Shown: piece after piece, positions 1-64,000 of the stretch
How the letters are laid out: each line of letters starts with the position of its first letter
Position numbering within the stretch: the stretch's first letter is position 1
Source of the DNA: Polyangiales bacterium
GTDB lineage: Bacteria; Myxococcota_A; Polyangia; Polyangiales; Polyangiaceae
Reading direction: 5' to 3'
NCBI GenBank assembly: GCA_038231275.1
Contig: JBBRLQ010000032.1
Location: 21,042-85,041, forward strand
Length of the DNA stretch: 64,000 nucleotides
Made by a program: the position numbers and the translations under genes
Notes under the pieces: model-generated
What the model saw: only the letters and a program-made list of their open reading frames with translations
Database searches by the model: none
Told to the model about the DNA's origin: nothing

Positions 1-2904
1 TTTGTAGAGCGGCTCGGTCGACGCGTACACAGTCGGCATCACCGCCTTGTTCACCGGCTCGAAGAGATCGTCACCGACGACGCGGAAGTGCAAGTGGCCC
101 TGGACGATGCGGGCCTTTTCGCCGCCTTGCGCCTTGGCGTGCTCGGCCTGGAACGTGTCCTTGATGCCGTTTTTCTCGTTCACGTAGTCGCGTCCGCCCG
201 ACACCTGGCCGGTCAGGTACTTCTTGTCGGTCGGCGTTGCCCCTTGCTGCAAGTCGAGCAGGTGACCGTCGGTGAGCGCGATGTCCATGCGCGCGTTGAA
301 GACCTCGTTGGTGGTCCCCAGGATCTTCACGGCCGCAGTCGCGTAGTTGCCGGCCCAGTACGTGAAGTTGTCGGAGTTCCCATCCGGCTTGTTCGAGTAG
401 CCCGCGTTCTTGTCGGTCGAGAGGTTGCCGAAGCGGAAGCCGCCGCCCGCGCCGTACTCCGCGCCGAAGAGATCGCTGCCGAAGCTCCCGTCGGTCGACG
501 TGATCTGCCCGAGCGCCGGCGTCTTGCCGTCCTCGTCGTACGCCTGCATGGCGATGATCGACGAGACCTCGTCCTGCATCTGCTTGATGATCTCTTTCTC
601 CGCCTCGAGCAGGAGCGCCTCGAACGCCTTCACGCTCTTGCGCGAAGTGTTCCAGTTGTGGCCGGTGCTCTTGATGAGATCGTTCAGCTTGTTCTTGTAC
701 GTGAAGGCGCCCTTGGCGTGCGTGGTGTACCGCTCGCAGCGCTGGGCGTCGGCCTCGCGCGCCCTGTTGATCTCCTTCCGGTAGGCGTGGCTGAAGTCGA
801 TGAGGCGGCTCGGCGACCAGTCGCAGCCGTTCTGGCTCGCGCCGAAGCACCCGAGCTCTGCGCCGGCGCCGAGCTGCTCGTAGACGAGCGCGTCGATCGC
901 CTCGAGCTTCGGGAGGATGTGCGTCTTCAGCGCCGTCGCGACGGTCTGCGCCTCGCCCGCCGACAGCGCCGGCGGCATGAACTGGATCGCGTTCGGATCG
1001 GCGGGGACTCCGGTCCCTTGAAAGAGCTTCGCGATGCCGAACTGAACGCACTGCACCTCGGCGTCGTGCGCGGACCGAACGAATGCCGCGTGCCGATCGG
1101 CGTTGATTTTGGGCAGATCGGCCTTGTACTGCGTCGCCGCGTCGAGATCCGACTTCACGTGCGCCGCCCGCACCTGCATCTCGCCCGCGGTGACCGGCAA
1201 CGGCCTCACCGGGCACCCGATCTGCGAGTGGCACGATAGACCATAGAACACGAACGGGCCGTACTCGCCGTTCGGGCTGTACTGCACGGCCCACCCGGTG
1301 TTCGGCAGCGAGGGCCCGGTGAAGATCGTCTTCGCCTTGGTGATGGGATCGCTCATCTCCCACCCGCGGCTGATGCCCGCCTGGACGAGGATGGGATCGA
1401 CCTCGTCGTACCACTTCTTGGTGTAAGGCAGCGTCGCGTCGCCGGTCAGGAGCGCAGAGTACGTGATGAGCTTGGTGTAGATGTTCTGCTGCGCCGAGGT
1501 GTTCGGCGGTGGAAGGGGCAAGGGCTCGGTCTGCTTGCGGCAGGTGGTGCCGACGTTGCGGATGAAGGTCGTGATCTCGTTCCGCCGCGCGAGCAGGGTC
1601 TGCAGATCCTGTTGGCGGTCGTACCGGATCCGGAGCTCCTCGTCGGTGTAGTGGCCCGGGCGATCCTCCGCGTCCGTCTCCCAGAGCGCGCCGTTCCTTT
1701 GCTGGTGCCAGGCGAACGTCTCGTTGATCGTGGGGCTGTCCTTCGCCGTGAACGGCCGGCGCGTGAAGAGCTCCTGGTTGAAGAAGATTTCGCTCTTCTT
1801 CTGGTAGTCGTCGAACGCCGTGATGATCGGCGGATAATTGAGGACGTCGGGGAGGCCGAGCGAGGGGAAGCGGAGCGCCTTTCCGATCTGCGATTTGGCG
1901 TACGGATCCCAATCGTAGAACGTCCGCGAGAAGCCGGCGGCGGCCTGGAGGAACGCGTTGCGCGGCTCCTTGATCGGCGTGAACGGCAGCGGCGCGGCCG
2001 GCGTGACGACGATGTTGCCCAACACGTCCTCGGCGGCGGTCGACGCGGTCGTGGAGACCTGGCCCTCGGAGTCCCTGACCTCCGCCTTCGCGACGATCGA
2101 CGCCCACTTCGGCGAGAAGACGAGATCGTAGGTCTTGCGTGGATCGCGCTGGTTGGCGCTGACGTCGTCGTCGAACTGCGTGAGCGAGAGGTACTTGCGC
2201 GCAGCGTACTCGTCGCAGCTGTCGATGAGACCGCCGACGTCGCCGCTCGCGGAGAGCTGCGTGATGCGCGGGAGCTTCTTCAGCGCGGCCTGCATGTGGG
2301 TCAGCTTTGGCGGACGTCCGCCGATCGCCGAGGCCACCGCGAGGCGCGCCGCGGGATGGGCGAGGCGCGTCGCGAAGGCGTGGTCCATCCCGCCGACCTT
2401 GACCTTGGCCGGATCGTATTTGACGAAGCCGGTCTGCTTCGAGTCGGTGCCGAGCGAGCGGCGTGACGGGACGACGCGGCGCGCCTTGGGCACCGCCTCG
2501 AGCTCCGCTTTGTGGGCTTGGTAGAACGCCTGGCCGCAGTTGCTCCCGGTCGGCGGGCTCGCCGCGCACGCGTCGAGCTCCTTCCACGATTTGCACGCCG
2601 GCGCCGCGTTCGGGCAGCGCGTGGCGAAGGTCGGATCGGCACACGCCGTCTTTTCGTAGTTCTGGCACGAATCGACGATGGCGCCGGGCGCGCGAACTTT
2701 CGGCCCACGCCCGCCCGGCGGAGGGCTCCTGCCCACGCGCGAGTCCCACGTTTGCGGCAGGCCCGTCTTCGCGTCGAGGACGCGCAGATCGCCGGGTGCT
2801 GCGCTGGCGTCGGTCGCGACGGCGAACCCGCCCGCGCAGGCCGCGGTGACGGAGGCCAGCCAGAGGTGTCGCCAGGTCGGCCGCCGCGCGTGACTTCGTG
2901 TCAT
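1..2904 (-). CDS. Large secreted Cys-containing protein of unknown function (>968 aa, runs off the left edge; absent from the ORF track)
   Basis: ATG at 2904 with GAGGAG 4 nt upstream. N-terminus MTRSHARRPTWRHLWLASVTAACAGGFAVATDASA looks like a signal peptide. No stop seen in the stretches I read, and G/C third positions are strong (...GHLHFRVVGDDLFEPVNKAVMPTVYASTEPLYK at the edge). The + ORFs 88, 1612 and 2512 are its antisense mirror. Confidence 0.9.
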   Translation of the reverse strand, partial: MTRSHARRPTWRHLWLASVTAACAGGFAVATDASAAPGDLRVLDAKTGLPQTWDSRVGRSPPPGGRGPKVRAPGAIVDSCQNYEKTACADPTFATRCPNAAPACKSWKELDACAASPPTGSNCGQAFYQAHKAELEAVPKARRVVPSRRSLGTDSKQTGFVKYDPAKVKVGGMDHAFATRLAHPAARLAVASAIGGRPPKLTHMQAALKKLPRITQLSASGDVGGLIDSCDEYAARKYLSLTQFDDDVSANQRDPRKTYDLVFSPKWASIVAKAEVRDSEGQVSTTASTAAEDVLGNIVVTPAAPLPFTPIKEPRNAFLQAAAGFSRTFYDWDPYAKSQIGKALRFPSLGLPDVLNYPPIITAFDDYQKKSEIFFNQELFTRRPFTAKDSPTINETFAWHQQRNGALWETDAEDRPGHYTDEELRIRYDRQQDLQTLLARRNEITTFIRNVGTTCRKQTEPLPLPPPNTSAQQNIYTKLITYSALLTGDATLPYTKKWYDEVDPILVQAGISRGWEMSDPITKAKTIFTGPSLPNTGWAVQYSPNGEYGPFVFYGLSCHSQIGCPVRPLPVTAGEMQVRAAHVKSDLDAATQYKADLPKINADRHAAFVRSAHDAEVQCVQFGIAKLFQGTGVPADPNAIQFMPPALSAGEAQTVATALKTHILPKLEAIDALVYEQLGAGAELGCFGASQNGCDWSPSRLIDFSHAYRKEINRAREADAQRCERYTTHAKGAFTYKNKLNDLIKSTGHNWNTSRKSVKAFEALLLEAEKEIIKQMQDEVSSIIAMQAYDEDGKTPALGQITSTDGSFGSDLFGAEYGAGGGFRFGNLSTDKNAGYSNKPDGNSDNFTYWAGNYATAAVKILGTTNEVFNARMDIALTDGHLLDLQQGATPTDKKYLTGQVSGGRDYVNEKNGIKDTFQAEHAKAQGGEKARIVQGHLHFRVVGDDLFEPVNKAVMPTVYASTEPLYK

Positions 2905-2961
2905 GAATCTCCTCGACCCTCGCCGGCGTCGTGCCTGCGAGTCGTGCAAACGGCTCGCTAG

Positions 2962-2977
2962 AGCAAGGCCGGTGCCG
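2962..2977 (-). promoter_or_regulatory. Putative sigma-54 (-24/-12) promoter
   Basis: Minus strand reads CGGCACCGGCCTTGCT, with exact GG-N10-GC spacing, about 60 nt upstream of the 2904 start. Confidence 0.6.
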
Positions 2978-3043
2978 CGCGACGATTTCCTGCGTTTCGG
3001 TGCCGCGAGGGTCGTTCAGTGCGCTCGAAGTGAATCGCGTGCG

Positions 3044-3556
3044 CTAGCGATCGCGCACGATCGCCCGACGGGACCGCCGGCGTGACACGAGCAACAAGAG
3101 GAGGAGGGCGCCTGCGCCTCGGAGGGAGCCGGCGTCGGCATCGGTGGTTGCGCAGCCCGCACATCCGCCGCGTGCACGCTCGGCGGGTGGAGCCGCAGAC
3201 GCCTGGACCACCGGAGCGGGCAGCGGCGCCGGCGACTCGAGGCGAGGCCGCTCCGCGGCGCACATGGGGCACGCCTCGCGCACACGGCGTCGCGCGTCGT
3301 CGACCTTGCCGCGCGCGTCGTCGCACGCGGGACCGGGGGAGAGCACGCAAATGCGATCGGCGGCGCGCTGCATGGATCCGAGCGCGCGGCACGCCACCGC
3401 GCAGTCGCTGGTGGAGAGCGCCGCGTAGTCCTGCGCGAGCTGACGCGTCAGATCGTCGCGTTCACGCGCTTCGCCCTCGGCCGACGTCGGCGCCGCCACC
3501 GCGCCCGCCGAAGAGAGGAAGAGAAAGGACCCTACGAGCCACCCCGCGCCGCGCAT
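3044..3556 (-). CDS. Small secreted Cys-rich protein with MYXO-CTERM-like C-terminal sorting signal
   Basis: Signal peptide; Cys-spaced helical core; C-terminus GGCAGCA...AGALLLLLLVSRRRSRR. Confidence 0.75.
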   Translation of the reverse strand: MRGAGWLVGSFLFLSSAGAVAAPTSAEGEARERDDLTRQLAQDYAALSTSDCAVACRALGSMQRAADRICVLSPGPACDDARGKVDDARRRVREACPMCAAERPRLESPAPLPAPVVQASAAPPAERARGGCAGCATTDADAGSLRGAGALLLLLLVSRRRSRRAIVRDR

Positions 3557-3568
3557 CCAACGAGTTCA

Positions 3569-4348
3569 TCACTCTGCCGGCGAAAAGACGAGCGGATAGA
3601 CGACCCACACCATCTTGTCGCCCGACGCGGAGAACGAGAGGTTCATGAATCCACGGACGACGCACGCGACCACGTCGGCGTCTCCGAGATCGGATCCTGC
3701 GTCAGACGCGCGCGTCACCGTGCCAGTCCCGTCGATCACGAACTTGACGGCGACGCGGCCCGCGAGCCTCGGGCGACGGCGAAGCCCCGCCTCGTAGCAG
3801 ACGCGGAAGCCCCCGTAGTGGGCGGTGACGACGCGCTTGATCGTCTCACCGGGCACGCGGCCGATCGACCTCGCGCCGGGCAGGCGCGCCATGACGTGCG
3901 CGCGACTCGTTCGCGGATGGCCGTCGAACGCGTCCAGATCGAACGCCGCGTCTCCTTTTCCGATCGTCGAGACGGTGGCGAGCGGCGCGGCCGGTCCGTC
4001 GTCCTCGTCGTCGTGATCGCGCACTTCGATCGGCCCATCGACGATGGATGAGGCCCACGGCACTGCGCCGGCCGGAGGGTCACGGCTCCACGGGCTCGGT
4101 TTCACCTTCGCCGCGCCATCGCGGCTGGACGACAGGAGGGCGAGCATTCCAAACGCCGCGATCTCCCGCTTGAGCTCCGCGCGGAATCGCGCTTTCGCCT
4201 CCTTCTCGGCAGCCTCATTCGCCGCGGTCTCGGTCGCCGAGAGAGGTCCGCTCTTGGCCGCCGCGGCGTCGTCGGCGCGCGCGATGCCGGGTGAGAGCAC
4301 CAGCGCGCAGATCAGCGCGCACGACGTCGGCGAAGACGCGAGGGTCAT
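3569..4348 (-). CDS. AgmX/PglI C-terminal (TonB_C-like) domain secreted protein
   Basis: IKRVVTAHYGGFRVCYEAGLRRRPRLAGRVAVKFVIDGTG...VVACVVRGFMNLSF...VVYPLVF; N-terminal signal peptide. Confidence 0.8.
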   Translation of the reverse strand: MTLASSPTSCALICALVLSPGIARADDAAAAKSGPLSATETAANEAAEKEAKARFRAELKREIAAFGMLALLSSSRDGAAKVKPSPWSRDPPAGAVPWASSIVDGPIEVRDHDDEDDGPAAPLATVSTIGKGDAAFDLDAFDGHPRTSRAHVMARLPGARSIGRVPGETIKRVVTAHYGGFRVCYEAGLRRRPRLAGRVAVKFVIDGTGTVTRASDAGSDLGDADVVACVVRGFMNLSFSASGDKMVWVVYPLVFSPAE

Positions 4349-4359
4349 GCATGGGCCAT

Positions 4360-4375
4360 CGCAATCGGCGTGCCC
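4360..4375 (-). promoter_or_regulatory. Putative sigma-54 promoter
   Basis: Minus strand GGGCACGCCGATTGCG (GG-N10-GC) just upstream of the 4348 start. Confidence 0.55.
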
Positions 4376-4517
4376 TGGCCATTCGCATGCCGGTCAGGTG
4401 TTTGCGGCGAAGTGACGGAGGGTGGTGCGGGGCGCGCGCGCATGTGAATTGCCCCGTGCCGGGACGTCAGAGGAGCACGTGAGGGCTTCGAGTCGCCGAT
4501 CGCTGGGAAAATGGCAG

Positions 4518-4533
4518 TGGCGCGACGGTTGCA
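4518..4533 (+). promoter_or_regulatory. Putative sigma-54 promoter
   Basis: TGGCGCGACGGTTGCA (GG-N10-GC) upstream of the AAGGAGG RBS and the 4567 start. Confidence 0.6.
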
Positions 4534-4566
4534 CTTTGCAATCGAGAACGAAGAAGGAGGCCCCCC

Positions 4567-4833
4567 GTGCTTCGCAGATCCCCGCTCGTCGGCGTCGGCG
4601 TCATCGCCGTCGCGCTCGCCCTCGCGGCGTGCACCAGCAGCTATCACCCCGAGTATCACCCCGTGTCGGTGAACAACGTCTCGCAGGACATCTCGTACCC
4701 CGTGGTCGTCAACGGCGGCGCCAGCCAAGGCGCGCGACCGGTGTACGTCGTGCCGGGCAGTCCTGGCGGCGGTCCGCCGATGGCGCCACCGCCGATGCCG
4801 CCGCCGCCGCCCGGTTTCTTCAACCCCGAGTGA
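4567..4833 (+). CDS. Small Pro-rich lipoprotein with HPEYHP motif
   Basis: AGGAGG RBS; lipobox LAAC; CTSSYHPEYHP; poly-Pro tail. Confidence 0.75.
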   Translation: MLRRSPLVGVGVIAVALALAACTSSYHPEYHPVSVNNVSQDISYPVVVNGGASQGARPVYVVPGSPGGGPPMAPPPMPPPPPGFFNPE

Positions 4834-4843
4834 GGTGCGCGAC

Positions 4844-5341
4844 ATGCGACGCAGCGTCGGCGTCTCGTACGGCGCGAGCGCGAGCGCGTGCGCGTGCGTC
4901 CTCTTCGCGTCGGCGTGCACACACGAGGTCCATCCCGAGTACCACCCCGAGGCGCGGTACTCGTACGTCCAAAATGTGACGTACGCCGAGAACGCGTGGA
5001 TCGCTCCACCGTCCTCGGCAGGCTCGCCTGGCGTCGCGCCGAGCCTCGAGTCGTCGTACGCGCTCGGCGCCGGAGGCGACACGTGCGAGGGGGGTCGCGC
5101 GCAAGCGTGCTGGCGCGAATGCTTCAAGGACGCCACCGGCGAGTCCTGCGCGCGCCTCGCCGACATGTTCGCGCGCGGCGACGGCGTCACGCGGAGCCCC
5201 GACAACGCGCGCCGCCTCGCGCAACGCGCCTGCGATCTCGGCACCTGTGGTCAGCGGCGCCCCGCCGCAGGGGTCGTCAGCTCGCCGGGCACGGTGATCG
5301 TCTACGGTGACTTCAACGGCAACGTCGTCCTCGGGCGCTGA
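4844..5341 (+). CDS. Lipoprotein with HPEYHP motif and a Sel1-like repeat
   Basis: GAGGTG RBS; ASAC lipobox; CTHEVHPEYHP; SCARLADMFARGDGVTRSPDNARRLAQRACDLG resembles Sel1/SLR. Confidence 0.7.
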   Translation: MRRSVGVSYGASASACACVLFASACTHEVHPEYHPEARYSYVQNVTYAENAWIAPPSSAGSPGVAPSLESSYALGAGGDTCEGGRAQACWRECFKDATGESCARLADMFARGDGVTRSPDNARRLAQRACDLGTCGQRRPAAGVVSSPGTVIVYGDFNGNVVLGR

Positions 5342-5365
5342 ATCGCCCCCACACGCGACAGCGAT

Positions 5366-6205
5366 TCAGCGAAGGACCTGGCCGACGACGACCTCGACGC
5401 GATCGCGATGACGGAGCCGCCCGCCCTCTTCGGCGACATGCCCGACCGCCGGGAGGTCCGCGCCGAGGAAGCGACGCCCGTGCGCCGCGAAGACCGCGGG
5501 ATCGCCGCTGCACAGGACGCGAAGGGCACCATCGCCAGGCGTGTCATAGTGCGGATGCCGGACGAGCCACTCGCGGAGGCGCGCGGCGAGGTAGGGCGCC
5601 GGGTCGAGGACCTTTGCGCGCGTCGCTCGCTCGAAGGCCGCAGCGAGGAGCGGGTAATGCGTGCACCCGAGGAGCAGTGTGTCGACGTCCTCGAGCCCCT
5701 CCATGTAACGCGCGACCGCTTGCCGTGCGATGTCGGTGTCCTCCCAGCCCTCTTCGACGAGTGGCGCGAGCAAGGGCGCGGCGCGCTGCGTGACCTTGTG
5801 CGTTCCCAGCTTCCGGATCTCCGTCTCGAACGTCCCCGACGCGACCGTGCGCGCGGTTCCGATCACGCCGATGTGACCCGCGCTCGCCGCGACCGCGACC
5901 TCTGCTGCCGGGATCGTCACGCCGAGCACACGCCGCGCGTCGCCCGGTCCGGCGTAGCGCGCTTGCAGATGGCGAAGCGCGACGCACGAGACCGTGTTGC
6001 ATGCGACGACGACGAGGCGGCACCCCTCCTCGAACAAACGCTCGGTGCACTGCTCGGCGAAATCGAGCAGGGTGCTCGTGTCGCGCCCGCCATACGGCGC
6101 GCGCCCCGAGTCGCCGAGGTAGATGAAATCGCGCTCCGGCAGCGCAGCGCGCAGCTGACGAAGGACCGTGAGCCCGCCGAAGCCCGAGTCGTAGACGCCG
6201 ATCAT
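5366..6205 (-). CDS. murI: Glutamate racemase
   Basis: IGVYDSGFGGLTV, DSGRAPYG, VACNT and LLGCTHYP motifs. Confidence 0.97.
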   Translation of the reverse strand: MIGVYDSGFGGLTVLRQLRAALPERDFIYLGDSGRAPYGGRDTSTLLDFAEQCTERLFEEGCRLVVVACNTVSCVALRHLQARYAGPGDARRVLGVTIPAAEVAVAASAGHIGVIGTARTVASGTFETEIRKLGTHKVTQRAAPLLAPLVEEGWEDTDIARQAVARYMEGLEDVDTLLLGCTHYPLLAAAFERATRAKVLDPAPYLAARLREWLVRHPHYDTPGDGALRVLCSGDPAVFAAHGRRFLGADLPAVGHVAEEGGRLRHRDRVEVVVGQVLR

Positions 6206-6235
6206 GTGCCGATCATCGAAATCTTACGAGACGCG

Positions 6236-7237
6236 TCATCGAATCCACAGCTTGGTGTCGCCGGTCTGTGAGAGACCGCCCTTGGGCTCGGTGGTGTCCT
6301 TCACGCCGGCCCATCCGCCGCCGTTGCCGTTGCACGAAGTCTGTCCCGACTGGGTCCCGCCGTAGTACGCGCCACGCCCGACCCAGCTCGCGCTATTGCA
6401 CCCGCAGCCCGTGTTGTTGTCGTCGAGCGGCACGACCGCCCAGCTCGTGTCGCCGGGCTTGATGTTGTTGTCGTGGGTCGCGACGCAGAGCTTGCCGCCG
6501 CCCGCCGAGCTCAGCCACCCCGACAGACGCGCGTCGTTCGTCGAGGTCTGAAGCAGAGGGACTGCGGTGTTCACGACGTTCGCGAAGAGATCGAAGCTGC
6601 CCGGACGGGTGAAGCGCACGTACGACGTGGCCCAGTCGACCCACACGTCCGTGTAGAGGCCGAGGAAGCGAACCCCGATGAGCCCCGATTGTCCGCCCGT
6701 CGCGATCGCGTTGGTGTTGCCGGTGTCGACGTCGAGGAAGCGGAACGTCCCCATTCCGCCGCTGATTTCTCGCCCGATCAGCGTCCAGCCGCCGCCGTCG
6801 ATGGTCATGTCGCACCAGACTTGGAAGGGCGCCTTCGGCCCCACGCCGTCGGGGTCTACGGTGTAGAGCCCGCTCGTGACGGGCGGCGGCGTCGTCGCGA
6901 GGATCTGCCTGCAGGTCGCCGCCGGCGGACAGCCTCCGACCGGGCACGCGTCGAACGGCGTCGTGTCGGTGGCGACGTCTTTGAGCGGTGCGTCGGCGGC
7001 AACGGCGCCATCGTCGGCGTCGAAGTCAGAGGCCCCGTCGCCCCCGGCGTCTACTAGAGGAGTCGTCCGGTCGACCGGAGCGTCGGTGGACACCCCGGGA
7101 CCCGCGTCGTCGGGTCCGTCGCCGGTACCCACGAGATCGAGCCCGCACGCGCCTGCCGACGAGAAGAAAAGAAGGGCCAGCGGCGGGAGGAGGACTGCCG
7201 CGCGACTGTGGCTCGCTTCTTTCGCTCTTCGGCGCAT
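6236..7237 (-). CDS. Lipoprotein with fibrinogen-like (YCDxxxxGGGW) domain
   Basis: Lipobox AGAC; TCRQI...SGLYTVDPDG...VWCDMTIDGGGWTLI. Confidence 0.8.
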   Translation of the reverse strand: MRRRAKEASHSRAAVLLPPLALLFFSSAGACGLDLVGTGDGPDDAGPGVSTDAPVDRTTPLVDAGGDGASDFDADDGAVAADAPLKDVATDTTPFDACPVGGCPPAATCRQILATTPPPVTSGLYTVDPDGVGPKAPFQVWCDMTIDGGGWTLIGREISGGMGTFRFLDVDTGNTNAIATGGQSGLIGVRFLGLYTDVWVDWATSYVRFTRPGSFDLFANVVNTAVPLLQTSTNDARLSGWLSSAGGGKLCVATHDNNIKPGDTSWAVVPLDDNNTGCGCNSASWVGRGAYYGGTQSGQTSCNGNGGGWAGVKDTTEPKGGLSQTGDTKLWIR

Positions 7238-7366
7238 ACGGCGTGTCCCATTCTAGCGCGTGGTCGCGCGATTCGATGGGCCCCGGGCGCCAAATGGGTG
7301 CGATTTGTAGGGGGTCCTGCGGTCGGATTTTCAAAATCCGTAACATGTCTCCATAATGGCGCTCCC

Positions 7367-8821
7367 GTGAACGTCCTGTTCGTCACCTCGGAGGTCGCGC
7401 GTTACGCCAAGACCGGCGGCCTCGGTGACGTCGCCGCGGCGCTGCCGACCTACCTGCGCAAGGCCGGTCACGACGTGCGCACGTTCATGCCGCTCTACAA
7501 GACGGTGGACGCGAAGGGGGCGAACGTCGAGCCGCTCTTCCGCGACGTCCCGATCCAGCTCGGCCCGCACCGCTACACGATCGGCGTGTTCGTCGCCGAG
7601 CGGCCTGCCGCCGCGCCCGTCTACCTCGTCGACTGCCCGGCGCTCTACCACCGCCCCGGCCTCTACACCGGCGATCCCGACGAGCACATCCGCTTCCTCG
7701 TCCTCTCGCGCGCCGCCCTCGAGATTTGCCAGCGCATGGGATTTTCTCCCGACGTCGTGCACTGCAACGACTGGCAGACCGCGCTCCTCCCGCTCACGAT
7801 CGACACGCGTTACCGCTGGGACCGCATCTTCGCCAAGACGCGCACGCTCCTCACGATCCATAACATCGGCTACCAGGGCACCGTCGGCCCTCAGGCGATC
7901 GGCGACGCGGGTCTCGCCGACTCCGCCAACCTGTTCCACCAGGACCAGCTCAAAGACGGCCGCGTCAATTTCCTCCTCCACGGCATTCTGTACGCCGACG
8001 GCGTCAGCACCGTCAGCCCCACGTACGCGCGCGAGATCCAGACACCCGAGTACGGCGTCGGTCTCGATGGATTCTTGCGCGCGCGGAGCGGCAGCGTCAT
8101 CGGCATCCTCAACGGCGTCGACTACGACGAGTGGAGCCCCGAGAAGGACACGCTCATCCCGCACCGCTACAGCGCGCAGGATCTGTCCGGCAAGGTGAAC
8201 GACAAGGAGACGCTCCTCACGAAGATGGGCCTCCCGCATGTGCAGGGCGTGCCGGTCATCGGCATCGTCTCGCGCCTCGTCGGGCAGAAGGGCTTCCGCC
8301 TCCTCGAGGGCGTGATGCCCGCGCTCCTCCGGCGCCACCGCGTGCAGCTCACTGTGCTGGGCAGCGGCGAGCGGCGCCTCGAGCGCATGTTCAGCGCATG
8401 GGAGCGCGCGTTCCCGAAGCAGGTCGCGTTCTACCGCGGCTTCTCGAACGAGCTCGCGCACCTCATCGAGGCGGGGGCCGACATGTTCCTCATGCCGTCG
8501 CTCTACGAGCCGTGCGGCCTGAACCAGATGTACAGCCTCCGCTACGGCACCGTCCCGATCGTCCACGCCACCGGAGGCCTCGCCGACTCGGTGAAGCTGT
8601 GGGATCCCGACACCGGCAAGGGCACCGGCATCTCGTTCGCGAACCACGACGCGCGCGCGGTCAAATGGGCGATCGAAGCCGCGCTCACGCTCTACGATGA
8701 CAAAGCCGCGTGGCGGCGCTTGATGCAAAATGGAATGGCCGAGGACTTCTCCTGGGACACCCAGGCGAAGGTGTACGAGCGCGTCTATTCGCGCCTCGTC
8801 GCGGGAGGGGGGAAAGGCTGA
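7367..8821 (+). CDS. glgA: Glycogen/starch synthase (GT5, ADP-glucose type)
   Basis: SEVARYAKTGGLGDV, HCNDWQT, TIHNIGYQG, SRLVGQKG and MPSLYEPCGLNQMYSLRYGT motifs; GTG start at 7367. Confidence 0.96.
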   Translation: MNVLFVTSEVARYAKTGGLGDVAAALPTYLRKAGHDVRTFMPLYKTVDAKGANVEPLFRDVPIQLGPHRYTIGVFVAERPAAAPVYLVDCPALYHRPGLYTGDPDEHIRFLVLSRAALEICQRMGFSPDVVHCNDWQTALLPLTIDTRYRWDRIFAKTRTLLTIHNIGYQGTVGPQAIGDAGLADSANLFHQDQLKDGRVNFLLHGILYADGVSTVSPTYAREIQTPEYGVGLDGFLRARSGSVIGILNGVDYDEWSPEKDTLIPHRYSAQDLSGKVNDKETLLTKMGLPHVQGVPVIGIVSRLVGQKGFRLLEGVMPALLRRHRVQLTVLGSGERRLERMFSAWERAFPKQVAFYRGFSNELAHLIEAGADMFLMPSLYEPCGLNQMYSLRYGTVPIVHATGGLADSVKLWDPDTGKGTGISFANHDARAVKWAIEAALTLYDDKAAWRRLMQNGMAEDFSWDTQAKVYERVYSRLVAGGGKG

Positions 8822-8823
8822 TC

Positions 8824-10047
8824 ATGCACATCGTGTTCGTCGAGCCGCGATTTCCGGCAAATCAGAAATTGTTCATCAAGGGCCTCGCCGAAATCGGCGT
8901 GACGATCACCGCCATCGGCGAGGGCTCGAAAGACTCGCTCGACGACGACCTCAAGAAGTGGCTCACGCACTACCACGAGGTCACCAACGTCACCTCCGAG
9001 AGCCAGATGCTCGACGCGGTGCGCTGGGTTCAAGGACGCGCGCACGTCGATCGGCTCGAAGCGACCATCGAAGCGCACATCATGCCGGTGGCGAAGGTGC
9101 GCGAGGCGGCGGGCATCCCCGGCACCAGCGTCAAGACCGCCTACCTATGCCGCGATAAGCCGGCGATGAAGGAGGTGCTCCGCAAAGGCGGCGTGCCGTG
9201 TGCGCAGTCGACCGGCGTGTCGACCGCGAAGGAGGCGATGGAGTTCGCCGAGCAGGTCGGCTTCCCGCTCATCTTGAAGCCGCGCGACGGCGCCGGCGCA
9301 TCGGGTGCCGCGCGCGCCGACTCGATGGCCGAGCTCGGACCCGCGCTCGAGTCGCTCGGCGTAGGCCACCCCGGCCGCAGCATCGCAATCGAGGAGTACA
9401 TCGAGGGGCACGAGGGCTTCTACGACACGCTCTCGATCAACGGCACGATCGTCCACGACTTCGCGTGCCACTACTTCCCGAACGTCCTCGAAGCGATGCG
9501 GACGCGCTGGATCTCCCCGCAGTTCGTCTCCACCAACCGCATCGACGGCGAGACGTACGGCGAGGTGAAGACGCTCGGCAAGAAGGTCATCGAGCTCCTC
9601 GGCATCGAGACCTCGGCGACCCACATGGAGTGGTTCTTCGGCCCCAAAGGCCTCAAATTCTCGGAGATCGGCTGCCGTCCGCCGGGCGTGCGCGCGTGGG
9701 ATCTCTACAACGTCGGCAACGACATGGACCTCTACCGCGAGTGGGCGATGGCGGTCTGTCACGGCCGCCCGAGCCAGCGCGCGTCGCGGCGCCTCTCCGC
9801 CGGCATCATCGCGCTGCGGCCGAGCTGCGACGGCCACATCATCGGCTACGATGGGCTCGAGACGATCGGCAAGGCGTTCGGCCCGAACATCATCGATTTC
9901 CACACGCCCCCCGAGGGCACGCCCACCCAGCCCGTCTCCGCCGGCTTCATGGCGAACGCCTGGGTCCGCTTGAAGCACGAGAACTACGACGAGCTACGCC
10001 GTATGCTGGATGTCGTCGGACAGACCGTGAAAGTGCATGCCAGGTAA
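8824..10047 (+). CDS. ATP-grasp amidoligase (paralog 1)
   Basis: RDKPAMK, GFPLILKPRDGAGASG, IEEYIEG, THMEWF and EIGCRPPG motifs; ATG 2 nt after the glgA stop. Confidence 0.9.
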   Translation: MHIVFVEPRFPANQKLFIKGLAEIGVTITAIGEGSKDSLDDDLKKWLTHYHEVTNVTSESQMLDAVRWVQGRAHVDRLEATIEAHIMPVAKVREAAGIPGTSVKTAYLCRDKPAMKEVLRKGGVPCAQSTGVSTAKEAMEFAEQVGFPLILKPRDGAGASGAARADSMAELGPALESLGVGHPGRSIAIEEYIEGHEGFYDTLSINGTIVHDFACHYFPNVLEAMRTRWISPQFVSTNRIDGETYGEVKTLGKKVIELLGIETSATHMEWFFGPKGLKFSEIGCRPPGVRAWDLYNVGNDMDLYREWAMAVCHGRPSQRASRRLSAGIIALRPSCDGHIIGYDGLETIGKAFGPNIIDFHTPPEGTPTQPVSAGFMANAWVRLKHENYDELRRMLDVVGQTVKVHAR

Positions 10048-10056
10048 GTTGCCACG

Positions 10057-10977
10057 ATGACCGTCGTCCTCACTGGACCGCAGTATGTCTTGCCGCACGT
10101 GGGGGGCGTGCTTCGTGAGCTGAAGGTGCGCGGTCCGGTGGCCGTCGTGACCGCGGGCTGGCAAGAGCGCGAGACCGATCCGGGCCTCGTCCCCGAGCTC
10201 GGCCTGCCGACGGTGAACCTGACGCTCCACTCGCGCGCCGAGGACCTGTTCGCGAAGGACAAGGAATTCGGTGCAGCCTACAAGGAACGCCAGACGCGCC
10301 TGCGCCTCATGCAGGACTTCTACCGCGTTCGCCTCGATCATGCCCGCGACGCCGCGCACGCCATCTCGGTGCGCCACGTCGACTCGTTGCTGCTCGACGA
10401 CGAGCGTCGATCGTCGATCGACGCCGTGCGCAGCCTCGATCGCGACCACCTCGCGCGGTGCGCCACCGTCAGCTCCGCGTTCGACGAGAAGTGGCCGCTC
10501 GCCGCGCGCGAGAGCATCGAGCGGCAGAAGAAGGAGCTCACCGCACTCCTCGCCCCGACCGACGCGGTGCTCATCGCCGGCGGGCACGTCGCGGTGCTCC
10601 TCAATCGCCTCAAGCTCTTCGATCTGATGACGCTCATCGGCAACCGCACGATCGTCGCGTGGTCGGCGGGGGCGATGACGCTGTGCGAGCTCGTCGTCCT
10701 TTTCCACGAGAACCCGCCGCACGGGCAGGGGGGCGCGGAGCTGCTCGATCGCGGCCTCGGCGTCGTGAAGGGCGTCGCGGTGCTGCCGAGCCCGCGACTT
10801 CGCTTGCGCTTGGACGATCCGATCAACGTCGGCAACTTCGCGCGGCGCTTCGAGCCGCTCGCGTGCGTGACGCTCGATCACGGCGCGCGCCTCGTTGCCA
10901 AGCGCGGCAAGGTCGTCGCCGGCGCGGTCACGCAGCGGCTCCTCCCGGACGGCAGCATCCAGCGGGGGTGGCCGTGA
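10057..10977 (+). CDS. Peptidase S51 (PepE/cyanophycinase)-like, class I glutamine amidotransferase fold protein
   Basis: AVLIAGGHV, WSAGAM Ser-nucleophile motif, GLGVVKGVAVLP. Confidence 0.75.
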   Translation: MTVVLTGPQYVLPHVGGVLRELKVRGPVAVVTAGWQERETDPGLVPELGLPTVNLTLHSRAEDLFAKDKEFGAAYKERQTRLRLMQDFYRVRLDHARDAAHAISVRHVDSLLLDDERRSSIDAVRSLDRDHLARCATVSSAFDEKWPLAARESIERQKKELTALLAPTDAVLIAGGHVAVLLNRLKLFDLMTLIGNRTIVAWSAGAMTLCELVVLFHENPPHGQGGAELLDRGLGVVKGVAVLPSPRLRLRLDDPINVGNFARRFEPLACVTLDHGARLVAKRGKVVAGAVTQRLLPDGSIQRGWP

Positions 10978-12113
10978 GCGGCGCGCGCGCGATCGAGAAG
11001 TTCCTCGCAGGCCCGCACACGACGGCCGCGGTCGACGCGTTCCTGGCGTCGAACACGTTCCCCATCGTCGAGGGCTCGCAGATCACCTTCGTGTACAAGG
11101 GCGTCGCCGACGCGGTGCACTTGAAGCACTGGGTCTACGGCCTGCCGTCGTCGCAGACGCTCGCGAAGGTCGACGGCGTCGATCTCTGGCACCTGACCCT
11201 CGGCGTGCCTGCCAAATCGCGCATCGAGTACAAGCTCGAGGTCGTCCGCGGCGGCAAGGGCGAGTGGATGGAGGATCCCCTCAACGCGAGCCGCGCGCGC
11301 GATCCGTTCGGCGCCAACTCGGTCGCGCACGGCGAGGGCTACCAAACGCCCGACTACATCGAGCGCGATCCCGAAGCCCGCACCGGCCTCGTCGACGAGG
11401 TGATGCTCGACAGCAAGGCGCTCGGCCGCCGCACGTTCGGCCTCTACTTGCCGGCGCGCTACCGGAAGAGCCGGCGCTACCCGCTCCTCGTCGTCCACGA
11501 CGGACACGACTACCAGAAGTACGCGCGCCTCCAGGTCGTGCTCGACAACCTCATTCACCGGCTGGAAATCCCCGACATCGTCGTCTGCATGACGAGCTCG
11601 CCCGATCGCCTCGTCGAGTACGCGAACGACGAACGTCACGCGCGTTTCCTCACGGAAGATCTCGTCCCTCATCTCGAGAAGACGCTCCCGCTCGAAGCGC
11701 GCCCGCAGGGACGCTGCCTCATGGGCGCGAGCTTCGGCGCCGTCGCCGCCCTCGCCGCCGCGTGGCGGAACCCCGGATTTTACGGGCGCCTCCTCCTCCA
11801 ATCCGGCTCGTTCGCCTTCGCCGACATCGGCGCGCGCAACCACCGCGGCCCGCTCTTCGATCCGATTGTGCGGTTCGTGAACGATTTTCGCGCCGATCCG
11901 ATCGCGGTGAGCGAGAAGGTCTTCGTCAGCTGCGGCACCTACGAGTCGCTCATCTACGAGAACCGCTCGCTGGTCCCGGTGCTCGAGGGGACGGGCATGG
12001 ACGTCCGGTATGTCGAGGCCCGGGACGGCCACAACTGGGAAAATTGGCGGGATCGTCTCCGGGAGGGCCTGTCGTGGCTGTTTCCGGGGCCTCTCCTGCT
12101 GGTATACGAGTGA
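10974..12113 (+). CDS. Fes-like esterase with N-terminal CBM48/E-set-like domain
   Basis: N-domain ITFVYKG...LWHLTLGVPAKSRIEYKL...DPLN; YPLLVVHDG; GASFGA nucleophile elbow; GHNWENW; GTGA overlap with the upstream gene. Confidence 0.88.
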   Translation: MSGARAIEKFLAGPHTTAAVDAFLASNTFPIVEGSQITFVYKGVADAVHLKHWVYGLPSSQTLAKVDGVDLWHLTLGVPAKSRIEYKLEVVRGGKGEWMEDPLNASRARDPFGANSVAHGEGYQTPDYIERDPEARTGLVDEVMLDSKALGRRTFGLYLPARYRKSRRYPLLVVHDGHDYQKYARLQVVLDNLIHRLEIPDIVVCMTSSPDRLVEYANDERHARFLTEDLVPHLEKTLPLEARPQGRCLMGASFGAVAALAAAWRNPGFYGRLLLQSGSFAFADIGARNHRGPLFDPIVRFVNDFRADPIAVSEKVFVSCGTYESLIYENRSLVPVLEGTGMDVRYVEARDGHNWENWRDRLREGLSWLFPGPLLLVYE

Positions 12114-12126
12114 AGGGAGGCTTCGC

Positions 12127-13371
12127 ATGGCCCACGTGACACGCAGGATCGGTCTGTCTCTCGGCGCCGATATCTGCTGGCCGATTTGTTACGAAGAGAT
12201 CGTGAAGCGGCTCGCCCTCTCGGTGCCGCATGCGGGGGATACCGTCGGCGTCGAGGTCGAGCGCGTGACGATCGAGCCGTTCGATCTCCGCCAACCGTGC
12301 CGCTACGACGTCGTCGTCGATCGGCTGACGCACTGGTACCACCCGAGCCGCGAGTGGATAAAAAAGGCCGTCCTCATGGACGACCTCTACGTCTTCAACA
12401 ATCCCTGGTCCGTGCAGTCCATGGAGAAGCAGACGACGTACTGCGCCATGATGCACCTGGGGATGCCGATCCCGGAGACGTGGCTCGTGCCGCCGAAGTC
12501 GTACGAGGCACTCCCCGATCTCGGCCCCACGCTGAAGAGCTACGCCAAGCTGTTCGACCTCGGCGCCGTCGGCAACGAGCTCGGCTACCCGATGTTCATG
12601 AAGCCGTACGACGGCGGCGGCTGGAAGGGCGTGAGCCGCATCGCCGACGAGGCGGCCCTGCGCGCGCGCTACGACGAGAGCGGCAAGCTCGTCATGCACC
12701 TGCAGAAGGCGGTCGAGCCGTTCGATCGCTTCATCCGCTGCATCGGCTTCGGGCCGCAGACCAAAATAGTCCGCTACGATCCTGGCGCGCCGCTCCACGA
12801 TCGCTACACGATGGACAAGAACTTCGTGTCGGACGACGAGGCGCAGGTGCTGCGCGACACGACGCTCACGATCAACGCGTTCTTCGGCTGGGACTTCAAC
12901 TCGTGCGAGGCGCTCAGCAAAGACGGCGTCTGGTTCCCGATCGACTTCGCGAACCCGTGCCCCGACTCGCAGGTGACGTCGCTCCACTACCACTTCCCGT
13001 GGGTCGTGATGGCGAACGTGCGGTGGTCGCTCTACTGCGCGGTCACCAACCGTAAGATGCGGCGCACGCTCGACTGGGACCCGTTCTACGAGGTCGCCAA
13101 GAAGGATCTGCCGTACCGGGACAAGCTGCGCGCGTACGCAAAGATCGCGAACGAGCGCTTCGAGACCGCGCAGTTCGAGGAGTTCTGCGGCACGCACCTC
13201 GCGAACCTCGACGAGATCGCGTGGGAGTTCTTCGGCACGCAGACCGCGAAAGACGCCGTGCGCAAGAAAGTGACCGCGCTCTTCCCGCCCGCCGAGGTGG
13301 AGCAGTTCACCGAGCTCTTCTGGAATCGCATCGGCGCGTGGCGCACCGACATGAAGTCGGGGGCCCGATGA
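12127..13371 (+). CDS. RimK/glutathione-synthase-like ATP-grasp protein
   Basis: GGGAGG RBS; VVDRLTHW, NNPW...EK, PETWLVPPK, GYPMFMKPYDGGGWKGV and IDFANPCPD motifs. Confidence 0.88.
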   Translation: MAHVTRRIGLSLGADICWPICYEEIVKRLALSVPHAGDTVGVEVERVTIEPFDLRQPCRYDVVVDRLTHWYHPSREWIKKAVLMDDLYVFNNPWSVQSMEKQTTYCAMMHLGMPIPETWLVPPKSYEALPDLGPTLKSYAKLFDLGAVGNELGYPMFMKPYDGGGWKGVSRIADEAALRARYDESGKLVMHLQKAVEPFDRFIRCIGFGPQTKIVRYDPGAPLHDRYTMDKNFVSDDEAQVLRDTTLTINAFFGWDFNSCEALSKDGVWFPIDFANPCPDSQVTSLHYHFPWVVMANVRWSLYCAVTNRKMRRTLDWDPFYEVAKKDLPYRDKLRAYAKIANERFETAQFEEFCGTHLANLDEIAWEFFGTQTAKDAVRKKVTALFPPAEVEQFTELFWNRIGAWRTDMKSGAR

Positions 13372-14108
13372 GCGAATGGAAGACGAGCGCGAAGTGGTTT
13401 TCGGAGCGCGTCCAACGTGAGGTCACGATGGTCCGTTGGGGCACCGTCGGCCAGCCCGTCCTCCTCTTCCCGACCGCCGGCGGCGACGCGGAGGAGATCG
13501 AGCGCTTCCACATGATCACGGTCTTGAAGCCGCTCCTCGAGGCCGGCAAAATCAAGATCTACTCGTGCGACAGCGTCGCCGGCGCCGCGCTCCTCTCGCG
13601 CGAGAAGAACGCGCGCCACCAAATGTGGCTCCAGAACCAGTTCCATCAGTACCTCCGGCACGAGGTGGTGCCGGCGATCCGCAAGGACTGCGAATCGTCC
13701 GACATGGAGGTGTGGGCCGCCGGCGCGTCGATCGGCGCGTTCCACGCCGTCGCGATGGTTTGCCGCTTCCCCGACGTTTTCGCGCGCGCGTGCGCGATGT
13801 CGGGCACGTTCGACATTCGACGCTTTTACGACGCGACCGAGTTCACCGACGATTTCTGGGTCTCCTCCCCGATCCACTTCGTGCCGACGCTGTCGGGTCC
13901 GCACCTGGACAAGCTCCGAACCCGGTACATCCTGATGCCGTCGGGCGAAGGGAGGGCCGAGGACATCGGCGAGTCGTGGCGAATGGGGAACGCGCTCGGC
14001 AAGCAAGGCGTGCCGAACCGCGTCGATCCGTGGGGCGCGCACGTGCCGCACGACTGGGAGACGTGGCGCAAGATGCTCCCGCAATACCTCGGGGAATGGA
14101 CGAAGTAA
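13368..14108 (+). CDS. Esterase family alpha/beta-hydrolase
   Basis: PVLLFPTAGG, GASIGAFHA and HDWETW motifs; ATGA overlap. Confidence 0.88.
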   Translation: MSEWKTSAKWFSERVQREVTMVRWGTVGQPVLLFPTAGGDAEEIERFHMITVLKPLLEAGKIKIYSCDSVAGAALLSREKNARHQMWLQNQFHQYLRHEVVPAIRKDCESSDMEVWAAGASIGAFHAVAMVCRFPDVFARACAMSGTFDIRRFYDATEFTDDFWVSSPIHFVPTLSGPHLDKLRTRYILMPSGEGRAEDIGESWRMGNALGKQGVPNRVDPWGAHVPHDWETWRKMLPQYLGEWTK

Positions 14109-14109
14109 G

Positions 14110-16065
14110 ATGACCACCACGCGCTCGCACAAGCAGGTCGACCAGGAGCAAGACGCGCAGGCGCGACGCGAGTTCATGCACGCCATCCTGGCGGACTTGC
14201 GCGCCCTCGAGCGGATGCTCGCCGAGGGGATGTTCGAGAAAGGCGTGCGGCGCGTGGGCGCGGAGCAGGAGATCTTCCTCCTCGATCCCAGCTGGTACCC
14301 GGCGCGCGGCGTCCTCCAGATGCTGGAGAAGCTCTCGGACCCGCACTTCACGACCGAGCTCGGGCAGTTCCAGCTCGAGGCGAACTGCGATCCCCAGCCG
14401 TTCGGTGGTATCGGGCTGTCGCTCCTCGAGAAGCAGCTCGACGGCCTCGTCGACAAGGCGCGACTGGCGGCGGCCGAGCTCGGCATGCGAACCGTGCTCA
14501 TGGGCATGCTGCCCACCATCCGCAAAGAGGATCTGTGTCTCGAGGCGATGGTCCCGAGCCCGCGCTACCTCGCCATCAACAAGGCCATGTTCGACCTGCG
14601 CGGCGGCGCGTTCGACTTCTCGATCAAGGGCCTCGACGAGCTCATCATCCAGCACGACTCGGTGATGGTGGAGGCGTGCAACTCGAGCTTCCAGGTCCAC
14701 CTCCAGGTCGACGCCGACGAGTTCGCGCGCATGTACAACCTGTCGCAGCTGCTCGCGGCGCCGATGGTGGCGCTGTCGTGCAACTCGCCGCTGCTCTTCG
14801 GCAAGCGCTTGTGGGCGGAGACACGCATCGCCCTCTTCAAGCAGGCGGTGGACACGCGCAGCCACACGCACCACCTCCGCGAGAGCGAGGCGCGCGTGAA
14901 CTTCGGCACGCGCTGGGTCAAGGACTCGGTCCTGGAGATTTACCAGGAAGACGTCGCGCGCTTCCGCACGCTCGTCGGCACCGATCTCGACGAGGATCCC
15001 ATGGCCAAGCTGGACCGCGGCGAGGCGCCGCTCCTCAAGGCGCTGCGCCTCCACAACGGCACAGTCTACCGCTGGAACCGCGCTTGCTACGGCATCATGG
15101 ACGGCAAGGCGCACCTGCGGATCGAGAACCGCGTCATGCCGGCCGGCCCGAGCGTGGTGGACGAGGTCGCCAACGGCGCCTTCTGGTTCGGCGTCATGGT
15201 GGAGATGGGCGCGAAGGAAGAGGACATCACCCGCAAGATCGACTTCGATCAGGCGGGCGCCAACTTCTACACCGCCGCGCGCGAGGGGCTCGGCGCGAAC
15301 TTCACCTGGCTCGACCAGAAGGATCTCTCGGCCGATCGCCTCGTGCTCGATCAGCTCATGCCGCTCGCCGAGGCGGGGCTCCGTCGCCAGAAGATCGCCG
15401 AGGATGACATCAAGAGATACCTCGGCGTCGTCGACGCGCGCGTTCGGTCGGGACGCACCGGCACCAAGTGGCAGATGACCTCCTGGAACGCGCTCAAGGA
15501 CAAGGCGACGCCCGCCCAGCGCGCGAGCGCCCTCGTTGCGGCGACGGTCGACCGGCAGGCGACGCGGCGCCCGGTCGCCGAGTGGGAGCGCGCACGCCTC
15601 GACGAGGCGGGCGACGAGTCGGCTCGCAACTACATGCGCGTGGACCAGTACATGGCCACCGACCTCTTCACCGTGCAGGAGGACGACCCCATCGAGATGG
15701 TCGTCAACCTCATGACCTGGGAGCGCATCCGCCACGTGCCGGTGGAGGACAAGGAGCGGCGCCTCATCGGCCTCATCTCGTACCGCTCGGTGCTGCGCTT
15801 CCTGGCGGCCGGTCGCTCGCTGAAGGACACGCCGGTCAGCGCGATCATGAAGAACGAAGTGACGACCGTGACGCTCGAGACGCCCACGGTCGACGCGATG
15901 CGCCTCATGCGGAAGCTCCGGGTGGGCTGCCTGCCCGTGGTCCACGAGGGTCGGCTCGTGGGTCTCCTGACCGACGAAGACTTCATGAACATCGCGACGA
16001 AGCTCCTCGAGCAGAGGCTGGCGAGTGGCTCCAGCGAACCCGAACGCGAGCCCGAGAGGACCTGA
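14110..16065 (+). CDS. Glutamate-cysteine ligase family 2 (GCS2) carboxylate-amine ligase fused to a C-terminal CBS pair
   Basis: VGAEQEIFL, ELGQFQLE, SFQVHLQ, YRWNRACY and RIENRVMP motifs; CBS repeats IRHVPVED...IGLIS and VGCLPVV...VGLLTDED. Confidence 0.88.
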   Translation: MTTTRSHKQVDQEQDAQARREFMHAILADLRALERMLAEGMFEKGVRRVGAEQEIFLLDPSWYPARGVLQMLEKLSDPHFTTELGQFQLEANCDPQPFGGIGLSLLEKQLDGLVDKARLAAAELGMRTVLMGMLPTIRKEDLCLEAMVPSPRYLAINKAMFDLRGGAFDFSIKGLDELIIQHDSVMVEACNSSFQVHLQVDADEFARMYNLSQLLAAPMVALSCNSPLLFGKRLWAETRIALFKQAVDTRSHTHHLRESEARVNFGTRWVKDSVLEIYQEDVARFRTLVGTDLDEDPMAKLDRGEAPLLKALRLHNGTVYRWNRACYGIMDGKAHLRIENRVMPAGPSVVDEVANGAFWFGVMVEMGAKEEDITRKIDFDQAGANFYTAAREGLGANFTWLDQKDLSADRLVLDQLMPLAEAGLRRQKIAEDDIKRYLGVVDARVRSGRTGTKWQMTSWNALKDKATPAQRASALVAATVDRQATRRPVAEWERARLDEAGDESARNYMRVDQYMATDLFTVQEDDPIEMVVNLMTWERIRHVPVEDKERRLIGLISYRSVLRFLAAGRSLKDTPVSAIMKNEVTTVTLETPTVDAMRLMRKLRVGCLPVVHEGRLVGLLTDEDFMNIATKLLEQRLASGSSEPEREPERT

Positions 16066-16992
16066 ATGGCGAGGGTGGAGACGATGGAAAGCGCGCGCCT
16101 CATCGATCGACTCGTCGGCGACGAGGCCGGCCCCACGCTCATCCTGGTGGGCGGCATGCACGGCAACGAGCCCGCCGGTGTGAACGCCGCGCGCGACGTC
16201 CTCTCCGCACTCCGCGTGTCCGGCGCAAGTGTGCGCGGCGAGGTCGTGGCATTCGCCGGCAACGTCCGCGGGCTCGCCGCCAAGACGCGCTACCTGTCGC
16301 GCGATCTGAACCGCATGTTGACCGCCGAGCGTGTCGCCGCGTCGCGCGCCACCGAGGAGCCGCAGGCCGAGGTCGCCGAGGTCGTCGAGCTCGCCGCCGC
16401 GATCGACGAGGCGATAGCTCGCGCGCGCGGCCCGGTCTACGCGATCGACATGCACACGACGTCGGCGTCCGGCGTCCCGTTCAGCGTCGTCGGCAACAAC
16501 GACGCGCGTCGCGAGTTCGCCCGCAACTTCCACATCCCCGGCCTCGTCGGCCTCGAGGAGGCGCTCGAGGGCGTCCTCACGAGCTACCTCGCGACGATCG
16601 GCTGCGTGACGATGGCTGTAGAGGGCGGCCAACACGAGAGCGTCGACGCTGCCGCCAGCCTCGCGGCGGTCGTCACGATCGCGCTGAGGGCGACCGGCAT
16701 CGTCCGCGCCGAAGATCTCCCCGGTCTGGAAGCCGCCGAGGCCGACCTCTCTCGCGCGCGCGGAGAGCTCCCTCCTCTGATCGCGGTCCTCACGCGCTAC
16801 GCCGTGGAGCCCGAGCTCGGATTCCAAATGGAGCCCGGCTTCGCGAACATCCAGCCGACGCCGCGCGGCACCTTGATCGCCAAAGACGGCAAAGGGGACA
16901 TTCGCGCGCCGTTCGACGGCCTCGTCCTCCTCCCGCTCTACCAAGCGCAGGGCAACGACGGCTTCTTCTTCGGCCGCCCGCTCCGCGACTGA
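16066..16992 (+). CDS. Succinylglutamate desuccinylase/aspartoacylase family (M14) Zn-hydrolase
   Basis: GGMHGNEPAG, RDLNR, IDMHTTS and VEGGQH motifs; starts directly after the upstream stop. Confidence 0.9.
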   Translation: MARVETMESARLIDRLVGDEAGPTLILVGGMHGNEPAGVNAARDVLSALRVSGASVRGEVVAFAGNVRGLAAKTRYLSRDLNRMLTAERVAASRATEEPQAEVAEVVELAAAIDEAIARARGPVYAIDMHTTSASGVPFSVVGNNDARREFARNFHIPGLVGLEEALEGVLTSYLATIGCVTMAVEGGQHESVDAAASLAAVVTIALRATGIVRAEDLPGLEAAEADLSRARGELPPLIAVLTRYAVEPELGFQMEPGFANIQPTPRGTLIAKDGKGDIRAPFDGLVLLPLYQAQGNDGFFFGRPLRD

Positions 16993-17215
16993 CGATCGCG
17001 CCCTGGTACACACATGCAGACTGCATGCATACCCACCGAACGGGTGTGCGCGGCGTTATGACGTTTCCCCCCAAAACGGCCCCGAAGAGTCGACTGGGGA
17101 TGGATGAGATGAGACTGAAAGCGTAGTCACTAGCGTGGGCGTGACGCGTGCGCCTGTCGGTCTGCGCGCGAAAGCCAGCATCTCACCCCGGTGCCCAACA
17201 GCCTGCGGGAGTCCA

Positions 17216-18745
17216 ATGTCCAAGCACCTCTCGACCCACGTGGTCCTCGGTATCGCGGTTTCGTCCGCCTTTGCGTTCGCCCTCGGCTGCAGCAGCAGCA
17301 GCGGCGCGGACGGTGAGCCGTCGGCCGTAACGGCCGCCGACCTTCAAGGTGCGTGGAGCGACACGCCGCGCGCACATCACGGCGTCGTGGACCCCGGGGT
17401 GCGCGCGGGTGTCCCCGGCGCGGGCGGGATCATGACTGGCACGAACGCGAACGAAGCGGCGCTCTGGGGCGAGGGCCGCTTTCGATCGACCGAGGTCGAG
17501 GCCACGTGCGACACGTGCGCGGACTTCGATCCGGGCAGCCCCAAGCCGCCGGGCGCGCCCGACGACGCGACGAACTCCGCGGGGCTCGGCGCCCGCTTCA
17601 ACAGCAACACCTGCACGCCCGGCTGTCACTCGCAGCCCGCGCTCGGAGGCACGTCGCCGTTCAAGAACCCCTCGTTCGCCGCCGCGACGGCGAAGGGCGC
17701 CACCAACGTCGTCCCCTTCTTCGAGACGCTCGACGGCCCGACGCGCGAGGTCCGCTTCCAGTTCAACCCCGACGGCACGCGTGATGGCGGCGTCCACCAG
17801 AAGTTCAGCGTGCGCGGCCGCTCCGACGCGCCGTCGTGCACGAACCTCGGCCAACCCGACTTCGAGGCGAACCGCGGGAACATGTCGTTTCGGATCCCGA
17901 CTCCGATGTTCGGCCTCGGGATCATCGACTCGCTGCCCGATGCCGAGATCCTGAAGTACAAAGCGGCCAACCCGGGTCGTAAGCGAGAGCTCGGAATTCA
18001 CGGCGTCGCCAACACGAACGGCAACGACGGGACGATCACGCGGTTTGGCTGGAAGGCGCAGAACAAGTCGATCACGATTTTTTCGGGCGAGGCCTACAAC
18101 GTCGAGATGGGCGTCACCAACGAGCTCTTCCCGCAGGCGAAGGTCGAGAACTACGATTGCAACCTGGGCGCGGAGCCGAACGACGTGACGCGCACCGGAA
18201 CGTCCGGCGACTCGAACTTCAACAACCCGCTCGAGGTCATGTCCGACTGGATGATGTTCTCGCTGTTCATGCGCTTCACCGATCAGCCGAAGCCGGTGCC
18301 GTTCGACGCGAGCGCGCAGCGCGGCCTCGATGCGTTCAACCAGATCGGCTGCAGCGAGTGCCACGTTCCGTCGATGACGACGCGCTCGGGCCCCACCGGC
18401 CCGCAGTCGGACGCGCTCAAGGGCGTGACGGCGAACCTCTACTCGGATCTCCTCGTCCACCACATGGGCGCCGGTCTCGCCGACAACATCCTCCAGGGCG
18501 GCGCGGGCCCCGACCAGTTCCGCAGCGCTCCGCTCTGGGGCGTGGGCCAGCGCATCTTCTTCCTCCACGACGGGCGCGCGCGCTCTCTCGTCGAGGCGAT
18601 CCTCGCCCACTATTCGCCGGCGTCGCACGGGCACGGCAACTCGCCCGCCTATCCGGCGTCGGAGGCGAACCAGGTCATTCGCAACTTCGCGGAGCTCTCT
18701 GCGTCCGAGCAGCAGGACATCGTCAACTTCCTCCGCTCGCTCTGA
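17216..18745 (+). CDS. Di-heme oxidoreductase (DHOR/DUF1111-like, bCcP/MauG superfamily) lipoprotein
   Basis: Lipobox ALGC; GLGARFN, CTPGCH, RFGWKAQ, AYNVEMGVT, CSECH, YSDLLVHHMG and FRSAPLWG...LHDGRA motifs. Confidence 0.88.
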   Translation: MSKHLSTHVVLGIAVSSAFAFALGCSSSSGADGEPSAVTAADLQGAWSDTPRAHHGVVDPGVRAGVPGAGGIMTGTNANEAALWGEGRFRSTEVEATCDTCADFDPGSPKPPGAPDDATNSAGLGARFNSNTCTPGCHSQPALGGTSPFKNPSFAAATAKGATNVVPFFETLDGPTREVRFQFNPDGTRDGGVHQKFSVRGRSDAPSCTNLGQPDFEANRGNMSFRIPTPMFGLGIIDSLPDAEILKYKAANPGRKRELGIHGVANTNGNDGTITRFGWKAQNKSITIFSGEAYNVEMGVTNELFPQAKVENYDCNLGAEPNDVTRTGTSGDSNFNNPLEVMSDWMMFSLFMRFTDQPKPVPFDASAQRGLDAFNQIGCSECHVPSMTTRSGPTGPQSDALKGVTANLYSDLLVHHMGAGLADNILQGGAGPDQFRSAPLWGVGQRIFFLHDGRARSLVEAILAHYSPASHGHGNSPAYPASEANQVIRNFAELSASEQQDIVNFLRSL

Positions 18746-18804
18746 CCGAGATCGTCGCGCGAAATTCGATCTGGCGAGACCTCTTCCGTAGACTCGTCGA
18801 TCGG

Positions 18805-19638
18805 ATGATCCAACGCGCGCGCTTCGCGACGTTTGCTGCCGTCACCGCGGGGCTCGTCGTGGGTTGCGCCGACAAGAAGAAGGCGTCGCCGAGCGCCGAC
18901 GCAGGGGGCATGGACTCGGGGTCGCCGGACGCGGCGGGGCCCGACGCGATGAACGAAGGGAACGTGCATCGCTACGACGACGAATCTCTCGTCGACCGCC
19001 TGCCGCTCGTCGTGAAGGCGTCGAGCGCCTTGGTGACCTCGTCCTGTCCGAAGGGCGACGCGATCGCGACGCTGCAGCGTGGAGCGTCCGCGAACCAGCT
19101 CTCCGAACGGAATGGTTTCTATCGCGTGACGTTCGCCGACGACAAGGAGCCGACTCGACGGAAGATGGGCTGGATCGCTCGTTTCGCGTTCGATGACCCG
19201 GTGGCGCCGCCCAGGGCGATCGCGCTCCCGCGCTGCCCGACGACGATGGGGCTCCAGGTGACGGTGCTCGCGGAGGAGGGCAAAGCGCGCTGCGCGTACG
19301 AGTGCGCGGCGGACCGCGAGTGCCCGGGGAGCGCGTGCGAGGCTGCGGCCATCGTTCCGGACAACGGCGTGCTTCCGCCGGTGCCGACGTACACCACCGT
19401 CTGCAGTCCGCCGTCACCCGACGGAGGTGCAGATGCCGGGGCGCGCCGTCGATCGTACTTCGGCATCCCACACGCCTCGAACGGCAAGTGCCCAAAACTG
19501 TTCATCGACGCCCCCAAGGTCGGCGACCTTTGTTATCGGTTCTGCAAGTCGGATACGGACTGTCCGGAGCCCGCGACCTGCGGCGGGGTGCCCGCGGCTT
19601 CAGGAGCGGGGCAGGTGAAGCTGTGTTCTACGAATTGA
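18805..19638 (+). CDS. Cys-rich lipoprotein with SH3b-like domain
   Basis: Lipobox VVGC; IATLQRG...NGFYRVTF...GWI is SH3-like; Cys-rich C-terminal repeats. Confidence 0.65.
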   Translation: MIQRARFATFAAVTAGLVVGCADKKKASPSADAGGMDSGSPDAAGPDAMNEGNVHRYDDESLVDRLPLVVKASSALVTSSCPKGDAIATLQRGASANQLSERNGFYRVTFADDKEPTRRKMGWIARFAFDDPVAPPRAIALPRCPTTMGLQVTVLAEEGKARCAYECAADRECPGSACEAAAIVPDNGVLPPVPTYTTVCSPPSPDGGADAGARRRSYFGIPHASNGKCPKLFIDAPKVGDLCYRFCKSDTDCPEPATCGGVPAASGAGQVKLCSTN

Positions 19639-19786
19639 GAATGCACCTATTGCACCAGAAGCGCACCGGCGCGGTCAGGTTATCGCCGAGCCTTTCGAAC
19701 GTTCAGGTGGGGCGCCGCCTCACAAAACCGCGGTTTTCTTCGCTTGATTTCTCTCGTTCGGAAACCTCTTCCGGTATTCTGTCATC

Positions 19787-21691
<1,905 letters not shown>

Positions 21692-21703
21692 CAGGCAGGC
21701 AAC

Positions 21704-22198
21704 ATGCGAAGTGCGTTCGCGCTCTGCGTAGCAGCAGCGTCGGCGATGTGCTCCATCTCCGTCAGCAGCTGCTCGTCATGGACAGAATCGAATCTCGACG
21801 GCCCGCTCGACGCGGCGCCGAAGCCGCTCCCTGACGCCAACGGACGTCCGGTGAGCTTCAAGTTGGATATCCGTCCTCTGATGAATAGGAGCAACAGCGA
21901 TCCGTCGGGTCACGGGTGCAAAGTCTGTCACTACCCCGGCTTCTGGGGTGACAAGGGCACCGACTCCACAAACTTGGACCTTACGACGCTCGGTGCTTTA
22001 CGAAAGGGTGGGTTTCATACGCCCAACATCATCGTCCCCGGCGACCCCAAGAACTCGGCGCTCATCCAGAAGCTGCGCGGGCAGTTCACGATTGGCGCCA
22101 GGATGCCGAAGGACGGTCCCCCGTACTGGAGTGAAGCTCAAATACAGCTGGTCGAGCGCTGGATCCTAGAAGGCGCGCAGGGAGCGGACAACGAATGA
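21704..22198 (+). CDS. Monoheme c-type cytochrome (planctomycete cytochrome c-like), probable lipoprotein
   Basis: VSFKLDIRPL...CKVCH...IVPGDPKNSALIQKL...RMP...QIQLVERWILEGA. Confidence 0.82.
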   Translation: MRSAFALCVAAASAMCSISVSSCSSWTESNLDGPLDAAPKPLPDANGRPVSFKLDIRPLMNRSNSDPSGHGCKVCHYPGFWGDKGTDSTNLDLTTLGALRKGGFHTPNIIVPGDPKNSALIQKLRGQFTIGARMPKDGPPYWSEAQIQLVERWILEGAQGADNE

Positions 22199-22575
22199 AC
22201 AAGGCCCGAAGTCGAAGACGAGAAGTAGGGCGCAAAGTGTCGGGATTGCTCTTGGGGGCAGGCTGGATTTTCGGCCTCGTCGCGTGCAGCGGCAGGCCGC
22301 CTCCCGAGTCGATCACACCCGTGTCCGATACCCAGCTCACGCCGGAGCTCAGGGCGGACTACGACGTCTTTGCGCAGAGATGCTCGAAGTGTCACTCACT
22401 CGCAAAACCGCTCAATAGCCACGTGGACGACGACCAAGTCTGGATTCGTTACGTGGCCAAGATGCGGAGGCAGCCCGCGAGCGGAATATCCGAACGGGAT
22501 GGCGAAGCAATCCTTCGATTCCTGCACGTGCTCGTCGAGCAAGAGCGTGCAAAAAACGCGGAGAAATCCAAGTGA
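22195..22575 (+). CDS. Small monoheme c-type cytochrome lipoprotein
   Basis: Lipobox LVAC; CSKCH; W..YVAKM distal Met candidate; ATGA overlap. Confidence 0.82.
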   Translation: MNKARSRRREVGRKVSGLLLGAGWIFGLVACSGRPPPESITPVSDTQLTPELRADYDVFAQRCSKCHSLAKPLNSHVDDDQVWIRYVAKMRRQPASGISERDGEAILRFLHVLVEQERAKNAEKSK

Positions 22576-23762
22576 GACACGCGCGCTATCTCGTACTCCT
22601 CATCGGCGCGATGTTCATCGCGCTCGTCGCGGGCAGCGGCGAAGCGCTGGCCGTGGACCGCACCTTCGCCGGGTCCGCGCAGATCGACTACCACTTCGTC
22701 CCCACCATGAGGAACGCCAACGCCAACGTCGTTCCGACCGGGCAGGGCTCGTACACGTTCGACTCGTTCACGATCGAGACCGCCCTCAAGGTGGCCGTCG
22801 ACGTCAGCGATCACATCTCCGCCAACGTGAAGGTGTGCTTCGGCTGCCACGGGTTCGAGACCGACATGGCGTACTTCGACTTTCGCGCCGTCGACGAGCT
22901 GAACCTCCGCGCGGGTCGCTTCAGCCCCAGCTTCGGATCGTTCAACCTGCGTCACGATCCGGCGAACCACAAGCTCAGCGACAAACCGCTGGCCTACGAC
23001 ATGGGGCGCATGCTCCGCCGCGTCGACTGGAAGATGGGCGTCCTCCCGTCGCCGTTCCCCGACAACGGCGTCGAGATCAACGGCACCCACTGGTTCGGCG
23101 ACAACATCCAGCTCGACTACGCCACCTACGCCGTCAGCGGCTTCAAGGCGTCGAAGGACGCCCCCGAGCTCGACTGGATCACGTCGCGCTCCGGCAACGC
23201 GTACTACGTCGACAACAACGGTCGGCCGACCATCGGCGGGCGCGCGGCCCTCACTGCCAAGCTCTCGCCGGTGAGCGACCTCACCGTCGGCGGCAGCGCC
23301 ATGTACGGCACCTACGACGCCGGCAACGACGTCTGGTACGAAATCCTCGGCGCCGACGCGACGCTGCGGATCGTCCGGACCGCCATACGCGCCGAATACC
23401 TAGTACGAAGGCAGTCGTTCGACACCACCGCGCAGGCCAAGTTCAGATACCTGATCCCGGCCGGCGCGCAGTACGACTACTTCTCGAAGCACGGCGCGTA
23501 CCTCGAGATCGAGCAGCCGCTCACACCGAAGTTCGACCTCATCGGGCGAGGGGACGTGCTCTTTCGGTTCGGCAACGTGCAGAACGGAACGCCGCTGTCG
23601 CAGAAGAGCTCGATCGCGCGCGGAACGCTCGGCGTCGCGTACGCCGTCGAGCAGAACCTGCGCTTCAAGGCGTCGGGCGAGTTCTGGGCGTTCTCCGACG
23701 AGGACTCGCGCGGCCACGACAAGGAGCTCACGTTCCACTTGAGCGCGGTCGCGACGTTCTAG
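22572..23762 (+). CDS. Outer-membrane beta-barrel (porin-like) with internal CFGCH motif
   Basis: Signal peptide ending ALA; alternating amphipathic strands (AYFDF...LNLRAGRF); C-terminal LTFHLSAVATF; CFGCH at 22836-22850; GTGA overlap. Confidence 0.8.
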   Translation: MRHARYLVLLIGAMFIALVAGSGEALAVDRTFAGSAQIDYHFVPTMRNANANVVPTGQGSYTFDSFTIETALKVAVDVSDHISANVKVCFGCHGFETDMAYFDFRAVDELNLRAGRFSPSFGSFNLRHDPANHKLSDKPLAYDMGRMLRRVDWKMGVLPSPFPDNGVEINGTHWFGDNIQLDYATYAVSGFKASKDAPELDWITSRSGNAYYVDNNGRPTIGGRAALTAKLSPVSDLTVGGSAMYGTYDAGNDVWYEILGADATLRIVRTAIRAEYLVRRQSFDTTAQAKFRYLIPAGAQYDYFSKHGAYLEIEQPLTPKFDLIGRGDVLFRFGNVQNGTPLSQKSSIARGTLGVAYAVEQNLRFKASGEFWAFSDEDSRGHDKELTFHLSAVATF

Positions 23763-23793
23763 GTCAGGACGAAGCGCGAGCTCCGGCTCGGCG

Positions 23794-23828
23794 AAAGGCG
23801 GCGGCGCACGGGCGTCGCCGCCTTTTTT
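23794..23828 (+). terminator. Rho-independent terminator
   Basis: AAAGGCGGCGGCGC-ACGG-GCGTCGCCGCCTTTTTT hairpin plus T-run between convergent genes. Confidence 0.85.
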
Positions 23829-25046
23829 CTATTCCGCGTACATCGTGATGTCGGTCGCGGCTTCGTGGGCGAGCTGGCACGCACGCTCCCAATTCGGGTG
23901 GCGGAGGAGGATGTACCCGTCGGAGACGAGCGTGGCCTTCCAGTTGCGGCGCGGCGTGCCGATGGGCAAGAGGCGCTCCTCCACGACGTGCTCGTCGTAG
24001 CGGCGCATGAACTCCGCGAGGCCGTCCACTCGAGAAATTCTGCCCCTTCCGATGGCGCGCTTGAACACGATCGCCACGTTGTACTTTCGTACCGTCGGCG
24101 CGCGGAACTCCCCGAAGCACACCGCGCGCGCCCACTCGCGGAAGAGATCGATGTCGCACGTGTAGTTCATCTGGTCGACGAGGTGCGCGCCGCCCGGGCG
24201 GCAGCCGATTTCGCCGAAGACGACCTCGCCGCTCGGCTTCCGGAACCACTCCATGTGGGTGAAGCCCTCGCCCATGCCGAGCGCCGTGAGGACCTTGCGG
24301 CCGAGGCCGATTCCGCCGGCGAGCGCCGCCTGATCGAGGTTTCTCACCGTCACGATGACGGGGCTGATCCACTCGTTGGTACGGGCGATGAGGGGCTTGG
24401 GCAGGTACTGGGCGACGTTCGCGAAGGCCGGCTGCCCGCCGATGCTGACGGTGTCGAAGGTGAACTCCTCGCCGTCGATGAACTCTTCGCAGCTCGCCTC
24501 GCCCACGTGGAGCATCTTCCCGAGGGTCGCCTCGAGCTCCGCGTCGTCCTCGACCTTGTACGTGTCGGCGCTCCCGGCTCCGGAGATCGGTTTCAGGATG
24601 AGGGGGTAGCCGATGCGCTCGGCGGCTGCGCGCGCGTCGGTCACGGTCTTGACGCGCGCCGAGCGAGGCACGCGGAGGCCCGCGGCGGCGACACGCTCCT
24701 TCATGAGCTGCTTGTCGCGGAAGCCGTTCACCGCGTCGACGCTCATCCCCGGCAGCCGGAAGCGCTCTCGCAGGCGCGCGGCGGTGAGGACGAGCACCTC
24801 CCAATTCGCCAGGACGCGATCGACGCTGCGCCCCTTCAGCCACGCGGTCACGCGCGCCACCACGTCGTCCTCGTCGAGGATGCGGGGAACCTGCAAGTAG
24901 TCGGCGAGGTGCTCTCGCACGCGGGCGGGCAGCGCGCCCTGCGGCGTGTCCCCGACGCCGTACACGTCGACGCCAATTTCGGCCAGTCCCCGCGTGTATT
25001 GCTGCATTTCAGGCGGGTAGCTGGGCGCGAGGAACACAGCCTTCAT
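23829..25046 (-). CDS. ATP-grasp amidoligase (paralog 2)
   Basis: RDKQLMK, GYPLILKPISGAGS, EEFIDGEE, THMEWF and EIGCRPGG motifs. Confidence 0.9.
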   Translation of the reverse strand: MKAVFLAPSYPPEMQQYTRGLAEIGVDVYGVGDTPQGALPARVREHLADYLQVPRILDEDDVVARVTAWLKGRSVDRVLANWEVLVLTAARLRERFRLPGMSVDAVNGFRDKQLMKERVAAAGLRVPRSARVKTVTDARAAAERIGYPLILKPISGAGSADTYKVEDDAELEATLGKMLHVGEASCEEFIDGEEFTFDTVSIGGQPAFANVAQYLPKPLIARTNEWISPVIVTVRNLDQAALAGGIGLGRKVLTALGMGEGFTHMEWFRKPSGEVVFGEIGCRPGGAHLVDQMNYTCDIDLFREWARAVCFGEFRAPTVRKYNVAIVFKRAIGRGRISRVDGLAEFMRRYDEHVVEERLLPIGTPRRNWKATLVSDGYILLRHPNWERACQLAHEAATDITMYAE

Positions 25047-25069
25047 GGGGCGCATGCTACAACGGGGTC

Positions 25070-26284
25070 ATGCGCAACGTCCTGTTCGTTGCTCCGTTCC
25101 CCCTCGAGATCACGATGCGCTTCGCCCACGCGGCGGCCGCCATCGACGACGTGCGTTTCCTCGGCATCATGCAGGAGCCGCCCAAGGGCGACGACGCAAG
25201 GCTCTTCTCCGACATCGTTTTCGTGAAGGACGGGCTCGACCCGCGCCAGCTCATCGAGGCCGCGCAGCTGCTGAGACAGCGTCACGGCGACGTGCATCGC
25301 GTCATCGGCATCCTCGAGGCGCTGCAGGTGCAGATCGCCCAGGTGCGTCGCGCGCTCGGCGTGCCGGGGCCGAGCCCGGAGACCGCCGAGCTCTTTCGCG
25401 ACAAGTCGCGCATGAAAGACGAGCTCCGTCGTCACGGCCTCCCGTGCGCACGCCACAAGCTCGTTCGCACGTGGGCCGACGCCGAGGCGTTCGCGTCCGA
25501 GGTGGGCTTCCCCATCGTGGTGAAGCCGCCCGCCGGCATGGGGTGCAAGGCGACGTGGCGAGTCGGCTCCCTCGACGACCTGCGCGGCGCCGTCGCGGCT
25601 CTTCATCCCTCGAACGATCGCCCGGTGCTCGCTGAGGAGTTCTTGAAGGGCAAGGAGCACAGCTTCGAGACCATCACGGTGGGCGGCAAGGTCCGCTTCT
25701 CGTCGATCTCCCGGTATTTCCCGACGCCGCTCGAGGTGATGGAGACGCCGTGGATCCAGTGGGTGTGCATCCTGCCGCGCGTGATCGACGGGCCGGACCT
25801 CGAAGACATCCGCGAGCTCGGCACCCAAGTCGTCACCACGCTGGGGCTCGAGACCGGCTTCACGCACATGGAGTGGTTCCGAAAGTCCGACGGATCGCTC
25901 GCGATCGGCGAGATCGCCGCGCGCCCGCCAGGCGCCAACATGGTTCGGATGAACAGCTTCGCCTACGACGTGGACATGTACCGCGCGTGGGCGCGCGCGG
26001 TCGTGGACGACGCGTTCGACGGCCCCTGGGAGCGGAAATACGCGGTCGGCTGCGCGTTCTTGCGCGGCGTGGGCCAAGGCCGCGTGAAGCACGTCGGCGG
26101 CGTCGACAAGGTGAACGAGCGCGTCGGAAGGTACGTCGTCGAGTCGCGCCTCCCGCAGCTCGGCGCCTCGCGGTCGGACAGCTACGAGGGCGACGGGCAC
26201 GTCATCGTGCGCCACCCCGACACCGAGTTCGTGAAGGCGGCGATGCAGACGATCATCGAGACGATCCAGGTCCAGTACGGCTGA
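25070..26284 (+). CDS. ATP-grasp amidoligase (paralog 3)
   Basis: RDKSRMK, GFPIVVKPPAGMG, EEFLKGKE, THMEWF and EIAARPPG motifs. Confidence 0.9.
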   Translation: MRNVLFVAPFPLEITMRFAHAAAAIDDVRFLGIMQEPPKGDDARLFSDIVFVKDGLDPRQLIEAAQLLRQRHGDVHRVIGILEALQVQIAQVRRALGVPGPSPETAELFRDKSRMKDELRRHGLPCARHKLVRTWADAEAFASEVGFPIVVKPPAGMGCKATWRVGSLDDLRGAVAALHPSNDRPVLAEEFLKGKEHSFETITVGGKVRFSSISRYFPTPLEVMETPWIQWVCILPRVIDGPDLEDIRELGTQVVTTLGLETGFTHMEWFRKSDGSLAIGEIAARPPGANMVRMNSFAYDVDMYRAWARAVVDDAFDGPWERKYAVGCAFLRGVGQGRVKHVGGVDKVNERVGRYVVESRLPQLGASRSDSYEGDGHVIVRHPDTEFVKAAMQTIIETIQVQYG

Positions 26285-26991
26285 TCAGAAGAGGTTGACC
26301 TCGCCTCCGACGGCGATGTTTCGGGATCGCGCGGCGACGGCCTCGACCTCCCGCAAGGCCTGCGCCATGCGATGTTGGCGAGCTGCGCGTTGACGTCGGC
26401 GGCCAGCGCGCCGTTCTGTTGGCGCAGGTCGCGCGTGCGCTCCTCGATCGCGGGGATGATGTCCTTTAGCGCCGAGGCGAGCTCCGCGACACGCCCGTTC
26501 GCGGACTGAACCTGACCGCTCAGCGTCCGCATGCTGTCTGCGATCGTGGCGAACGCCGCGCCTTCTTTACCGTTCCGCGCCGACTCGATGCGCGCGTTCA
26601 GCGTGAGCTACCGCGAGCGCGCGCGCGATCGCGTCGATCTCGCGCGAGAGATTGTGATTTCCTTCGCGCACCCTCCGGCGCGCGTGGCGCCGTCGTGCTG
26701 TTCGGTGAGCCCGCGGTCCATCGCGGCCACGTACGCGCCCATCGTCCGTCGCTGCTGCTCCAGCGCACTCGAGAGCGTCGCTCCCCCCGGCACGTCATGG
26801 AACTGAGCGTGCAAGCCGTCGAGCGCGACGACGTGCTCCTGCGCGTCCCGGTTCATGTCCGTGATGTTCTCCGCGGCAGCGAGGACCTCCTCCTCGCTGA
26901 GCGAGATGGAGTGATCGATGAGCGCGCGGATTCGGGATTCGCACAGCTCCGGCTCCTCCGCGATTGCAGCAGACAGGTGAGCGAGGGTCAC
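26285..26991 (-). pseudogene. Disrupted soluble methyl-accepting chemotaxis-like protein
   Basis: In-frame TAG (26608-26610) sits directly before LTLNARIESARNGKEGAAFATIADSMRTLS (MCP signature). LSREIDAIAR and the C-terminal GGEVNLF* lie in other frames. Confidence 0.75.
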
Positions 26992-26997
26992 GACGCG

Positions 26998-27357
26998 TCA
27001 ACCCGCGAGCTTCTTGACCGCCGCAACGAGCAGCTCGGGCTTGAACGGCTTGATGATCCAGCCCTTCGCGCCCAGTTGCTTGGCCTTGGTCACGAGCTCC
27101 GGCTGCCCTTCGGTCGTGAGCATCACGATCGGGAGGTTGCGAATTTTCATCGCGCACGCAACGAAGTCGATCCCGTTCATCCGTGGCATGTTGACGTCGC
27201 AGATGACCATCGCGATTTGTGGATTCGCGGTCACCTGGTCGACCCCGTCCTGACCGTCGCAGGCTTCGAGCACTTCGTAGCCGGCCTCCTTCAACGCGAG
27301 GCCAACCTGCTGCCGTACCGGCTTCGCGTCGTCTACCACCAATACCGTCTTGCCCAT
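26998..27357 (-). CDS. cheY: Single-domain response regulator, CheY-like
   Basis: VLVVDD, CDVNMPRMNG, MLTTE and WIIKPF motifs; adjacent to an MCP remnant. Confidence 0.9.
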   Translation of the reverse strand: MGKTVLVVDDAKPVRQQVGLALKEAGYEVLEACDGQDGVDQVTANPQIAMVICDVNMPRMNGIDFVACAMKIRNLPIVMLTTEGQPELVTKAKQLGAKGWIIKPFKPELLVAAVKKLAG

Positions 27358-27598
27358 GGATCCTCTCCTCTGCTGCTCGAGCTGTCCTCTCTGGCGGTGG
27401 GGCCGAGGGCATCACCGTTCGCATCGCAAGCACCGAGCCAGGCGGCGGCCCTCGCCGGGTCCAAGCGTTTCGTGGCTCGGCGTCGTCGAGCGTCACGCGC
27501 TTGGCGGTGACCGGCGCCAGTCGGACCACGATGGCGAACGGTCGCGCAACTCTTGCGGGCGGCCGGCGCGACCGGAGTGGACGCCATAGGCTCTGGAG

Positions 27599-28528
27599 GT
27601 GACGCACGTGGGCACAGTGCTGGACGTAACGGTGCTCCTCGCGCTCGCCGCCGCCGGGGTCGTCCTCGCACTACGCCTCCACGCGCCTCCGGCGTACGGC
27701 CCGGCCAGAGCATCGACGTGGCTCGCGCACCCGTTCACCCAGCTCACCCTCATGTGCGGCCTCGTGCTCCTGAACCAGCTCGCGCTCGACGGCTTCGTGC
27801 GCGCCGAGCTCCTGGAGCTGCCGCGGCTGCTGTTCGCATACCTCTCGATCGCGCGGCTCCTCGACCGCGCCGTCTATCGCACGCTCGTGCGGCCGGGGAC
27901 GCTGATGCTCGCGTCGATCGCGTACGCCGTTCCACGTGGCCTCGCGGAGACGAGCCTCCCCAACCCGTGGACCCACGAGGACATGGTGGTGTGGTTGATC
28001 GCGTGCGTGGCCGCGCCCGTGTGGATCATGTGGGTCGCGCGCGGCGAGCGAGGCGGGACCGAATTCCCGGGCAGCGAGTCGAGGCCCACGGGGATCGTCG
28101 GACTCGCAACGTTCGTGACCGGCGCGCTCGCGACGTCGTACTTGATTCGCGTCATGTACGACGTGACCTTTCTCACCAACCTCCGGCATCTCTCGGCGGC
28201 GCGAGGGCCGCTCGTCGCCGCGTGGTCGGCGGCGGCCCTCGCGCACGTGGGCGACGGCAGGTTCGACGGCTTCGTACACCGGCTCCGTACCGCGACGCAC
28301 GAAGCGTCGCCGCCCGCGTCGTTCCTCGTCCGCGTTGCGACCCGCGCGCTCGCGTCGTTCACGGTGCTCTTCTTTCTGCCGTCGCTCGCGCTCTGCTCGA
28401 GCGGAGGTCGGCCGCTCGCGCCTGTGGTGGTGGTCGTAGTCGTCCTCATCGCGCTGATCCTCGGCGTGGTGCTCGAGTGGGCCGGCGGTCGTCCTCCTTT
28501 GTCGTCGGCGGCACGACGACCGTGTTGA
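27599..28528 (+). CDS. Multi-pass membrane protein of unknown function
   Basis: Several hydrophobic segments; GC3-biased frame. Confidence 0.6.
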   Translation: MTHVGTVLDVTVLLALAAAGVVLALRLHAPPAYGPARASTWLAHPFTQLTLMCGLVLLNQLALDGFVRAELLELPRLLFAYLSIARLLDRAVYRTLVRPGTLMLASIAYAVPRGLAETSLPNPWTHEDMVVWLIACVAAPVWIMWVARGERGGTEFPGSESRPTGIVGLATFVTGALATSYLIRVMYDVTFLTNLRHLSAARGPLVAAWSAAALAHVGDGRFDGFVHRLRTATHEASPPASFLVRVATRALASFTVLFFLPSLALCSSGGRPLAPVVVVVVVLIALILGVVLEWAGGRPPLSSAARRPC

Positions 28529-28530
28529 TC

Positions 28531-28569
28531 GCTGCTCGAATTGCGCAACGGTCGCGCAATTCGAGCAGC
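28531..28569. repeat. Perfect 16-bp inverted repeat (terminator or regulator site)
   Basis: GCTGCTCGAATTGCGC-AACGGTC-GCGCAATTCGAGCAGC. Confidence 0.8.
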
Positions 28570-28597
28570 CCCCCGCGAAAATTCCGAGAAATCGCGG

Positions 28598-28613
28598 TGG
28601 ACGCGATTTTGCA
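28598..28613 (+). promoter_or_regulatory. Putative sigma-54 promoter
   Basis: TGGACGCGATTTTGCA (GG-N10-GC) 12 nt before the ATG at 28626. Confidence 0.5.
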
Positions 28614-28625
28614 ATCGAGGGCGTC

Positions 28626-29140
28626 ATGCTCTCTCTCGCGGTCGTCGGACGGACGGCCATCTTCTCCTCGCAGCTCCCCGTCGGTCGTCCGGTCTGCCTC
28701 GGCCGCGGCGAGCAGTGCGACATTCGGATCGATGACCGCCGCGTCTCACGGGCCCACGCATGCGTCGTGCAGCGCGGCGATCGCGTCGAGACGTCGACAT
28801 AGGGAGCGCCAACGGAACGTTCCGCGACGGGACCCGTCTCCCTCCGGGTGAAGCGATCCAGCTCGTCGTGGGCGACACCGTCACCCTCGGCGCGACGATC
28901 CTCATCCTGGAGGAGGCGCACGAGCCGCTCCGCTCGATTTGGAGCGAGGAGGAGCTCGTCACCCACTACGACGGACTGCGTCGCGCCGCGCAGGATACCG
29001 GTTGGCCGTTCGCGCTCGTCCACCTCTCGATCGACGCGCCCGAGGCATGGAGCTCCGACGCGACGCCGCGAAGCAGCGAGGATCTCGTTCGGGCGCGCAG
29101 GGCCTTCGGCCGGGCGATCAGCCGCCGGGCTTCAACATGA
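28626..29140 (+). pseudogene. Frameshifted, truncated FHA-domain gene
   Basis: Frame 1 reads CLGRGEQCDIRIDDRRVSRAHA and stops at TAG 28800-28802. The shifted frame continues VDIGSANGTFRDG...GDTVTLG. A 1-nt deletion near 28791 would explain this. Confidence 0.8.
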
Positions 29141-30932
29141 GCGCGCGGACGTGCCGCAGCGAGGGTGACCCGAAGCCGAGGAGCTTGTCGTGGTACGCGC
29201 GCTCGGTGAATCCCGGCGATTTCTCGAGCTGCGCGCGCAGCTTCGCGAGCTCCGTGAAGCCGTAGAAGTAGGTCGTCAGCTGCCCGCTCGTGAGGCGCGC
29301 GCGCCGCCACTTGCCGACCGCCTCGCCCTCCTCTTGGTAGGCCTCGTCGGTCATCAGCGCGAGGGCCTCCTTCTCCGTCATCTTGCCGGCGTGGATGTCG
29401 TGGTCGAGGATCGCGTTCGCGCACAGGCGCAGCATCATCTTCTGACGTTGGATCCGCACGCGGGGGCCGCCGAAGCCGTACTTGGCCATGAGCCATTCCG
29501 CGTACACCGCCCAGCCTTCCACGAACGGACCGCTCGCGAAGAGCGCGCGCAGATCGCTCTTGCTCTTGTTCGCGTGCATCGCCTGAAGGTAGTGGCCGGG
29601 CATCGCCTCGTGGACCGTGAGGTCGGCGAGCATGCTGCTGTTGTATTCGCGGTAGAAGGACAGCGCGCGCTTCTCGCTCCAATCGCGCGGCGTCGGCGAG
29701 ATCGCGTAGACCGACCACGCCTTTTGCTCCAAGGGCCCACTCGAATCGCAGTACGCGACGGTCACGCCGCGGCGGTACTCCGGCATCTCGATGACCTGAC
29801 AGGGCTCTTCGGGCAGGCGGACGAGATCATGCTCGCGGACGAACGCGGTGGCGCGATCGAGCTCGGTCTTCGCGTCTTTGAGGATCGTCTTGTTGGTGGG
29901 GCGATCGGCGGCGAGAGCGTCGAGCACGGCACGAATTAGCTTCTTTTTCCCCTCGGTCGTGGTCGGGCGCGGCGCCGTCGACTTCAGCACGGTGGGCGAA
30001 AGCTCCATCGCCGTGTCGATCATCTCCTCCTGCGTCCGCGCCAGCGCCTCGCGCGCCGTCTTGGCGAGGTCGTCGATGGCGACGTCGTCGTCGAGCTCGA
30101 AGCGCATCGTCGTCGTAAGGAGATCGCGGCCCACGCGGAAATCGCCGTCGCTCCGCGGCAGCAAATCCTTCTCGAGGAACGTCTGGAAGTCACGGAGCGC
30201 CGCCGCCGCCGTCTTCGCCGCGGCCTCGAGCTCCGCCTTCAGTGCCGGCTCCTTCGCCACGTCCTCCGCCAGCCCCTTCTCACACGTCTCGATGAGCCCC
30301 TTGTTCTGCTGGATGGCCGTCTCGGTGTGCACGCGCGGCGCGTGCGCGAGGCGCTTCTTCGCGACCTGGACGATCGCCGGGATCCCTGCGAGGCGAGCAC
30401 GCAAGCTCCGCATCCGGACATCGTGCGGCGCGAAGTCGCGCGTGAGGAGGACGTCGAGCCCGTCGCCGACGAGCCCGGTATAAAAGAGCGGGTTCTTGTC
30501 GGCGGGACGAAGCTCCGTCAGCGTGAACTTCGCGTAGTCGAGCTGGTGCTCGAGGATCCGTGCGTCGATGCGGTCCTTGTCGTCGAGGCGATCTTTGGCG
30601 AGGCGCGCGAGCTCGGCGCGGGTCGCGTCGTAGAAGGCGAGCGCCTCGGCGTCGCCCGCGGCGCTGACGTCCGGCCACGCGCCGTCGTACGCATGGTTGC
30701 CCGCGTTCGTGGCGAGGGTCGGCGCGCGCTTCAGGTAGCCCTCGAGGAACCGCGCGGCGATCGGCGCGAACGGGCTCTCGGCGGTGGACGACGCGGCGCT
30801 GGCGTCGGGAAGCGCGGCAAGAGGGGTAGACGCGGTCGGCGCGACGCTGGGGACGGCCACCGGCGGCGGAGCGGACGGCGAGCAGGCGAGGAGAACAGAG
30901 GCGATCGCGAGGCCAGCGGTGCGGAAGCGCAT
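29118..30932 (-). CDS. DUF885 family lipoprotein (putative metallopeptidase fold)
   Basis: Lipobox LLAC; HEAMPGHYLQ, FVEGWAVYAE and GQLTTYFYG motifs. Confidence 0.92.
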   Translation of the reverse strand: MRFRTAGLAIASVLLACSPSAPPPVAVPSVAPTASTPLAALPDASAASSTAESPFAPIAARFLEGYLKRAPTLATNAGNHAYDGAWPDVSAAGDAEALAFYDATRAELARLAKDRLDDKDRIDARILEHQLDYAKFTLTELRPADKNPLFYTGLVGDGLDVLLTRDFAPHDVRMRSLRARLAGIPAIVQVAKKRLAHAPRVHTETAIQQNKGLIETCEKGLAEDVAKEPALKAELEAAAKTAAAALRDFQTFLEKDLLPRSDGDFRVGRDLLTTTMRFELDDDVAIDDLAKTAREALARTQEEMIDTAMELSPTVLKSTAPRPTTTEGKKKLIRAVLDALAADRPTNKTILKDAKTELDRATAFVREHDLVRLPEEPCQVIEMPEYRRGVTVAYCDSSGPLEQKAWSVYAISPTPRDWSEKRALSFYREYNSSMLADLTVHEAMPGHYLQAMHANKSKSDLRALFASGPFVEGWAVYAEWLMAKYGFGGPRVRIQRQKMMLRLCANAILDHDIHAGKMTEKEALALMTDEAYQEEGEAVGKWRRARLTSGQLTTYFYGFTELAKLRAQLEKSPGFTERAYHDKLLGFGSPSLRHVRALMLKPGG

Positions 30933-31004
30933 GCCGCTCTCTACCATCGGCGTCCGCCGCGTTCGAGCGGTGATCGCGACGTCCGCGGCGTTCGCGGACG
31001 TCGA

Positions 31005-32210
31005 TTACTTCTTTGCGGGGATCGCGACGTCGCCCGGGTGCCCGCCGGCGACGAACGCGCGGCCGGCGCCGTCGCCGCGCAGCTCGCCCATGAAGAACGC
31101 GGCGGCGTACGAGGCAGCGACGCCGCGCGCGCCCTCGTTGTCGAGGTAGTTGACGTCAGACGAGGGGTCCGTCTGCCGTCGTCCGCGGCCGCAGCCGGGC
31201 GTGAAGGACGGATTCAATCCGCAGACGTCGGAGAAGCTCCAGTGCCCGGCGTCGACGATCTCGACCAAGAAGTCCGCGGCGCCGATCGACGTGAAGTCGT
31301 TGCGCACCAGCGCGTTGCCGATCTCGCCGATCGAGTTGTCCTCGCGCGCGAGCAGGAAGAACGTGGGCACCTTGATGTCGGCGAGCTTGGTGTCGCCGAG
31401 GAAATCGAACGGCGCGGTCATCGCGAAACCAGCGCGAAAACGGCCGTCTTTCGCGAGGACAGCGCCGGTGGTCACGCTCCCGAAGGAGTGCCCCATCATG
31501 CCCACCTTCGCGCCGTCGAAGCGCCCGCGCAGGCTCTCCGGCACGCTCGTCGACGCGGCGTCGAGGACCGCGTCGAGGACGAAGCGCACGTCGCCGACGC
31601 GGACGCCGAGGGTCGTCGCGTCGAGGCCGAGCAGCTTGCCGGCGAGGTCGTCGTAGAGCGTGTTGCCGGTGTGATCGGGCGCGACGACGACGAAGCCGTG
31701 GCTGGCGAGGCGCTCGGCGATCTCCGCGGCGGAGAAGCGGACGCACGCGTGGCAGTGAGAGAAGACGACCACCGGGAACGGCGCAGCGCCGGCCGGCTTC
31801 GCGTCCGCGGCCGAGTGAACGACCTTGCGCGTGCAGGTGACCGGGGCGGCGTCGACCAGCTTCTTCAGCGCGTCGTGGTTCGCTCCCGCCGGCTCCAGAT
31901 CTTCGAGCGGCGTCCCCATCGTCGCCGCCGCGCGGGCGGATTCGTCGGCCGGGTACCAGACCTCGACGCGCAGCGAACGGGCGCGCGCGGCGTCGGTGAG
32001 CGCGAACGCGGTGTGCCCGACGGGGGCGGGGCCGGCGCTCTCGTAGATCGACGCGCCCGGGGTCACGGTCTTGGCGGGCGCGATCGCGTCGGCGTCGTCG
32101 CCGCCTGCCCCAGCGTCGGTCGTCGCCCCGCCGCTCGACGACGACGTGCTGCATGACAGCATCATCGCGACCGCGAGCACGACCGCCGCCGCACCAAGAG
32201 CGCGCGCCAT
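31005..32210 (-). CDS. Alpha/beta-hydrolase lipoprotein (dienelactone hydrolase/PAF-AH/chlorophyllase-like)
   Basis: Lipobox MLSC; VEVWYP, FPVVVFSH, LASHGFVVVAPDH, GHSFG and AGHWSFSD motifs. Confidence 0.88.
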   Translation of the reverse strand: MARALGAAAVVLAVAMMLSCSTSSSSGGATTDAGAGGDDADAIAPAKTVTPGASIYESAGPAPVGHTAFALTDAARARSLRVEVWYPADESARAAATMGTPLEDLEPAGANHDALKKLVDAAPVTCTRKVVHSAADAKPAGAAPFPVVVFSHCHACVRFSAAEIAERLASHGFVVVAPDHTGNTLYDDLAGKLLGLDATTLGVRVGDVRFVLDAVLDAASTSVPESLRGRFDGAKVGMMGHSFGSVTTGAVLAKDGRFRAGFAMTAPFDFLGDTKLADIKVPTFFLLAREDNSIGEIGNALVRNDFTSIGAADFLVEIVDAGHWSFSDVCGLNPSFTPGCGRGRRQTDPSSDVNYLDNEGARGVAASYAAAFFMGELRGDGAGRAFVAGGHPGDVAIPAKK

Positions 32211-32270
32211 TGCTGGGCACTCTACATTGCCCCATTGGCCGCGGGGAAGCCTGCAGGCTACACTTTGTCG

Positions 32271-32453
32271 ATGAGCGCTCGGAACCTCGCCGATCCCGCG
32301 TACGAGCCTTCCGATGAAGATTTGGCGGAGCTGATGCACAAGGCGTTCGCCGAGGTGGGCGCACGGAACGCGGCGTCGCTCGCCAAGCTCCGGGTGGAGA
32401 TTGAGGCGGCGCGCGCGGAGGCGCTACGGGTGTGGGCCAAGGCGCACCCGTGA
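32271..32453 (+). CDS. Small helical protein, candidate antitoxin
   Basis: 60 aa, EPSDEDLAELM; GTGA overlap with the downstream P-loop gene. Confidence 0.6.
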   Translation: MSARNLADPAYEPSDEDLAELMHKAFAEVGARNAASLAKLRVEIEAARAEALRVWAKAHP

Positions 32454-33073
32454 AACCGACGCTGCTCGTCGTGGCCGGTCCAAACGGCTCCGGCAAGACC
32501 ACGGTGACGGTTCGGTTGCGGCAGGATTGCTGGAGCGACGACGTCGAGTACCTGAACCCCGACGAGATCGCGCAGGAGCGCTTCGGGGACTGGAACTCAC
32601 CCCAAGCCGTGCTCTCCGCGGCGAGATGGGCGGAGGAACGACGCGAAGCGTTGCTCGCGGCGGGTCGCGGGATCGCGTTCGAGACGGTTCTCTCCGCGCC
32701 GGACAAGTTGGAGTTCATCGCGCGCGCAAGGGCGCTCGGCTACTTCGTTCGCGTGTTCTTCATCGGAACGGAGGACCCTCGGATCAACGCCGCGCGCGTC
32801 GCGGGTCGCGTGATCGCCGGTGGTCACACGGTGCCGATCGAGAAGATCGTGAGCCGCTATGGTCGGTCGATGGCGAACGCGTCCATCGCGATCCGAATAT
32901 CCGACCGCGTGTACCTGTTCGACAACTCGATTGACGGCGCCGACGCGGTGTTGTGTGCGCGCACCGAAGACGGACTGGTTCGAAGGGTCTACGCCCCGCT
33001 GCCAGCGTGGGTGTCCGCGGCATTGCACGGGATCCCCCGGCATTCCCGCTTCGTCGACCTTCGCAGCGCCTGA
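32450..33073 (+). CDS. Zeta-toxin-like/AAA_33 P-loop kinase
   Basis: VVAGPNGSGKTT, YLNPDEIA, FETVLS, RVIAGGHTVP...IVSRY and LFDNS motifs. Confidence 0.85.
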   Translation: MKPTLLVVAGPNGSGKTTVTVRLRQDCWSDDVEYLNPDEIAQERFGDWNSPQAVLSAARWAEERREALLAAGRGIAFETVLSAPDKLEFIARARALGYFVRVFFIGTEDPRINAARVAGRVIAGGHTVPIEKIVSRYGRSMANASIAIRISDRVYLFDNSIDGADAVLCARTEDGLVRRVYAPLPAWVSAALHGIPRHSRFVDLRSA

Positions 33074-33093
33074 CGCCGCACGACTGAGCGTGG

Positions 33094-34194
33094 TCAGCGC
33101 GGCTCCAACAGCCGCGCCAGGGTCGGCGCGTAAAAGCCCCAGAAGAATCCCTCGTCGCCCGTGCTCCCGCCCCCGCATCCGGTCGTTCGCTGCTTGGTTG
33201 CGATCACCCCGGCGCGCTCCGGGCTGCCGAGGTCGATCGCGTTGTCGACGAAGTCCCCGGCGAAGTAGTAGGTGCCCGCGTTCTTCACCAGCGCTGGGAA
33301 CCGGCGGGGGATGCCATGCGCGGCGAGCTTGGCCGCGCCCCGCTCGGTGACGCCGAGAACGTGATCCACCAGGACCTCACCCCCTTGGACCTCGACGATG
33401 TCCATCCAGAACCAGAAGGCGCCGCGCTCGGGAAGGCCCAGCGCGGCCCCCGCGGGGGTGCGAACCTGCGCAACGACCTCGGCGGTCAGGTCTTCGGGGC
33501 GGAGGACCACCATGTCCACGTCGTCGCGCACGAACACGAGCCCCGGACCGGTGAAGGCGAACGGCGCGCCTGTCACCCGCTCGAAGACCCGGCCGACCCA
33601 GCGCGGCACCTCGTCGGGGTCCTCGAGGCTGGGCCAATAGCGCGCGACCCATTTGGTCCAGCGCACGCCGAAGAGCTTCTGCAGTCGCGCGCGGGCGTCG
33701 TCGCCGGTGGGTGAGGCGAACGTGTTGAACTCGGCGAAGACGAGGCCGCCTCTCGCCACGAACCCCTCGATCGCGGCCGCCTCGTCTACGCTCATGCCCC
33801 CATAGATCTTGGGCGACCGCTCCAGGGCGGCGATGTCGCCGCGCCGTTCGTAGTCGCCGACGTAGACGCCGTACGTGTCGGTGACGAACAGGACGTCGGC
33901 GCGCGCGAGGCGAGCAGCCGTCAGGTCGAGCCCCTTCTTCGTTTCTGGATCGAAGCCGACGTAGTCGCGCGCGGGGTCCAGGAAGTCGCCGCGCGGCGTT
34001 CGGATGCTCAGCGCGTGCAAGATCCACGGGATCGCCGCGTGCTCGCGGTAGTTCCGAAATGGCACCGTCTTGTCTACGATGACGACGTCGAGCGTGCGTG
34101 AAGTCGTGAGCCGCCAGGCGACGTGAGGACCGAAGAGCACGAGCAGCACGGCCGCGAGGGCGACCCCGATCTTGGCCCAACGCGCGCGCGGCAT
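33094..34194 (-). CDS. Membrane-anchored protein of unknown function
   Basis: N-terminal TM segment; globular motifs DKTVP..YREH, DTYGVY and AEFNTFASPT; GC3 bias. Confidence 0.75.
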   Translation of the reverse strand: MPRARWAKIGVALAAVLLVLFGPHVAWRLTTSRTLDVVIVDKTVPFRNYREHAAIPWILHALSIRTPRGDFLDPARDYVGFDPETKKGLDLTAARLARADVLFVTDTYGVYVGDYERRGDIAALERSPKIYGGMSVDEAAAIEGFVARGGLVFAEFNTFASPTGDDARARLQKLFGVRWTKWVARYWPSLEDPDEVPRWVGRVFERVTGAPFAFTGPGLVFVRDDVDMVVLRPEDLTAEVVAQVRTPAGAALGLPERGAFWFWMDIVEVQGGEVLVDHVLGVTERGAAKLAAHGIPRRFPALVKNAGTYYFAGDFVDNAIDLGSPERAGVIATKQRTTGCGGGSTGDEGFFWGFYAPTLARLLEPR

Positions 34195-34462
34195 TCACGC
34201 GGAGCGTAGGAGGCTCCGCTGCCCGGGTACATGGCGTCGTCCCGGTGTCGTCTGTCGCCGTCGCTGGCCCGACCACAGCATGTGGGTGTATTTCCTACTT
34301 GTGTCCCCCCTCTAGCGGTGCGATGTCGCGACCCGCGCAGGTGTTCGGTCGCCAGGGGGCGGAGCCGCCGCGTTGCGCGTGGACTCTTCATCCGCCTCGA
34401 GTAGGTTGCTTCGAGGGAGAAACCACGGGTGTGCGCGAAAGCGGCACACCCGTGGCTGGAAC

Positions 34463-35908
34463 GTGCAATCTACACACTTCGACGTCCTGATCGTAGGCGC
34501 CGGTCTCTCCGGCATCGGCGCCGCGTACCACCTCCAGACGAAGTGCCCGGGCAAGTCGTACGCGATCCTCGAGGGGCGCGAGAGCCTGGGGGGCACGTGG
34601 GATTTGTTCCGCTACCCGGGCATCCGCTCCGACTCGGACATGTACACGCTCGGCTACTCGTTCCGCCCGTGGACCGACGCCAGGGCGATCGCCGACGGTC
34701 CCTCCATCCTCGCGTACGTGAAGGACACGGCGGAGGCGTTCGGCATCGATCGCAAGATCCGCTACCGCCACCGCGTCGTGCGCGCGTCGTGGTCCTCGTC
34801 GGACGCGCTGTGGACGGTCGAGGCGAACGTGGGCGACGAGCACGCGCGCTTCACCTGCCGCTTCCTCTTCATGTGCGCGGGGTACTACGACTACGACGCC
34901 GGCTACACGCCGGACTTCCCGGGCATGGACCGCTATCGCGGACGCGTCGTTCATCCACAGAAATGGACCAAAGACGTCGACTACGAGGGCAAGCGCGTGG
35001 TCGTCATCGGCAGCGGCGCCACCGCGGTCACCCTCGTCCCCGAGCTCGCCAAGCGCGCCGCGCACGTCACGATGCTCCAGCGCTCGCCGTCGTACGTCGT
35101 CACCGTCCCTGAGCGCGACGCTATCGCGAACTGGATGCGCGCCAAGCTCCCCTCCAGCGCCGCGTACGCCGGCGCGCGCTGGAAGAACGTGCTCCTCGGC
35201 ATGGCCTTCTACGCGTACTGCCGCCGGTTCCCCAAGCACGCCAAGCGCCTCGTCGTCGGCGGGGTGAAGAAGGCGCTGCGCGGGAGCAGCGACGCGGCTC
35301 ACTTCACACCTTCCTACAAACCGTGGGACCAGCGCCTCTGCTTCGTGCCCGACGGAGATCTCTTCGAGGCGCTGCGAAACGGAAGCGCCTCGGTCGTGAC
35401 GGACCACATCGCGTCGTTCACCGAGACGGGCCTGCGCCTGCGATCGGGCGAGGAGCTCCCCGCGGATCTCGTCGTGACGGCGACCGGGTTGCAGCTGAAA
35501 TTCCTTGGAGGAATGGAGCTCGAGGTCGACGGCGCGCGCGTCGATCCGTCCACGCTGATGACCTACAAGGGGATCATGTGCAGCGACGTGCCGAACATGG
35601 CCTTCGCCATCGGCTACACGAACGCGTCGTGGACGCTGAAGTGCGATCTCACGAGCGAGTACGTCTGCCGGCTCCTTCGTCACATGGACGCGCGCGGCTA
35701 CCGTGAGGTGTGCCCGCGCCGGAACGATCCGAGCGTGACGGAGGAGCCGCTCCTCGATTTTTCGTCGGGCTACGTGCTGCGCGCGCTCGTGCGGCTGCCG
35801 AAGCAGGGGTCGGTGCCCCCGTGGAAGCTCTACCAAAATTACGCCGTCGATCGCTTTCTCCTTCGGCACGCGAAGATCGAAGACCGCGCGTTGGAGTTCC
35901 GCGCGTAG
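34463..35908 (+). CDS. Flavin-containing Baeyer-Villiger-type monooxygenase (EthA/AlmA-like)
   Basis: GAGLSG, GGTWDLFRYPGIRSDSD, HPQKW, GSGATA, QRSPSY and ATG motifs. Confidence 0.93.
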   Translation: MQSTHFDVLIVGAGLSGIGAAYHLQTKCPGKSYAILEGRESLGGTWDLFRYPGIRSDSDMYTLGYSFRPWTDARAIADGPSILAYVKDTAEAFGIDRKIRYRHRVVRASWSSSDALWTVEANVGDEHARFTCRFLFMCAGYYDYDAGYTPDFPGMDRYRGRVVHPQKWTKDVDYEGKRVVVIGSGATAVTLVPELAKRAAHVTMLQRSPSYVVTVPERDAIANWMRAKLPSSAAYAGARWKNVLLGMAFYAYCRRFPKHAKRLVVGGVKKALRGSSDAAHFTPSYKPWDQRLCFVPDGDLFEALRNGSASVVTDHIASFTETGLRLRSGEELPADLVVTATGLQLKFLGGMELEVDGARVDPSTLMTYKGIMCSDVPNMAFAIGYTNASWTLKCDLTSEYVCRLLRHMDARGYREVCPRRNDPSVTEEPLLDFSSGYVLRALVRLPKQGSVPPWKLYQNYAVDRFLLRHAKIEDRALEFRA

Positions 35909-36052
35909 CCGGATCGAGCGCGGCCTCCGCATCATGTGTGGCGGCGATGCGGAATCGTACGCAGGGATCGTGGCACTTTGCGCCGCGATCGAGACGGCCC
36001 AGGGCATGCACTGGTCATGCGTAGCCGCGAAACTCGCCGCACAAAGGACCCC

Positions 36053-37102
36053 ATGACCGCTCGAACGTCCCATGCCTCGCTCCGGTCGCTTGCTCTCCCC
36101 GCGCTGACCGCGCTCGCCGTTCTTCCCTTCGCGTGCGCCGAGACGCCGGTGGACGGCGCGGGAACGACGCGCGCGGGTCTCGGCGAGAGCGCGCCGTCGC
36201 TCGGCGTGGCCGCGACCTTCGCCGTCCTCGCGGGCACCACGGTGACGAACACCGGTCCCACGAACGTCGGCGGTGACCTCGGCGTCCAGCCGGGCCTCGC
36301 GATCACCGGATTTCCGCCGGGGATCGTGAGCGGCGGGACGGTGCACGCCGGCGACGCGGTCGCCCTCCAGGCGCAGAGCGACGTGACCACCGCGTACGGC
36401 GTCCTCGCGGGCGAGCCGTGCAGCGCCGATCTGACGGGCACCGATCTCGGCGGGCTCACGCTGGTGCCGGGCGTCTACTGCTTCACATCGTCGGCGCAGC
36501 TCACCGGCACGCTCGTCCTCGACGCGCAGGGCCGCGCCGACGCGGTCTTCGTCTTCAAGACCGCCAGCACCCTCACGACGGCGAGCGCCGCGGCCGTCCG
36601 CGTCATCAACGGCGGGAACGACTGCGGCGTCTACTGGCAGGTCGGCAGCTCCGCGGTCCTCGGCACGGGCACGGCGTTCGCGGGGAGCATCCTCGCGCTG
36701 ACGAGCATCAGCCTCGCGACGGGCGCCAACATCTCCGGACGCGCGCTCGCACGCAACGGCGCCGTCACGATGGATTCGAACGCCGTCTCCCCGTCGCGCT
36801 GCGCCGCAGCTCCCGTCGATGCTGGCGTCGACGCTGCACCGGCCGACGCAGGAGCCGACGCGCGCGATTCTGCCGTCGCCGACACCGGCGTGATCGACAC
36901 CGGTGTGATCGACGCGGGCCCCGACGTGATCGACGCGGGCCCCGACGTGGTCGACTCCGCGGCCGACGCCGCCGACGCGTGCTGCAACGGCACAACGTGC
37001 GGGAGCGCGTGCGTCGATCTCGCCACCGACTGCAACAACTGCGGCGCGTGCGGCGTCGTCTGCGCGGGAAACGCGACGTGTGTCGCGGGAACCTGCCACT
37101 GA
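36053..37102 (+). CDS. Ice-binding-like (DUF3494) lipoprotein with Cys-rich C-terminal module
   Basis: FAVLAGTTVTNTG, LGGLTLVPGVYCF, VYWQVGSSA and GRALARNGAVTMDSN motifs; CVDLATDCNNCGACG. Confidence 0.9.
   Translation: MTARTSHASLRSLALPALTALAVLPFACAETPVDGAGTTRAGLGESAPSLGVAATFAVLAGTTVTNTGPTNVGGDLGVQPGLAITGFPPGIVSGGTVHAGDAVALQAQSDVTTAYGVLAGEPCSADLTGTDLGGLTLVPGVYCFTSSAQLTGTLVLDAQGRADAVFVFKTASTLTTASAAAVRVINGGNDCGVYWQVGSSAVLGTGTAFAGSILALTSISLATGANISGRALARNGAVTMDSNAVSPSRCAAAPVDAGVDAAPADAGADARDSAVADTGVIDTGVIDAGPDVIDAGPDVVDSAADAADACCNGTTCGSACVDLATDCNNCGACGVVCAGNATCVAGTCH
36881..36955 (+). repeat. Coding tandem repeats in linker (2x15 bp then 2x21 bp)
   Basis: Encodes DTGVI-DTGVI-DAGPDVI-DAGPDVV. Confidence 0.8.
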
Positions 37103-37133
37103 TCTGAGATCTGAGGGAGGCCGCCGGCGGCGA

Positions 37134-37910
37134 CTACGCGGCCGGTGGCACGCAGATTCCTGCCTGCGGGTAGCACACCTTGTCCACGCAATAGTGTCCC
37201 CCACAGTCGGCGTCGGAGGCGCATGGCTTGGGACCGCACGTGTGGCTCGCGCCGCATGCGTAGTCGCCGGTGGTCGTGCTCGAGCACTCGCCGTCGCCCG
37301 TGCACGGCTTGGCCACGCAATGCCCCGCGGTGCACGCGAGGTTGGGCCCGCAGTCGTTCGCGCTGACGCACGCAGGGATGCACGAGCCGCTCTTGCCACC
37401 GGCCGGGCAGACGCACGGGCCTCCGGGGCCGCACACCATCGGCTTGGGGGGCGCCGCACCGTCGAGGGTGAGGCACTCGCTGTCGGTGCTGCACGGGTTC
37501 TGCGGGGCGATGCAGATGCCGCAGCCGCTGATCCGTCCCCCGGGGCTGCAGCTCAAAAACGATCCGCCGCTCGCGCTCGCGCATTCGGACTCGGAGCTAC
37601 AGACGATGGCGCCATCGGCGAGGCGCCGTGAGCCGTCCCGCGCGCCCGAATCTGTGATGCACGGGGGACCCATCGGCGTGATCGCCCACGTGCCGGTCTC
37701 GCATTGAACTCCGCTGTTGCAGCCGTAGAAGCATCGGAGCCCCTCGGAGGCGCAGCGGGTGCCCAGCGCTGGAACCGACGTCGGGCAATCGGGGGGGTTG
37801 GCGGCGTCCCCGCCTGCATCGGAGCCGAAGACGACGGCCGATCCACCGCTGCACGCGGCGACGAGCAGCCCTACCCACACCAGCATCCCTCCCAGCGCGA
37901 TTGGACGCAT
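37134..37910 (-). CDS. Cys-rich lipoprotein of unknown function
   Basis: MRPIALGGMLVWVGLLVAAC lipobox; repeated CxxDxDC modules. Confidence 0.8.
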   Translation of the reverse strand: MRPIALGGMLVWVGLLVAACSGGSAVVFGSDAGGDAANPPDCPTSVPALGTRCASEGLRCFYGCNSGVQCETGTWAITPMGPPCITDSGARDGSRRLADGAIVCSSESECASASGGSFLSCSPGGRISGCGICIAPQNPCSTDSECLTLDGAAPPKPMVCGPGGPCVCPAGGKSGSCIPACVSANDCGPNLACTAGHCVAKPCTGDGECSSTTTGDYACGASHTCGPKPCASDADCGGHYCVDKVCYPQAGICVPPAA

Positions 37911-38004
37911 CGTCACCCTCCGCGGCTCGTTGAGCAATTCCGATGCCTCTCCCTCGACCGCTCGGAGTTGCCTGGATTTCCGCGGGGATCGCACGGGTGA
38001 CAAG

Positions 38005-38030
38005 TTGTATTACAAATTTGTATTACAAAT
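38005..38030. promoter_or_regulatory. AT-rich tandem palindromic operator-like site
   Basis: Two perfect direct copies of TTGTATTACAAAT; central palindrome TACAAATTTGTA. Confidence 0.7.
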
Positions 38031-38090
38031 ACCATGATCGATGAGCCCGGGATTGGCACACGATGCCGGGGTCCCCAGTCGAACGCCCTT

Positions 38091-39914
38091 TCAACGAGTC
38101 GTGGCGATCCACGCCGCGACGTTCTCCTCGAGGACATCGAGCGGAACGGCGCCGGCGCCGAGCACCACGTCGTGGAAGGCGCGTAGGTCGAACCTCTCGC
38201 CTAGCTTCTCGGTGGCCTCGGCGCGGAGCGCTCGGATCTTCAGCTGGCCGACCTTGTACGCGAGCGCCTGTCCCGGCCATGCGATGTAGCGATCGACTTC
38301 GTTGACGACATCCAGCTCCTGTCGCGGGGAGTTGTCGAGGAAGTAGTCGATCGCGCGCTTGCGGTCCCACTTCTGGGCGTGCATGCCGGTGTCGATCACG
38401 AGGCGCACCGCGCGCCACATCTCGTAGGCGAGCTGTCCGAACTTGGCGTACGGATCGTCGTAGAGCCCCATCTCGTCGCCGAGCGACTCGGAGTAGAGCG
38501 CCCACCCCTCGACGAAGGCGGTGAACTGGGCGTGGCGCCGGAACCGCGGCAGATCCTTCTGCTCCATCGCGAGTGCGATCTGGAGGTGGTGCCCGGGGAC
38601 AGCCTCGTGCATGGTGAGGGCCATCATCTCCCACGTGGGCCGCGCTTCCGGCTTCCACAGGTTGACCATGTACGTACCTGCGCGTGAGCCGTCGGCGGCC
38701 CCGGGTCGGTAGTAGGCGGTGGTCTGATCAGGCGCGGCGATGGCGGGGATTGGCTCGACTCCGTACGGCTGGCGCGGGAGCGTCCGGAACACCTTCACCA
38801 GGTTGGGGTCGATGCGCTTGGACGTGACGACGTAGGCGCGGAAGAGTTCCTCGGGAGTCTTGCAGTAAAAGCGCGGATCCTTCCGTAGGAACGTGAAAAA
38901 CGCTTTCAGCGAGCCTCTGAACCCCGTCGTCTCCTTCACGCGCTCCATCTCCGCGCGGATGCGCGCCACCTCGGAGAGCCCGAGCTCGTGGATCTCCTTT
39001 GGCGTGAGGCGCGTCGTAGTGTGGTGCCGCGCGAGGAACGCATACGCATCGTCGCCGCGAGGAAGCTGCCACGCGCCGACCTCCTTCGTGCACGCGGGTA
39101 GGTACTCGCTCGTGAGGAACGCCTCGAGTCGCTTCAGAGCAGGGAGCACCGTGTCCTCGACGCGGGCGCGCGCGGCCTTCTGGAGGCGCTCGCGCTCGGC
39201 AGCGGGAATGCTGGCCGGCATGCGCGTGAACGGCGCGTAGAAGGCGCTCTTCGTCGGGTTCTGAACCTGCCCAGCGCGCAGGCGCGAAGGAAGACGCTCC
39301 ATGATGACGCGCGGGTGGACGACCTTCTGGCGGATGCCCTCGCGCATCACCTCGATCGTGCGATCCGCGTACGTCCCGTACGCTCCCAGCCGCTCCAGCC
39401 AGTCCTCGAAGTCTTTCACCGTCGTGAAGCGCAGCTCGTCGGCGAGCTCGTCGGCGGTCTGGATGCCCTCCATCTGGCTCATCGGAAGGAGGTGGCGCAG
39501 AAACACGAAGCCCTCGTGCGCGTCGTCGTAGCCGCGGCGAAAAAGGGTCAGGTTGAGCCGGTCCGCAGGGGAGAGACCGAGCTTGGCGAGCCGATCCAGC
39601 GCCGCGAGCACCTCTTCGTCGTGCGCGTGGCGTCGCGCGATTGCGGCGAGGGATGGGTCCGGCCAGCGGTCATTGTACCGGAGGTCACCGAGTCGCGAGG
39701 CCCACTCAGGGTCTTCGCGCATCCACGTATCCCACTCGGAGTCCAGGAGCGCGGCGAGCTCCGCGTTGGGGCTCGGCGTCGGCGTCGAGGCCGAGGCGGG
39801 TGCGGTCGACCGTGGTGCGCCAACCAACGGCGCGGCTGCCGGCGATGTGGCCGCCGGTGGCGGTGCACAGGCGACGAGGGCGGCGGCGAGGACTATCGAG
39901 ACGTGGGCGCGCAT
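38091..39914 (-). CDS. DUF885 family lipoprotein (second paralog)
   Basis: Lipobox LVAC; HEAVPGHHLQ, FVEGWALYSE and PGQALAYKVG motifs. Confidence 0.93.
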   Translation of the reverse strand: MRAHVSIVLAAALVACAPPPAATSPAAAPLVGAPRSTAPASASTPTPSPNAELAALLDSEWDTWMREDPEWASRLGDLRYNDRWPDPSLAAIARRHAHDEEVLAALDRLAKLGLSPADRLNLTLFRRGYDDAHEGFVFLRHLLPMSQMEGIQTADELADELRFTTVKDFEDWLERLGAYGTYADRTIEVMREGIRQKVVHPRVIMERLPSRLRAGQVQNPTKSAFYAPFTRMPASIPAAERERLQKAARARVEDTVLPALKRLEAFLTSEYLPACTKEVGAWQLPRGDDAYAFLARHHTTTRLTPKEIHELGLSEVARIRAEMERVKETTGFRGSLKAFFTFLRKDPRFYCKTPEELFRAYVVTSKRIDPNLVKVFRTLPRQPYGVEPIPAIAAPDQTTAYYRPGAADGSRAGTYMVNLWKPEARPTWEMMALTMHEAVPGHHLQIALAMEQKDLPRFRRHAQFTAFVEGWALYSESLGDEMGLYDDPYAKFGQLAYEMWRAVRLVIDTGMHAQKWDRKRAIDYFLDNSPRQELDVVNEVDRYIAWPGQALAYKVGQLKIRALRAEATEKLGERFDLRAFHDVVLGAGAVPLDVLEENVAAWIATTR

Positions 39915-40002
39915 CGACGCAGACTGTACCTGAGGAGAAATGAGCGGCGGGCGGTGCTTTTTTCGTGCGACCTGCGCGCCGCCGAGGGCTCTTCACGACG
40001 AA

Positions 40003-40704
40003 ATGAACCCGAACCCCGCCACGAGTGCCGCCGTGTTCCTCCCCGCTTTCGCCGTCGCCCTCGCGTCGACCGGGTGCGCGTCCGTAGCGTTCAAGCCCGG
40101 CGTCCAGACGATCGGCGAGTACAAGAACACCGCGAAGGTCGCGGCGGCGGCCGAAGACATGAAGCCCCACGAAGGAGAGCACGTGAAGGTCCTCATCGAG
40201 GCGGTCCCGGAGGGAATGGCCATCAAGGCCGGCCAGCTCCTGTTCGACCACGAGCGGTACGATCTCCTCGGCAAAGTCACCGCCGACTACAAGAACCCCG
40301 GCGGCGTGAACATGGGGGTCTGGGTCTACGACTACAAGGAGGGCGAGACGTGGCGAACCGGCCTCTGCGCGTGGCAGGTGCCGCTGTCCTGGGTGACGCT
40401 GACGATGTGGTCATGGCTCTCGCCCACGTACTATCCGTGCCGCGTCACCGCCGGCAGCGAGGAGGATCGTCGGCAGGAAATCGTCGCGACGCTGCAGCGC
40501 ACGACGAAGGCGCTCGGCGGCGATCTCGTCATCGTCGCCGGCTTCGGCGGCGTCGACTTCGTCACGGTCAACGGGCACACCGGCGTCGTAGTTGCGTCGA
40601 GCAGCGTCGGGACGCTCTCCGGCCTCGGCTACGCGTTTCGGGTGAAAGGCGCCGCGCCAGCCCCCGCGAAGGCGACGCCGGCCAAGGGCTCGACGAGCAT
40701 TTGA
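40003..40704 (+). CDS. Lipoprotein of unknown function
   Basis: Hydrophobic N-terminus with STGC; GC3-biased frame. Confidence 0.7.
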   Translation: MNPNPATSAAVFLPAFAVALASTGCASVAFKPGVQTIGEYKNTAKVAAAAEDMKPHEGEHVKVLIEAVPEGMAIKAGQLLFDHERYDLLGKVTADYKNPGGVNMGVWVYDYKEGETWRTGLCAWQVPLSWVTLTMWSWLSPTYYPCRVTAGSEEDRRQEIVATLQRTTKALGGDLVIVAGFGGVDFVTVNGHTGVVVASSSVGTLSGLGYAFRVKGAAPAPAKATPAKGSTSI

Positions 40705-41256
40705 AGCCGGTCACCCTTTCGGGTGACATCGCGCGACAATGTGGGGCCGCTCCTCGCCATTCGCACGGTCGCGAGCCCGCCGCCACGCATCGCGGGGGGG
40801 CCGATCCTCAATCGAAGTGTAAGGCTGGCCTGTTCGCCACGACCGGCAGCGTGCTCCGGATGACGGACACTGCGACGAACACGATCCAGAACCTCGAATA
40901 CAGCACGACGCCGGACGGCCTCGCCGTCTTCATGCGATCTGGCGAGGGCGCCGTCGACGAGGAGCTTCGTCAGCCGTACTACGTCGTATGGAACTCCAAG
41001 CGCCGGTGAAAGGTGCGCCGACGCGCGCGGAGCTGGAACGATCCTGCTCGCGCGGGTCCAGCTCGACGTGGCCCGCGTAGAGGCGCGTGACGCTCACGAA
41101 CCACGTCGCGAGGCGGCGCGAGGGAGCCCGCGTATCCCGCGATCGGACTGGATCGACGAGACGCCACTCCAGGAGCTGGTTTCGCGAGCTTACAGCCGAA
41201 ATTATCGCCTCCAGTCCGCTCAACCACCAGGTACGCGTGTTGCTTACATGTCAGCC

Positions 41257-42270
41257 ATGCAACGAATCCGAGTCCTGTTCGCCGCGGCGGCGATGGTTTG
41301 CGTTCACTGTTCGGCGCCACCGGACGCGGGGACGACGAGCGACGATCAGAATCAGACGGGCGGCAAGGCGTCGCGCAGCTGGGGCTCGCATCCGGCGATC
41401 GTGGAGATCGATCAGGCCGACGAGATCTACGCCGTCAGCGACGCGCACGGTGAGTACGACGTCTTCGTGAAGCTGCTCGCGGGGAACAAGCTCATCGACT
41501 CGGCGAGCTCCGATCCCACGAAGGTGAAGTGGACGGCCGGCGCGGCGATCCTCGTCATTGCCGGCGACATGATCGACAAGGGACCGGAGTCGCTCAAGGT
41601 CATCGATCTCGTCCGGACGCTGGAGGCGAGCGCGGCGCACAGCGGCGGACGCGTCGTGGCGACGATGGGCAACCACGAGGCCGAGTTCCTCCTCGATCCG
41701 GGAAACCAAAAGGCGACCTCTACCGGCCAAGACGCAACCGGCATCGACACCAACCTCAAGGCCGCCCACATCGATCCGAAGTCGCTCGTGAAGGGCACCG
41801 ACGCGGGCGGGCGCGGGAAGTGGATGACGGACCTGCCCTTCGGCGTGCGCATCAAGAAGTGGTTCTTCTCGCACGGCGGCAACACGCAGAAGATGTCGAT
41901 CAAGGATCTCGAAAAGAAGCTCGAGAACGGGCTCGACCACAACGGCTTCGGCGACAACGACATCACCGGCAACGACTCGATCCTCGAGGCGCAGAGTTGG
42001 TACGGCAACCCCGACGACAACAACGCGGGCCAGAAAGAGGCCGACGCGCTGGGCGTGAGTCACATCGTCTTCGGCCATGATCCGGGCGCGTTTGGCGAGC
42101 ACGGGAGCGTGCGCGCGTCGAAGAACGGCGTGCTCTTCAAGATCGACACGGCGATGGGCATCCACGAATCGAGCGGCGTCGGCAATGGGTACCTCCTGCA
42201 CATCACGACGCGGGGGCAAGACTCGGCCGAGGTGTTGGACGACAAGGGGAACGGGAAGAAGCTCCTCTAA
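41257..42270 (+). CDS. Exported metallophosphoesterase (Shewanella-like PPP phosphatase)
   Basis: SDAHG, GDMIDKG, GNHE, HGG, GHDP and IDTAMG motifs; signal or lipoprotein N-terminus. Confidence 0.87.
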   Translation: MQRIRVLFAAAAMVCVHCSAPPDAGTTSDDQNQTGGKASRSWGSHPAIVEIDQADEIYAVSDAHGEYDVFVKLLAGNKLIDSASSDPTKVKWTAGAAILVIAGDMIDKGPESLKVIDLVRTLEASAAHSGGRVVATMGNHEAEFLLDPGNQKATSTGQDATGIDTNLKAAHIDPKSLVKGTDAGGRGKWMTDLPFGVRIKKWFFSHGGNTQKMSIKDLEKKLENGLDHNGFGDNDITGNDSILEAQSWYGNPDDNNAGQKEADALGVSHIVFGHDPGAFGEHGSVRASKNGVLFKIDTAMGIHESSGVGNGYLLHITTRGQDSAEVLDDKGNGKKLL

Positions 42271-42372
42271 CGTCGAGAGTCCGTTGAGGTGAACGAGACG
42301 CTCACGCCGAGGGGCCCTTTGATGTAGGGTGCACGCTCGAGTTCGGGGAAATTTCGCGGAAGAGGCGCACCC

Positions 42373-44250
42373 ATGAAGAGCTCGTTGGTCCGGTCAAGTT
42401 GCGGCGCGATCGTATTCGCATCGGCGGTGGTTGGTTGCGGTAGCGCGCCGGTCTCGGACACCTCCGAGAGCACGTCGAAGGAGCAGGAGGCCTTGAGCTC
42501 TGATCCCGGCGCGCTGATCAAGATGGAGATGCAGTCGACCGTGGGAGTCCTGCTCGACGAGATCCCCGCGGGACCGCAGCGCGAAGCAGCCGCGAACCAG
42601 GCGCTCGCGCGAGGACGCCAGTTCTGGATCGATCGCGCCCTCCGCCAGGTGAAGCTCAGCGCGTACCGGCTCGTCTTCCGCGGCGACTACTACGCCAAGA
42701 GCAAGGGCCCCCTGCCGCTCACCCCCATCTCGACCTGGACGATCGACCCCGTCGGGAGTGCGCACCGCGTCACGACTCCGAAGCACGACACGATCGTGAT
42801 CGACTACACCTTCGAATCGCACATCCTCGCCGATAGCGCTTCTCCGGCCGTGGTCGAACCGAGGCTCGGAAAGATCGGAGCCACCTGGCAAGAGGATCTC
42901 GTGTTCCCGAACGACCCGGAGCTGATCCTCGAGCGCACCGGGTACGCGTGCATGGACGAAGCGGAGTTCCCCCCGTTCAGCGTCTTCGAGGAGAACGCCG
43001 CGTCGTTCTACGATCAGACGTGCGCCGTCGAGACGCCTGCGACTTCGAGCTGTCACGTCACCCAGTTTCCTGCCGAGTCGTGCATCGACGCGCTCCGCAG
43101 CAAGGTCGGTCTCGTGAGGACCAACATGGTCTTCACGCGCGTGCCCTGGAGCGCGAGCCTCGCCAATCAGGTGCGCGTCGGCACAATTACCAACCACAAC
43201 GGCGTGGACGTCAACGTCGTCCTGCCCGACCTCGTCGAAGAGAACCGGTTCATCTTCCGGTATTTCACCGCCGACTCGTGCGAGGTCGCCGAGGGGGCCA
43301 TCGACCACGCGGGCTGGCGAAAGTTGCTGACGTTCTCCGCGTCGGTGCGAAACGACGGCACGAGGTCACTGGATCTCGGCGACGTCACGGACCCGAACAA
43401 CCCGTACGTGAAGAGCCATGTCTTCGAGTTCAGTCAGTGCCACGGCCACAACCACTTCTCGCACTACGGCAACTTCCTCTACAACGGCGCGCCGGGAACG
43501 AAGCGCGCGTTCTGCCTGGAGGACACGAGCCGCTACCACAACGACGAGGTCACGAGCCTGGCCCCCGAGCACCAGAGCTGCGTGACCCAGGGCATGACGC
43601 GCGGCTGGGGTGACGAGTATCAGTTCGGGTTGCCGGGCCAATGGGTCGACGTCACGGACGTCGACTCGACAGACCCGCACGCGCTCACCTTCGACGCGAA
43701 TGCCGATCACTTTCTCTGCGAGGGCGTCCCGGTCCTGAGCTCCACCGGCGAGCCGATCTTCGACCCGACCAGCTTCGTCAGCGAGGCCGGCTTCCCGGTG
43801 AGTCGTGTTCGCTGCAACATGCCGGCGAACTGGCATGCCGGGAACGTCGGAACGACGACGGCCAGCATCGCGGCCGACGGCAGCTTCGTGACCGAGGCGT
43901 GCAAGCGTGGGCAGGAAGGCCCCCTCCGCAGCTGCGGATTCAAGGCCAGGACCCAACAGCACTCCTGCGTCGCGGGAACCGCCGTCACGCTCACGTGCAG
44001 GTCGCCCGGCGCCCCGCAGGTGCTCCGGGTCTGCGAGCGAAGCGAGAAGCTGGGCGTCGGCGCGGCCTGTACCGTCGGCGACTCGGTTGCGAACGTCCTC
44101 GTCGACCCGACCGAAACGACCATCCGCTTCACGTGCCCCGCCGTGCGTGACGCCGCCAACCCCACGACGGGTGGCTACGCGACCTACGATGCGCCCGTCA
44201 ACGCCGGGGGCACGCACGCGAAGCCCACCTGCACCGGCGGCGATTGGTGA
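42373..44250 (+). CDS. Lysyl oxidase family lipoprotein
   Basis: Lipobox VVGC; CHGHNHF Cu-binding His cluster; KRAFCLEDT; GWGDEYQFGLPGQWVDVT. Confidence 0.85.
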   Translation: MKSSLVRSSCGAIVFASAVVGCGSAPVSDTSESTSKEQEALSSDPGALIKMEMQSTVGVLLDEIPAGPQREAAANQALARGRQFWIDRALRQVKLSAYRLVFRGDYYAKSKGPLPLTPISTWTIDPVGSAHRVTTPKHDTIVIDYTFESHILADSASPAVVEPRLGKIGATWQEDLVFPNDPELILERTGYACMDEAEFPPFSVFEENAASFYDQTCAVETPATSSCHVTQFPAESCIDALRSKVGLVRTNMVFTRVPWSASLANQVRVGTITNHNGVDVNVVLPDLVEENRFIFRYFTADSCEVAEGAIDHAGWRKLLTFSASVRNDGTRSLDLGDVTDPNNPYVKSHVFEFSQCHGHNHFSHYGNFLYNGAPGTKRAFCLEDTSRYHNDEVTSLAPEHQSCVTQGMTRGWGDEYQFGLPGQWVDVTDVDSTDPHALTFDANADHFLCEGVPVLSSTGEPIFDPTSFVSEAGFPVSRVRCNMPANWHAGNVGTTTASIAADGSFVTEACKRGQEGPLRSCGFKARTQQHSCVAGTAVTLTCRSPGAPQVLRVCERSEKLGVGAACTVGDSVANVLVDPTETTIRFTCPAVRDAANPTTGGYATYDAPVNAGGTHAKPTCTGGDW

Positions 44251-44310
44251 GCCCTCACGGCTCACGCGTCACGAACGACAAAGCCGTCGTCCTTGGGGGC
44301 GGCGGCTCGG

Positions 44311-44397
44311 CGGAGAGAAAGGGATTCGAACCCTTGGTAGGCTTGCACCTACACATGATTTCCAATCATGCACCTTCGACCACTCGGTCACCTCTCC
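44311..44397 (-). tRNA. tRNA-Ser (GGA)
   Basis: GGAGAGGTGACCGAGTGGTCGAAGG...CATGA-TTGGAAA-TCATG, long variable arm, GGTTCGAATCC T-arm; CCA not fully encoded. Confidence 0.96.
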
Positions 44398-44442
44398 AAA
44401 GCCCGCCCGTCTTAGCACGGCCGCGGGGCTCCGCGACACTGC

Positions 44443-46728
44443 TCAGCGACCCCACGCCTTGAGCGAGGCGGCTGCCGCGGCGTCGAGCGTGGGGACCTCG
44501 CGCGGGGGGCGCGCGGGGAGCTTTTCGAGGGCGTCCCACACCTCGCGCTGCATCGCCTCGGTCGCGAGGGGGTGCGTCGCGCGCACGTCGGTCGTGCACA
44601 CGGGCTCGAGTGAGAGGTTGCACAGCTTCGGATCTTTGCCTGGCGCTCCGCTCAAGATGAACGTGCCCCACGCGAGCGATGTGCGCTCGCCGAGCGTGGC
44701 GAGGAGCGGCCGCGCGTCGCCTTCGCCGCGCGGCGCGCGCAACAAATCGACGCCTTGGAACCCGCTCGGCGCCGCGAGGCCCAACGCGCCGAGCATCGTG
44801 CGCGCCACGTCCAGCCCCGACGTCGGCGCGGCCCGGTGGGTGCCGGCGCCCGTGACGGCTCTCGCCTCAGCGACCGGGCGCACGACGAGCGGCACCCGGA
44901 GCGGCGCTTCGTCGAGGGTCTCGCCGTCGCCGAACGGGACATGCGCCCCTTCGTCCACCGAAACGTCGCTCGTCACGATCACCGTCGTGTCGGCGTCGCG
45001 CCCCGACGCGCGGAGCTGCGCCATGATGCGTCCGAGCGCGGCGTCGTGCGCTTGCAGCGCGTTGTCGTAGAGGGCCCAGGTCCTCGCGCGATCTTGCTCG
45101 CCGAACCGGAGCACCGGTGGAACGCGGCGCGCCTTGGCGAGGAGCTCGGCGGCGTGCCGAGGATCGATGTTGCCGGTATAGCCCTGCGGCATCATCGTCT
45201 TCAGCTCGTCGCCGGTCGCGTCCCACGGCGGGTGTCCCCCGCGCGCGTGCACGACGAGGAGAAACCGCTCGGATTTGTGCGCCTCGAGCCACGCGACGGC
45301 GCGATCGAACACCTCGAGCGCGCTGCTGTCGCCTTCGGGCGGATGCATCTCGAACGTCTCCCACGCGCGATCGAAGCCGAACGCGGCGCCGGTGAGCGGG
45401 TTCGCCGTCACCATCGCCGCGACGACCCCGCCTTCGCGCGCCGCGTCCGCGATGGTCGTCACGGTCGCCGCGAGCTTGCGGTCGTAGTCGGAGACGCCGT
45501 GCGCGAGCGCTTCTACTCCCGTCAGCATCGACGCCATCGAGCCCGAAGGCACGGTCGTCGTCGCGCGCTGCGCATCGAACGTGACGGCGCTCGTCGCGAG
45601 GGCCGCGAGCTCGGGCAGCGCGCGCGTGCCGCCGTAGAGAGCGAGACCGCGCGGCGACACGGCGCCGAGCACGACGAGCACCACGCCGCGCCCCGACGGG
45701 ATCACCTTGACTGGCGCCGCCACGGGTGCCGCGCCGAGCACGCGCGGGTCGGCGAAGAGGATGCGGCCGCCCTTCGTCACGCTCTTGGCGACGAGCGCGA
45801 GCGCCGAGAGGGCTCCTTTTCCGCCGAGGTCGCCGACGGGGAAGCGAACCGTCTTCCACGCGTTCGCGTCCTGTGGCCCGAGGCGGACGGTCCCCAACGT
45901 CGTTGGCGTCATCCGATCGCGAAAGAGCTTCACCTCGAGCTCGCCGTCGGTGGCGCCGGCCAGCGCGACGCTCGCCTCGACCTGGCCGCTGCTCGGCACC
46001 ACGCCCGTGCACCGCGCGTACCCCGGGGCGCGTAGCGAGAGGGCGCGCTTGGGCACTGCGCCGACCGTGGCGCTCACGATCGCGCTCTGCCGCGTCGGCG
46101 CCGCGTAGGCTCCATCGGTCGGCGGCAGGCCGACGTGGATCCAGTCGATCTCGGCGACCTCGTCGGTGCTCCCGCGCGCAGTCCCGTTGAAGTGGAGCAC
46201 GAGCTCGTTGGTCCCTTGGGCCAGCGCACCGGCCTCGGCGTGCACCGTCTCGGTCTTCACCTCGCCCTTGGTCAGCGGCATCGTCCCGACGGGCTTCTCG
46301 TTCAGGTGGACCGTGACGCTGCGCGCGCTGCCGCCGCGGAGGCGCGCGATGATCACCGCGTCCTTGGTCGCATCGGGGAGCCAGTCGACGACGAAGGACA
46401 CGGTCAGGCTCTTGGTCGTGACGCGCGCCCACGTGGCGCCGTCGCGCTCGACCGTCTCCGGCGCGGCGCTGCGCGCGCGTGATCCGTAGCTCGCGCGGGC
46501 GGTGCGATCGCCGAGGTCGATGAGCGGTCCGAAATGCCCGAGCGCGCAGTCGTCGAACCCCGCGAGCAGATCCATCGCGGCCAGCGGCGCAGCGTCGGAC
46601 GGGGGAGGCGTCTCGGCGTTCGTCGCGGTCGGCGCGCCGCCCTTCGTCGGGTCGGCCTTCTTGGGGCAACCCGCAGAGGCGACCGCGCACGCGAGCGCGA
46701 GCGCGACGAGCGCTCTCTCTGGTTTCAC
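44443..46728 (-). CDS. Sulfatase/alkaline-phosphatase superfamily lipoprotein, apparently degenerate active site
   Basis: Lipobox SAGC; SMASMLTG, HPPW, YDNAL..HD, VIVTSD and LRVPLVV motifs; expected metal ligands altered. Confidence 0.78.
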   Translation of the reverse strand: MKPERALVALALACAVASAGCPKKADPTKGGAPTATNAETPPPSDAAPLAAMDLLAGFDDCALGHFGPLIDLGDRTARASYGSRARSAAPETVERDGATWARVTTKSLTVSFVVDWLPDATKDAVIIARLRGGSARSVTVHLNEKPVGTMPLTKGEVKTETVHAEAGALAQGTNELVLHFNGTARGSTDEVAEIDWIHVGLPPTDGAYAAPTRQSAIVSATVGAVPKRALSLRAPGYARCTGVVPSSGQVEASVALAGATDGELEVKLFRDRMTPTTLGTVRLGPQDANAWKTVRFPVGDLGGKGALSALALVAKSVTKGGRILFADPRVLGAAPVAAPVKVIPSGRGVVLVVLGAVSPRGLALYGGTRALPELAALATSAVTFDAQRATTTVPSGSMASMLTGVEALAHGVSDYDRKLAATVTTIADAAREGGVVAAMVTANPLTGAAFGFDRAWETFEMHPPEGDSSALEVFDRAVAWLEAHKSERFLLVVHARGGHPPWDATGDELKTMMPQGYTGNIDPRHAAELLAKARRVPPVLRFGEQDRARTWALYDNALQAHDAALGRIMAQLRASGRDADTTVIVTSDVSVDEGAHVPFGDGETLDEAPLRVPLVVRPVAEARAVTGAGTHRAAPTSGLDVARTMLGALGLAAPSGFQGVDLLRAPRGEGDARPLLATLGERTSLAWGTFILSGAPGKDPKLCNLSLEPVCTTDVRATHPLATEAMQREVWDALEKLPARPPREVPTLDAAAAASLKAWGR

Positions 46729-49700
46729 GGCGTCTCGGGCAACTCGAGCTTCGTCGCGCGTCCGGCGCGCACCTCGAGCGAGCGCGGGCGATCGGCGCCG
46801 CCGAGCAGGACGTCGTGGCTGCCGGCCTTCAGCGTGAGGGCGAGCTTCGGCCCACGACCGCGCGGCACGCCGTCGACCTTGATCGGCGCCTCCTCCGGCA
46901 TCGCGACGATAAGCATTCCTTCGCCCGCCGCGAGGACCGCGCCCGCCGGCGGATCGACGAAGACCGGCTCGATCGCGCGCGGCGGGAGCGCCGTCGCGTT
47001 CGTGACCGTCGGCGCGTGACCGCTCACAGGCTCGGGCGGCGCGACCGACCGCGTCTGTAGGGCAGCCCACACGATGACCGCCGCGCCCGCCGCGACCGCT
47101 ACGTACGTCCACCGCTTCGTGCGATGAACGGGCAGCGCCGACTCTGCGACCACCGACGAGAGCGGCGTCCGCTCGCTGCGCTCGATCGCCGGTTTTTCGG
47201 CCGGATCGGCGACGTGCTCGTCGTCCATCTCCTCCGATGCCTCTTCCGACACGGCTTGCGCGATCGGTGCGACGCGCTCCGGCTGGGACGTCTCGACGAG
47301 GACGGGGATCGACATCTCCCGCGCTTCGACCGCGGTGTGCTCGACGTCGGTCTGGTCCGCGATCTCGGCGAGGGTCAAGCGCGCCTTGAACGGCGGCGCC
47401 TCTTCGGGGACGACGTCGCCGACCATGTCCGTCGGTGGGTTGGAGCGCGGCTTCAGGTTCGCTGGCTCCACCAGCGGCGGCGGGCTCGACGACACGGGTC
47501 GCGAAGCGCCCGGCTCCGGCGAACGGTGGCTGATCTCACGCATCACCGCGTCGGCGAGGGAGGACGGACCGCGGGACGGGTTGGAAGGCGTCTGCGTCGG
47601 CGTCGCGGCCTTCGGTGCGTCGGAGACCGCGCCGGGCCGCGTCGATCGCGTCGCGCCGACAGGAGGAGAGGGCGCGGGCTCGTGGCTCCCCATGACCGCA
47701 CGCGCGCGCTCGACTGCGGGCGAGAGCATATCGACGCCGTCGGTGCCGACGACGCCGACCACCGCGCCGCGGGCCGCGAGATCGGACAGGACGTCCTCGA
47801 GGAGCGACGGATCGGTCGCGCCGCCGAGGAGGATCGCGCGCGGCGAGGCCCCTTCGGCGAGCCGCTCGATGAGATCGCGCGCGGCGCCTGGCGTGGCGCG
47901 AAGGTACGCCTCAACGACGGCCTCGTCGAAGAGGACGCGCTCGACGGTCACGACGCGCGCACCCGTCGTCGCGTGCGCGGCTCCGCGGGCGAGGGCGATC
48001 GCGGGCGCGAGCTGCTCGGCGAGCGCGCCGCGCAAGTCTCCCGTGATCGTCGCGTCGCTGTCGGCGAGGGTGAAGCGTCCGGCGCTGATCCCCAACATCG
48101 CCGTGAGCACCGACGGACCGCGCTGGAACCCGCCGTCGCCTGCCGTGCGGGTCACGCGCTTGGGCGCGCCGTGGCGGATTTCGACCTCGTAGAGGAACGT
48201 CGCGTCACGCACGCTGAGCCGTGAAAATGGCCGGATCGCGCACACGAGCGTGAGGAGCGAGGTGACCGTGAGCCCGTCGAGCCGGCCGCGCACCTCGCCG
48301 TTCGACTTGATGCGCGCCTCGACGCGCGCGCGCGGGCGGAGGACCTCGCGGACGCGCGCGACGATGGCGCGCGAGTCGCTCTCTTTGCGAAGGTACGCCG
48401 CGGCGCTGGCGCCGAGCTCGCGGACGCGCTGGAGGAGATCCTCCTTCCACGAGAGGAGGATGACCGGCGTGTCGCGCAGCGCGAGATCGCGCTTGAGCGC
48501 GCGGCAGAGGGCGAAGCCGTCGAGCCCCGGCATGAGGATGTCGCTCACGACGAGCTCCGGCGAGTGCTGGTGGCAAAGCTCCAGCGCGCGTGCGCCGTCG
48601 AGCGCCTCGAACACCTGGCAGCCCGCCGTGCGCAGCAAATCCGCGATGAACCACGTGACGCCCGGATCGTCGTCGACCACGACCACCTTGCGTCCCGTCA
48701 AGCGAACGTCCGCCGCCGGTCCACGCACGCGCGCCGCCGCGCGATCGCCGCGCGCCACGTCGCTCGACAAGACGGGGGCGAGCGCGATCGATCCCTCGGG
48801 GCCCTTGCCGAAGCGCACGGCGCCGTCGGTGCGGCTGGTGACCACCTCACGCACGCGCGCGATGGCGCCCCAGATCGCGCCGAGGACCTCGGTCCCTTCG
48901 CCGAGCGGCACGCGCACGGTGCGTCCTGCGCGATCGACGCTGTCGACCAGCGCCTGACGGACCTCGTTCGCGAGCCGATCGCCGAGCTGTTCGAGGGTAG
49001 GCTCGCCGAGCGAGACGCGCACGGTTCGGCCTTCACGCGAGGCGATCGCCTCGTCGCACGTCGCGCGAAGCGACTCCGGCGAAATCGGCTTCGGGATCGT
49101 GCGCGTCACGCCGAGCGCGACAAAGCGCGCCGCCTGCTCGGACGCCGCGAAGGTTCCGATGACGAGGATGGGGACCGACTCGGTGAGCGGATCGTCGAGG
49201 AGCGTCTCGACGAGCTCGAGCGCGGCGGGGACGTCGGCGTCCACCACCACCACGTCGGGCGCCAGCGACCGCGCGAGGCCGATCGCCGCTTGTACGTGCT
49301 CGGTGCGCTCGCACTCGAAGGTCGCGCCGTCGTACGCCTCGTCGGTGAGCGCCTCGGCGATCATCTCGCTGCCGAAGAGCACGCACGAGCGCGTGAGCGC
49401 CGGGAACGAGGCCACGGACGCCGGCGATTCCTGCATCGGGGCCGCCGAAGCCGCCGCGACCTTGGGGACGCTCGTGTCCTTGGGCGTCTCGCCCCACGCG
49501 AGCGCCGGGAGATCGTCGAGCACCTGCGCGAGCTCCGCGACGTCCGCGGCGCCGATGACGCCGGCCTTCGACACGCGCTCGAGGAGCCCGTCCGCCTCCG
49601 CGAGCGTCCGCGCCATCACGTCGAGGTGCATCATCTTGGCGGACACGCCCAGCGCGTGCAGGCGCCGCCGTAGCTCCTCGCGCGGCTCGGGATCCGCAGC

Positions 49701-49841
49701 GCGGGCCTCCACGCCGTTCAGGATCTCCCGCGCTTGCTCGACCTTGCGTCCGAGCGACGCGATGAAGTCGGCCCGGGCGCCCCCGAGGTGCCCGCTCCGA
49801 TTTTCCCCCTGCTCCTTCGCGTCGCGACGGTCGGTCGTCAT
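46725..49841 (-). CDS. Membrane-anchored multidomain response regulator (Hpt-like, 2 REC, DUF4388-like, TM, PEGA-like)
   Basis: LRRRLHALGVSA; VVVVDDD...SDILMPGLDG...LLSWK; VRGRLDGLTVTSLL; TM WTYVAVAAGAAVIVWAAL; IKVDG...LKAGSHDV. Confidence 0.82.
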   Translation of the reverse strand: MTTDRRDAKEQGENRSGHLGGARADFIASLGRKVEQAREILNGVEARAADPEPREELRRRLHALGVSAKMMHLDVMARTLAEADGLLERVSKAGVIGAADVAELAQVLDDLPALAWGETPKDTSVPKVAAASAAPMQESPASVASFPALTRSCVLFGSEMIAEALTDEAYDGATFECERTEHVQAAIGLARSLAPDVVVVDADVPAALELVETLLDDPLTESVPILVIGTFAASEQAARFVALGVTRTIPKPISPESLRATCDEAIASREGRTVRVSLGEPTLEQLGDRLANEVRQALVDSVDRAGRTVRVPLGEGTEVLGAIWGAIARVREVVTSRTDGAVRFGKGPEGSIALAPVLSSDVARGDRAAARVRGPAADVRLTGRKVVVVDDDPGVTWFIADLLRTAGCQVFEALDGARALELCHQHSPELVVSDILMPGLDGFALCRALKRDLALRDTPVILLSWKEDLLQRVRELGASAAAYLRKESDSRAIVARVREVLRPRARVEARIKSNGEVRGRLDGLTVTSLLTLVCAIRPFSRLSVRDATFLYEVEIRHGAPKRVTRTAGDGGFQRGPSVLTAMLGISAGRFTLADSDATITGDLRGALAEQLAPAIALARGAAHATTGARVVTVERVLFDEAVVEAYLRATPGAARDLIERLAEGASPRAILLGGATDPSLLEDVLSDLAARGAVVGVVGTDGVDMLSPAVERARAVMGSHEPAPSPPVGATRSTRPGAVSDAPKAATPTQTPSNPSRGPSSLADAVMREISHRSPEPGASRPVSSSPPPLVEPANLKPRSNPPTDMVGDVVPEEAPPFKARLTLAEIADQTDVEHTAVEAREMSIPVLVETSQPERVAPIAQAVSEEASEEMDDEHVADPAEKPAIERSERTPLSSVVAESALPVHRTKRWTYVAVAAGAAVIVWAALQTRSVAPPEPVSGHAPTVTNATALPPRAIEPVFVDPPAGAVLAAGEGMLIVAMPEEAPIKVDGVPRGRGPKLALTLKAGSHDVLLGGADRPRSLEVRAGRATKLELPETP

Positions 49842-49918
49842 GGCCACTCCAGTCTCGGCCGTAGCATGGTCCGCCGCCGGCGGGCTAGTTTGCGGTACCC
49901 TGCTGCGGGGAGACCACG

Positions 49919-51136
49919 ATGACCGACCTCACGGACTTCAGGTTCAGGCCGGCCAAAGACGAGGACACCGACCGGCTCCTCGAGATCCACGCGAGCGTCT
50001 TCCCGGACCCGCGCGGACCCGAGGAGCGTCGCCGGAACTTCCATCACAACGCGCTGGGTGGCCTGGCGGATCTGCACGTCGTCGAGCTCGAGGGGCGCCT
50101 CCTCGCCCACGCGTTCCTCTTTCCCCTGGAGGTGTGGATCGGCGGGCGGCCGGTCCCGGCGGGCGGCGTCGCGAGCGTCGGCGTCGCCCCCGAGGCCCGC
50201 GGTCGCCGTATCGCGAGCCGCCTCCTCACGCACCTCCACGAGCTCTCCCACGCGCGCGGCGACGTGATGACCATGCTCTACCCGTTTCGCCAGGGATTTT
50301 ACCTGCGCCACGGGTACGCGCCCGTCACGCCGTCGCGCCGGCTGACGTTCACGCCGCACGCCCTGCCGAAGCCATGGAGCCTTCCTCCTTCTGGCCTCGT
50401 CGTTCGTCCGATCGAGGGGGCCGATCGTGAGGGGATCGAGCGCGCGTACCTGCGCGCCGCCGGGCGGACCACCGGATGGATCACGCGCCCGCCGCGCCTC
50501 TGGGATGCGCGCCTGCTCGACGAGCGACGACGCTGGTTCGTCGCGACGCGCGGCAGCGGCGTGGTCGGCTTCGTCTCGTGGCTCCTCACGCAGGCGGCGG
50601 CTCACGGCGCCATTACCCTGGCGGTTCTCGATCTGGTCGCGGACGACGACGAGGTGCGGCGCGCGCTGCTCGGGCTCGTCGGCGCGCAGCGTGATCAAGC
50701 GCATCGCGTGGAGCTCGAGGTCGATCAGAGCGACGCCATCGATCGCGCGCTCGTCGACGCCGATCTAGGCTCGTTCGGAACGCCCGAGATGGAGCACCCG
50801 CTCGGTGTGGTGGCCGGCGGCCCGCTCGTCCGCGTTCCGGATCCGACCCGCGCCCTCGTCGCGCGAGGCTACGCGAATGACGGCGGTGTCGATCTCGAGG
50901 TGGAAGGCGAGCGGCTTCGCGTCGAGAGCCACGCCGGGCAAGCGCAGATCACCGCCACGCGCGCGTCGGCGCCGCTGGTCCTCGACAGACCCACCCTCGC
51001 CGCGATCGTGTGTGGCGGGCTCTCCCCGACCGACGCGGCGCGCATCGGCTGGCTCCAGGCGCCCGATCCCGGTACGTTGCGCGCCGCGGACGCCCTGTTC
51101 GCGCTCCCCCCCTATTTTGCCGTCGATCCCTTCTGA
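49919..51136 (+). CDS. Eis-like GNAT acetyltransferase (two GNAT domains plus SCP2-like C-terminus)
   Basis: GVASVGVAPEARGRRIA and LYPFRQGFYLRHGY motifs; 405 aa. Confidence 0.88.
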   Translation: MTDLTDFRFRPAKDEDTDRLLEIHASVFPDPRGPEERRRNFHHNALGGLADLHVVELEGRLLAHAFLFPLEVWIGGRPVPAGGVASVGVAPEARGRRIASRLLTHLHELSHARGDVMTMLYPFRQGFYLRHGYAPVTPSRRLTFTPHALPKPWSLPPSGLVVRPIEGADREGIERAYLRAAGRTTGWITRPPRLWDARLLDERRRWFVATRGSGVVGFVSWLLTQAAAHGAITLAVLDLVADDDEVRRALLGLVGAQRDQAHRVELEVDQSDAIDRALVDADLGSFGTPEMEHPLGVVAGGPLVRVPDPTRALVARGYANDGGVDLEVEGERLRVESHAGQAQITATRASAPLVLDRPTLAAIVCGGLSPTDAARIGWLQAPDPGTLRAADALFALPPYFAVDPF

Positions 51137-51137
51137 G

Positions 51138-51926
51138 ATGCCGCTCGCCCCCGAGCCCGACGCCCATGTCTCGTTCGTCACGCGCCTCGGCTCGGTCTTC
51201 GGCGCCGGTGCGCTCGCAGCGCTCGCCGCGTCGATGCCCGCCGCGACCCGCGTAGCGCGCGCGGCGGACGGGCGCTTCGGCGTGACGGGCGTGTGGCTCG
51301 CGCTCGCGGCGTCGGCGCTGGTGCCGATGATCGTCGCGGTCGCGATCCTTCGCGGGGCGCGACGCGGCGCCGACTCGCTCGCGGGGGATGCGCCCACGCC
51401 GCGCGCGCTCGGGGCCGCGATCTGGGCGTTCGCGGCGACGTTGACGCTCATGGCGTTCGGCGCGGCGTTGCGCGCGACGACGCATCACCACGCGCTCGCC
51501 GGCGCCACGTACGCGCTCGTGGGGATCGTGGTCGTCGCGGCGCTCGCGTTGCTGACCGCGCGCCTCGTCGCCGTCGCGTCGGGATGGCCGCCGCTCGCGC
51601 AGCGCGCGATCCTCGGCGCGCTCGCGCTTCTCCTTCTCGGCGCGCTCGTGCTGGTCTCCACGAGGGTGTCGCGCACGTCGCCGCCCGCGGCGCTGCTCTT
51701 GGTCGACGTGCTCGCCGCGTTCATCGCCGCGGGCATCGCGGCAGGCCCGGCCCTCGCGACCTCACGCGTCTTCGCCGCGCTCGGGCCGCCGCTGGCGGTC
51801 ATCGTCCTCGTCCTCGGGCTCGGCGGCCTCCGCGGGGCGCCCAAAGTCCCCGCCGCCGTGCGCACGCACGCCCCGCTGCTCAACTGGCCGGTCGATTGCA
51901 CGGCTCAGCTCGTCCGTAAACGTTGA
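51138..51926 (+). CDS. Multi-pass membrane protein
   Basis: ATG 1 nt after the upstream stop; many TM segments. Confidence 0.7.
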   Translation: MPLAPEPDAHVSFVTRLGSVFGAGALAALAASMPAATRVARAADGRFGVTGVWLALAASALVPMIVAVAILRGARRGADSLAGDAPTPRALGAAIWAFAATLTLMAFGAALRATTHHHALAGATYALVGIVVVAALALLTARLVAVASGWPPLAQRAILGALALLLLGALVLVSTRVSRTSPPAALLLVDVLAAFIAAGIAAGPALATSRVFAALGPPLAVIVLVLGLGGLRGAPKVPAAVRTHAPLLNWPVDCTAQLVRKR

Positions 51927-51963
51927 CGGGGCCGCGTCCGTCCTTATCTTCGACAGGGCCACC

Positions 51964-52695
51964 ATGTACAACATGAGCCCCTCTGCCGCGGGTAGCGCCG
52001 CGACCTCCGCGTCCACCCTCGGCTACCTGCGCCGCGTGTACCTCTACTTCGCCGGCGGCATCGCTGCCGCGATCGCCGGCGCGTTGGTTGCGCTGTACGC
52101 AGGCGCGCCGGTCGCCGTCGCGGATGGGGTGAGCGTCCCGCCGCTCGTTGGGTTCTTCATCGAGCATTGGGTCGTCGGCCTCGTCCTCTACTTCGGCGCG
52201 TTCATGGCCGCGTCCACCCTGCGGCGCCGCCCGGGCGTGAACGTCGCGGCGCTCGGCGCGTACACGTTCGTGACCGGCCTCTACCTCGCGCCGATGCTCT
52301 TCTTCGCCCAGCTGATGGCGTCGCAGGGCCAGACGCTCGACGCGAGCCCGGTGCGCGACGCGTTCCTCCTCACAGGCGCGGCGTTCACCGGCCTGTCGGG
52401 CTACGTGCTGATTTCGAAGAAGGACTTCTCCTTCCTCGGCGCCGCGCTCTCGATGGGCATTTGGGTCATCTTGGGCGCGATGCTGCTCGCGTTCTTCGTC
52501 CACTCGGCGGCGCTGCACCTCGCCATCGCCAGCGTCGGCGTCCTCCTCTTTTGTGGGTACATCCTCTACGACACCTCCCGCATCCTGCGCGAGCGTGACG
52601 ACGACGCGGTGGGCGCCGCGCTCCGACTGTTCCTCGACGTCGTGAACCTGTTCGTCTTCTTGCTCCGCATCCTCTCGTCGCAACGCAGCCGCTGA
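51964..52695 (+). CDS. Bax inhibitor-1/YccA family membrane protein
   Basis: YLRRVY, KKDFSFLG, YILYDTSRI and AALRLFLDVVNLF motifs. Confidence 0.93.
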   Translation: MYNMSPSAAGSAATSASTLGYLRRVYLYFAGGIAAAIAGALVALYAGAPVAVADGVSVPPLVGFFIEHWVVGLVLYFGAFMAASTLRRRPGVNVAALGAYTFVTGLYLAPMLFFAQLMASQGQTLDASPVRDAFLLTGAAFTGLSGYVLISKKDFSFLGAALSMGIWVILGAMLLAFFVHSAALHLAIASVGVLLFCGYILYDTSRILRERDDDAVGAALRLFLDVVNLFVFLLRILSSQRSR

Positions 52696-52697
52696 CG

Positions 52698-53477
52698 ATG
52701 CGCGCGCTCTTCGTCGCGGTCGCCACGGCTGCCGTTTGTGTCGTAGCGATTCCCGGCGCGTCGTACGCACAACCGGCGGCGACGGCGCCTTCGGGTGAGT
52801 CCGGCCCTGCGCCGCGCGCGCCTTCGCGTGGCCTCGCGGTGCTCGCCGTGGGCGACGGGTCGGCTGTCGCGTGGCCGCTCGCGCGCGCGCTCTACGCGAA
52901 GCCCGGCGTTCGCCCGGCGGAGGTCGACGAAGCGCACGCGCGCGTCCTCGCCGGCGAGCCGCCGCTGGCCGGTGCCTCCAAAGACCTCATGGACTTGGCC
53001 GAGACGCGCGCCGCGATCCATGGCGAGGACGCGCCGTCGCGCCAGCTCCTTTCGTCGATCGCAACCACCTTCCACCTGCGCGGCATCGTAGTGGTGATGC
53101 CTGCCACCGACGCCTCGCCGCTCCCGCAAGCGCGCGTCTTCGTGGCGGAGGGCGCGTCGTTCGACGCCGCGCGTTACGCGCCCGAGGCGAGCGACGCGGG
53201 CGAGCCGGACTGGAGCGGAGCGATCGTCTCGCTGGATCGCACGTATGGAATTTCGATCGCGTCTACTCCCGCACCGGCGGCAAAACCCGCGCCTGATCTG
53301 GCGACGCACGCCCTTCCCGCCGGCAATGAGAAGGACGCGACTTCACGGCCCTTTTACGCGTCCCCGTGGTTTTGGGGAGCGATCGGCGCAGCGGCGCTAG
53401 GCGCGACCGCGCTCTACTTCGCGACGCGGGACAACACGCCGTCGACGATCCATCTTCAGTTGCAGGTCCCCAAGTGA
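52698..53477 (+). CDS. Secreted/membrane protein of unknown function
   Basis: Signal peptide; C-terminal PFYASPWFWGAIGAAALG segment. Confidence 0.7.
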   Translation: MRALFVAVATAAVCVVAIPGASYAQPAATAPSGESGPAPRAPSRGLAVLAVGDGSAVAWPLARALYAKPGVRPAEVDEAHARVLAGEPPLAGASKDLMDLAETRAAIHGEDAPSRQLLSSIATTFHLRGIVVVMPATDASPLPQARVFVAEGASFDAARYAPEASDAGEPDWSGAIVSLDRTYGISIASTPAPAAKPAPDLATHALPAGNEKDATSRPFYASPWFWGAIGAAALGATALYFATRDNTPSTIHLQLQVPK

Positions 53478-54607
53478 TCGCCGTCCTCTCTGCCCGCCTC
53501 GCCAAGCTGGTCGCGATCTTCGTGACCACGCTCGCGATCGCCGTGCTCGCGTTCGGCGGCGTCGCGCGTGCCGAAGATCCGGTGCTGGCGCCACCGCGCG
53601 ACGTGCCGCTCGTCCTTCGCGCGGAGTCCCTCAAGGTGCCGCCGGTGCCCGCGACCTACCAGCAGAAGGATCTCGGCTGGATCAAATTCTCCTACGTCCC
53701 CAGCGCACACGAGCGCGTCGCGCCGCTCATCCGCGACGCCGAGGAAATCAAAGCGCGCTTGACCGACGAGCTCGGCCAGCCGGTGCTCTCCAGCGTCGAG
53801 GTCCGCATCGCCCGCACGCCCGAGGAGATGGCGACCCTCGCCCCGCTCGAAGCGCCGCCGCCCCCCTACGGCAGCGGCGTCGCGTACCTCCAGCTGCACC
53901 TCGTCCTCCTCACGCTCCAAGCGCCGCAGTCCAACGAGGGCGTCGATCTCGACGAGGTCTTCCGCCACGAGCTCACGCACGTCGCGCTCGAGGACGCGGT
54001 CGCAGGTCGCCACGTGCCGCGCTGGTTCAACGAGGGTCTCGCGATCTACGAGTCGCAAGAGAACCCGTGGATGCGCATGAAGAGCCTCGGCGACGCCACG
54101 CTCTCCGGAACGCTCCTCCCGCTCGCCGACATCGATCGCAGCTTCCCCGACAGCGGCTACGAGGTCAGCGTCGCGTACGCCGAGTCGGCCGACTTCGTGC
54201 GCTTCATGATGCGCAGGGCCGACCACGAGCGCTTCGCTCGGATGATCGAGCGCGTGCGCGGCGGGCAGGCCTTCGACCGCGCCGTCGCCGACGCCTACTC
54301 CAGCGATCTGCACAAGCTCGAGTTCCAATGGAAGGAGGAGCTGAGCAAGCGCTTTACCTACCTCCCGGCGCTGACCGGCGGCTCGCTCATCTGGGTCTTG
54401 GTCATCGGCGCGCTCGTCTACGGCTACGTGAAGAAGCGGCGCCGCGCGAAGGCGACGCTCGCGCGCTGGGAAAAAGAGGAGGCAGCGGCGCTCGATGCCA
54501 TCCAGGCCGCGAAGGACGTCGACGCACGCCCCACCTTCGAGCAAATCGTCGCGAAGGCCGACCTCCCGCGCGTCGAGCACGAGGGCGGCTGGCATACTCT
54601 TCACTGA
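53474..54607 (+). CDS. Peptidase MA-like zinc metallopeptidase with C-terminal TM
   Basis: HELTH (HExxH), PRWFNEGLA and AYAES motifs. Confidence 0.85.
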   Translation: MIAVLSARLAKLVAIFVTTLAIAVLAFGGVARAEDPVLAPPRDVPLVLRAESLKVPPVPATYQQKDLGWIKFSYVPSAHERVAPLIRDAEEIKARLTDELGQPVLSSVEVRIARTPEEMATLAPLEAPPPPYGSGVAYLQLHLVLLTLQAPQSNEGVDLDEVFRHELTHVALEDAVAGRHVPRWFNEGLAIYESQENPWMRMKSLGDATLSGTLLPLADIDRSFPDSGYEVSVAYAESADFVRFMMRRADHERFARMIERVRGGQAFDRAVADAYSSDLHKLEFQWKEELSKRFTYLPALTGGSLIWVLVIGALVYGYVKKRRRAKATLARWEKEEAAALDAIQAAKDVDARPTFEQIVAKADLPRVEHEGGWHTLH

Positions 54608-54735
54608 CGAAGTCAGTGAAGAGTTCCGGTTTGGTGGGGCTACGCCCCCTCATTCGCCGGGCGAATGAGCCTCCCCGCGTCGCCCTTTGGGCGAAGGCCT
54701 GCCGAGAGGGCAGGCCGGCGGGCCCGGAGGTTTCG
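54596..54735. repeat. Cluster of consecutive hairpins (REP-like element, terminator or structured RNA)
   Basis: ACTCTTCACTGAC-GAA-GTCAGTGAAGAGT; GGGGC-TAC-GCCCC; CTCATTCGC-CGG-GCGAATGAG; TCGCCC-TTT-GGGCGA; GGCCTGCC-GAGAG-GGCAGGCC. Confidence 0.75.
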
Positions 54736-54751
54736 GGTTAGGTCGGTTAGC

Positions 54752-55930
54752 CTATTTGGGGCTGACGGTGGGGCAGCCTTCGATGACGCGGACGTCGAGG
54801 GCGGAGCCGCTGAGGACGCGGTCGCAGGAGGCGCCGACGAGCGTGATCGTCGCGTTGTCGAGGGTCCAGCCGTTGACGGGGTCCTTCGCGATCGGTTTCT
54901 CGTCGATGTAGACGTTGACCAGGTTTGGATCGGCCGGCGGCCCTGAGAGGGGAAGCGTGCAGGATGCAATGATCTTCGCGACGATCTGCGAGAGCGCGGT
55001 GAGGAGCGCCTTCTCGTCGGCGGTGTCGACGCGGTAGTAGAGCGGTGACGATGCGCGGGCGGTGTGGCCTGCGGTCGCGAGCTGCTCGAGGACGCCGGCG
55101 TACGGACCGCTCCCGGGCACGCCCACGACGTACGTGTCGATGCCCGCGCTCTCCAGCTCGGTGACCGCGTCGATGGTCGTCTGCGCGTCGAGGCACGACT
55201 CGGGGCCGAAGTTGGTGGGCACGCAGCAGTTCGGCGGCGTGTTCGGCGCGCAGCCGGCGGCGGCCGACTCGATGTTGGCGATGCAGCCCGCGACGTCGCA
55301 CGTCACGCGTGAGTTGCAGTTGGGGCCGCCGTCGGTCGCGAGGATGACGAAGACCTTGCCGGGGATGCCAGCGAGGCGCGGCTTCAAGTTGCGGAGCGTC
55401 TGCGCGGTGGGCGTGCCGCCGTTGGCGATCACGTTGGTCGCCGCCGCGAGCGTGCGCGTCGTGAAGCCCGGCGTTCCGGCCGGCGCGTCGCCGAGGCGCG
55501 GGCGCATGACTTCGAGACCCGGCGCGCAGTCGTTGGTCGACGGGTTCGGGAATACCGCGGCGCCGAAGCTGGCGCGCGGCCCGACCGCGGTGACGAGCTG
55601 CTGGGTGACCGCGCGCACCGTCTGCCATTTTCCGTCGATGGTCATGCTGCCCGAACGATCGAGCACGAAGTAGATCGTCGGCGCCTCGGTCTGGAGCGGG
55701 ACGTCGGTGCAGCCGCAGATTCCGCCGTCGGCGGCGACGAGCTCGCATTTCGGCGTCGCGAACGTCGCGTCGAGATCGAACTGATTCGGCGGACGGCTGG
55801 CGCCGCCATCGTCCCCGGGGAGGTAGTCGCCGCTGACAGGCGGGTGCCCGTTGCCGCAGCCGGCCGCCGTCGCGAGGCCGAGGCCCGCGAGAACCGCTGC
55901 CGCGTTCACGAAGCGGTAACGCGCGCCCAC
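54752..55930 (-). CDS. Cys-rich VWA-domain lipoprotein (CglB-like)
   Basis: Lipobox AAGC; MIDAS DRSGS, TPT and ATDG motifs. Confidence 0.85.
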   Translation of the reverse strand: MGARYRFVNAAAVLAGLGLATAAGCGNGHPPVSGDYLPGDDGGASRPPNQFDLDATFATPKCELVAADGGICGCTDVPLQTEAPTIYFVLDRSGSMTIDGKWQTVRAVTQQLVTAVGPRASFGAAVFPNPSTNDCAPGLEVMRPRLGDAPAGTPGFTTRTLAAATNVIANGGTPTAQTLRNLKPRLAGIPGKVFVILATDGGPNCNSRVTCDVAGCIANIESAAAGCAPNTPPNCCVPTNFGPESCLDAQTTIDAVTELESAGIDTYVVGVPGSGPYAGVLEQLATAGHTARASSPLYYRVDTADEKALLTALSQIVAKIIASCTLPLSGPPADPNLVNVYIDEKPIAKDPVNGWTLDNATITLVGASCDRVLSGSALDVRVIEGCPTVSPK

Positions 55931-56007
55931 GGCCTCATCCTAGCACCCGCGCCGAAAGAAGCGGGCACGCGCGCCAAGGTTCGGGTGTTGCGGTAGCGTT
56001 CGGAGCG

Positions 56008-58938
56008 TTGGTGCGCCGTTTTTTCGAGATCCTGGCCCTCGTCGTGTGCGCGCTCGCCGTGGGCGCGGTGCCGGGATCCGCGCTGCGCAAGATCGCCTTC
56101 GTCCTCACCGCGCCGCCGCTCCCGGACACCACCGCCGAGCGCGACGGAGTGCTCGTCGTGACGGCGAAGGACGCGGCCGGGGCGATCGTTCCCGGCGTGA
56201 GCGCGCAGGCCTTCGCGATCGTCGAAGGCAAGGCATACTCTGCGGGGGCGGCGAAGGGGGACTCTGCCGGGAAGGCGACGATCCGCCGGCTCCCGCACGG
56301 CGAGCATTGGGTGCTCGTCGACGCGCCGGGGCATTCGCGCGCGTCGTCGCAGCTGGTCCTCGTCGGAGGCGAGCGCGTGCTCGCGGTGGAGCTCGGCGAG
56401 GAGCACGTCGTCACGCTCGAGGTGAGGGACGAGCAAGGCGCCGCGATCCCGGGCGCCGAGCTCGAAGTGGCGGGCCGCGATCCGTTGCCCATCGGAGCGC
56501 GCACGGGCGCGGACGGGAACGCGCGCGTCGGCAGGCTCGGGCCGCCGCCGTGGATCGTGACGGCGCGCGCGACGGGCTACGAAGAGGTCACGCAGCGCGC
56601 GGTGCGAGAGGCCGGCGCGCGCATCACGCTGCGTCGCCTCGGCGCCATCGTCGTCGAGGTGCAGGCCGAAAATGGCGCTCCGGCGCCGGGGGCAAAGGTG
56701 CTCGTCGCGGGGCCGACGCTCTGGCCTCCGCGCATGGCCGAGACGACGTCGACCGGCAAGGTGCGGATCGGCGCGCTCCCGGCGGGTGCGTACGCGCTCC
56801 GTGCGACGTCGGGCGACGCGGTCTCGCCGACCGAGCTCGCGGTGCCGCTCGCGCGTGGCGAGGAGAAGACCGTGACGCTGAAGCTCGCGCCCGGCGTGCG
56901 GGTGCCCGTGCGTGTCCTGTCCGAGGACGAGACGCCGGTCGCGGCGGCGCGCGTCACGCTGGCGGAGGGCGGCGTCACGCCGTTTCCGCTCGAGGCCGCG
57001 ACGGACAAAGCGGGTCGCGCGATTCTGGGGCCCATCGCGCGCGGTCCCGCGTCGCTCGCGGCGAGCGCCGACGGCTTCGTACCGCGGGGCGCAATCGCAG
57101 TGCCGGAGCCGCTCGCCGGTGAGGTCACGATCGTCCTCGCGCGCGCGGGGATCCTGGTCGGGCGCGTCGTCGACACGCGCGGCTTCCCGGTGGACGGCGC
57201 GAGCCTGGTCGTGGTCGGGACCGATTTTTCGGGCGCGCCCATCGACGAAGATCCAAGGCGCGCGCGATTTCGTGAGGCGCACTTCGCAGCGACGCTGCGC
57301 GGTCCGTCGCCGCTCCTCCCGATGGGTGAGCTCGGGGTGATGCCGGGCCCGGTGCCGCCGATCCCGCACGCGATGAGCCTCGCGCCGACGCTCCCGATCG
57401 CGGGCGCCGGCGCGAACGCTCCGACTGCGCCGCCGGCCGAGCCATGGGTGACGCGAGGGGATGGGACCTTCCGCGCGGCGCCCGTCTCGCCGGGCCGCGT
57501 GCGGGTGCTGGTGCGCCACCCACAGTTCACCGACGCCCTCAGCGAGCCGGTCACGCTGCGCTCGGGCGCCGAGGCGACGATCGACGTCGTCATGCGTCGC
57601 GGCGGCACGCTCGAGGGGCGCGTCGTGGACGCGGGCGGTCGTCCGGTCTCTGGCGCGCACGTCACCGTGGCCGCCGTCCGCGGCGCGATCGAGCGCGCGA
57701 CGCGAAGCGCGGGCGACGGGACCTTCGCGTTCGCCGCGGTGCCCGAAGAGGTGAGCGTCTCGGTCGCGCGCGCCGAGGACTCCGAGCCGGTCGCGCGCGT
57801 CTCCGTCACCATCCCAGAGGGCGAAAAGCGGACGATCACGATCGCGCTCCCCGAGCCTCGCCCCCCTCTCGACGCGCGCGTCACCGACGATCGCGGCTAC
57901 CCGATCGACGCCGCGCAGCTATCGGCGCAGTCGCTCGATCCCGCCTCGCCGCTCCGTGTGACGGCGTTCACGAGCCCGCGTGGAGAGGCGCAAATTCCGA
58001 GCGCTCGCGGCCTCGCGCTGCGCGTGGAGGTGCGCGCCGCCGGTCGTGCCCCGCGCGTCGTGAACGTGGAGCCGCAGGCCGCGGGCCTCCTCGTCGTCCT
58101 CCAGCCCGCCGAGTCCGCGAAGGGCGAGGTCCGCTCCGCGCACGGCCGCGGCGACGCCATCGAAGGCGCGGAGATCGTCGTCTACACCGACCTCGGCGCG
58201 CGCCACACGACGACGGATCGCGAGGGCGCGTTCGCGCTCGGAGAGCTCGCGGCGGGTCCCGCGCGCCTCCGCGTCCGCGCCGTCGGCTTCGCGCCGAAGG
58301 AGCTCGCGGTGACCATCGACGCGAATGGGGGCGGGAGGCCGACCCAGCTGCCGCGCGTCGAGCTCGGCGGCGAAGGGATCGTGGAGGGCATCGTCGTCGA
58401 CGGTCGCGGCGATCCCGTGCAGGGTGCACGCATCGCGAAGGACCGCGTTCCCGTCTATCTCGCCGTCGGAGCGACACCCGCCGGCGTGGCGGTCACCGAC
58501 GCGCGCGGCCGTTTCAAGCTCGCCGAGCTTGCGGAGGGCGCGTGCGTGCTCGAGATCTACGCGCCCGACGTCGGTCGAACGCGGGTGGAAGGCGTGCGCG
58601 TCGTCGCCGGTCGGGCGATCGACCTCGGGCGAGTGACGTTGCGAAAGGAAGGCGGCGACGGCACCGTCCCGGCGTCGCGAGGCGGCGTCGCGGTCACGCT
58701 CGGCGAGACGAGCGATCACGAGGTCGTCCTCGTCTCGGTCGCCGAGGCCTCGGAGGCAGAGCGCGCCGGCCTCGCCCCTGGCGATCTGCTCGACGAGGTC
58801 GACGGCGCCAAAGTGACCACGATCGCCGAGGCCCGCGCCAAGCTGAACGGCGCCGTCGGGGACGACGTCGTCCTCAAGCTGCGCCGCGCCGACAAGCCCC
58901 TGGCCCTGCGCGTCCCCCGCGAAGAAGTCCGCCGGTAG
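56008..58938 (+). CDS. Carboxypeptidase-regulatory-like repeat protein with C-terminal PDZ domain
   Basis: Repeated GRVVD..G.PV.GA.V modules; SEAERAGLAPGDLLDEVDG PDZ motif. Confidence 0.85.
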   Translation: MVRRFFEILALVVCALAVGAVPGSALRKIAFVLTAPPLPDTTAERDGVLVVTAKDAAGAIVPGVSAQAFAIVEGKAYSAGAAKGDSAGKATIRRLPHGEHWVLVDAPGHSRASSQLVLVGGERVLAVELGEEHVVTLEVRDEQGAAIPGAELEVAGRDPLPIGARTGADGNARVGRLGPPPWIVTARATGYEEVTQRAVREAGARITLRRLGAIVVEVQAENGAPAPGAKVLVAGPTLWPPRMAETTSTGKVRIGALPAGAYALRATSGDAVSPTELAVPLARGEEKTVTLKLAPGVRVPVRVLSEDETPVAAARVTLAEGGVTPFPLEAATDKAGRAILGPIARGPASLAASADGFVPRGAIAVPEPLAGEVTIVLARAGILVGRVVDTRGFPVDGASLVVVGTDFSGAPIDEDPRRARFREAHFAATLRGPSPLLPMGELGVMPGPVPPIPHAMSLAPTLPIAGAGANAPTAPPAEPWVTRGDGTFRAAPVSPGRVRVLVRHPQFTDALSEPVTLRSGAEATIDVVMRRGGTLEGRVVDAGGRPVSGAHVTVAAVRGAIERATRSAGDGTFAFAAVPEEVSVSVARAEDSEPVARVSVTIPEGEKRTITIALPEPRPPLDARVTDDRGYPIDAAQLSAQSLDPASPLRVTAFTSPRGEAQIPSARGLALRVEVRAAGRAPRVVNVEPQAAGLLVVLQPAESAKGEVRSAHGRGDAIEGAEIVVYTDLGARHTTTDREGAFALGELAAGPARLRVRAVGFAPKELAVTIDANGGGRPTQLPRVELGGEGIVEGIVVDGRGDPVQGARIAKDRVPVYLAVGATPAGVAVTDARGRFKLAELAEGACVLEIYAPDVGRTRVEGVRVVAGRAIDLGRVTLRKEGGDGTVPASRGGVAVTLGETSDHEVVLVSVAEASEAERAGLAPGDLLDEVDGAKVTTIAEARAKLNGAVGDDVVLKLRRADKPLALRVPREEVRR

Positions 58939-58959
58939 CTGTTCTGATTGGACGGTCTT

Positions 58960-59352
58960 CTACGGCGGCGCCGGAGTCTCGCGGCGGAAGAGGATCGTCT
59001 TTCCCTCGAGCACGCTCCACTTCATCGTCCGCTCGTCGATGAAGACGAACGTCTGGGGATCGGTGGGGCCGTCGCCGTCGGTCCAGATCGTGACCTGGGT
59101 CTTCTCGTCCGTCTTGACGCGAAACTTTCCGGACTGCTTTCCCTTGGGCGTCGACACGACGATGTTCTCGCCGCGGATGTCGAGCTCGGTGCCGGCCGCG
59201 AACAGATCGGCGGCGGACTGCGCCTCGGCGGACACACCGTCGGCGCTTAGCCCGCGCCAATGCCCTTCGAGGCGCGGCGAGCCCTTGTGGCCGCACGCGA
59301 CCAGCGCGGCGACGGCCGTGACGACGACGGAGGAGAGGAGCGCGCGGTTCAT
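58960..59352 (-). CDS. Small lipoprotein
   Basis: MNRALLSSVVVTAVAALVAC lipobox; LEGHW lipocalin-like start. Confidence 0.72.
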   Translation of the reverse strand: MNRALLSSVVVTAVAALVACGHKGSPRLEGHWRGLSADGVSAEAQSAADLFAAGTELDIRGENIVVSTPKGKQSGKFRVKTDEKTQVTIWTDGDGPTDPQTFVFIDERTMKWSVLEGKTILFRRETPAPP

Positions 59353-59375
59353 CCGGGCCCCGCAGCATACCCGAA

Positions 59376-60650
59376 CTATTTGAGCATGATGGAGACGATG
59401 ATCAGCGCGAGCAGCACCGCGCCGAAAGCGACGCCCGCCCATACCGCCCAGTGCACGCCCTCCCGATCGGGCGGCGGGGGCGGCGGCGTCGGCGGTGGCC
59501 CCCACACGTACGGACGCGGCGGAAGCGGCGGCGCCCACGGAGCCGGCGGCGGTGGGGGATCCATGAGCATCGGTGGCGCGGGCGGCGTCACCGGCAGCGC
59601 CGCCGTCGGCGCCGCGACCGTCCTTGCGATCGGCATTGCTTCGGACGAGGGCATCGCCTGCGTCATCCCGCGCATCGCGCCGCGCGCCTTCGCTGACGGG
59701 ATTTCCAGGGTCGCGGCCGGCCGGGACGCGCCCACCGCCTTCGTCAGCGCGTCCCACATCTGCTCGACGCTCGCGTGGCGGGCGCGCGGGTCGACGGCCA
59801 GCGCCCGCACGAAGACGGCTTCCACCGCGTCGGGCACCGTGGCCCCACGCGTACGAGGGGTCGGCCGGCGCGAACGCTCGGTCGCCTCGACGAGGATTTG
59901 CATCATGTCGCGGCCGTCCACGGGCGGCCGTCCGGTCAGCACCTCCACGAAGACGAGCGCGAACGAGTAGACGTCGGTGTGGAGCCCGGTCGGACCGAGA
60001 CGCGTGTCGAGCTGCTCGGGCGCCGCGTAGAACGGCGTGAACGACATGAACGCCGTCGGGCGCGCCGTCACGTCGTCGCCCATGACGACCTTCGCGATGC
60101 CGAAATCGAGCACCTTCGTCGTCGGCGTCGGCGGCACGTCCCCCGTCTGCGTGAGGAAAAAATTTGCCGGCTTCACGTCCCGGTGCGCGACGTGCTGATG
60201 GTGCGCGGCGATGAGACCGCGCGCCGCCGGCTCGAGGACCGCGATCGTCTCGGCGAGCGTCCGCCCTCCGCGCCCGTCCGCCGTGCGCTCGGCGATGTCC
60301 GTCGCGAGCGACTTACCTTCCAGCCACTCGAGCACGACGAACGGCGCCCACACCCCGCTCGGCGTGTCGAGCGCCCCGAACCCGATCGACCGCACGATGT
60401 TGAGCGACGCCTGCGAGAGCACGTACTGGAGCTTGGCCTCCTCGCGGAATTTCCCCAGCACGATGTTTTGCGTCGCCGGATCGCTCTCTTGCAGCTTCAG
60501 CACCTTGATGGCGACGGGCTGCTCGAACGTGAGGTGGTACCCCTTGTAGACGACGCCGAAGCCGCCGTGGCCCACGACACCGTCGACCCGGTATTGGCCG
60601 TCGAGGATCGCTCCGACGAGGCCAAACTGATCGGACGGGGGACCGGTCAC
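59376..60650 (-). CDS. Ser/Thr protein kinase with Pro-rich linker and C-terminal TM anchor
   Basis: GHGGFGVVY, VAIK, HRDVKPAN, DFG and YAAPE motifs. Confidence 0.93.
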   Translation of the reverse strand: MTGPPSDQFGLVGAILDGQYRVDGVVGHGGFGVVYKGYHLTFEQPVAIKVLKLQESDPATQNIVLGKFREEAKLQYVLSQASLNIVRSIGFGALDTPSGVWAPFVVLEWLEGKSLATDIAERTADGRGGRTLAETIAVLEPAARGLIAAHHQHVAHRDVKPANFFLTQTGDVPPTPTTKVLDFGIAKVVMGDDVTARPTAFMSFTPFYAAPEQLDTRLGPTGLHTDVYSFALVFVEVLTGRPPVDGRDMMQILVEATERSRRPTPRTRGATVPDAVEAVFVRALAVDPRARHASVEQMWDALTKAVGASRPAATLEIPSAKARGAMRGMTQAMPSSEAMPIARTVAAPTAALPVTPPAPPMLMDPPPPPAPWAPPLPPRPYVWGPPPTPPPPPPDREGVHWAVWAGVAFGAVLLALIIVSIMLK

Positions 60651-60696
60651 GCTGCCATTCTAGTGCAACCCCGCCGAGGTCAAACGACTTCTGCTC

Positions 60697-61158
60697 CTAC
60701 CGCAGACGCACGGCGTCAGGGGCGGTCTCGGCGGACACCAGCGACGCGAGCATGTCGTCCGTGAAGCGCTGCAGCTTGTGGGCGTCGTCGACGCAGGCGA
60801 GGCGGGTCGAGCCCTCGCACAGGAGCGTGCCGTCGCGGAGGATGCGGTAGGCGAACCGCAGCGACACGTTGCGGAGCTCGACGAGGCTCGTCTCGATCGT
60901 GAGGATCTCGTCGAAGCGCGCCGGCGCGCGGTAGCGGACGTTGGCGTCGACGACCGGCAAATGTCTTCCCCCCGCCGCCCACGACGCGTAGGTCACACCG
61001 CGCTTGTGCAGCCAATCGACGCGCCCCGCCTCCATGTACGCGAGGTAGTTGCCGTGGTGCACGATGCCCATGAGATCGGTCTCGCAGAAGCGGACGCGCA
61101 GCTCGCACGCGCTGGTCGCGCGCGCGGGATCGAGGACGGGCTCGGACGACGAGGGCAT
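60697..61158 (-). CDS. Acyl-CoA thioesterase (YbgC/FadM hotdog family)
   Basis: VRFCETDLMGIVHHGNYLAYMEAGR motif. Confidence 0.9.
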   Translation of the reverse strand: MPSSSEPVLDPARATSACELRVRFCETDLMGIVHHGNYLAYMEAGRVDWLHKRGVTYASWAAGGRHLPVVDANVRYRAPARFDEILTIETSLVELRNVSLRFAYRILRDGTLLCEGSTRLACVDDAHKLQRFTDDMLASLVSAETAPDAVRLR

Positions 61159-61190
61159 GAGGGGGTGCTCGGTAGGCGAGGTGCGTCAGC

Positions 61191-61871
61191 TCAAGGGGAC
61201 GGCGGGCGCGAGCTCAACGACGGGCGCGAGTAGCCCTCCGGCGCGAGCAGCAGGAACTCTTCGCGATCCGGATCGTAGTCGTAGACCTCGCCGGTCGCGA
61301 TCTTGAACACCCACCCGTTCAGCTCGAGGGTTCCTTTGTTGAGCCGGTCGACGAGGAACGGGTAGCTGCGCAGGTTCTCGAGCTGCACGAGGACGTTCTC
61401 CTCGACGGCCGCCGTCATCCGCGCTTCTCCTTCGAGATCGCCGTAGCGCTCCGCGAGGATCTGCGGAATGCACTGCGCCTCGTCGAGCCATCGCGCCACG
61501 TAGTCCAGGTGCTTTAGGCGTTCGGGGTGCATGATCGCGTCGATCGCGCCGCACTGCGTGTGGCCGCACACGATGATGTTGGTGATCTGAAGCGCCTCGA
61601 CCGCGTACTGGATCGCCGCCGCGACGCCCCCGATGACGCCGCGCTCGACCGACGGCACGATGTTGCCCACGTTTCGGACGATGAAGAGCTCGCCGGGCGC
61701 CGCGCTCGTGATGATTTCGGGCATCACGCGCGAGTCGCTGCACGTGATGAAGAGCGTCTCGGGGCGTTGCCCGGCCGTCGCGAGCTGCTCGAAGAGCCGA
61801 CGGTTCTTGGCGAAGTAGTTGCTCTGGAATTGGTGGATGCCGCGCGCGAGCTTCTGCACGGCCGCGACCAT
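61191..61871 (-). CDS. Beta-class carbonic anhydrase
   Basis: CSDSR, GELFIVRNVGN and HTQCGA motifs. Confidence 0.95.
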   Translation of the reverse strand: MVAAVQKLARGIHQFQSNYFAKNRRLFEQLATAGQRPETLFITCSDSRVMPEIITSAAPGELFIVRNVGNIVPSVERGVIGGVAAAIQYAVEALQITNIIVCGHTQCGAIDAIMHPERLKHLDYVARWLDEAQCIPQILAERYGDLEGEARMTAAVEENVLVQLENLRSYPFLVDRLNKGTLELNGWVFKIATGEVYDYDPDREEFLLLAPEGYSRPSLSSRPPSP

Positions 61872-61910
61872 AGCCCGATTTGTGCCTTTACGAGGCGCCC
61901 CTTCGCCGCC

Positions 61911-62465
61911 ATGGTCCTTCGTGTGGAGAAGAAGCGGCGCCTACCCGTTCTGAACGCCCCTCCGCCGTCCACCGGTGGCGGAGGCGGGGAAGAGGACGAC
62001 GATGCGCGCCCGCCGTGGCACTGGATCGGCTTTGGAACCGTCGCGGTCTTCGCGACGTGGGTGCCGCTCTCGTACGTCGCCGAGCTCGTTCGCGCGCGCG
62101 CGATGGTCGCTTGGATCGGGAGCCCGCAGACGCCCGAGGGGACGGCGGAGGCGATCGCGTCGCTAGGACCCGACGCGCGCGCGAAGCTGGGGCTCGTCCT
62201 CTTTTTCACGCACGGCACGGCGCTCGCCCTCGCCGCGTTCGCGGGCGGGATGCTCGTGGGGCGCTACGCGGGCGCGTCGGCGGGCGTGCGGGAGGCGGCG
62301 CTCGCCGGCCTCATGGCGGCGGTCGTCGCCGCGGTGCTGGCGTGGAGCGGCGTGTCGTGGGTGCCGCTCGTGACGATCGCCGTGGCCACGGCCGCGTCTG
62401 CCGCCGGAGGACGCGTCGGCAAGCGCGCGGCGGTGCGCGCGGGGCTCCTTCCGCCCGCGAATTGA
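61911..62465 (+). CDS. Membrane protein of unknown function
   Basis: KKRRLPVL N-terminus followed by about 4 TM segments; start could be the GTG at 61923. Confidence 0.65.
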   Translation: MVLRVEKKRRLPVLNAPPPSTGGGGGEEDDDARPPWHWIGFGTVAVFATWVPLSYVAELVRARAMVAWIGSPQTPEGTAEAIASLGPDARAKLGLVLFFTHGTALALAAFAGGMLVGRYAGASAGVREAALAGLMAAVVAAVLAWSGVSWVPLVTIAVATAASAAGGRVGKRAAVRAGLLPPAN

Positions 62466-62506
62466 GGGCGCTCCCGTCGCGTGCTACGAACCCGCGGAAG
62501 AAGACG

Positions 62507-63118
62507 ATGCTGTGCCTCAAGGTGCCGAGCGATCCCGCATGGGTAGAGGAGGCGAAGCGCGATCTCGACGCCATCCTCGTCGACCACGCGCACTGTGAGA
62601 TGAAGGCGGCATCGAACGCCCTCTCGCTCGCGATGCGCCCGCCCGCCGACTTCGCGGTCGTCCGCGCGCTGACCGATCTCGCGCGCGAGGAGATCGAGCA
62701 TTTCCAGCGCGTCGTCGACTTCCTCGAGCGCCGCGGCCTGCGCCTGGGGACGCCGCCGGTCGACGCCTACGCGAGCGATCTGCGCCGCGCGGTCAGCGCC
62801 CTCCCTCACGACGCGAAGGCGTCGGGCCTCGTCGATCGGCTCCTCGTGGCGGCGCTGATCGAGGCGCGTTCGTGCGAGCGCTTCAAGCTCCTCCTGCCGG
62901 TTCTCGAGACGCAGGGCGACGACGAGCTTCTTGCATTCTACAAAGAGCTCTTCGCCGCCGAGGCACGGCACTATCAGGTCCTCGTGGACCTCGCGATCTC
63001 CGCGACCGGTGGCGACGCGGCGGCCGTCGATGCGCGCCTCGATCTCGTCGCAGCCCGCGAGGCGGAGATCGTCACACGCCTCGCGAAGGGCGACGTCCGC
63101 GGGACGATCCACGGCTGA
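62507..63118 (+). CDS. miaE: tRNA-(ms2io6A37) hydroxylase
   Basis: DHAHCEMKAA, EEIEHF, LIEARSCERF and EARHY motifs. Confidence 0.93.
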   Translation: MLCLKVPSDPAWVEEAKRDLDAILVDHAHCEMKAASNALSLAMRPPADFAVVRALTDLAREEIEHFQRVVDFLERRGLRLGTPPVDAYASDLRRAVSALPHDAKASGLVDRLLVAALIEARSCERFKLLLPVLETQGDDELLAFYKELFAAEARHYQVLVDLAISATGGDAAAVDARLDLVAAREAEIVTRLAKGDVRGTIHG

Positions 63119-63121
63119 CGC

Positions 63122-64000
63122 ATGGACGCGCCGGCCTACCAGGACCTGGCCAAGGTCGACCGTGACGTCGCGCGCGCGAATGCGGCGTTGACGGCGTGGC
63201 GCCGCGACCTCGCGCAGGCCCCCGACGCGCACGAGTCGACGGACCCCCTCGCCGCGGCGCGGCACGTCGCGGGGCAGAGCGCGTACGTCGCGGTCAGAGG
63301 CGACCCCTCCGCGGGCGGGGGCGACGCGCTCCTGCGGGAAGGGCTGGCGCGCTGGGTCGCCCATCTGACGCTCGCGCGCATCGGGCGCGAGCTCGACGTC
63401 GATGTCGCGCGCGCTGAGGCCGCCGCGGAGGCGCCGTACGCGTTGGCCCCCGCGCCCGGGCGCCTCGTCGGTTTCCGGGAGGCGATGCGCGCGCTGCCGC
63501 TCGCCGAGACGAGGGCCGAGGTGGACGCGTGGCTGGACGCGGCGGCGGCGCGCGCGGGAGCCGTCGGGGCGGCCGTGCGTGAGCGCCGGGCGCGTCGCGA
63601 GGAGGCGGCGATACGACTCGGTGCCGAGGGGACGTGGGCGCTCGCGACGCGTGTGCCTCGCGCGGCGGTCAACGGCGAGTGCGAGCGTTTCCTCGGCGCG
63701 ACGCGCACGCTCGCGGCCGACGTCCTCAAAGAGGCGCGCACGAAGGCCGACGCAAAGGGCTCGCGCTCTCCGTTCGACGCGCTCGCGATCGGCGTCGCGC
63801 GCGACGCGCCGGAGGGGTGGCCGTCGCGCCTGCAGCCGCGTTGGCTCTTGGAGCTCTTTCCGCGCCTTGGTGACGGGCTTCGCATCGAGCTCGGCGCGCT
63901 CCCCGCGGCGGCCGGCGCGTCGAGCTTCGCGCGCGCGCTCGGCGCGTATGGCTTCGCGCTTCGAATCGCCGGACCGTCGCCGAGCCTCCCGTTCGCGCTC
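63122..64000 (+). CDS. Ala-rich protein of unknown function (open at the right edge)
   Basis: ATG 3 nt after the miaE stop; GC3-biased frame MDAPAYQDLAKVDRDVARA...; the ORF track lists no stop-terminated ORF in this frame. Confidence 0.7.
   Translation, partial: MDAPAYQDLAKVDRDVARANAALTAWRRDLAQAPDAHESTDPLAAARHVAGQSAYVAVRGDPSAGGGDALLREGLARWVAHLTLARIGRELDVDVARAEAAAEAPYALAPAPGRLVGFREAMRALPLAETRAEVDAWLDAAAARAGAVGAAVRERRARREEAAIRLGAEGTWALATRVPRAAVNGECERFLGATRTLAADVLKEARTKADAKGSRSPFDALAIGVARDAPEGWPSRLQPRWLLELFPRLGDGLRIELGALPAAAGASSFARALGAYGFALRIAGPSPSLPFAL

Follow-up and report, generated by a model that had tools for sequence, protein, structure and literature searches.

Gene arrangement within the window

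The analyzed window, a 64,000 nt stretch of a Polyangiales genome, harbors eight closely packed genes (g1 to g8) on the plus strand between positions 7367 and 16992, based on the list of open reading frames with translations. The intergenic gaps from g1 to g8 are 2, 9, -4, 13, -4, 1 and 0 nt, identical to the co-oriented arrangement given in the first-pass annotation of this DNA. The eight genes of that annotation stand, but the set is incomplete, as two further genes at 23829–26284, graspA and graspB, also belong to it. The features are the following:

7328..7357, plus strand: promoter-like site TTTTCA-18-CATAAT, a consensus match ending 10 nt 5′ of the glgA start
7367..8821, plus strand: g1, GlgA paralog (GT5, ADP-glucose-type glycogen synthase; Pfam, NCBIfam)
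8824..10047, plus strand: g2, L-amino-acid-ligase-type ATP-grasp (Pfam, NCBIfam, solved relatives)
10057..10977, plus strand: g3, S51-like (cyanophycinase/PepE family) protein containing a helical insert (Pfam, homologs)
10974..12113, plus strand: g4, Fes-like two-domain serine esterase with an E-set/CBM48-like N-domain, a PF00756 domain and a C-terminal [VI]YE tail (Pfam, fold)
12127..13371, plus strand: g5, ATP-grasp outside any Pfam family with a RimK/ArgX/LysX-like fold; marker gene of the module (fold)
13368..14108, plus strand: g6, small PF00756 serine esterase (Pfam, alignment)
14110..16065, plus strand: g7, carboxylate-amine ligase of the GCS2 type with a fused CBS pair; optional member (Pfam, NCBIfam)
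16066..16992, plus strand: g8, AstE/AspA-type zinc deacylase; optional member (Pfam, NCBIfam)
23829..25046, minus strand: graspA, second L-amino-acid-ligase-type ATP-grasp (orthologs of at least 44% identity in 27/80 loci)
25070..26284, plus strand: graspB, a third ATP-grasp of the L-amino-acid-ligase type that diverges from graspA (25/80 loci)

The starts of g1, g2, g4, g5 and g6 are chosen in-frame positions within longer open frames and agree with the N-termini of homologs in alignments; the graspA start was picked by resemblance to its paralogs. The promoter pattern search yielded two overlapping matches at 7328–7357 against 0.6 expected, to be read as a pattern match only, and none inside the operon. 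Signal peptides were not apparent in the N-termini of g1 to g8, read by eye from the translations. As annotated before, glgB, glgC and glgP are absent from the window; glgC, glgP and the best GH13 matches lie on other contigs of the genome.

Domains, folds and conserved residues

The domain assignments of the first-pass annotation for g1 to g8 were recovered by Pfam and NCBIfam, and in the case of g5 by fold. The g1 protein, one of three GlgA copies in the source genome, scores 250 bits with Glyco_transf_5 (Pfam) and 533 bits with TIGR02095 glgA (NCBIfam, cut-off 328). Its KTGGL residues K15, G17 and G18 as well as E381 are invariant among 17 GlgA copies linked to the module. The closest solved structures for g2 are L-amino-acid ligases (4e-13 for 4wd3 to 6e-8), including BacD, and its mean column identity of 72% is unusually high. 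The graspA/graspB-type paralogs possess ATPgrasp_N domains, in one case also LAL_C2. In g7, GCS2 (39.4 bits) is joined to two CBS domains (86.9 bits), whose NCBIfam matches include proV and OpuC-type.

The g5 protein has no Pfam match, and only faint LysX/RimK matches, none above cut-off, were found in Pfam and NCBIfam. Its predicted model (pLDDT 82.6) shows an ATP-grasp fold with a C-terminal helical extension of ~100 residues. The nearest solved folds are RimK (4iwx, Z 18.1), ArgX (3vpb, 17.3) and LysX/ArgX (5k2m, 16.6), scores that tie with those of synapsin and inositol-phosphate kinases.

Among the hydrolases, g3 reaches 18.3 bits with Peptidase_S51, below the cut-off of 23.9 (Pfam), and 23 of its 26 homologs match S51 (best 2.8e-10); the presumed nucleophile position is occupied by Ser in 23, Cys in one and Ala in two of the 26. 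For g6 (PF00756, 39.7 bits), S121 within GASIG and H228 are invariant across 21 sequences, and g8 matches AstE_AspA_cat with 71.9 bits.

The large esterase g4 matches Esterase PF00756 (70 bits) and, weakly, Enterochelin_N. Its predicted model (pLDDT 92) is closest to Fes (Z 34.1, rmsd 3.0, 346 residues), followed by the CBM48-CE1 carbohydrate esterases, that is, feruloyl and acetyl-xylan esterases (Z 27.4, rmsd 5.1, 315 residues), which give the best Foldseek E-values (3e-25 to 4e-23). The PF00756 fold list also includes S-formylglutathione hydrolases (Z ~20–22). The fold thus upholds its earlier label as a CBM48/Fes-like esterase. Pfam CBM_48 had no match in g4, and a profile comparison with the CBM48 of GlgB aligned the corresponding region without significance (probability 0.09, E 0.57). 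S253, E324 and H353 are invariant across 29 sequences.

In 62 of 70 g4 homologs, the protein ends with [VI]YE directly before the stop codon, whereas the C-termini of the seven other operon proteins are variable. The final four residues are modeled with pLDDT <50, the remainder confidently. g3 is present in all 63 loci with a tailed g4 and in none of the three tail-less ones, and g4 invariably sits immediately upstream of g5. The four loci in which the g4 tail ends with Met or Leu carry an H289F exchange in g5; elsewhere this position is His in 72 of 73 compared sequences, and the three tail-less loci retain His as well.

Distribution and linkage to alpha-glucan genes

We identified 425 confirmed g5 relatives in the species-genome collection, with identities of 64–92% across phyla. 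The 80 loci that were kept, only 34 of which are full 21-kb loci, include those from Myxococcota (43), Planctomycetota (13), Acidobacteriota (6), Pseudomonadota (5), Eiseniibacteriota (5), Binatota (1) and Actinomycetota (1), with all locus and linkage counts inflated by kinship. The gene set recurs across many phyla. Genes g1 to g7 occur in a single locus in 23/80 cases and g1 to g8 in 8/80; g7 is present in 37/80 and g8 in 14/80 loci. The smallest repeated unit consists of an esterase, an ATP-grasp and an esterase gene. The module is carried by 6/31 close relatives, 49/201 Myxococcota and 35/301 Actinomycetota, the last count including six genomes flagged unpublished.

The system divides into a half with glgA and ligases and a half with hydrolases and the ATP-grasp g5. 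In five searched genomes whose first locus comprises g3-g4-g5 only, a g2 ortholog was found in four, three of which hold a second cluster elsewhere with glgA-g2 and graspA/B paralogs.

Across phyla and differing glucan enzymes, the operon remains tied to alpha-glucan genes. Such a gene is present in 22/34 full loci and absent in 12/34; the linked genes encode GlgA, a divergent GT5 (loci L056, L068 and L070), GlgB, GlgE, a debrancher, a GT3-phosphorylase fusion and PGI (L051). In 26/43 loci, g2 is immediately preceded by a glgA gene of the same orientation. In the actinomycete locus L060, GlgB, GlgE and phosphorylase genes flank the module, and in the planctomycete loci L056 and L068 a debrancher gene occurs with the GT3-phosphorylase fusion. 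Since this linkage spans phyla and glucan enzymes, the lack of conserved linkage that the first-pass annotation named as counter-evidence does not apply to the close relatives, and the interpretation given there is supported in part. Against a universal link stand the distant actinobacterial esterase/ATP-grasp triads, of which two of 20 lie near glucan genes and 18 do not, and one complete Myxococcota genome (G180), in which 2 Mb separate the module from the sole strong GT5 gene.

To place the linked GlgA, we used a quick, midpoint-rooted tree that takes in only part of the glgA-holding loci and, as unlinked sequences, those from Myxococcota only, one row having an internal stop. In it, 22 linked rows from four phyla and one row labeled unlinked form one 23-row clade (SH-aLRT 90), separate from an 18-row clade of 16 unlinked Myxococcota GlgA and two undecided ones (SH-aLRT 84). 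Just one column discriminates linked from unlinked GlgA, and therefore the linked GlgA is not marked as a special transferase. Genomes with g5 contain two to three GlgA matches, compared to 1.0 on average in 25 relatives lacking g5.

A literature search for this ligase-hydrolase module returned nothing. New here are the split into two halves, the RimK/ArgX/LysX fold of g5, the fold similarity of g4 to Fes and, next, to CBM48-CE1 esterases, and the strict co-occurrence of the conserved, unpacked g4 tail with g3. This analysis establishes the genes present and their order, conservation and linkage, along with folds and the integrity of catalytic motifs.

Possible functions and relation to known systems

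Our best reading of the product is a reversible ester or amide group of amino-acid origin, on or beside glycogen; here we infer every substrate, the ester chemistry and the attachment to glucan. The central ATP-grasp g5 would activate a carboxylate and form a bond, most likely an ester; ester-forming ATP-grasp enzymes exist, namely the D-Ala-D-Lac ligases and the graspetide macrolactone ligases. The serine esterases g4 and g6 would cleave this bond, probably acting as cutters of an ATP-grasp-made ester and not, as the first-pass annotation allowed, as loaders. The amino-acid part may be built or extended by g2, graspA and graspB together with g7, the GCS2 ligase under CBS regulation, and trimmed by the S51-like g3 and the AstE-like g8. 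The likeliest hydroxyl acceptor would be the alpha-glucan that the linked GlgA produces, and the product therefore a reversibly aminoacylated or peptidylated glycogen. We assign a probability of about 0.35 to this reading as a whole, that is, a widespread, previously undescribed cytoplasmic ligase-hydrolase module, present here in its full-length form, which is genetically tied to alpha-glucan synthesis by its own GlgA paralog and runs a make-and-break cycle of an amino-acid-derived acyl group with glucan as the likeliest acceptor. Against this reading speak the siderophore-ester-cutting Fes as best fold match of g4, the missing Pfam CBM_48 match, the single column that discriminates linked GlgA, the tie of the g5 fold between protein-tail ligases and kinases, the Ala at the presumed nucleophile in two g3 homologs, the 12 full loci and 18 actinobacterial triads lacking glucan genes and the distant GT5 gene in G180.

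Only slightly less likely is a reserve compound of its own, formed beside glycogen and unattached to it, such as a cyanophycin-like oligo- or polypeptide or a Ser/Thr-lactone-like oligo-ester, with the operon link reflecting co-regulation of carbon and nitrogen stores. The S51 matches of the g3 homologs to the cyanophycinase/PepE family, the proximity of g4 to Fes, an amino-acid-ester cutter, and the 18 actinobacterial triads without glucan genes are consistent with this, as is the g7 CBS pair, which suggests energy-state control; synthetic and degradative enzymes are also commonly found together in storage operons. However, neither the cluster nor its flanks contain a CphA-type synthetase or a Mur-ligase-like domain, and the module is linked to a GlgA clade of its own, in particular to the glgA-g2 pair, which holds even for split systems, and not to glgC, where control is usually exerted. 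Nor would co-regulation by itself explain the linkage to GlgE/GlgB in an actinomycete and to GT3/debrancher in planctomycetes. An unlikely candidate is a small soluble product, for example an osmolyte, low-molecular-weight thiol or glucosylated peptide. In that case GCS2 and the ATP-grasps would make a short peptide of the gamma-glutamyl type, with the PF00756 proteins as esterase D-like (thio)esterases. GCS2 is the glutamate-cysteine ligase family, S-formylglutathione hydrolases appear in the fold list, CBS pairs are found on osmolyte transporters (the proV and OpuC-type matches) and MscL adjoins the module in locus L066; yet g7 and g8 are optional, the neighbors are polymer enzymes (GlgB, GlgE, debrancher, phosphorylase) and not single-sugar transferases, and g4 resembles Fes and CE1 (Z 34 and 27) far more than esterase D (Z 20).

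The module might also have no chemical relation to glucan, the glgA adjacency in one large lineage group resulting from shared ancestry and joint horizontal transfer as a block. The patchy spread among close relatives, Myxococcota and Actinomycetota, the high cross-phylum identity, suggestive of block transfer, and the missing linkage in G180 and most actinobacterial loci point this way. What makes it quite improbable is that the glucan enzymes are non-homologous between lineages (GT5, divergent GT5, GT3 fusion, GlgE, GlgB, debrancher), that the glgA-g2 pair persists in split systems and that a random 21-kb segment would carry a glycogen gene in, by our estimate, a few per cent of cases, against the 22/34 observed. 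Least likely of all, in our view, is that g5 is a protein-tail ligase in the manner of RimK, LysX or ArgX that modifies the C-terminal Glu of g4, as a switch or carrier arm, with g3 removing the addition. The closest g5 folds, the conserved and poorly modeled g4 tail amid otherwise variable C-termini, the constant g4-g5 adjacency, the co-occurrence with g3 and the H289F exchange would all suit such a role. But the three loci with tail-less g4 retain all near-invariant g5 columns, H289F and the tail losses represent one or two evolutionary events, the g4 tail is hydrophobic while S6 and LysW tails are acidic, plain docking of g4 to g3 accounts equally well for their co-occurrence, and the g5 fold ties with kinases.

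Compared with known systems, the preferred reading, a reversible acyl group on or beside glycogen, has a precedent in the mycobacterial methylglucose lipopolysaccharide, a cytoplasmic alpha-1,4-glucan with ester-linked acyl groups and a dedicated glucosyltransferase paralog. Its acyl groups, short fatty acids and succinate, are added by acyltransferases alongside methyltransferases; the module lacks genes for either and has ATP-grasp ligases. With the cyanophycin system (CphA1, CphB) it shares non-ribosomal amide chemistry by ATP-grasp enzymes, an S51-type hydrolase next to the ligases, the cytoplasmic location and a reserve logic. It differs, besides the absence of the multidomain synthetase, in having three to four stand-alone L-amino-acid-ligase paralogs, an ATP-grasp resembling RimK and LysX, a pair of PF00756 esterases and a GlgA linked to them. 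RimK and LysX/ArgX, the latter acting with the carrier LysW, are the nearest folds to g5, whose neighbor g4 bears a conserved C-terminal Glu; in contrast to these, the module contains no LysW-like small protein, and g5 has no above-cut-off family match at the sequence level, carries the helical extension and scores equally with kinase and synapsin folds.

Fes (3mga, 3c87, 2b20) has the two-domain fold, the PF00756 catalytic domain and the cytoplasmic location in common with g4, and its substrates are siderophore seryl esters, not sugar esters. Identity to g4 is only 20%, the loci and flanks examined contain no genes for siderophore synthesis or uptake near g4, and g4 is set apart by its conserved YE tail, coupled to an S51-like partner, and by its constant pairing with an ATP-grasp. 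The CBM48-CE1 esterases (8bf3, 6rzn, 7b5v, 6ne9) share with g4 a layout in which the esterase follows a carbohydrate-binding N-domain; CBM48 is a family of glycogen-binding modules. These enzymes strip acyl esters from xylan extracellularly, whereas g4, with neither a readable signal peptide nor a Pfam CBM_48 match, sits amid glycogen genes. Finally, the L-amino-acid ligases RizA (4wd3), BacD (3vmm) and BL00235 (3vot) match g2 in sequence and share its ATP-grasp domains. Known members belong to antibiotic or dipeptide pathways; here, unlike in those cases, three conserved paralogs accompany a glycogen synthase.

Gene arrangement of the operon and its neighbours

The eight + strand genes g1 to g8 fit exactly the operon described by the first-pass annotation, with intergenic distances of 2, 9, -4, 13, -4, 1 and 0 nt in the ORF list. 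Its domain labels also agree with the assignments by Pfam and NCBIfam (for g3, by its homologues; for g5, by its fold). The gene set was not complete, however, as two further ATP-grasp genes of the L-amino-acid-ligase type, here called graspA and graspB, lie further downstream.

Genes of the operon and its neighbours (coordinates, strand where assigned, description)
5366-6205, -, Asp/Glu racemase (PF01177), upstream of glgA
6236-7237, -, secreted protein with a fibrinogen-C-like stretch, directly upstream of glgA
7367-8821, +, g1, GlgA; GTG start
8824-10047, +, g2, ATP-grasp
10057-10977, +, g3, S51-like
10974-12113, +, g4, PF00756 esterase with a weak Enterochelin_N match
12127-13371, +, g5, ATP-grasp fold, without Pfam match
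13368-14108, +, g6, small PF00756 esterase
14110-16065, +, g7, GCS2 and two CBS domains
16066-16992, +, g8, AstE/AspA-type deacylase
17135-18745, di-haem oxidoreductase (DHOR), downstream neighbour
19787-21691, Ser/Thr protein kinase, downstream neighbour
23829-25046, -, graspA, ATP-grasp outside the range first annotated
25070-26284, +, graspB, ATP-grasp, divergent from graspA
29118-31004, DUF885 protein, downstream neighbour; conservation with the module not found

The G+C content of the window is about 68%. The sole promoter-like match to the consensus pattern (7328-7357) is located directly before glgA. The distance from the end of its -10 element to the GTG is 10 nt, hence the transcript would be leaderless or nearly so. 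Inspected by eye, the translations of the eight genes show no N-terminus resembling a signal peptide. The first-pass annotation listed no glgB, glgC, glgP or glgX in the window; glgC, glgP and the best GH13 matches of this genome sit on other contigs.

Using g5 as the marker, we confirmed 425 relatives in one-genome-per-species contigs and kept the best 80 for locus analysis. Among these best 80 of 425, graspA orthologues lie beside the module in 27 loci and graspB orthologues in 25. The probable start codons of graspA and graspB are separated by just ~23 nt (window 25046-25070), which leaves almost no space for two promoters and leaders. The racemase, the fibrinogen-like protein, DHOR, the kinase and an ORF at 22419-23762 were rejected as module parts because they are kept only in the same-genus locus L078; with conservation limited to this one among the 80 loci, the racemase and the fibrinogen-like protein probably lie outside of the module.

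Distribution of the module and its tie to alpha-glucan genes

The module is real and broadly conserved. The g5 proteins of the best 80 of 425 loci share 64-92% identity with the window protein and belong to Myxococcota (43), Planctomycetota (13), Acidobacteriota (6), Pseudomonadota (5), Eiseniibacteriota (5), Binatota (1), Actinomycetota (1) and unnamed phyla (6). A search of a big protein collection yielded 5781 cluster representatives at E <= 1e-10, and nearly all of the named ones are annotated as "hypothetical protein". The occurrence of the family is patchy: it was found in 6 of 31 close relatives, in 49 of 201 Myxococcota genomes with a completeness of 90% or more and in 35 of 301 sampled Actinomycetota (including six flagged as unpublished). 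Next to g5, the best 80 of 425 loci contain g1 in 33, g2 in 46, g3 in 62, g4 in 67, g6 in 58, g7 in 37 and g8 in 14 cases, with g1-g7 together in 23 and g1-g8 in 8; these counts are lower bounds, because just 34 of the 80 loci are full 21-kb stretches.

A few g5 homologues carry one in-frame TGA or TAG (G232:C6:17405-18634, G030:C193:2263-3495 and several actinobacterial ones), perhaps through sequencing error or because the copy is broken. Three genomes have long open frames around g5; a fusion was rejected, since the genes are in different frames, and the longer g5 relatives are just five singleton proteins that look like read-through gene calls.

Conserved linkage to alpha-glucan genes was the key test of the first-pass annotation, which had proposed alpha-glucan peptidylation or N-storage. 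The linkage is borne out among close relatives, where 22 of the 34 loci complete at 21 kb (among the best 80 of 425) hold at least one alpha-glucan gene. The glucan enzyme varies by lineage. Most of these loci have GlgA, those of Planctomycetota and Holophagae a far-divergent GT5, one Binatia and one Eiseniibacteriota locus GlgB, and one acidobacterial locus PGI. In one actinomycete, glgB and glgE flank the module, and a phosphorylase gene is close by. Two loci (L056 and L068) contain a debrancher and a 1413-residue fusion protein, in which a GT3-type glycogen synthase is joined to DUF3417 and an alpha-glucan phosphorylase (L056 2684-6922, +; the fusion also occurs in L065); in Planctomycetota it adjoins the debrancher and the module. 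Among 43 loci with a g2 orthologue and enough room, glgA immediately precedes g2 on the same strand in 26, and a further 7 have a GT5 gene elsewhere in the locus.

The tie is not universal, however. No glucan gene was found in 12 of the 34 full loci, and the sole strong GT5 gene of a complete Myxococcota genome (G180) lies 2 Mb from the module; there, g3-g6 and graspA/B are placed inside 35 kb and g2-like genes 30-260 kb from that block. The link proposed at first is also weak among distant relatives: 20 actinobacterial loci around g5 homologues with 42-61% identity mostly consist of no more than a triad (two esterases and one ATP-grasp), and a glucan gene lies within 20 kb in just 2 of these 20. 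Overall, a large part of the carriers have the module linked to alpha-glucan genes. Five genomes had only g3-g4-g5 at the first locus searched; in four of them a g2 orthologue was located elsewhere, in three of these within a second cluster, where glgA-g2 is divergent from two or three graspA/B paralogues. These second clusters show that the system consists of two halves, glgA with L-amino-acid-ligase-type enzymes and g3-g4-g5-g6, with g7-g8 as an optional extension.

The linked GlgA is an extra copy. Three GlgA genes exceed the family cut-off in this genome, and relatives with g5 have 2-3 matches versus a mean of 1.0 in 25 without g5. The g1 protein matches TIGR02095 above the family cut-off (533.4 bits, cut-off 328.45, residues 1-476 of 477) and PF08323 with 250 bits, and it does not reach the cut-offs of the NF0019xx equivalog models, which are narrower. 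A K-T-G-G-L motif at the N-terminus and a conserved C-terminal Glu are hallmarks of GlgA; all 17 linked sequences compared retain K15, G17, G18, L19 and E381.

We analyzed 44 GlgA rows, covering part of the glgA-holding loci and including one row with an internal stop, in a quick maximum-likelihood tree with midpoint root and SH-aLRT support only. The 22 linked rows from four phyla form one clade with one row labelled unlinked (SH-aLRT 90), the other Myxococcota rows (16 unlinked, two undecided) form a second clade (SH-aLRT 84), and the divergent GT5 genes branch far outside of both. With unlinked rows from Myxococcota only, the tree at most suggests that the linked GlgA travelled together with the module. 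The row labelled unlinked within the linked clade (L113, G027:C215:17360-18796) comes from a 92%-complete genome in which no g5 was found, and may be what is left of a module since lost. A specialisation of the linked GlgA was rejected, as its catalytic motifs are ordinary and just one column separates the two clades.

Predicted enzymes of the module

Pfam gave no family match for g5, and its sequence matches are faint (LysX_arch 19.6 bits, cut-off 275.6; rimK_fam 16.7 bits, cut-off 143.4). The structural model (pLDDT 82.6) displays an ATP-grasp fold with a helical C-terminal extension of ~100 residues. Compared with 48,161 PDB representatives, 68 reached Z >= 8, and all 50 listed are ATP-grasp enzymes. 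RimK is nearest (Z 18.1, rmsd 3.0, 260 aligned), followed by synapsin (17.4), ArgX (17.3), PPIP5K2 (17.1), LysX/ArgX (16.6) and ITPK1 (16.5). These scores are effectively tied and hence do not tell a protein-tail ligase from a kinase-like enzyme. All 29 g5 sequences compared share K159, E261, D273 and N276, which by analogy would correspond to the Lys and acidic metal ligands of ATP-grasp enzymes. Also invariant in these 29 sequences from several phyla are C17, C21, C260 and C278, which might mark a metal site.

Among the other ligases, g2 has L-amino-acid ligases as its best solved relatives. The g7 protein matches GCS2 (PF04107) in two stretches with 39.4 bits (cut-off 21), and its residues 1-490 have no solved relative by sequence. 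For g8, the match to PF24827 is clear (71.9 bits, cut-off 25), and the best solved relatives are succinylglutamate desuccinylase (1yw6, 4e-5) and aspartoacylase. AstE/AspA deacylases bind zinc through an H-x-x-E motif; the g8 translation contains H-G-N-E and later D-M-H-T.

The g3 match to S51 (PF03575) lies below the gathering cut-off (18.3 versus 23.9 bits) but gains support at the family level: 23 of 26 homologues match at E <= 0.01 (best 2.8e-10), and 21-43% of the members of its nearest Atlas clusters carry PF03575. Sequence and profile searches retrieved no S51 entry among PDB sequences. The S51 active site consists of a nucleophilic Ser in a G-x-S-A-G-type elbow plus a His. Among the 26 g3 homologues, H217 is invariant, and the presumed nucleophile position of the W-S-A-G-A-M motif is Ser in 23, Cys in one (L052) and Ala in two. 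The latter, myxobacterial homologues from L012 and L014, are conserved in the rest of the protein.

The esterase g4 has the make-up of Fes-type enzymes, an E-set domain at the N-terminus and an alpha/beta-hydrolase domain with a G-x-S-x-G serine and a His. It matches PF00756 with 70.3 bits, and S253 (in GASFG), E324 and H353 are invariant in 29 sequences; in g6, which has the serine-hydrolase motif, S121 and H228 are invariant. The best fold for the g4 model (pLDDT 92.2) is Fes (3mga; Z 34.1, rmsd 3.0, 346 aligned, model residues 10-376). Next come CBM48-CE1 feruloyl/acetyl-xylan esterases (Z ~27, rmsd 5.1, ~315 aligned), which span both domains and give the best Foldseek E-values. Pfam found no CBM_48 match in g4, and hhalign against the CBM48 of GlgB, a glycogen-binding module, aligned the expected region non-significantly (probability 0.09, E 0.57).

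Of 70 g4 homologues, 62 have [VI]YE as their last residues before the stop codon. In four others the tail is TYM or TYL with unchanged length, one terminates in YD, and the tail is missing from three. The other seven module proteins have freely varying C-termini, and in the g4 model the last four residues alone are below pLDDT 50. All 63 assessable tailed loci have g3 immediately upstream (four lacked room), and the three tail-less loci (two alphaproteobacteria, one actinomycete) have no g3, an association that is a lead rather than proof because it represents two evolutionary events at most. On the simplest reading, the tail docks g4 to g3. A bolder one has g5 ligate onto the tail in the manner of RimK or LysX, which act on acidic protein C-termini. 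In line with this, g5 carries H289F in the four Met/Leu-tailed loci, while 72 of 73 other sequences compared have His; this substitution is confined to a single lineage, however, and the three tail-less loci also keep the His.

Candidate product and comparison with known systems

The smallest recurring unit, one ATP-grasp flanked by serine esterases, suggests that the ATP-grasp makes the bond which the esterases cut. That bond would be an ester, formed by the ATP-grasp and hydrolysed by the serine esterases. Ester formation has precedent among ATP-grasp enzymes in the D-Ala-D-Lac and graspetide ligases. The extended form adds three amino-acid-ligase paralogues, the CBS-bearing GCS2 ligase, the S51-like protein and the AstE-like deacylase. 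From this content, an amino acid or short peptide is the most likely acyl part. The substrates established for S51 and AstE/AspA enzymes hint weakly at Asp or Glu.

Either the glucan or a Ser/Thr side chain could supply the hydroxyl. Four points speak for the glucan: the linkage is conserved, GlgA has a dedicated clade, the architecture resembles that of CE1-CBM48 enzymes, and the location is apparently cytoplasmic. A side chain is favoured by Fes as the best match and by the triads without glucan genes. We rank first, at roughly one in three, reversible aminoacyl or peptidyl esters on or beside glycogen. A separate reserve compound, unlikely when taken by itself, is the close second. Spelled out in full, esterification on glycogen would have the dedicated GlgA paralogue make the alpha-glucan, the ATP-grasps esterify it reversibly with amino acids or short peptides, the Fes/CE1-like esterases and the S51-like partner strip it, and the CBS-bearing ligase set the rate by energy state; this complete scheme is doubtful.

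Few bacterial pathways are regarded as better understood than glycogen metabolism. In the present case, a block of up to ten enzyme genes, of which five encode ATP-dependent ligases, is linked with genes for glycogen synthase, branching enzyme or GlgE across at least seven phyla, and the central enzyme g5 has neither a Pfam family nor a database name beyond "hypothetical protein". A decorated glucan would alter the chemical meaning of "glycogen" in soil and sediment bacteria and add a new enzymatic route for amino acids onto polysaccharides. It would be a covalently coupled carbon-nitrogen reserve, so that bacterial glycogen in these lineages would be no plain glucan, and the first ATP-grasp-driven aminoacylation of a storage polysaccharide. 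A separate reserve would instead represent a new non-ribosomal amino-acid polymer or oligo-ester system.

The module is undescribed; no description of this gene set was found in the full-text literature, the coverage of which did not extend to the 2009 amidoligase survey. A cyanophycin system was rejected because a CphA-type synthetase (ATP-grasp plus Mur-ligase-like domain) is lacking. The Mur-ligase-like domain is absent from the eight genes, the window flanks and 98 flanking ORFs of 14 related loci, and g2 matches the NCBIfam cyanophycin synthetase models only partially (35-41 bits, cut-offs 850-877). With regard to Fes, siderophore genes are absent nearby, but g4 belongs to the Fes/PF00756 fold family. 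Likewise, g5 is without a sequence-level family, yet it stands in the structural neighbourhood of RimK and LysX.
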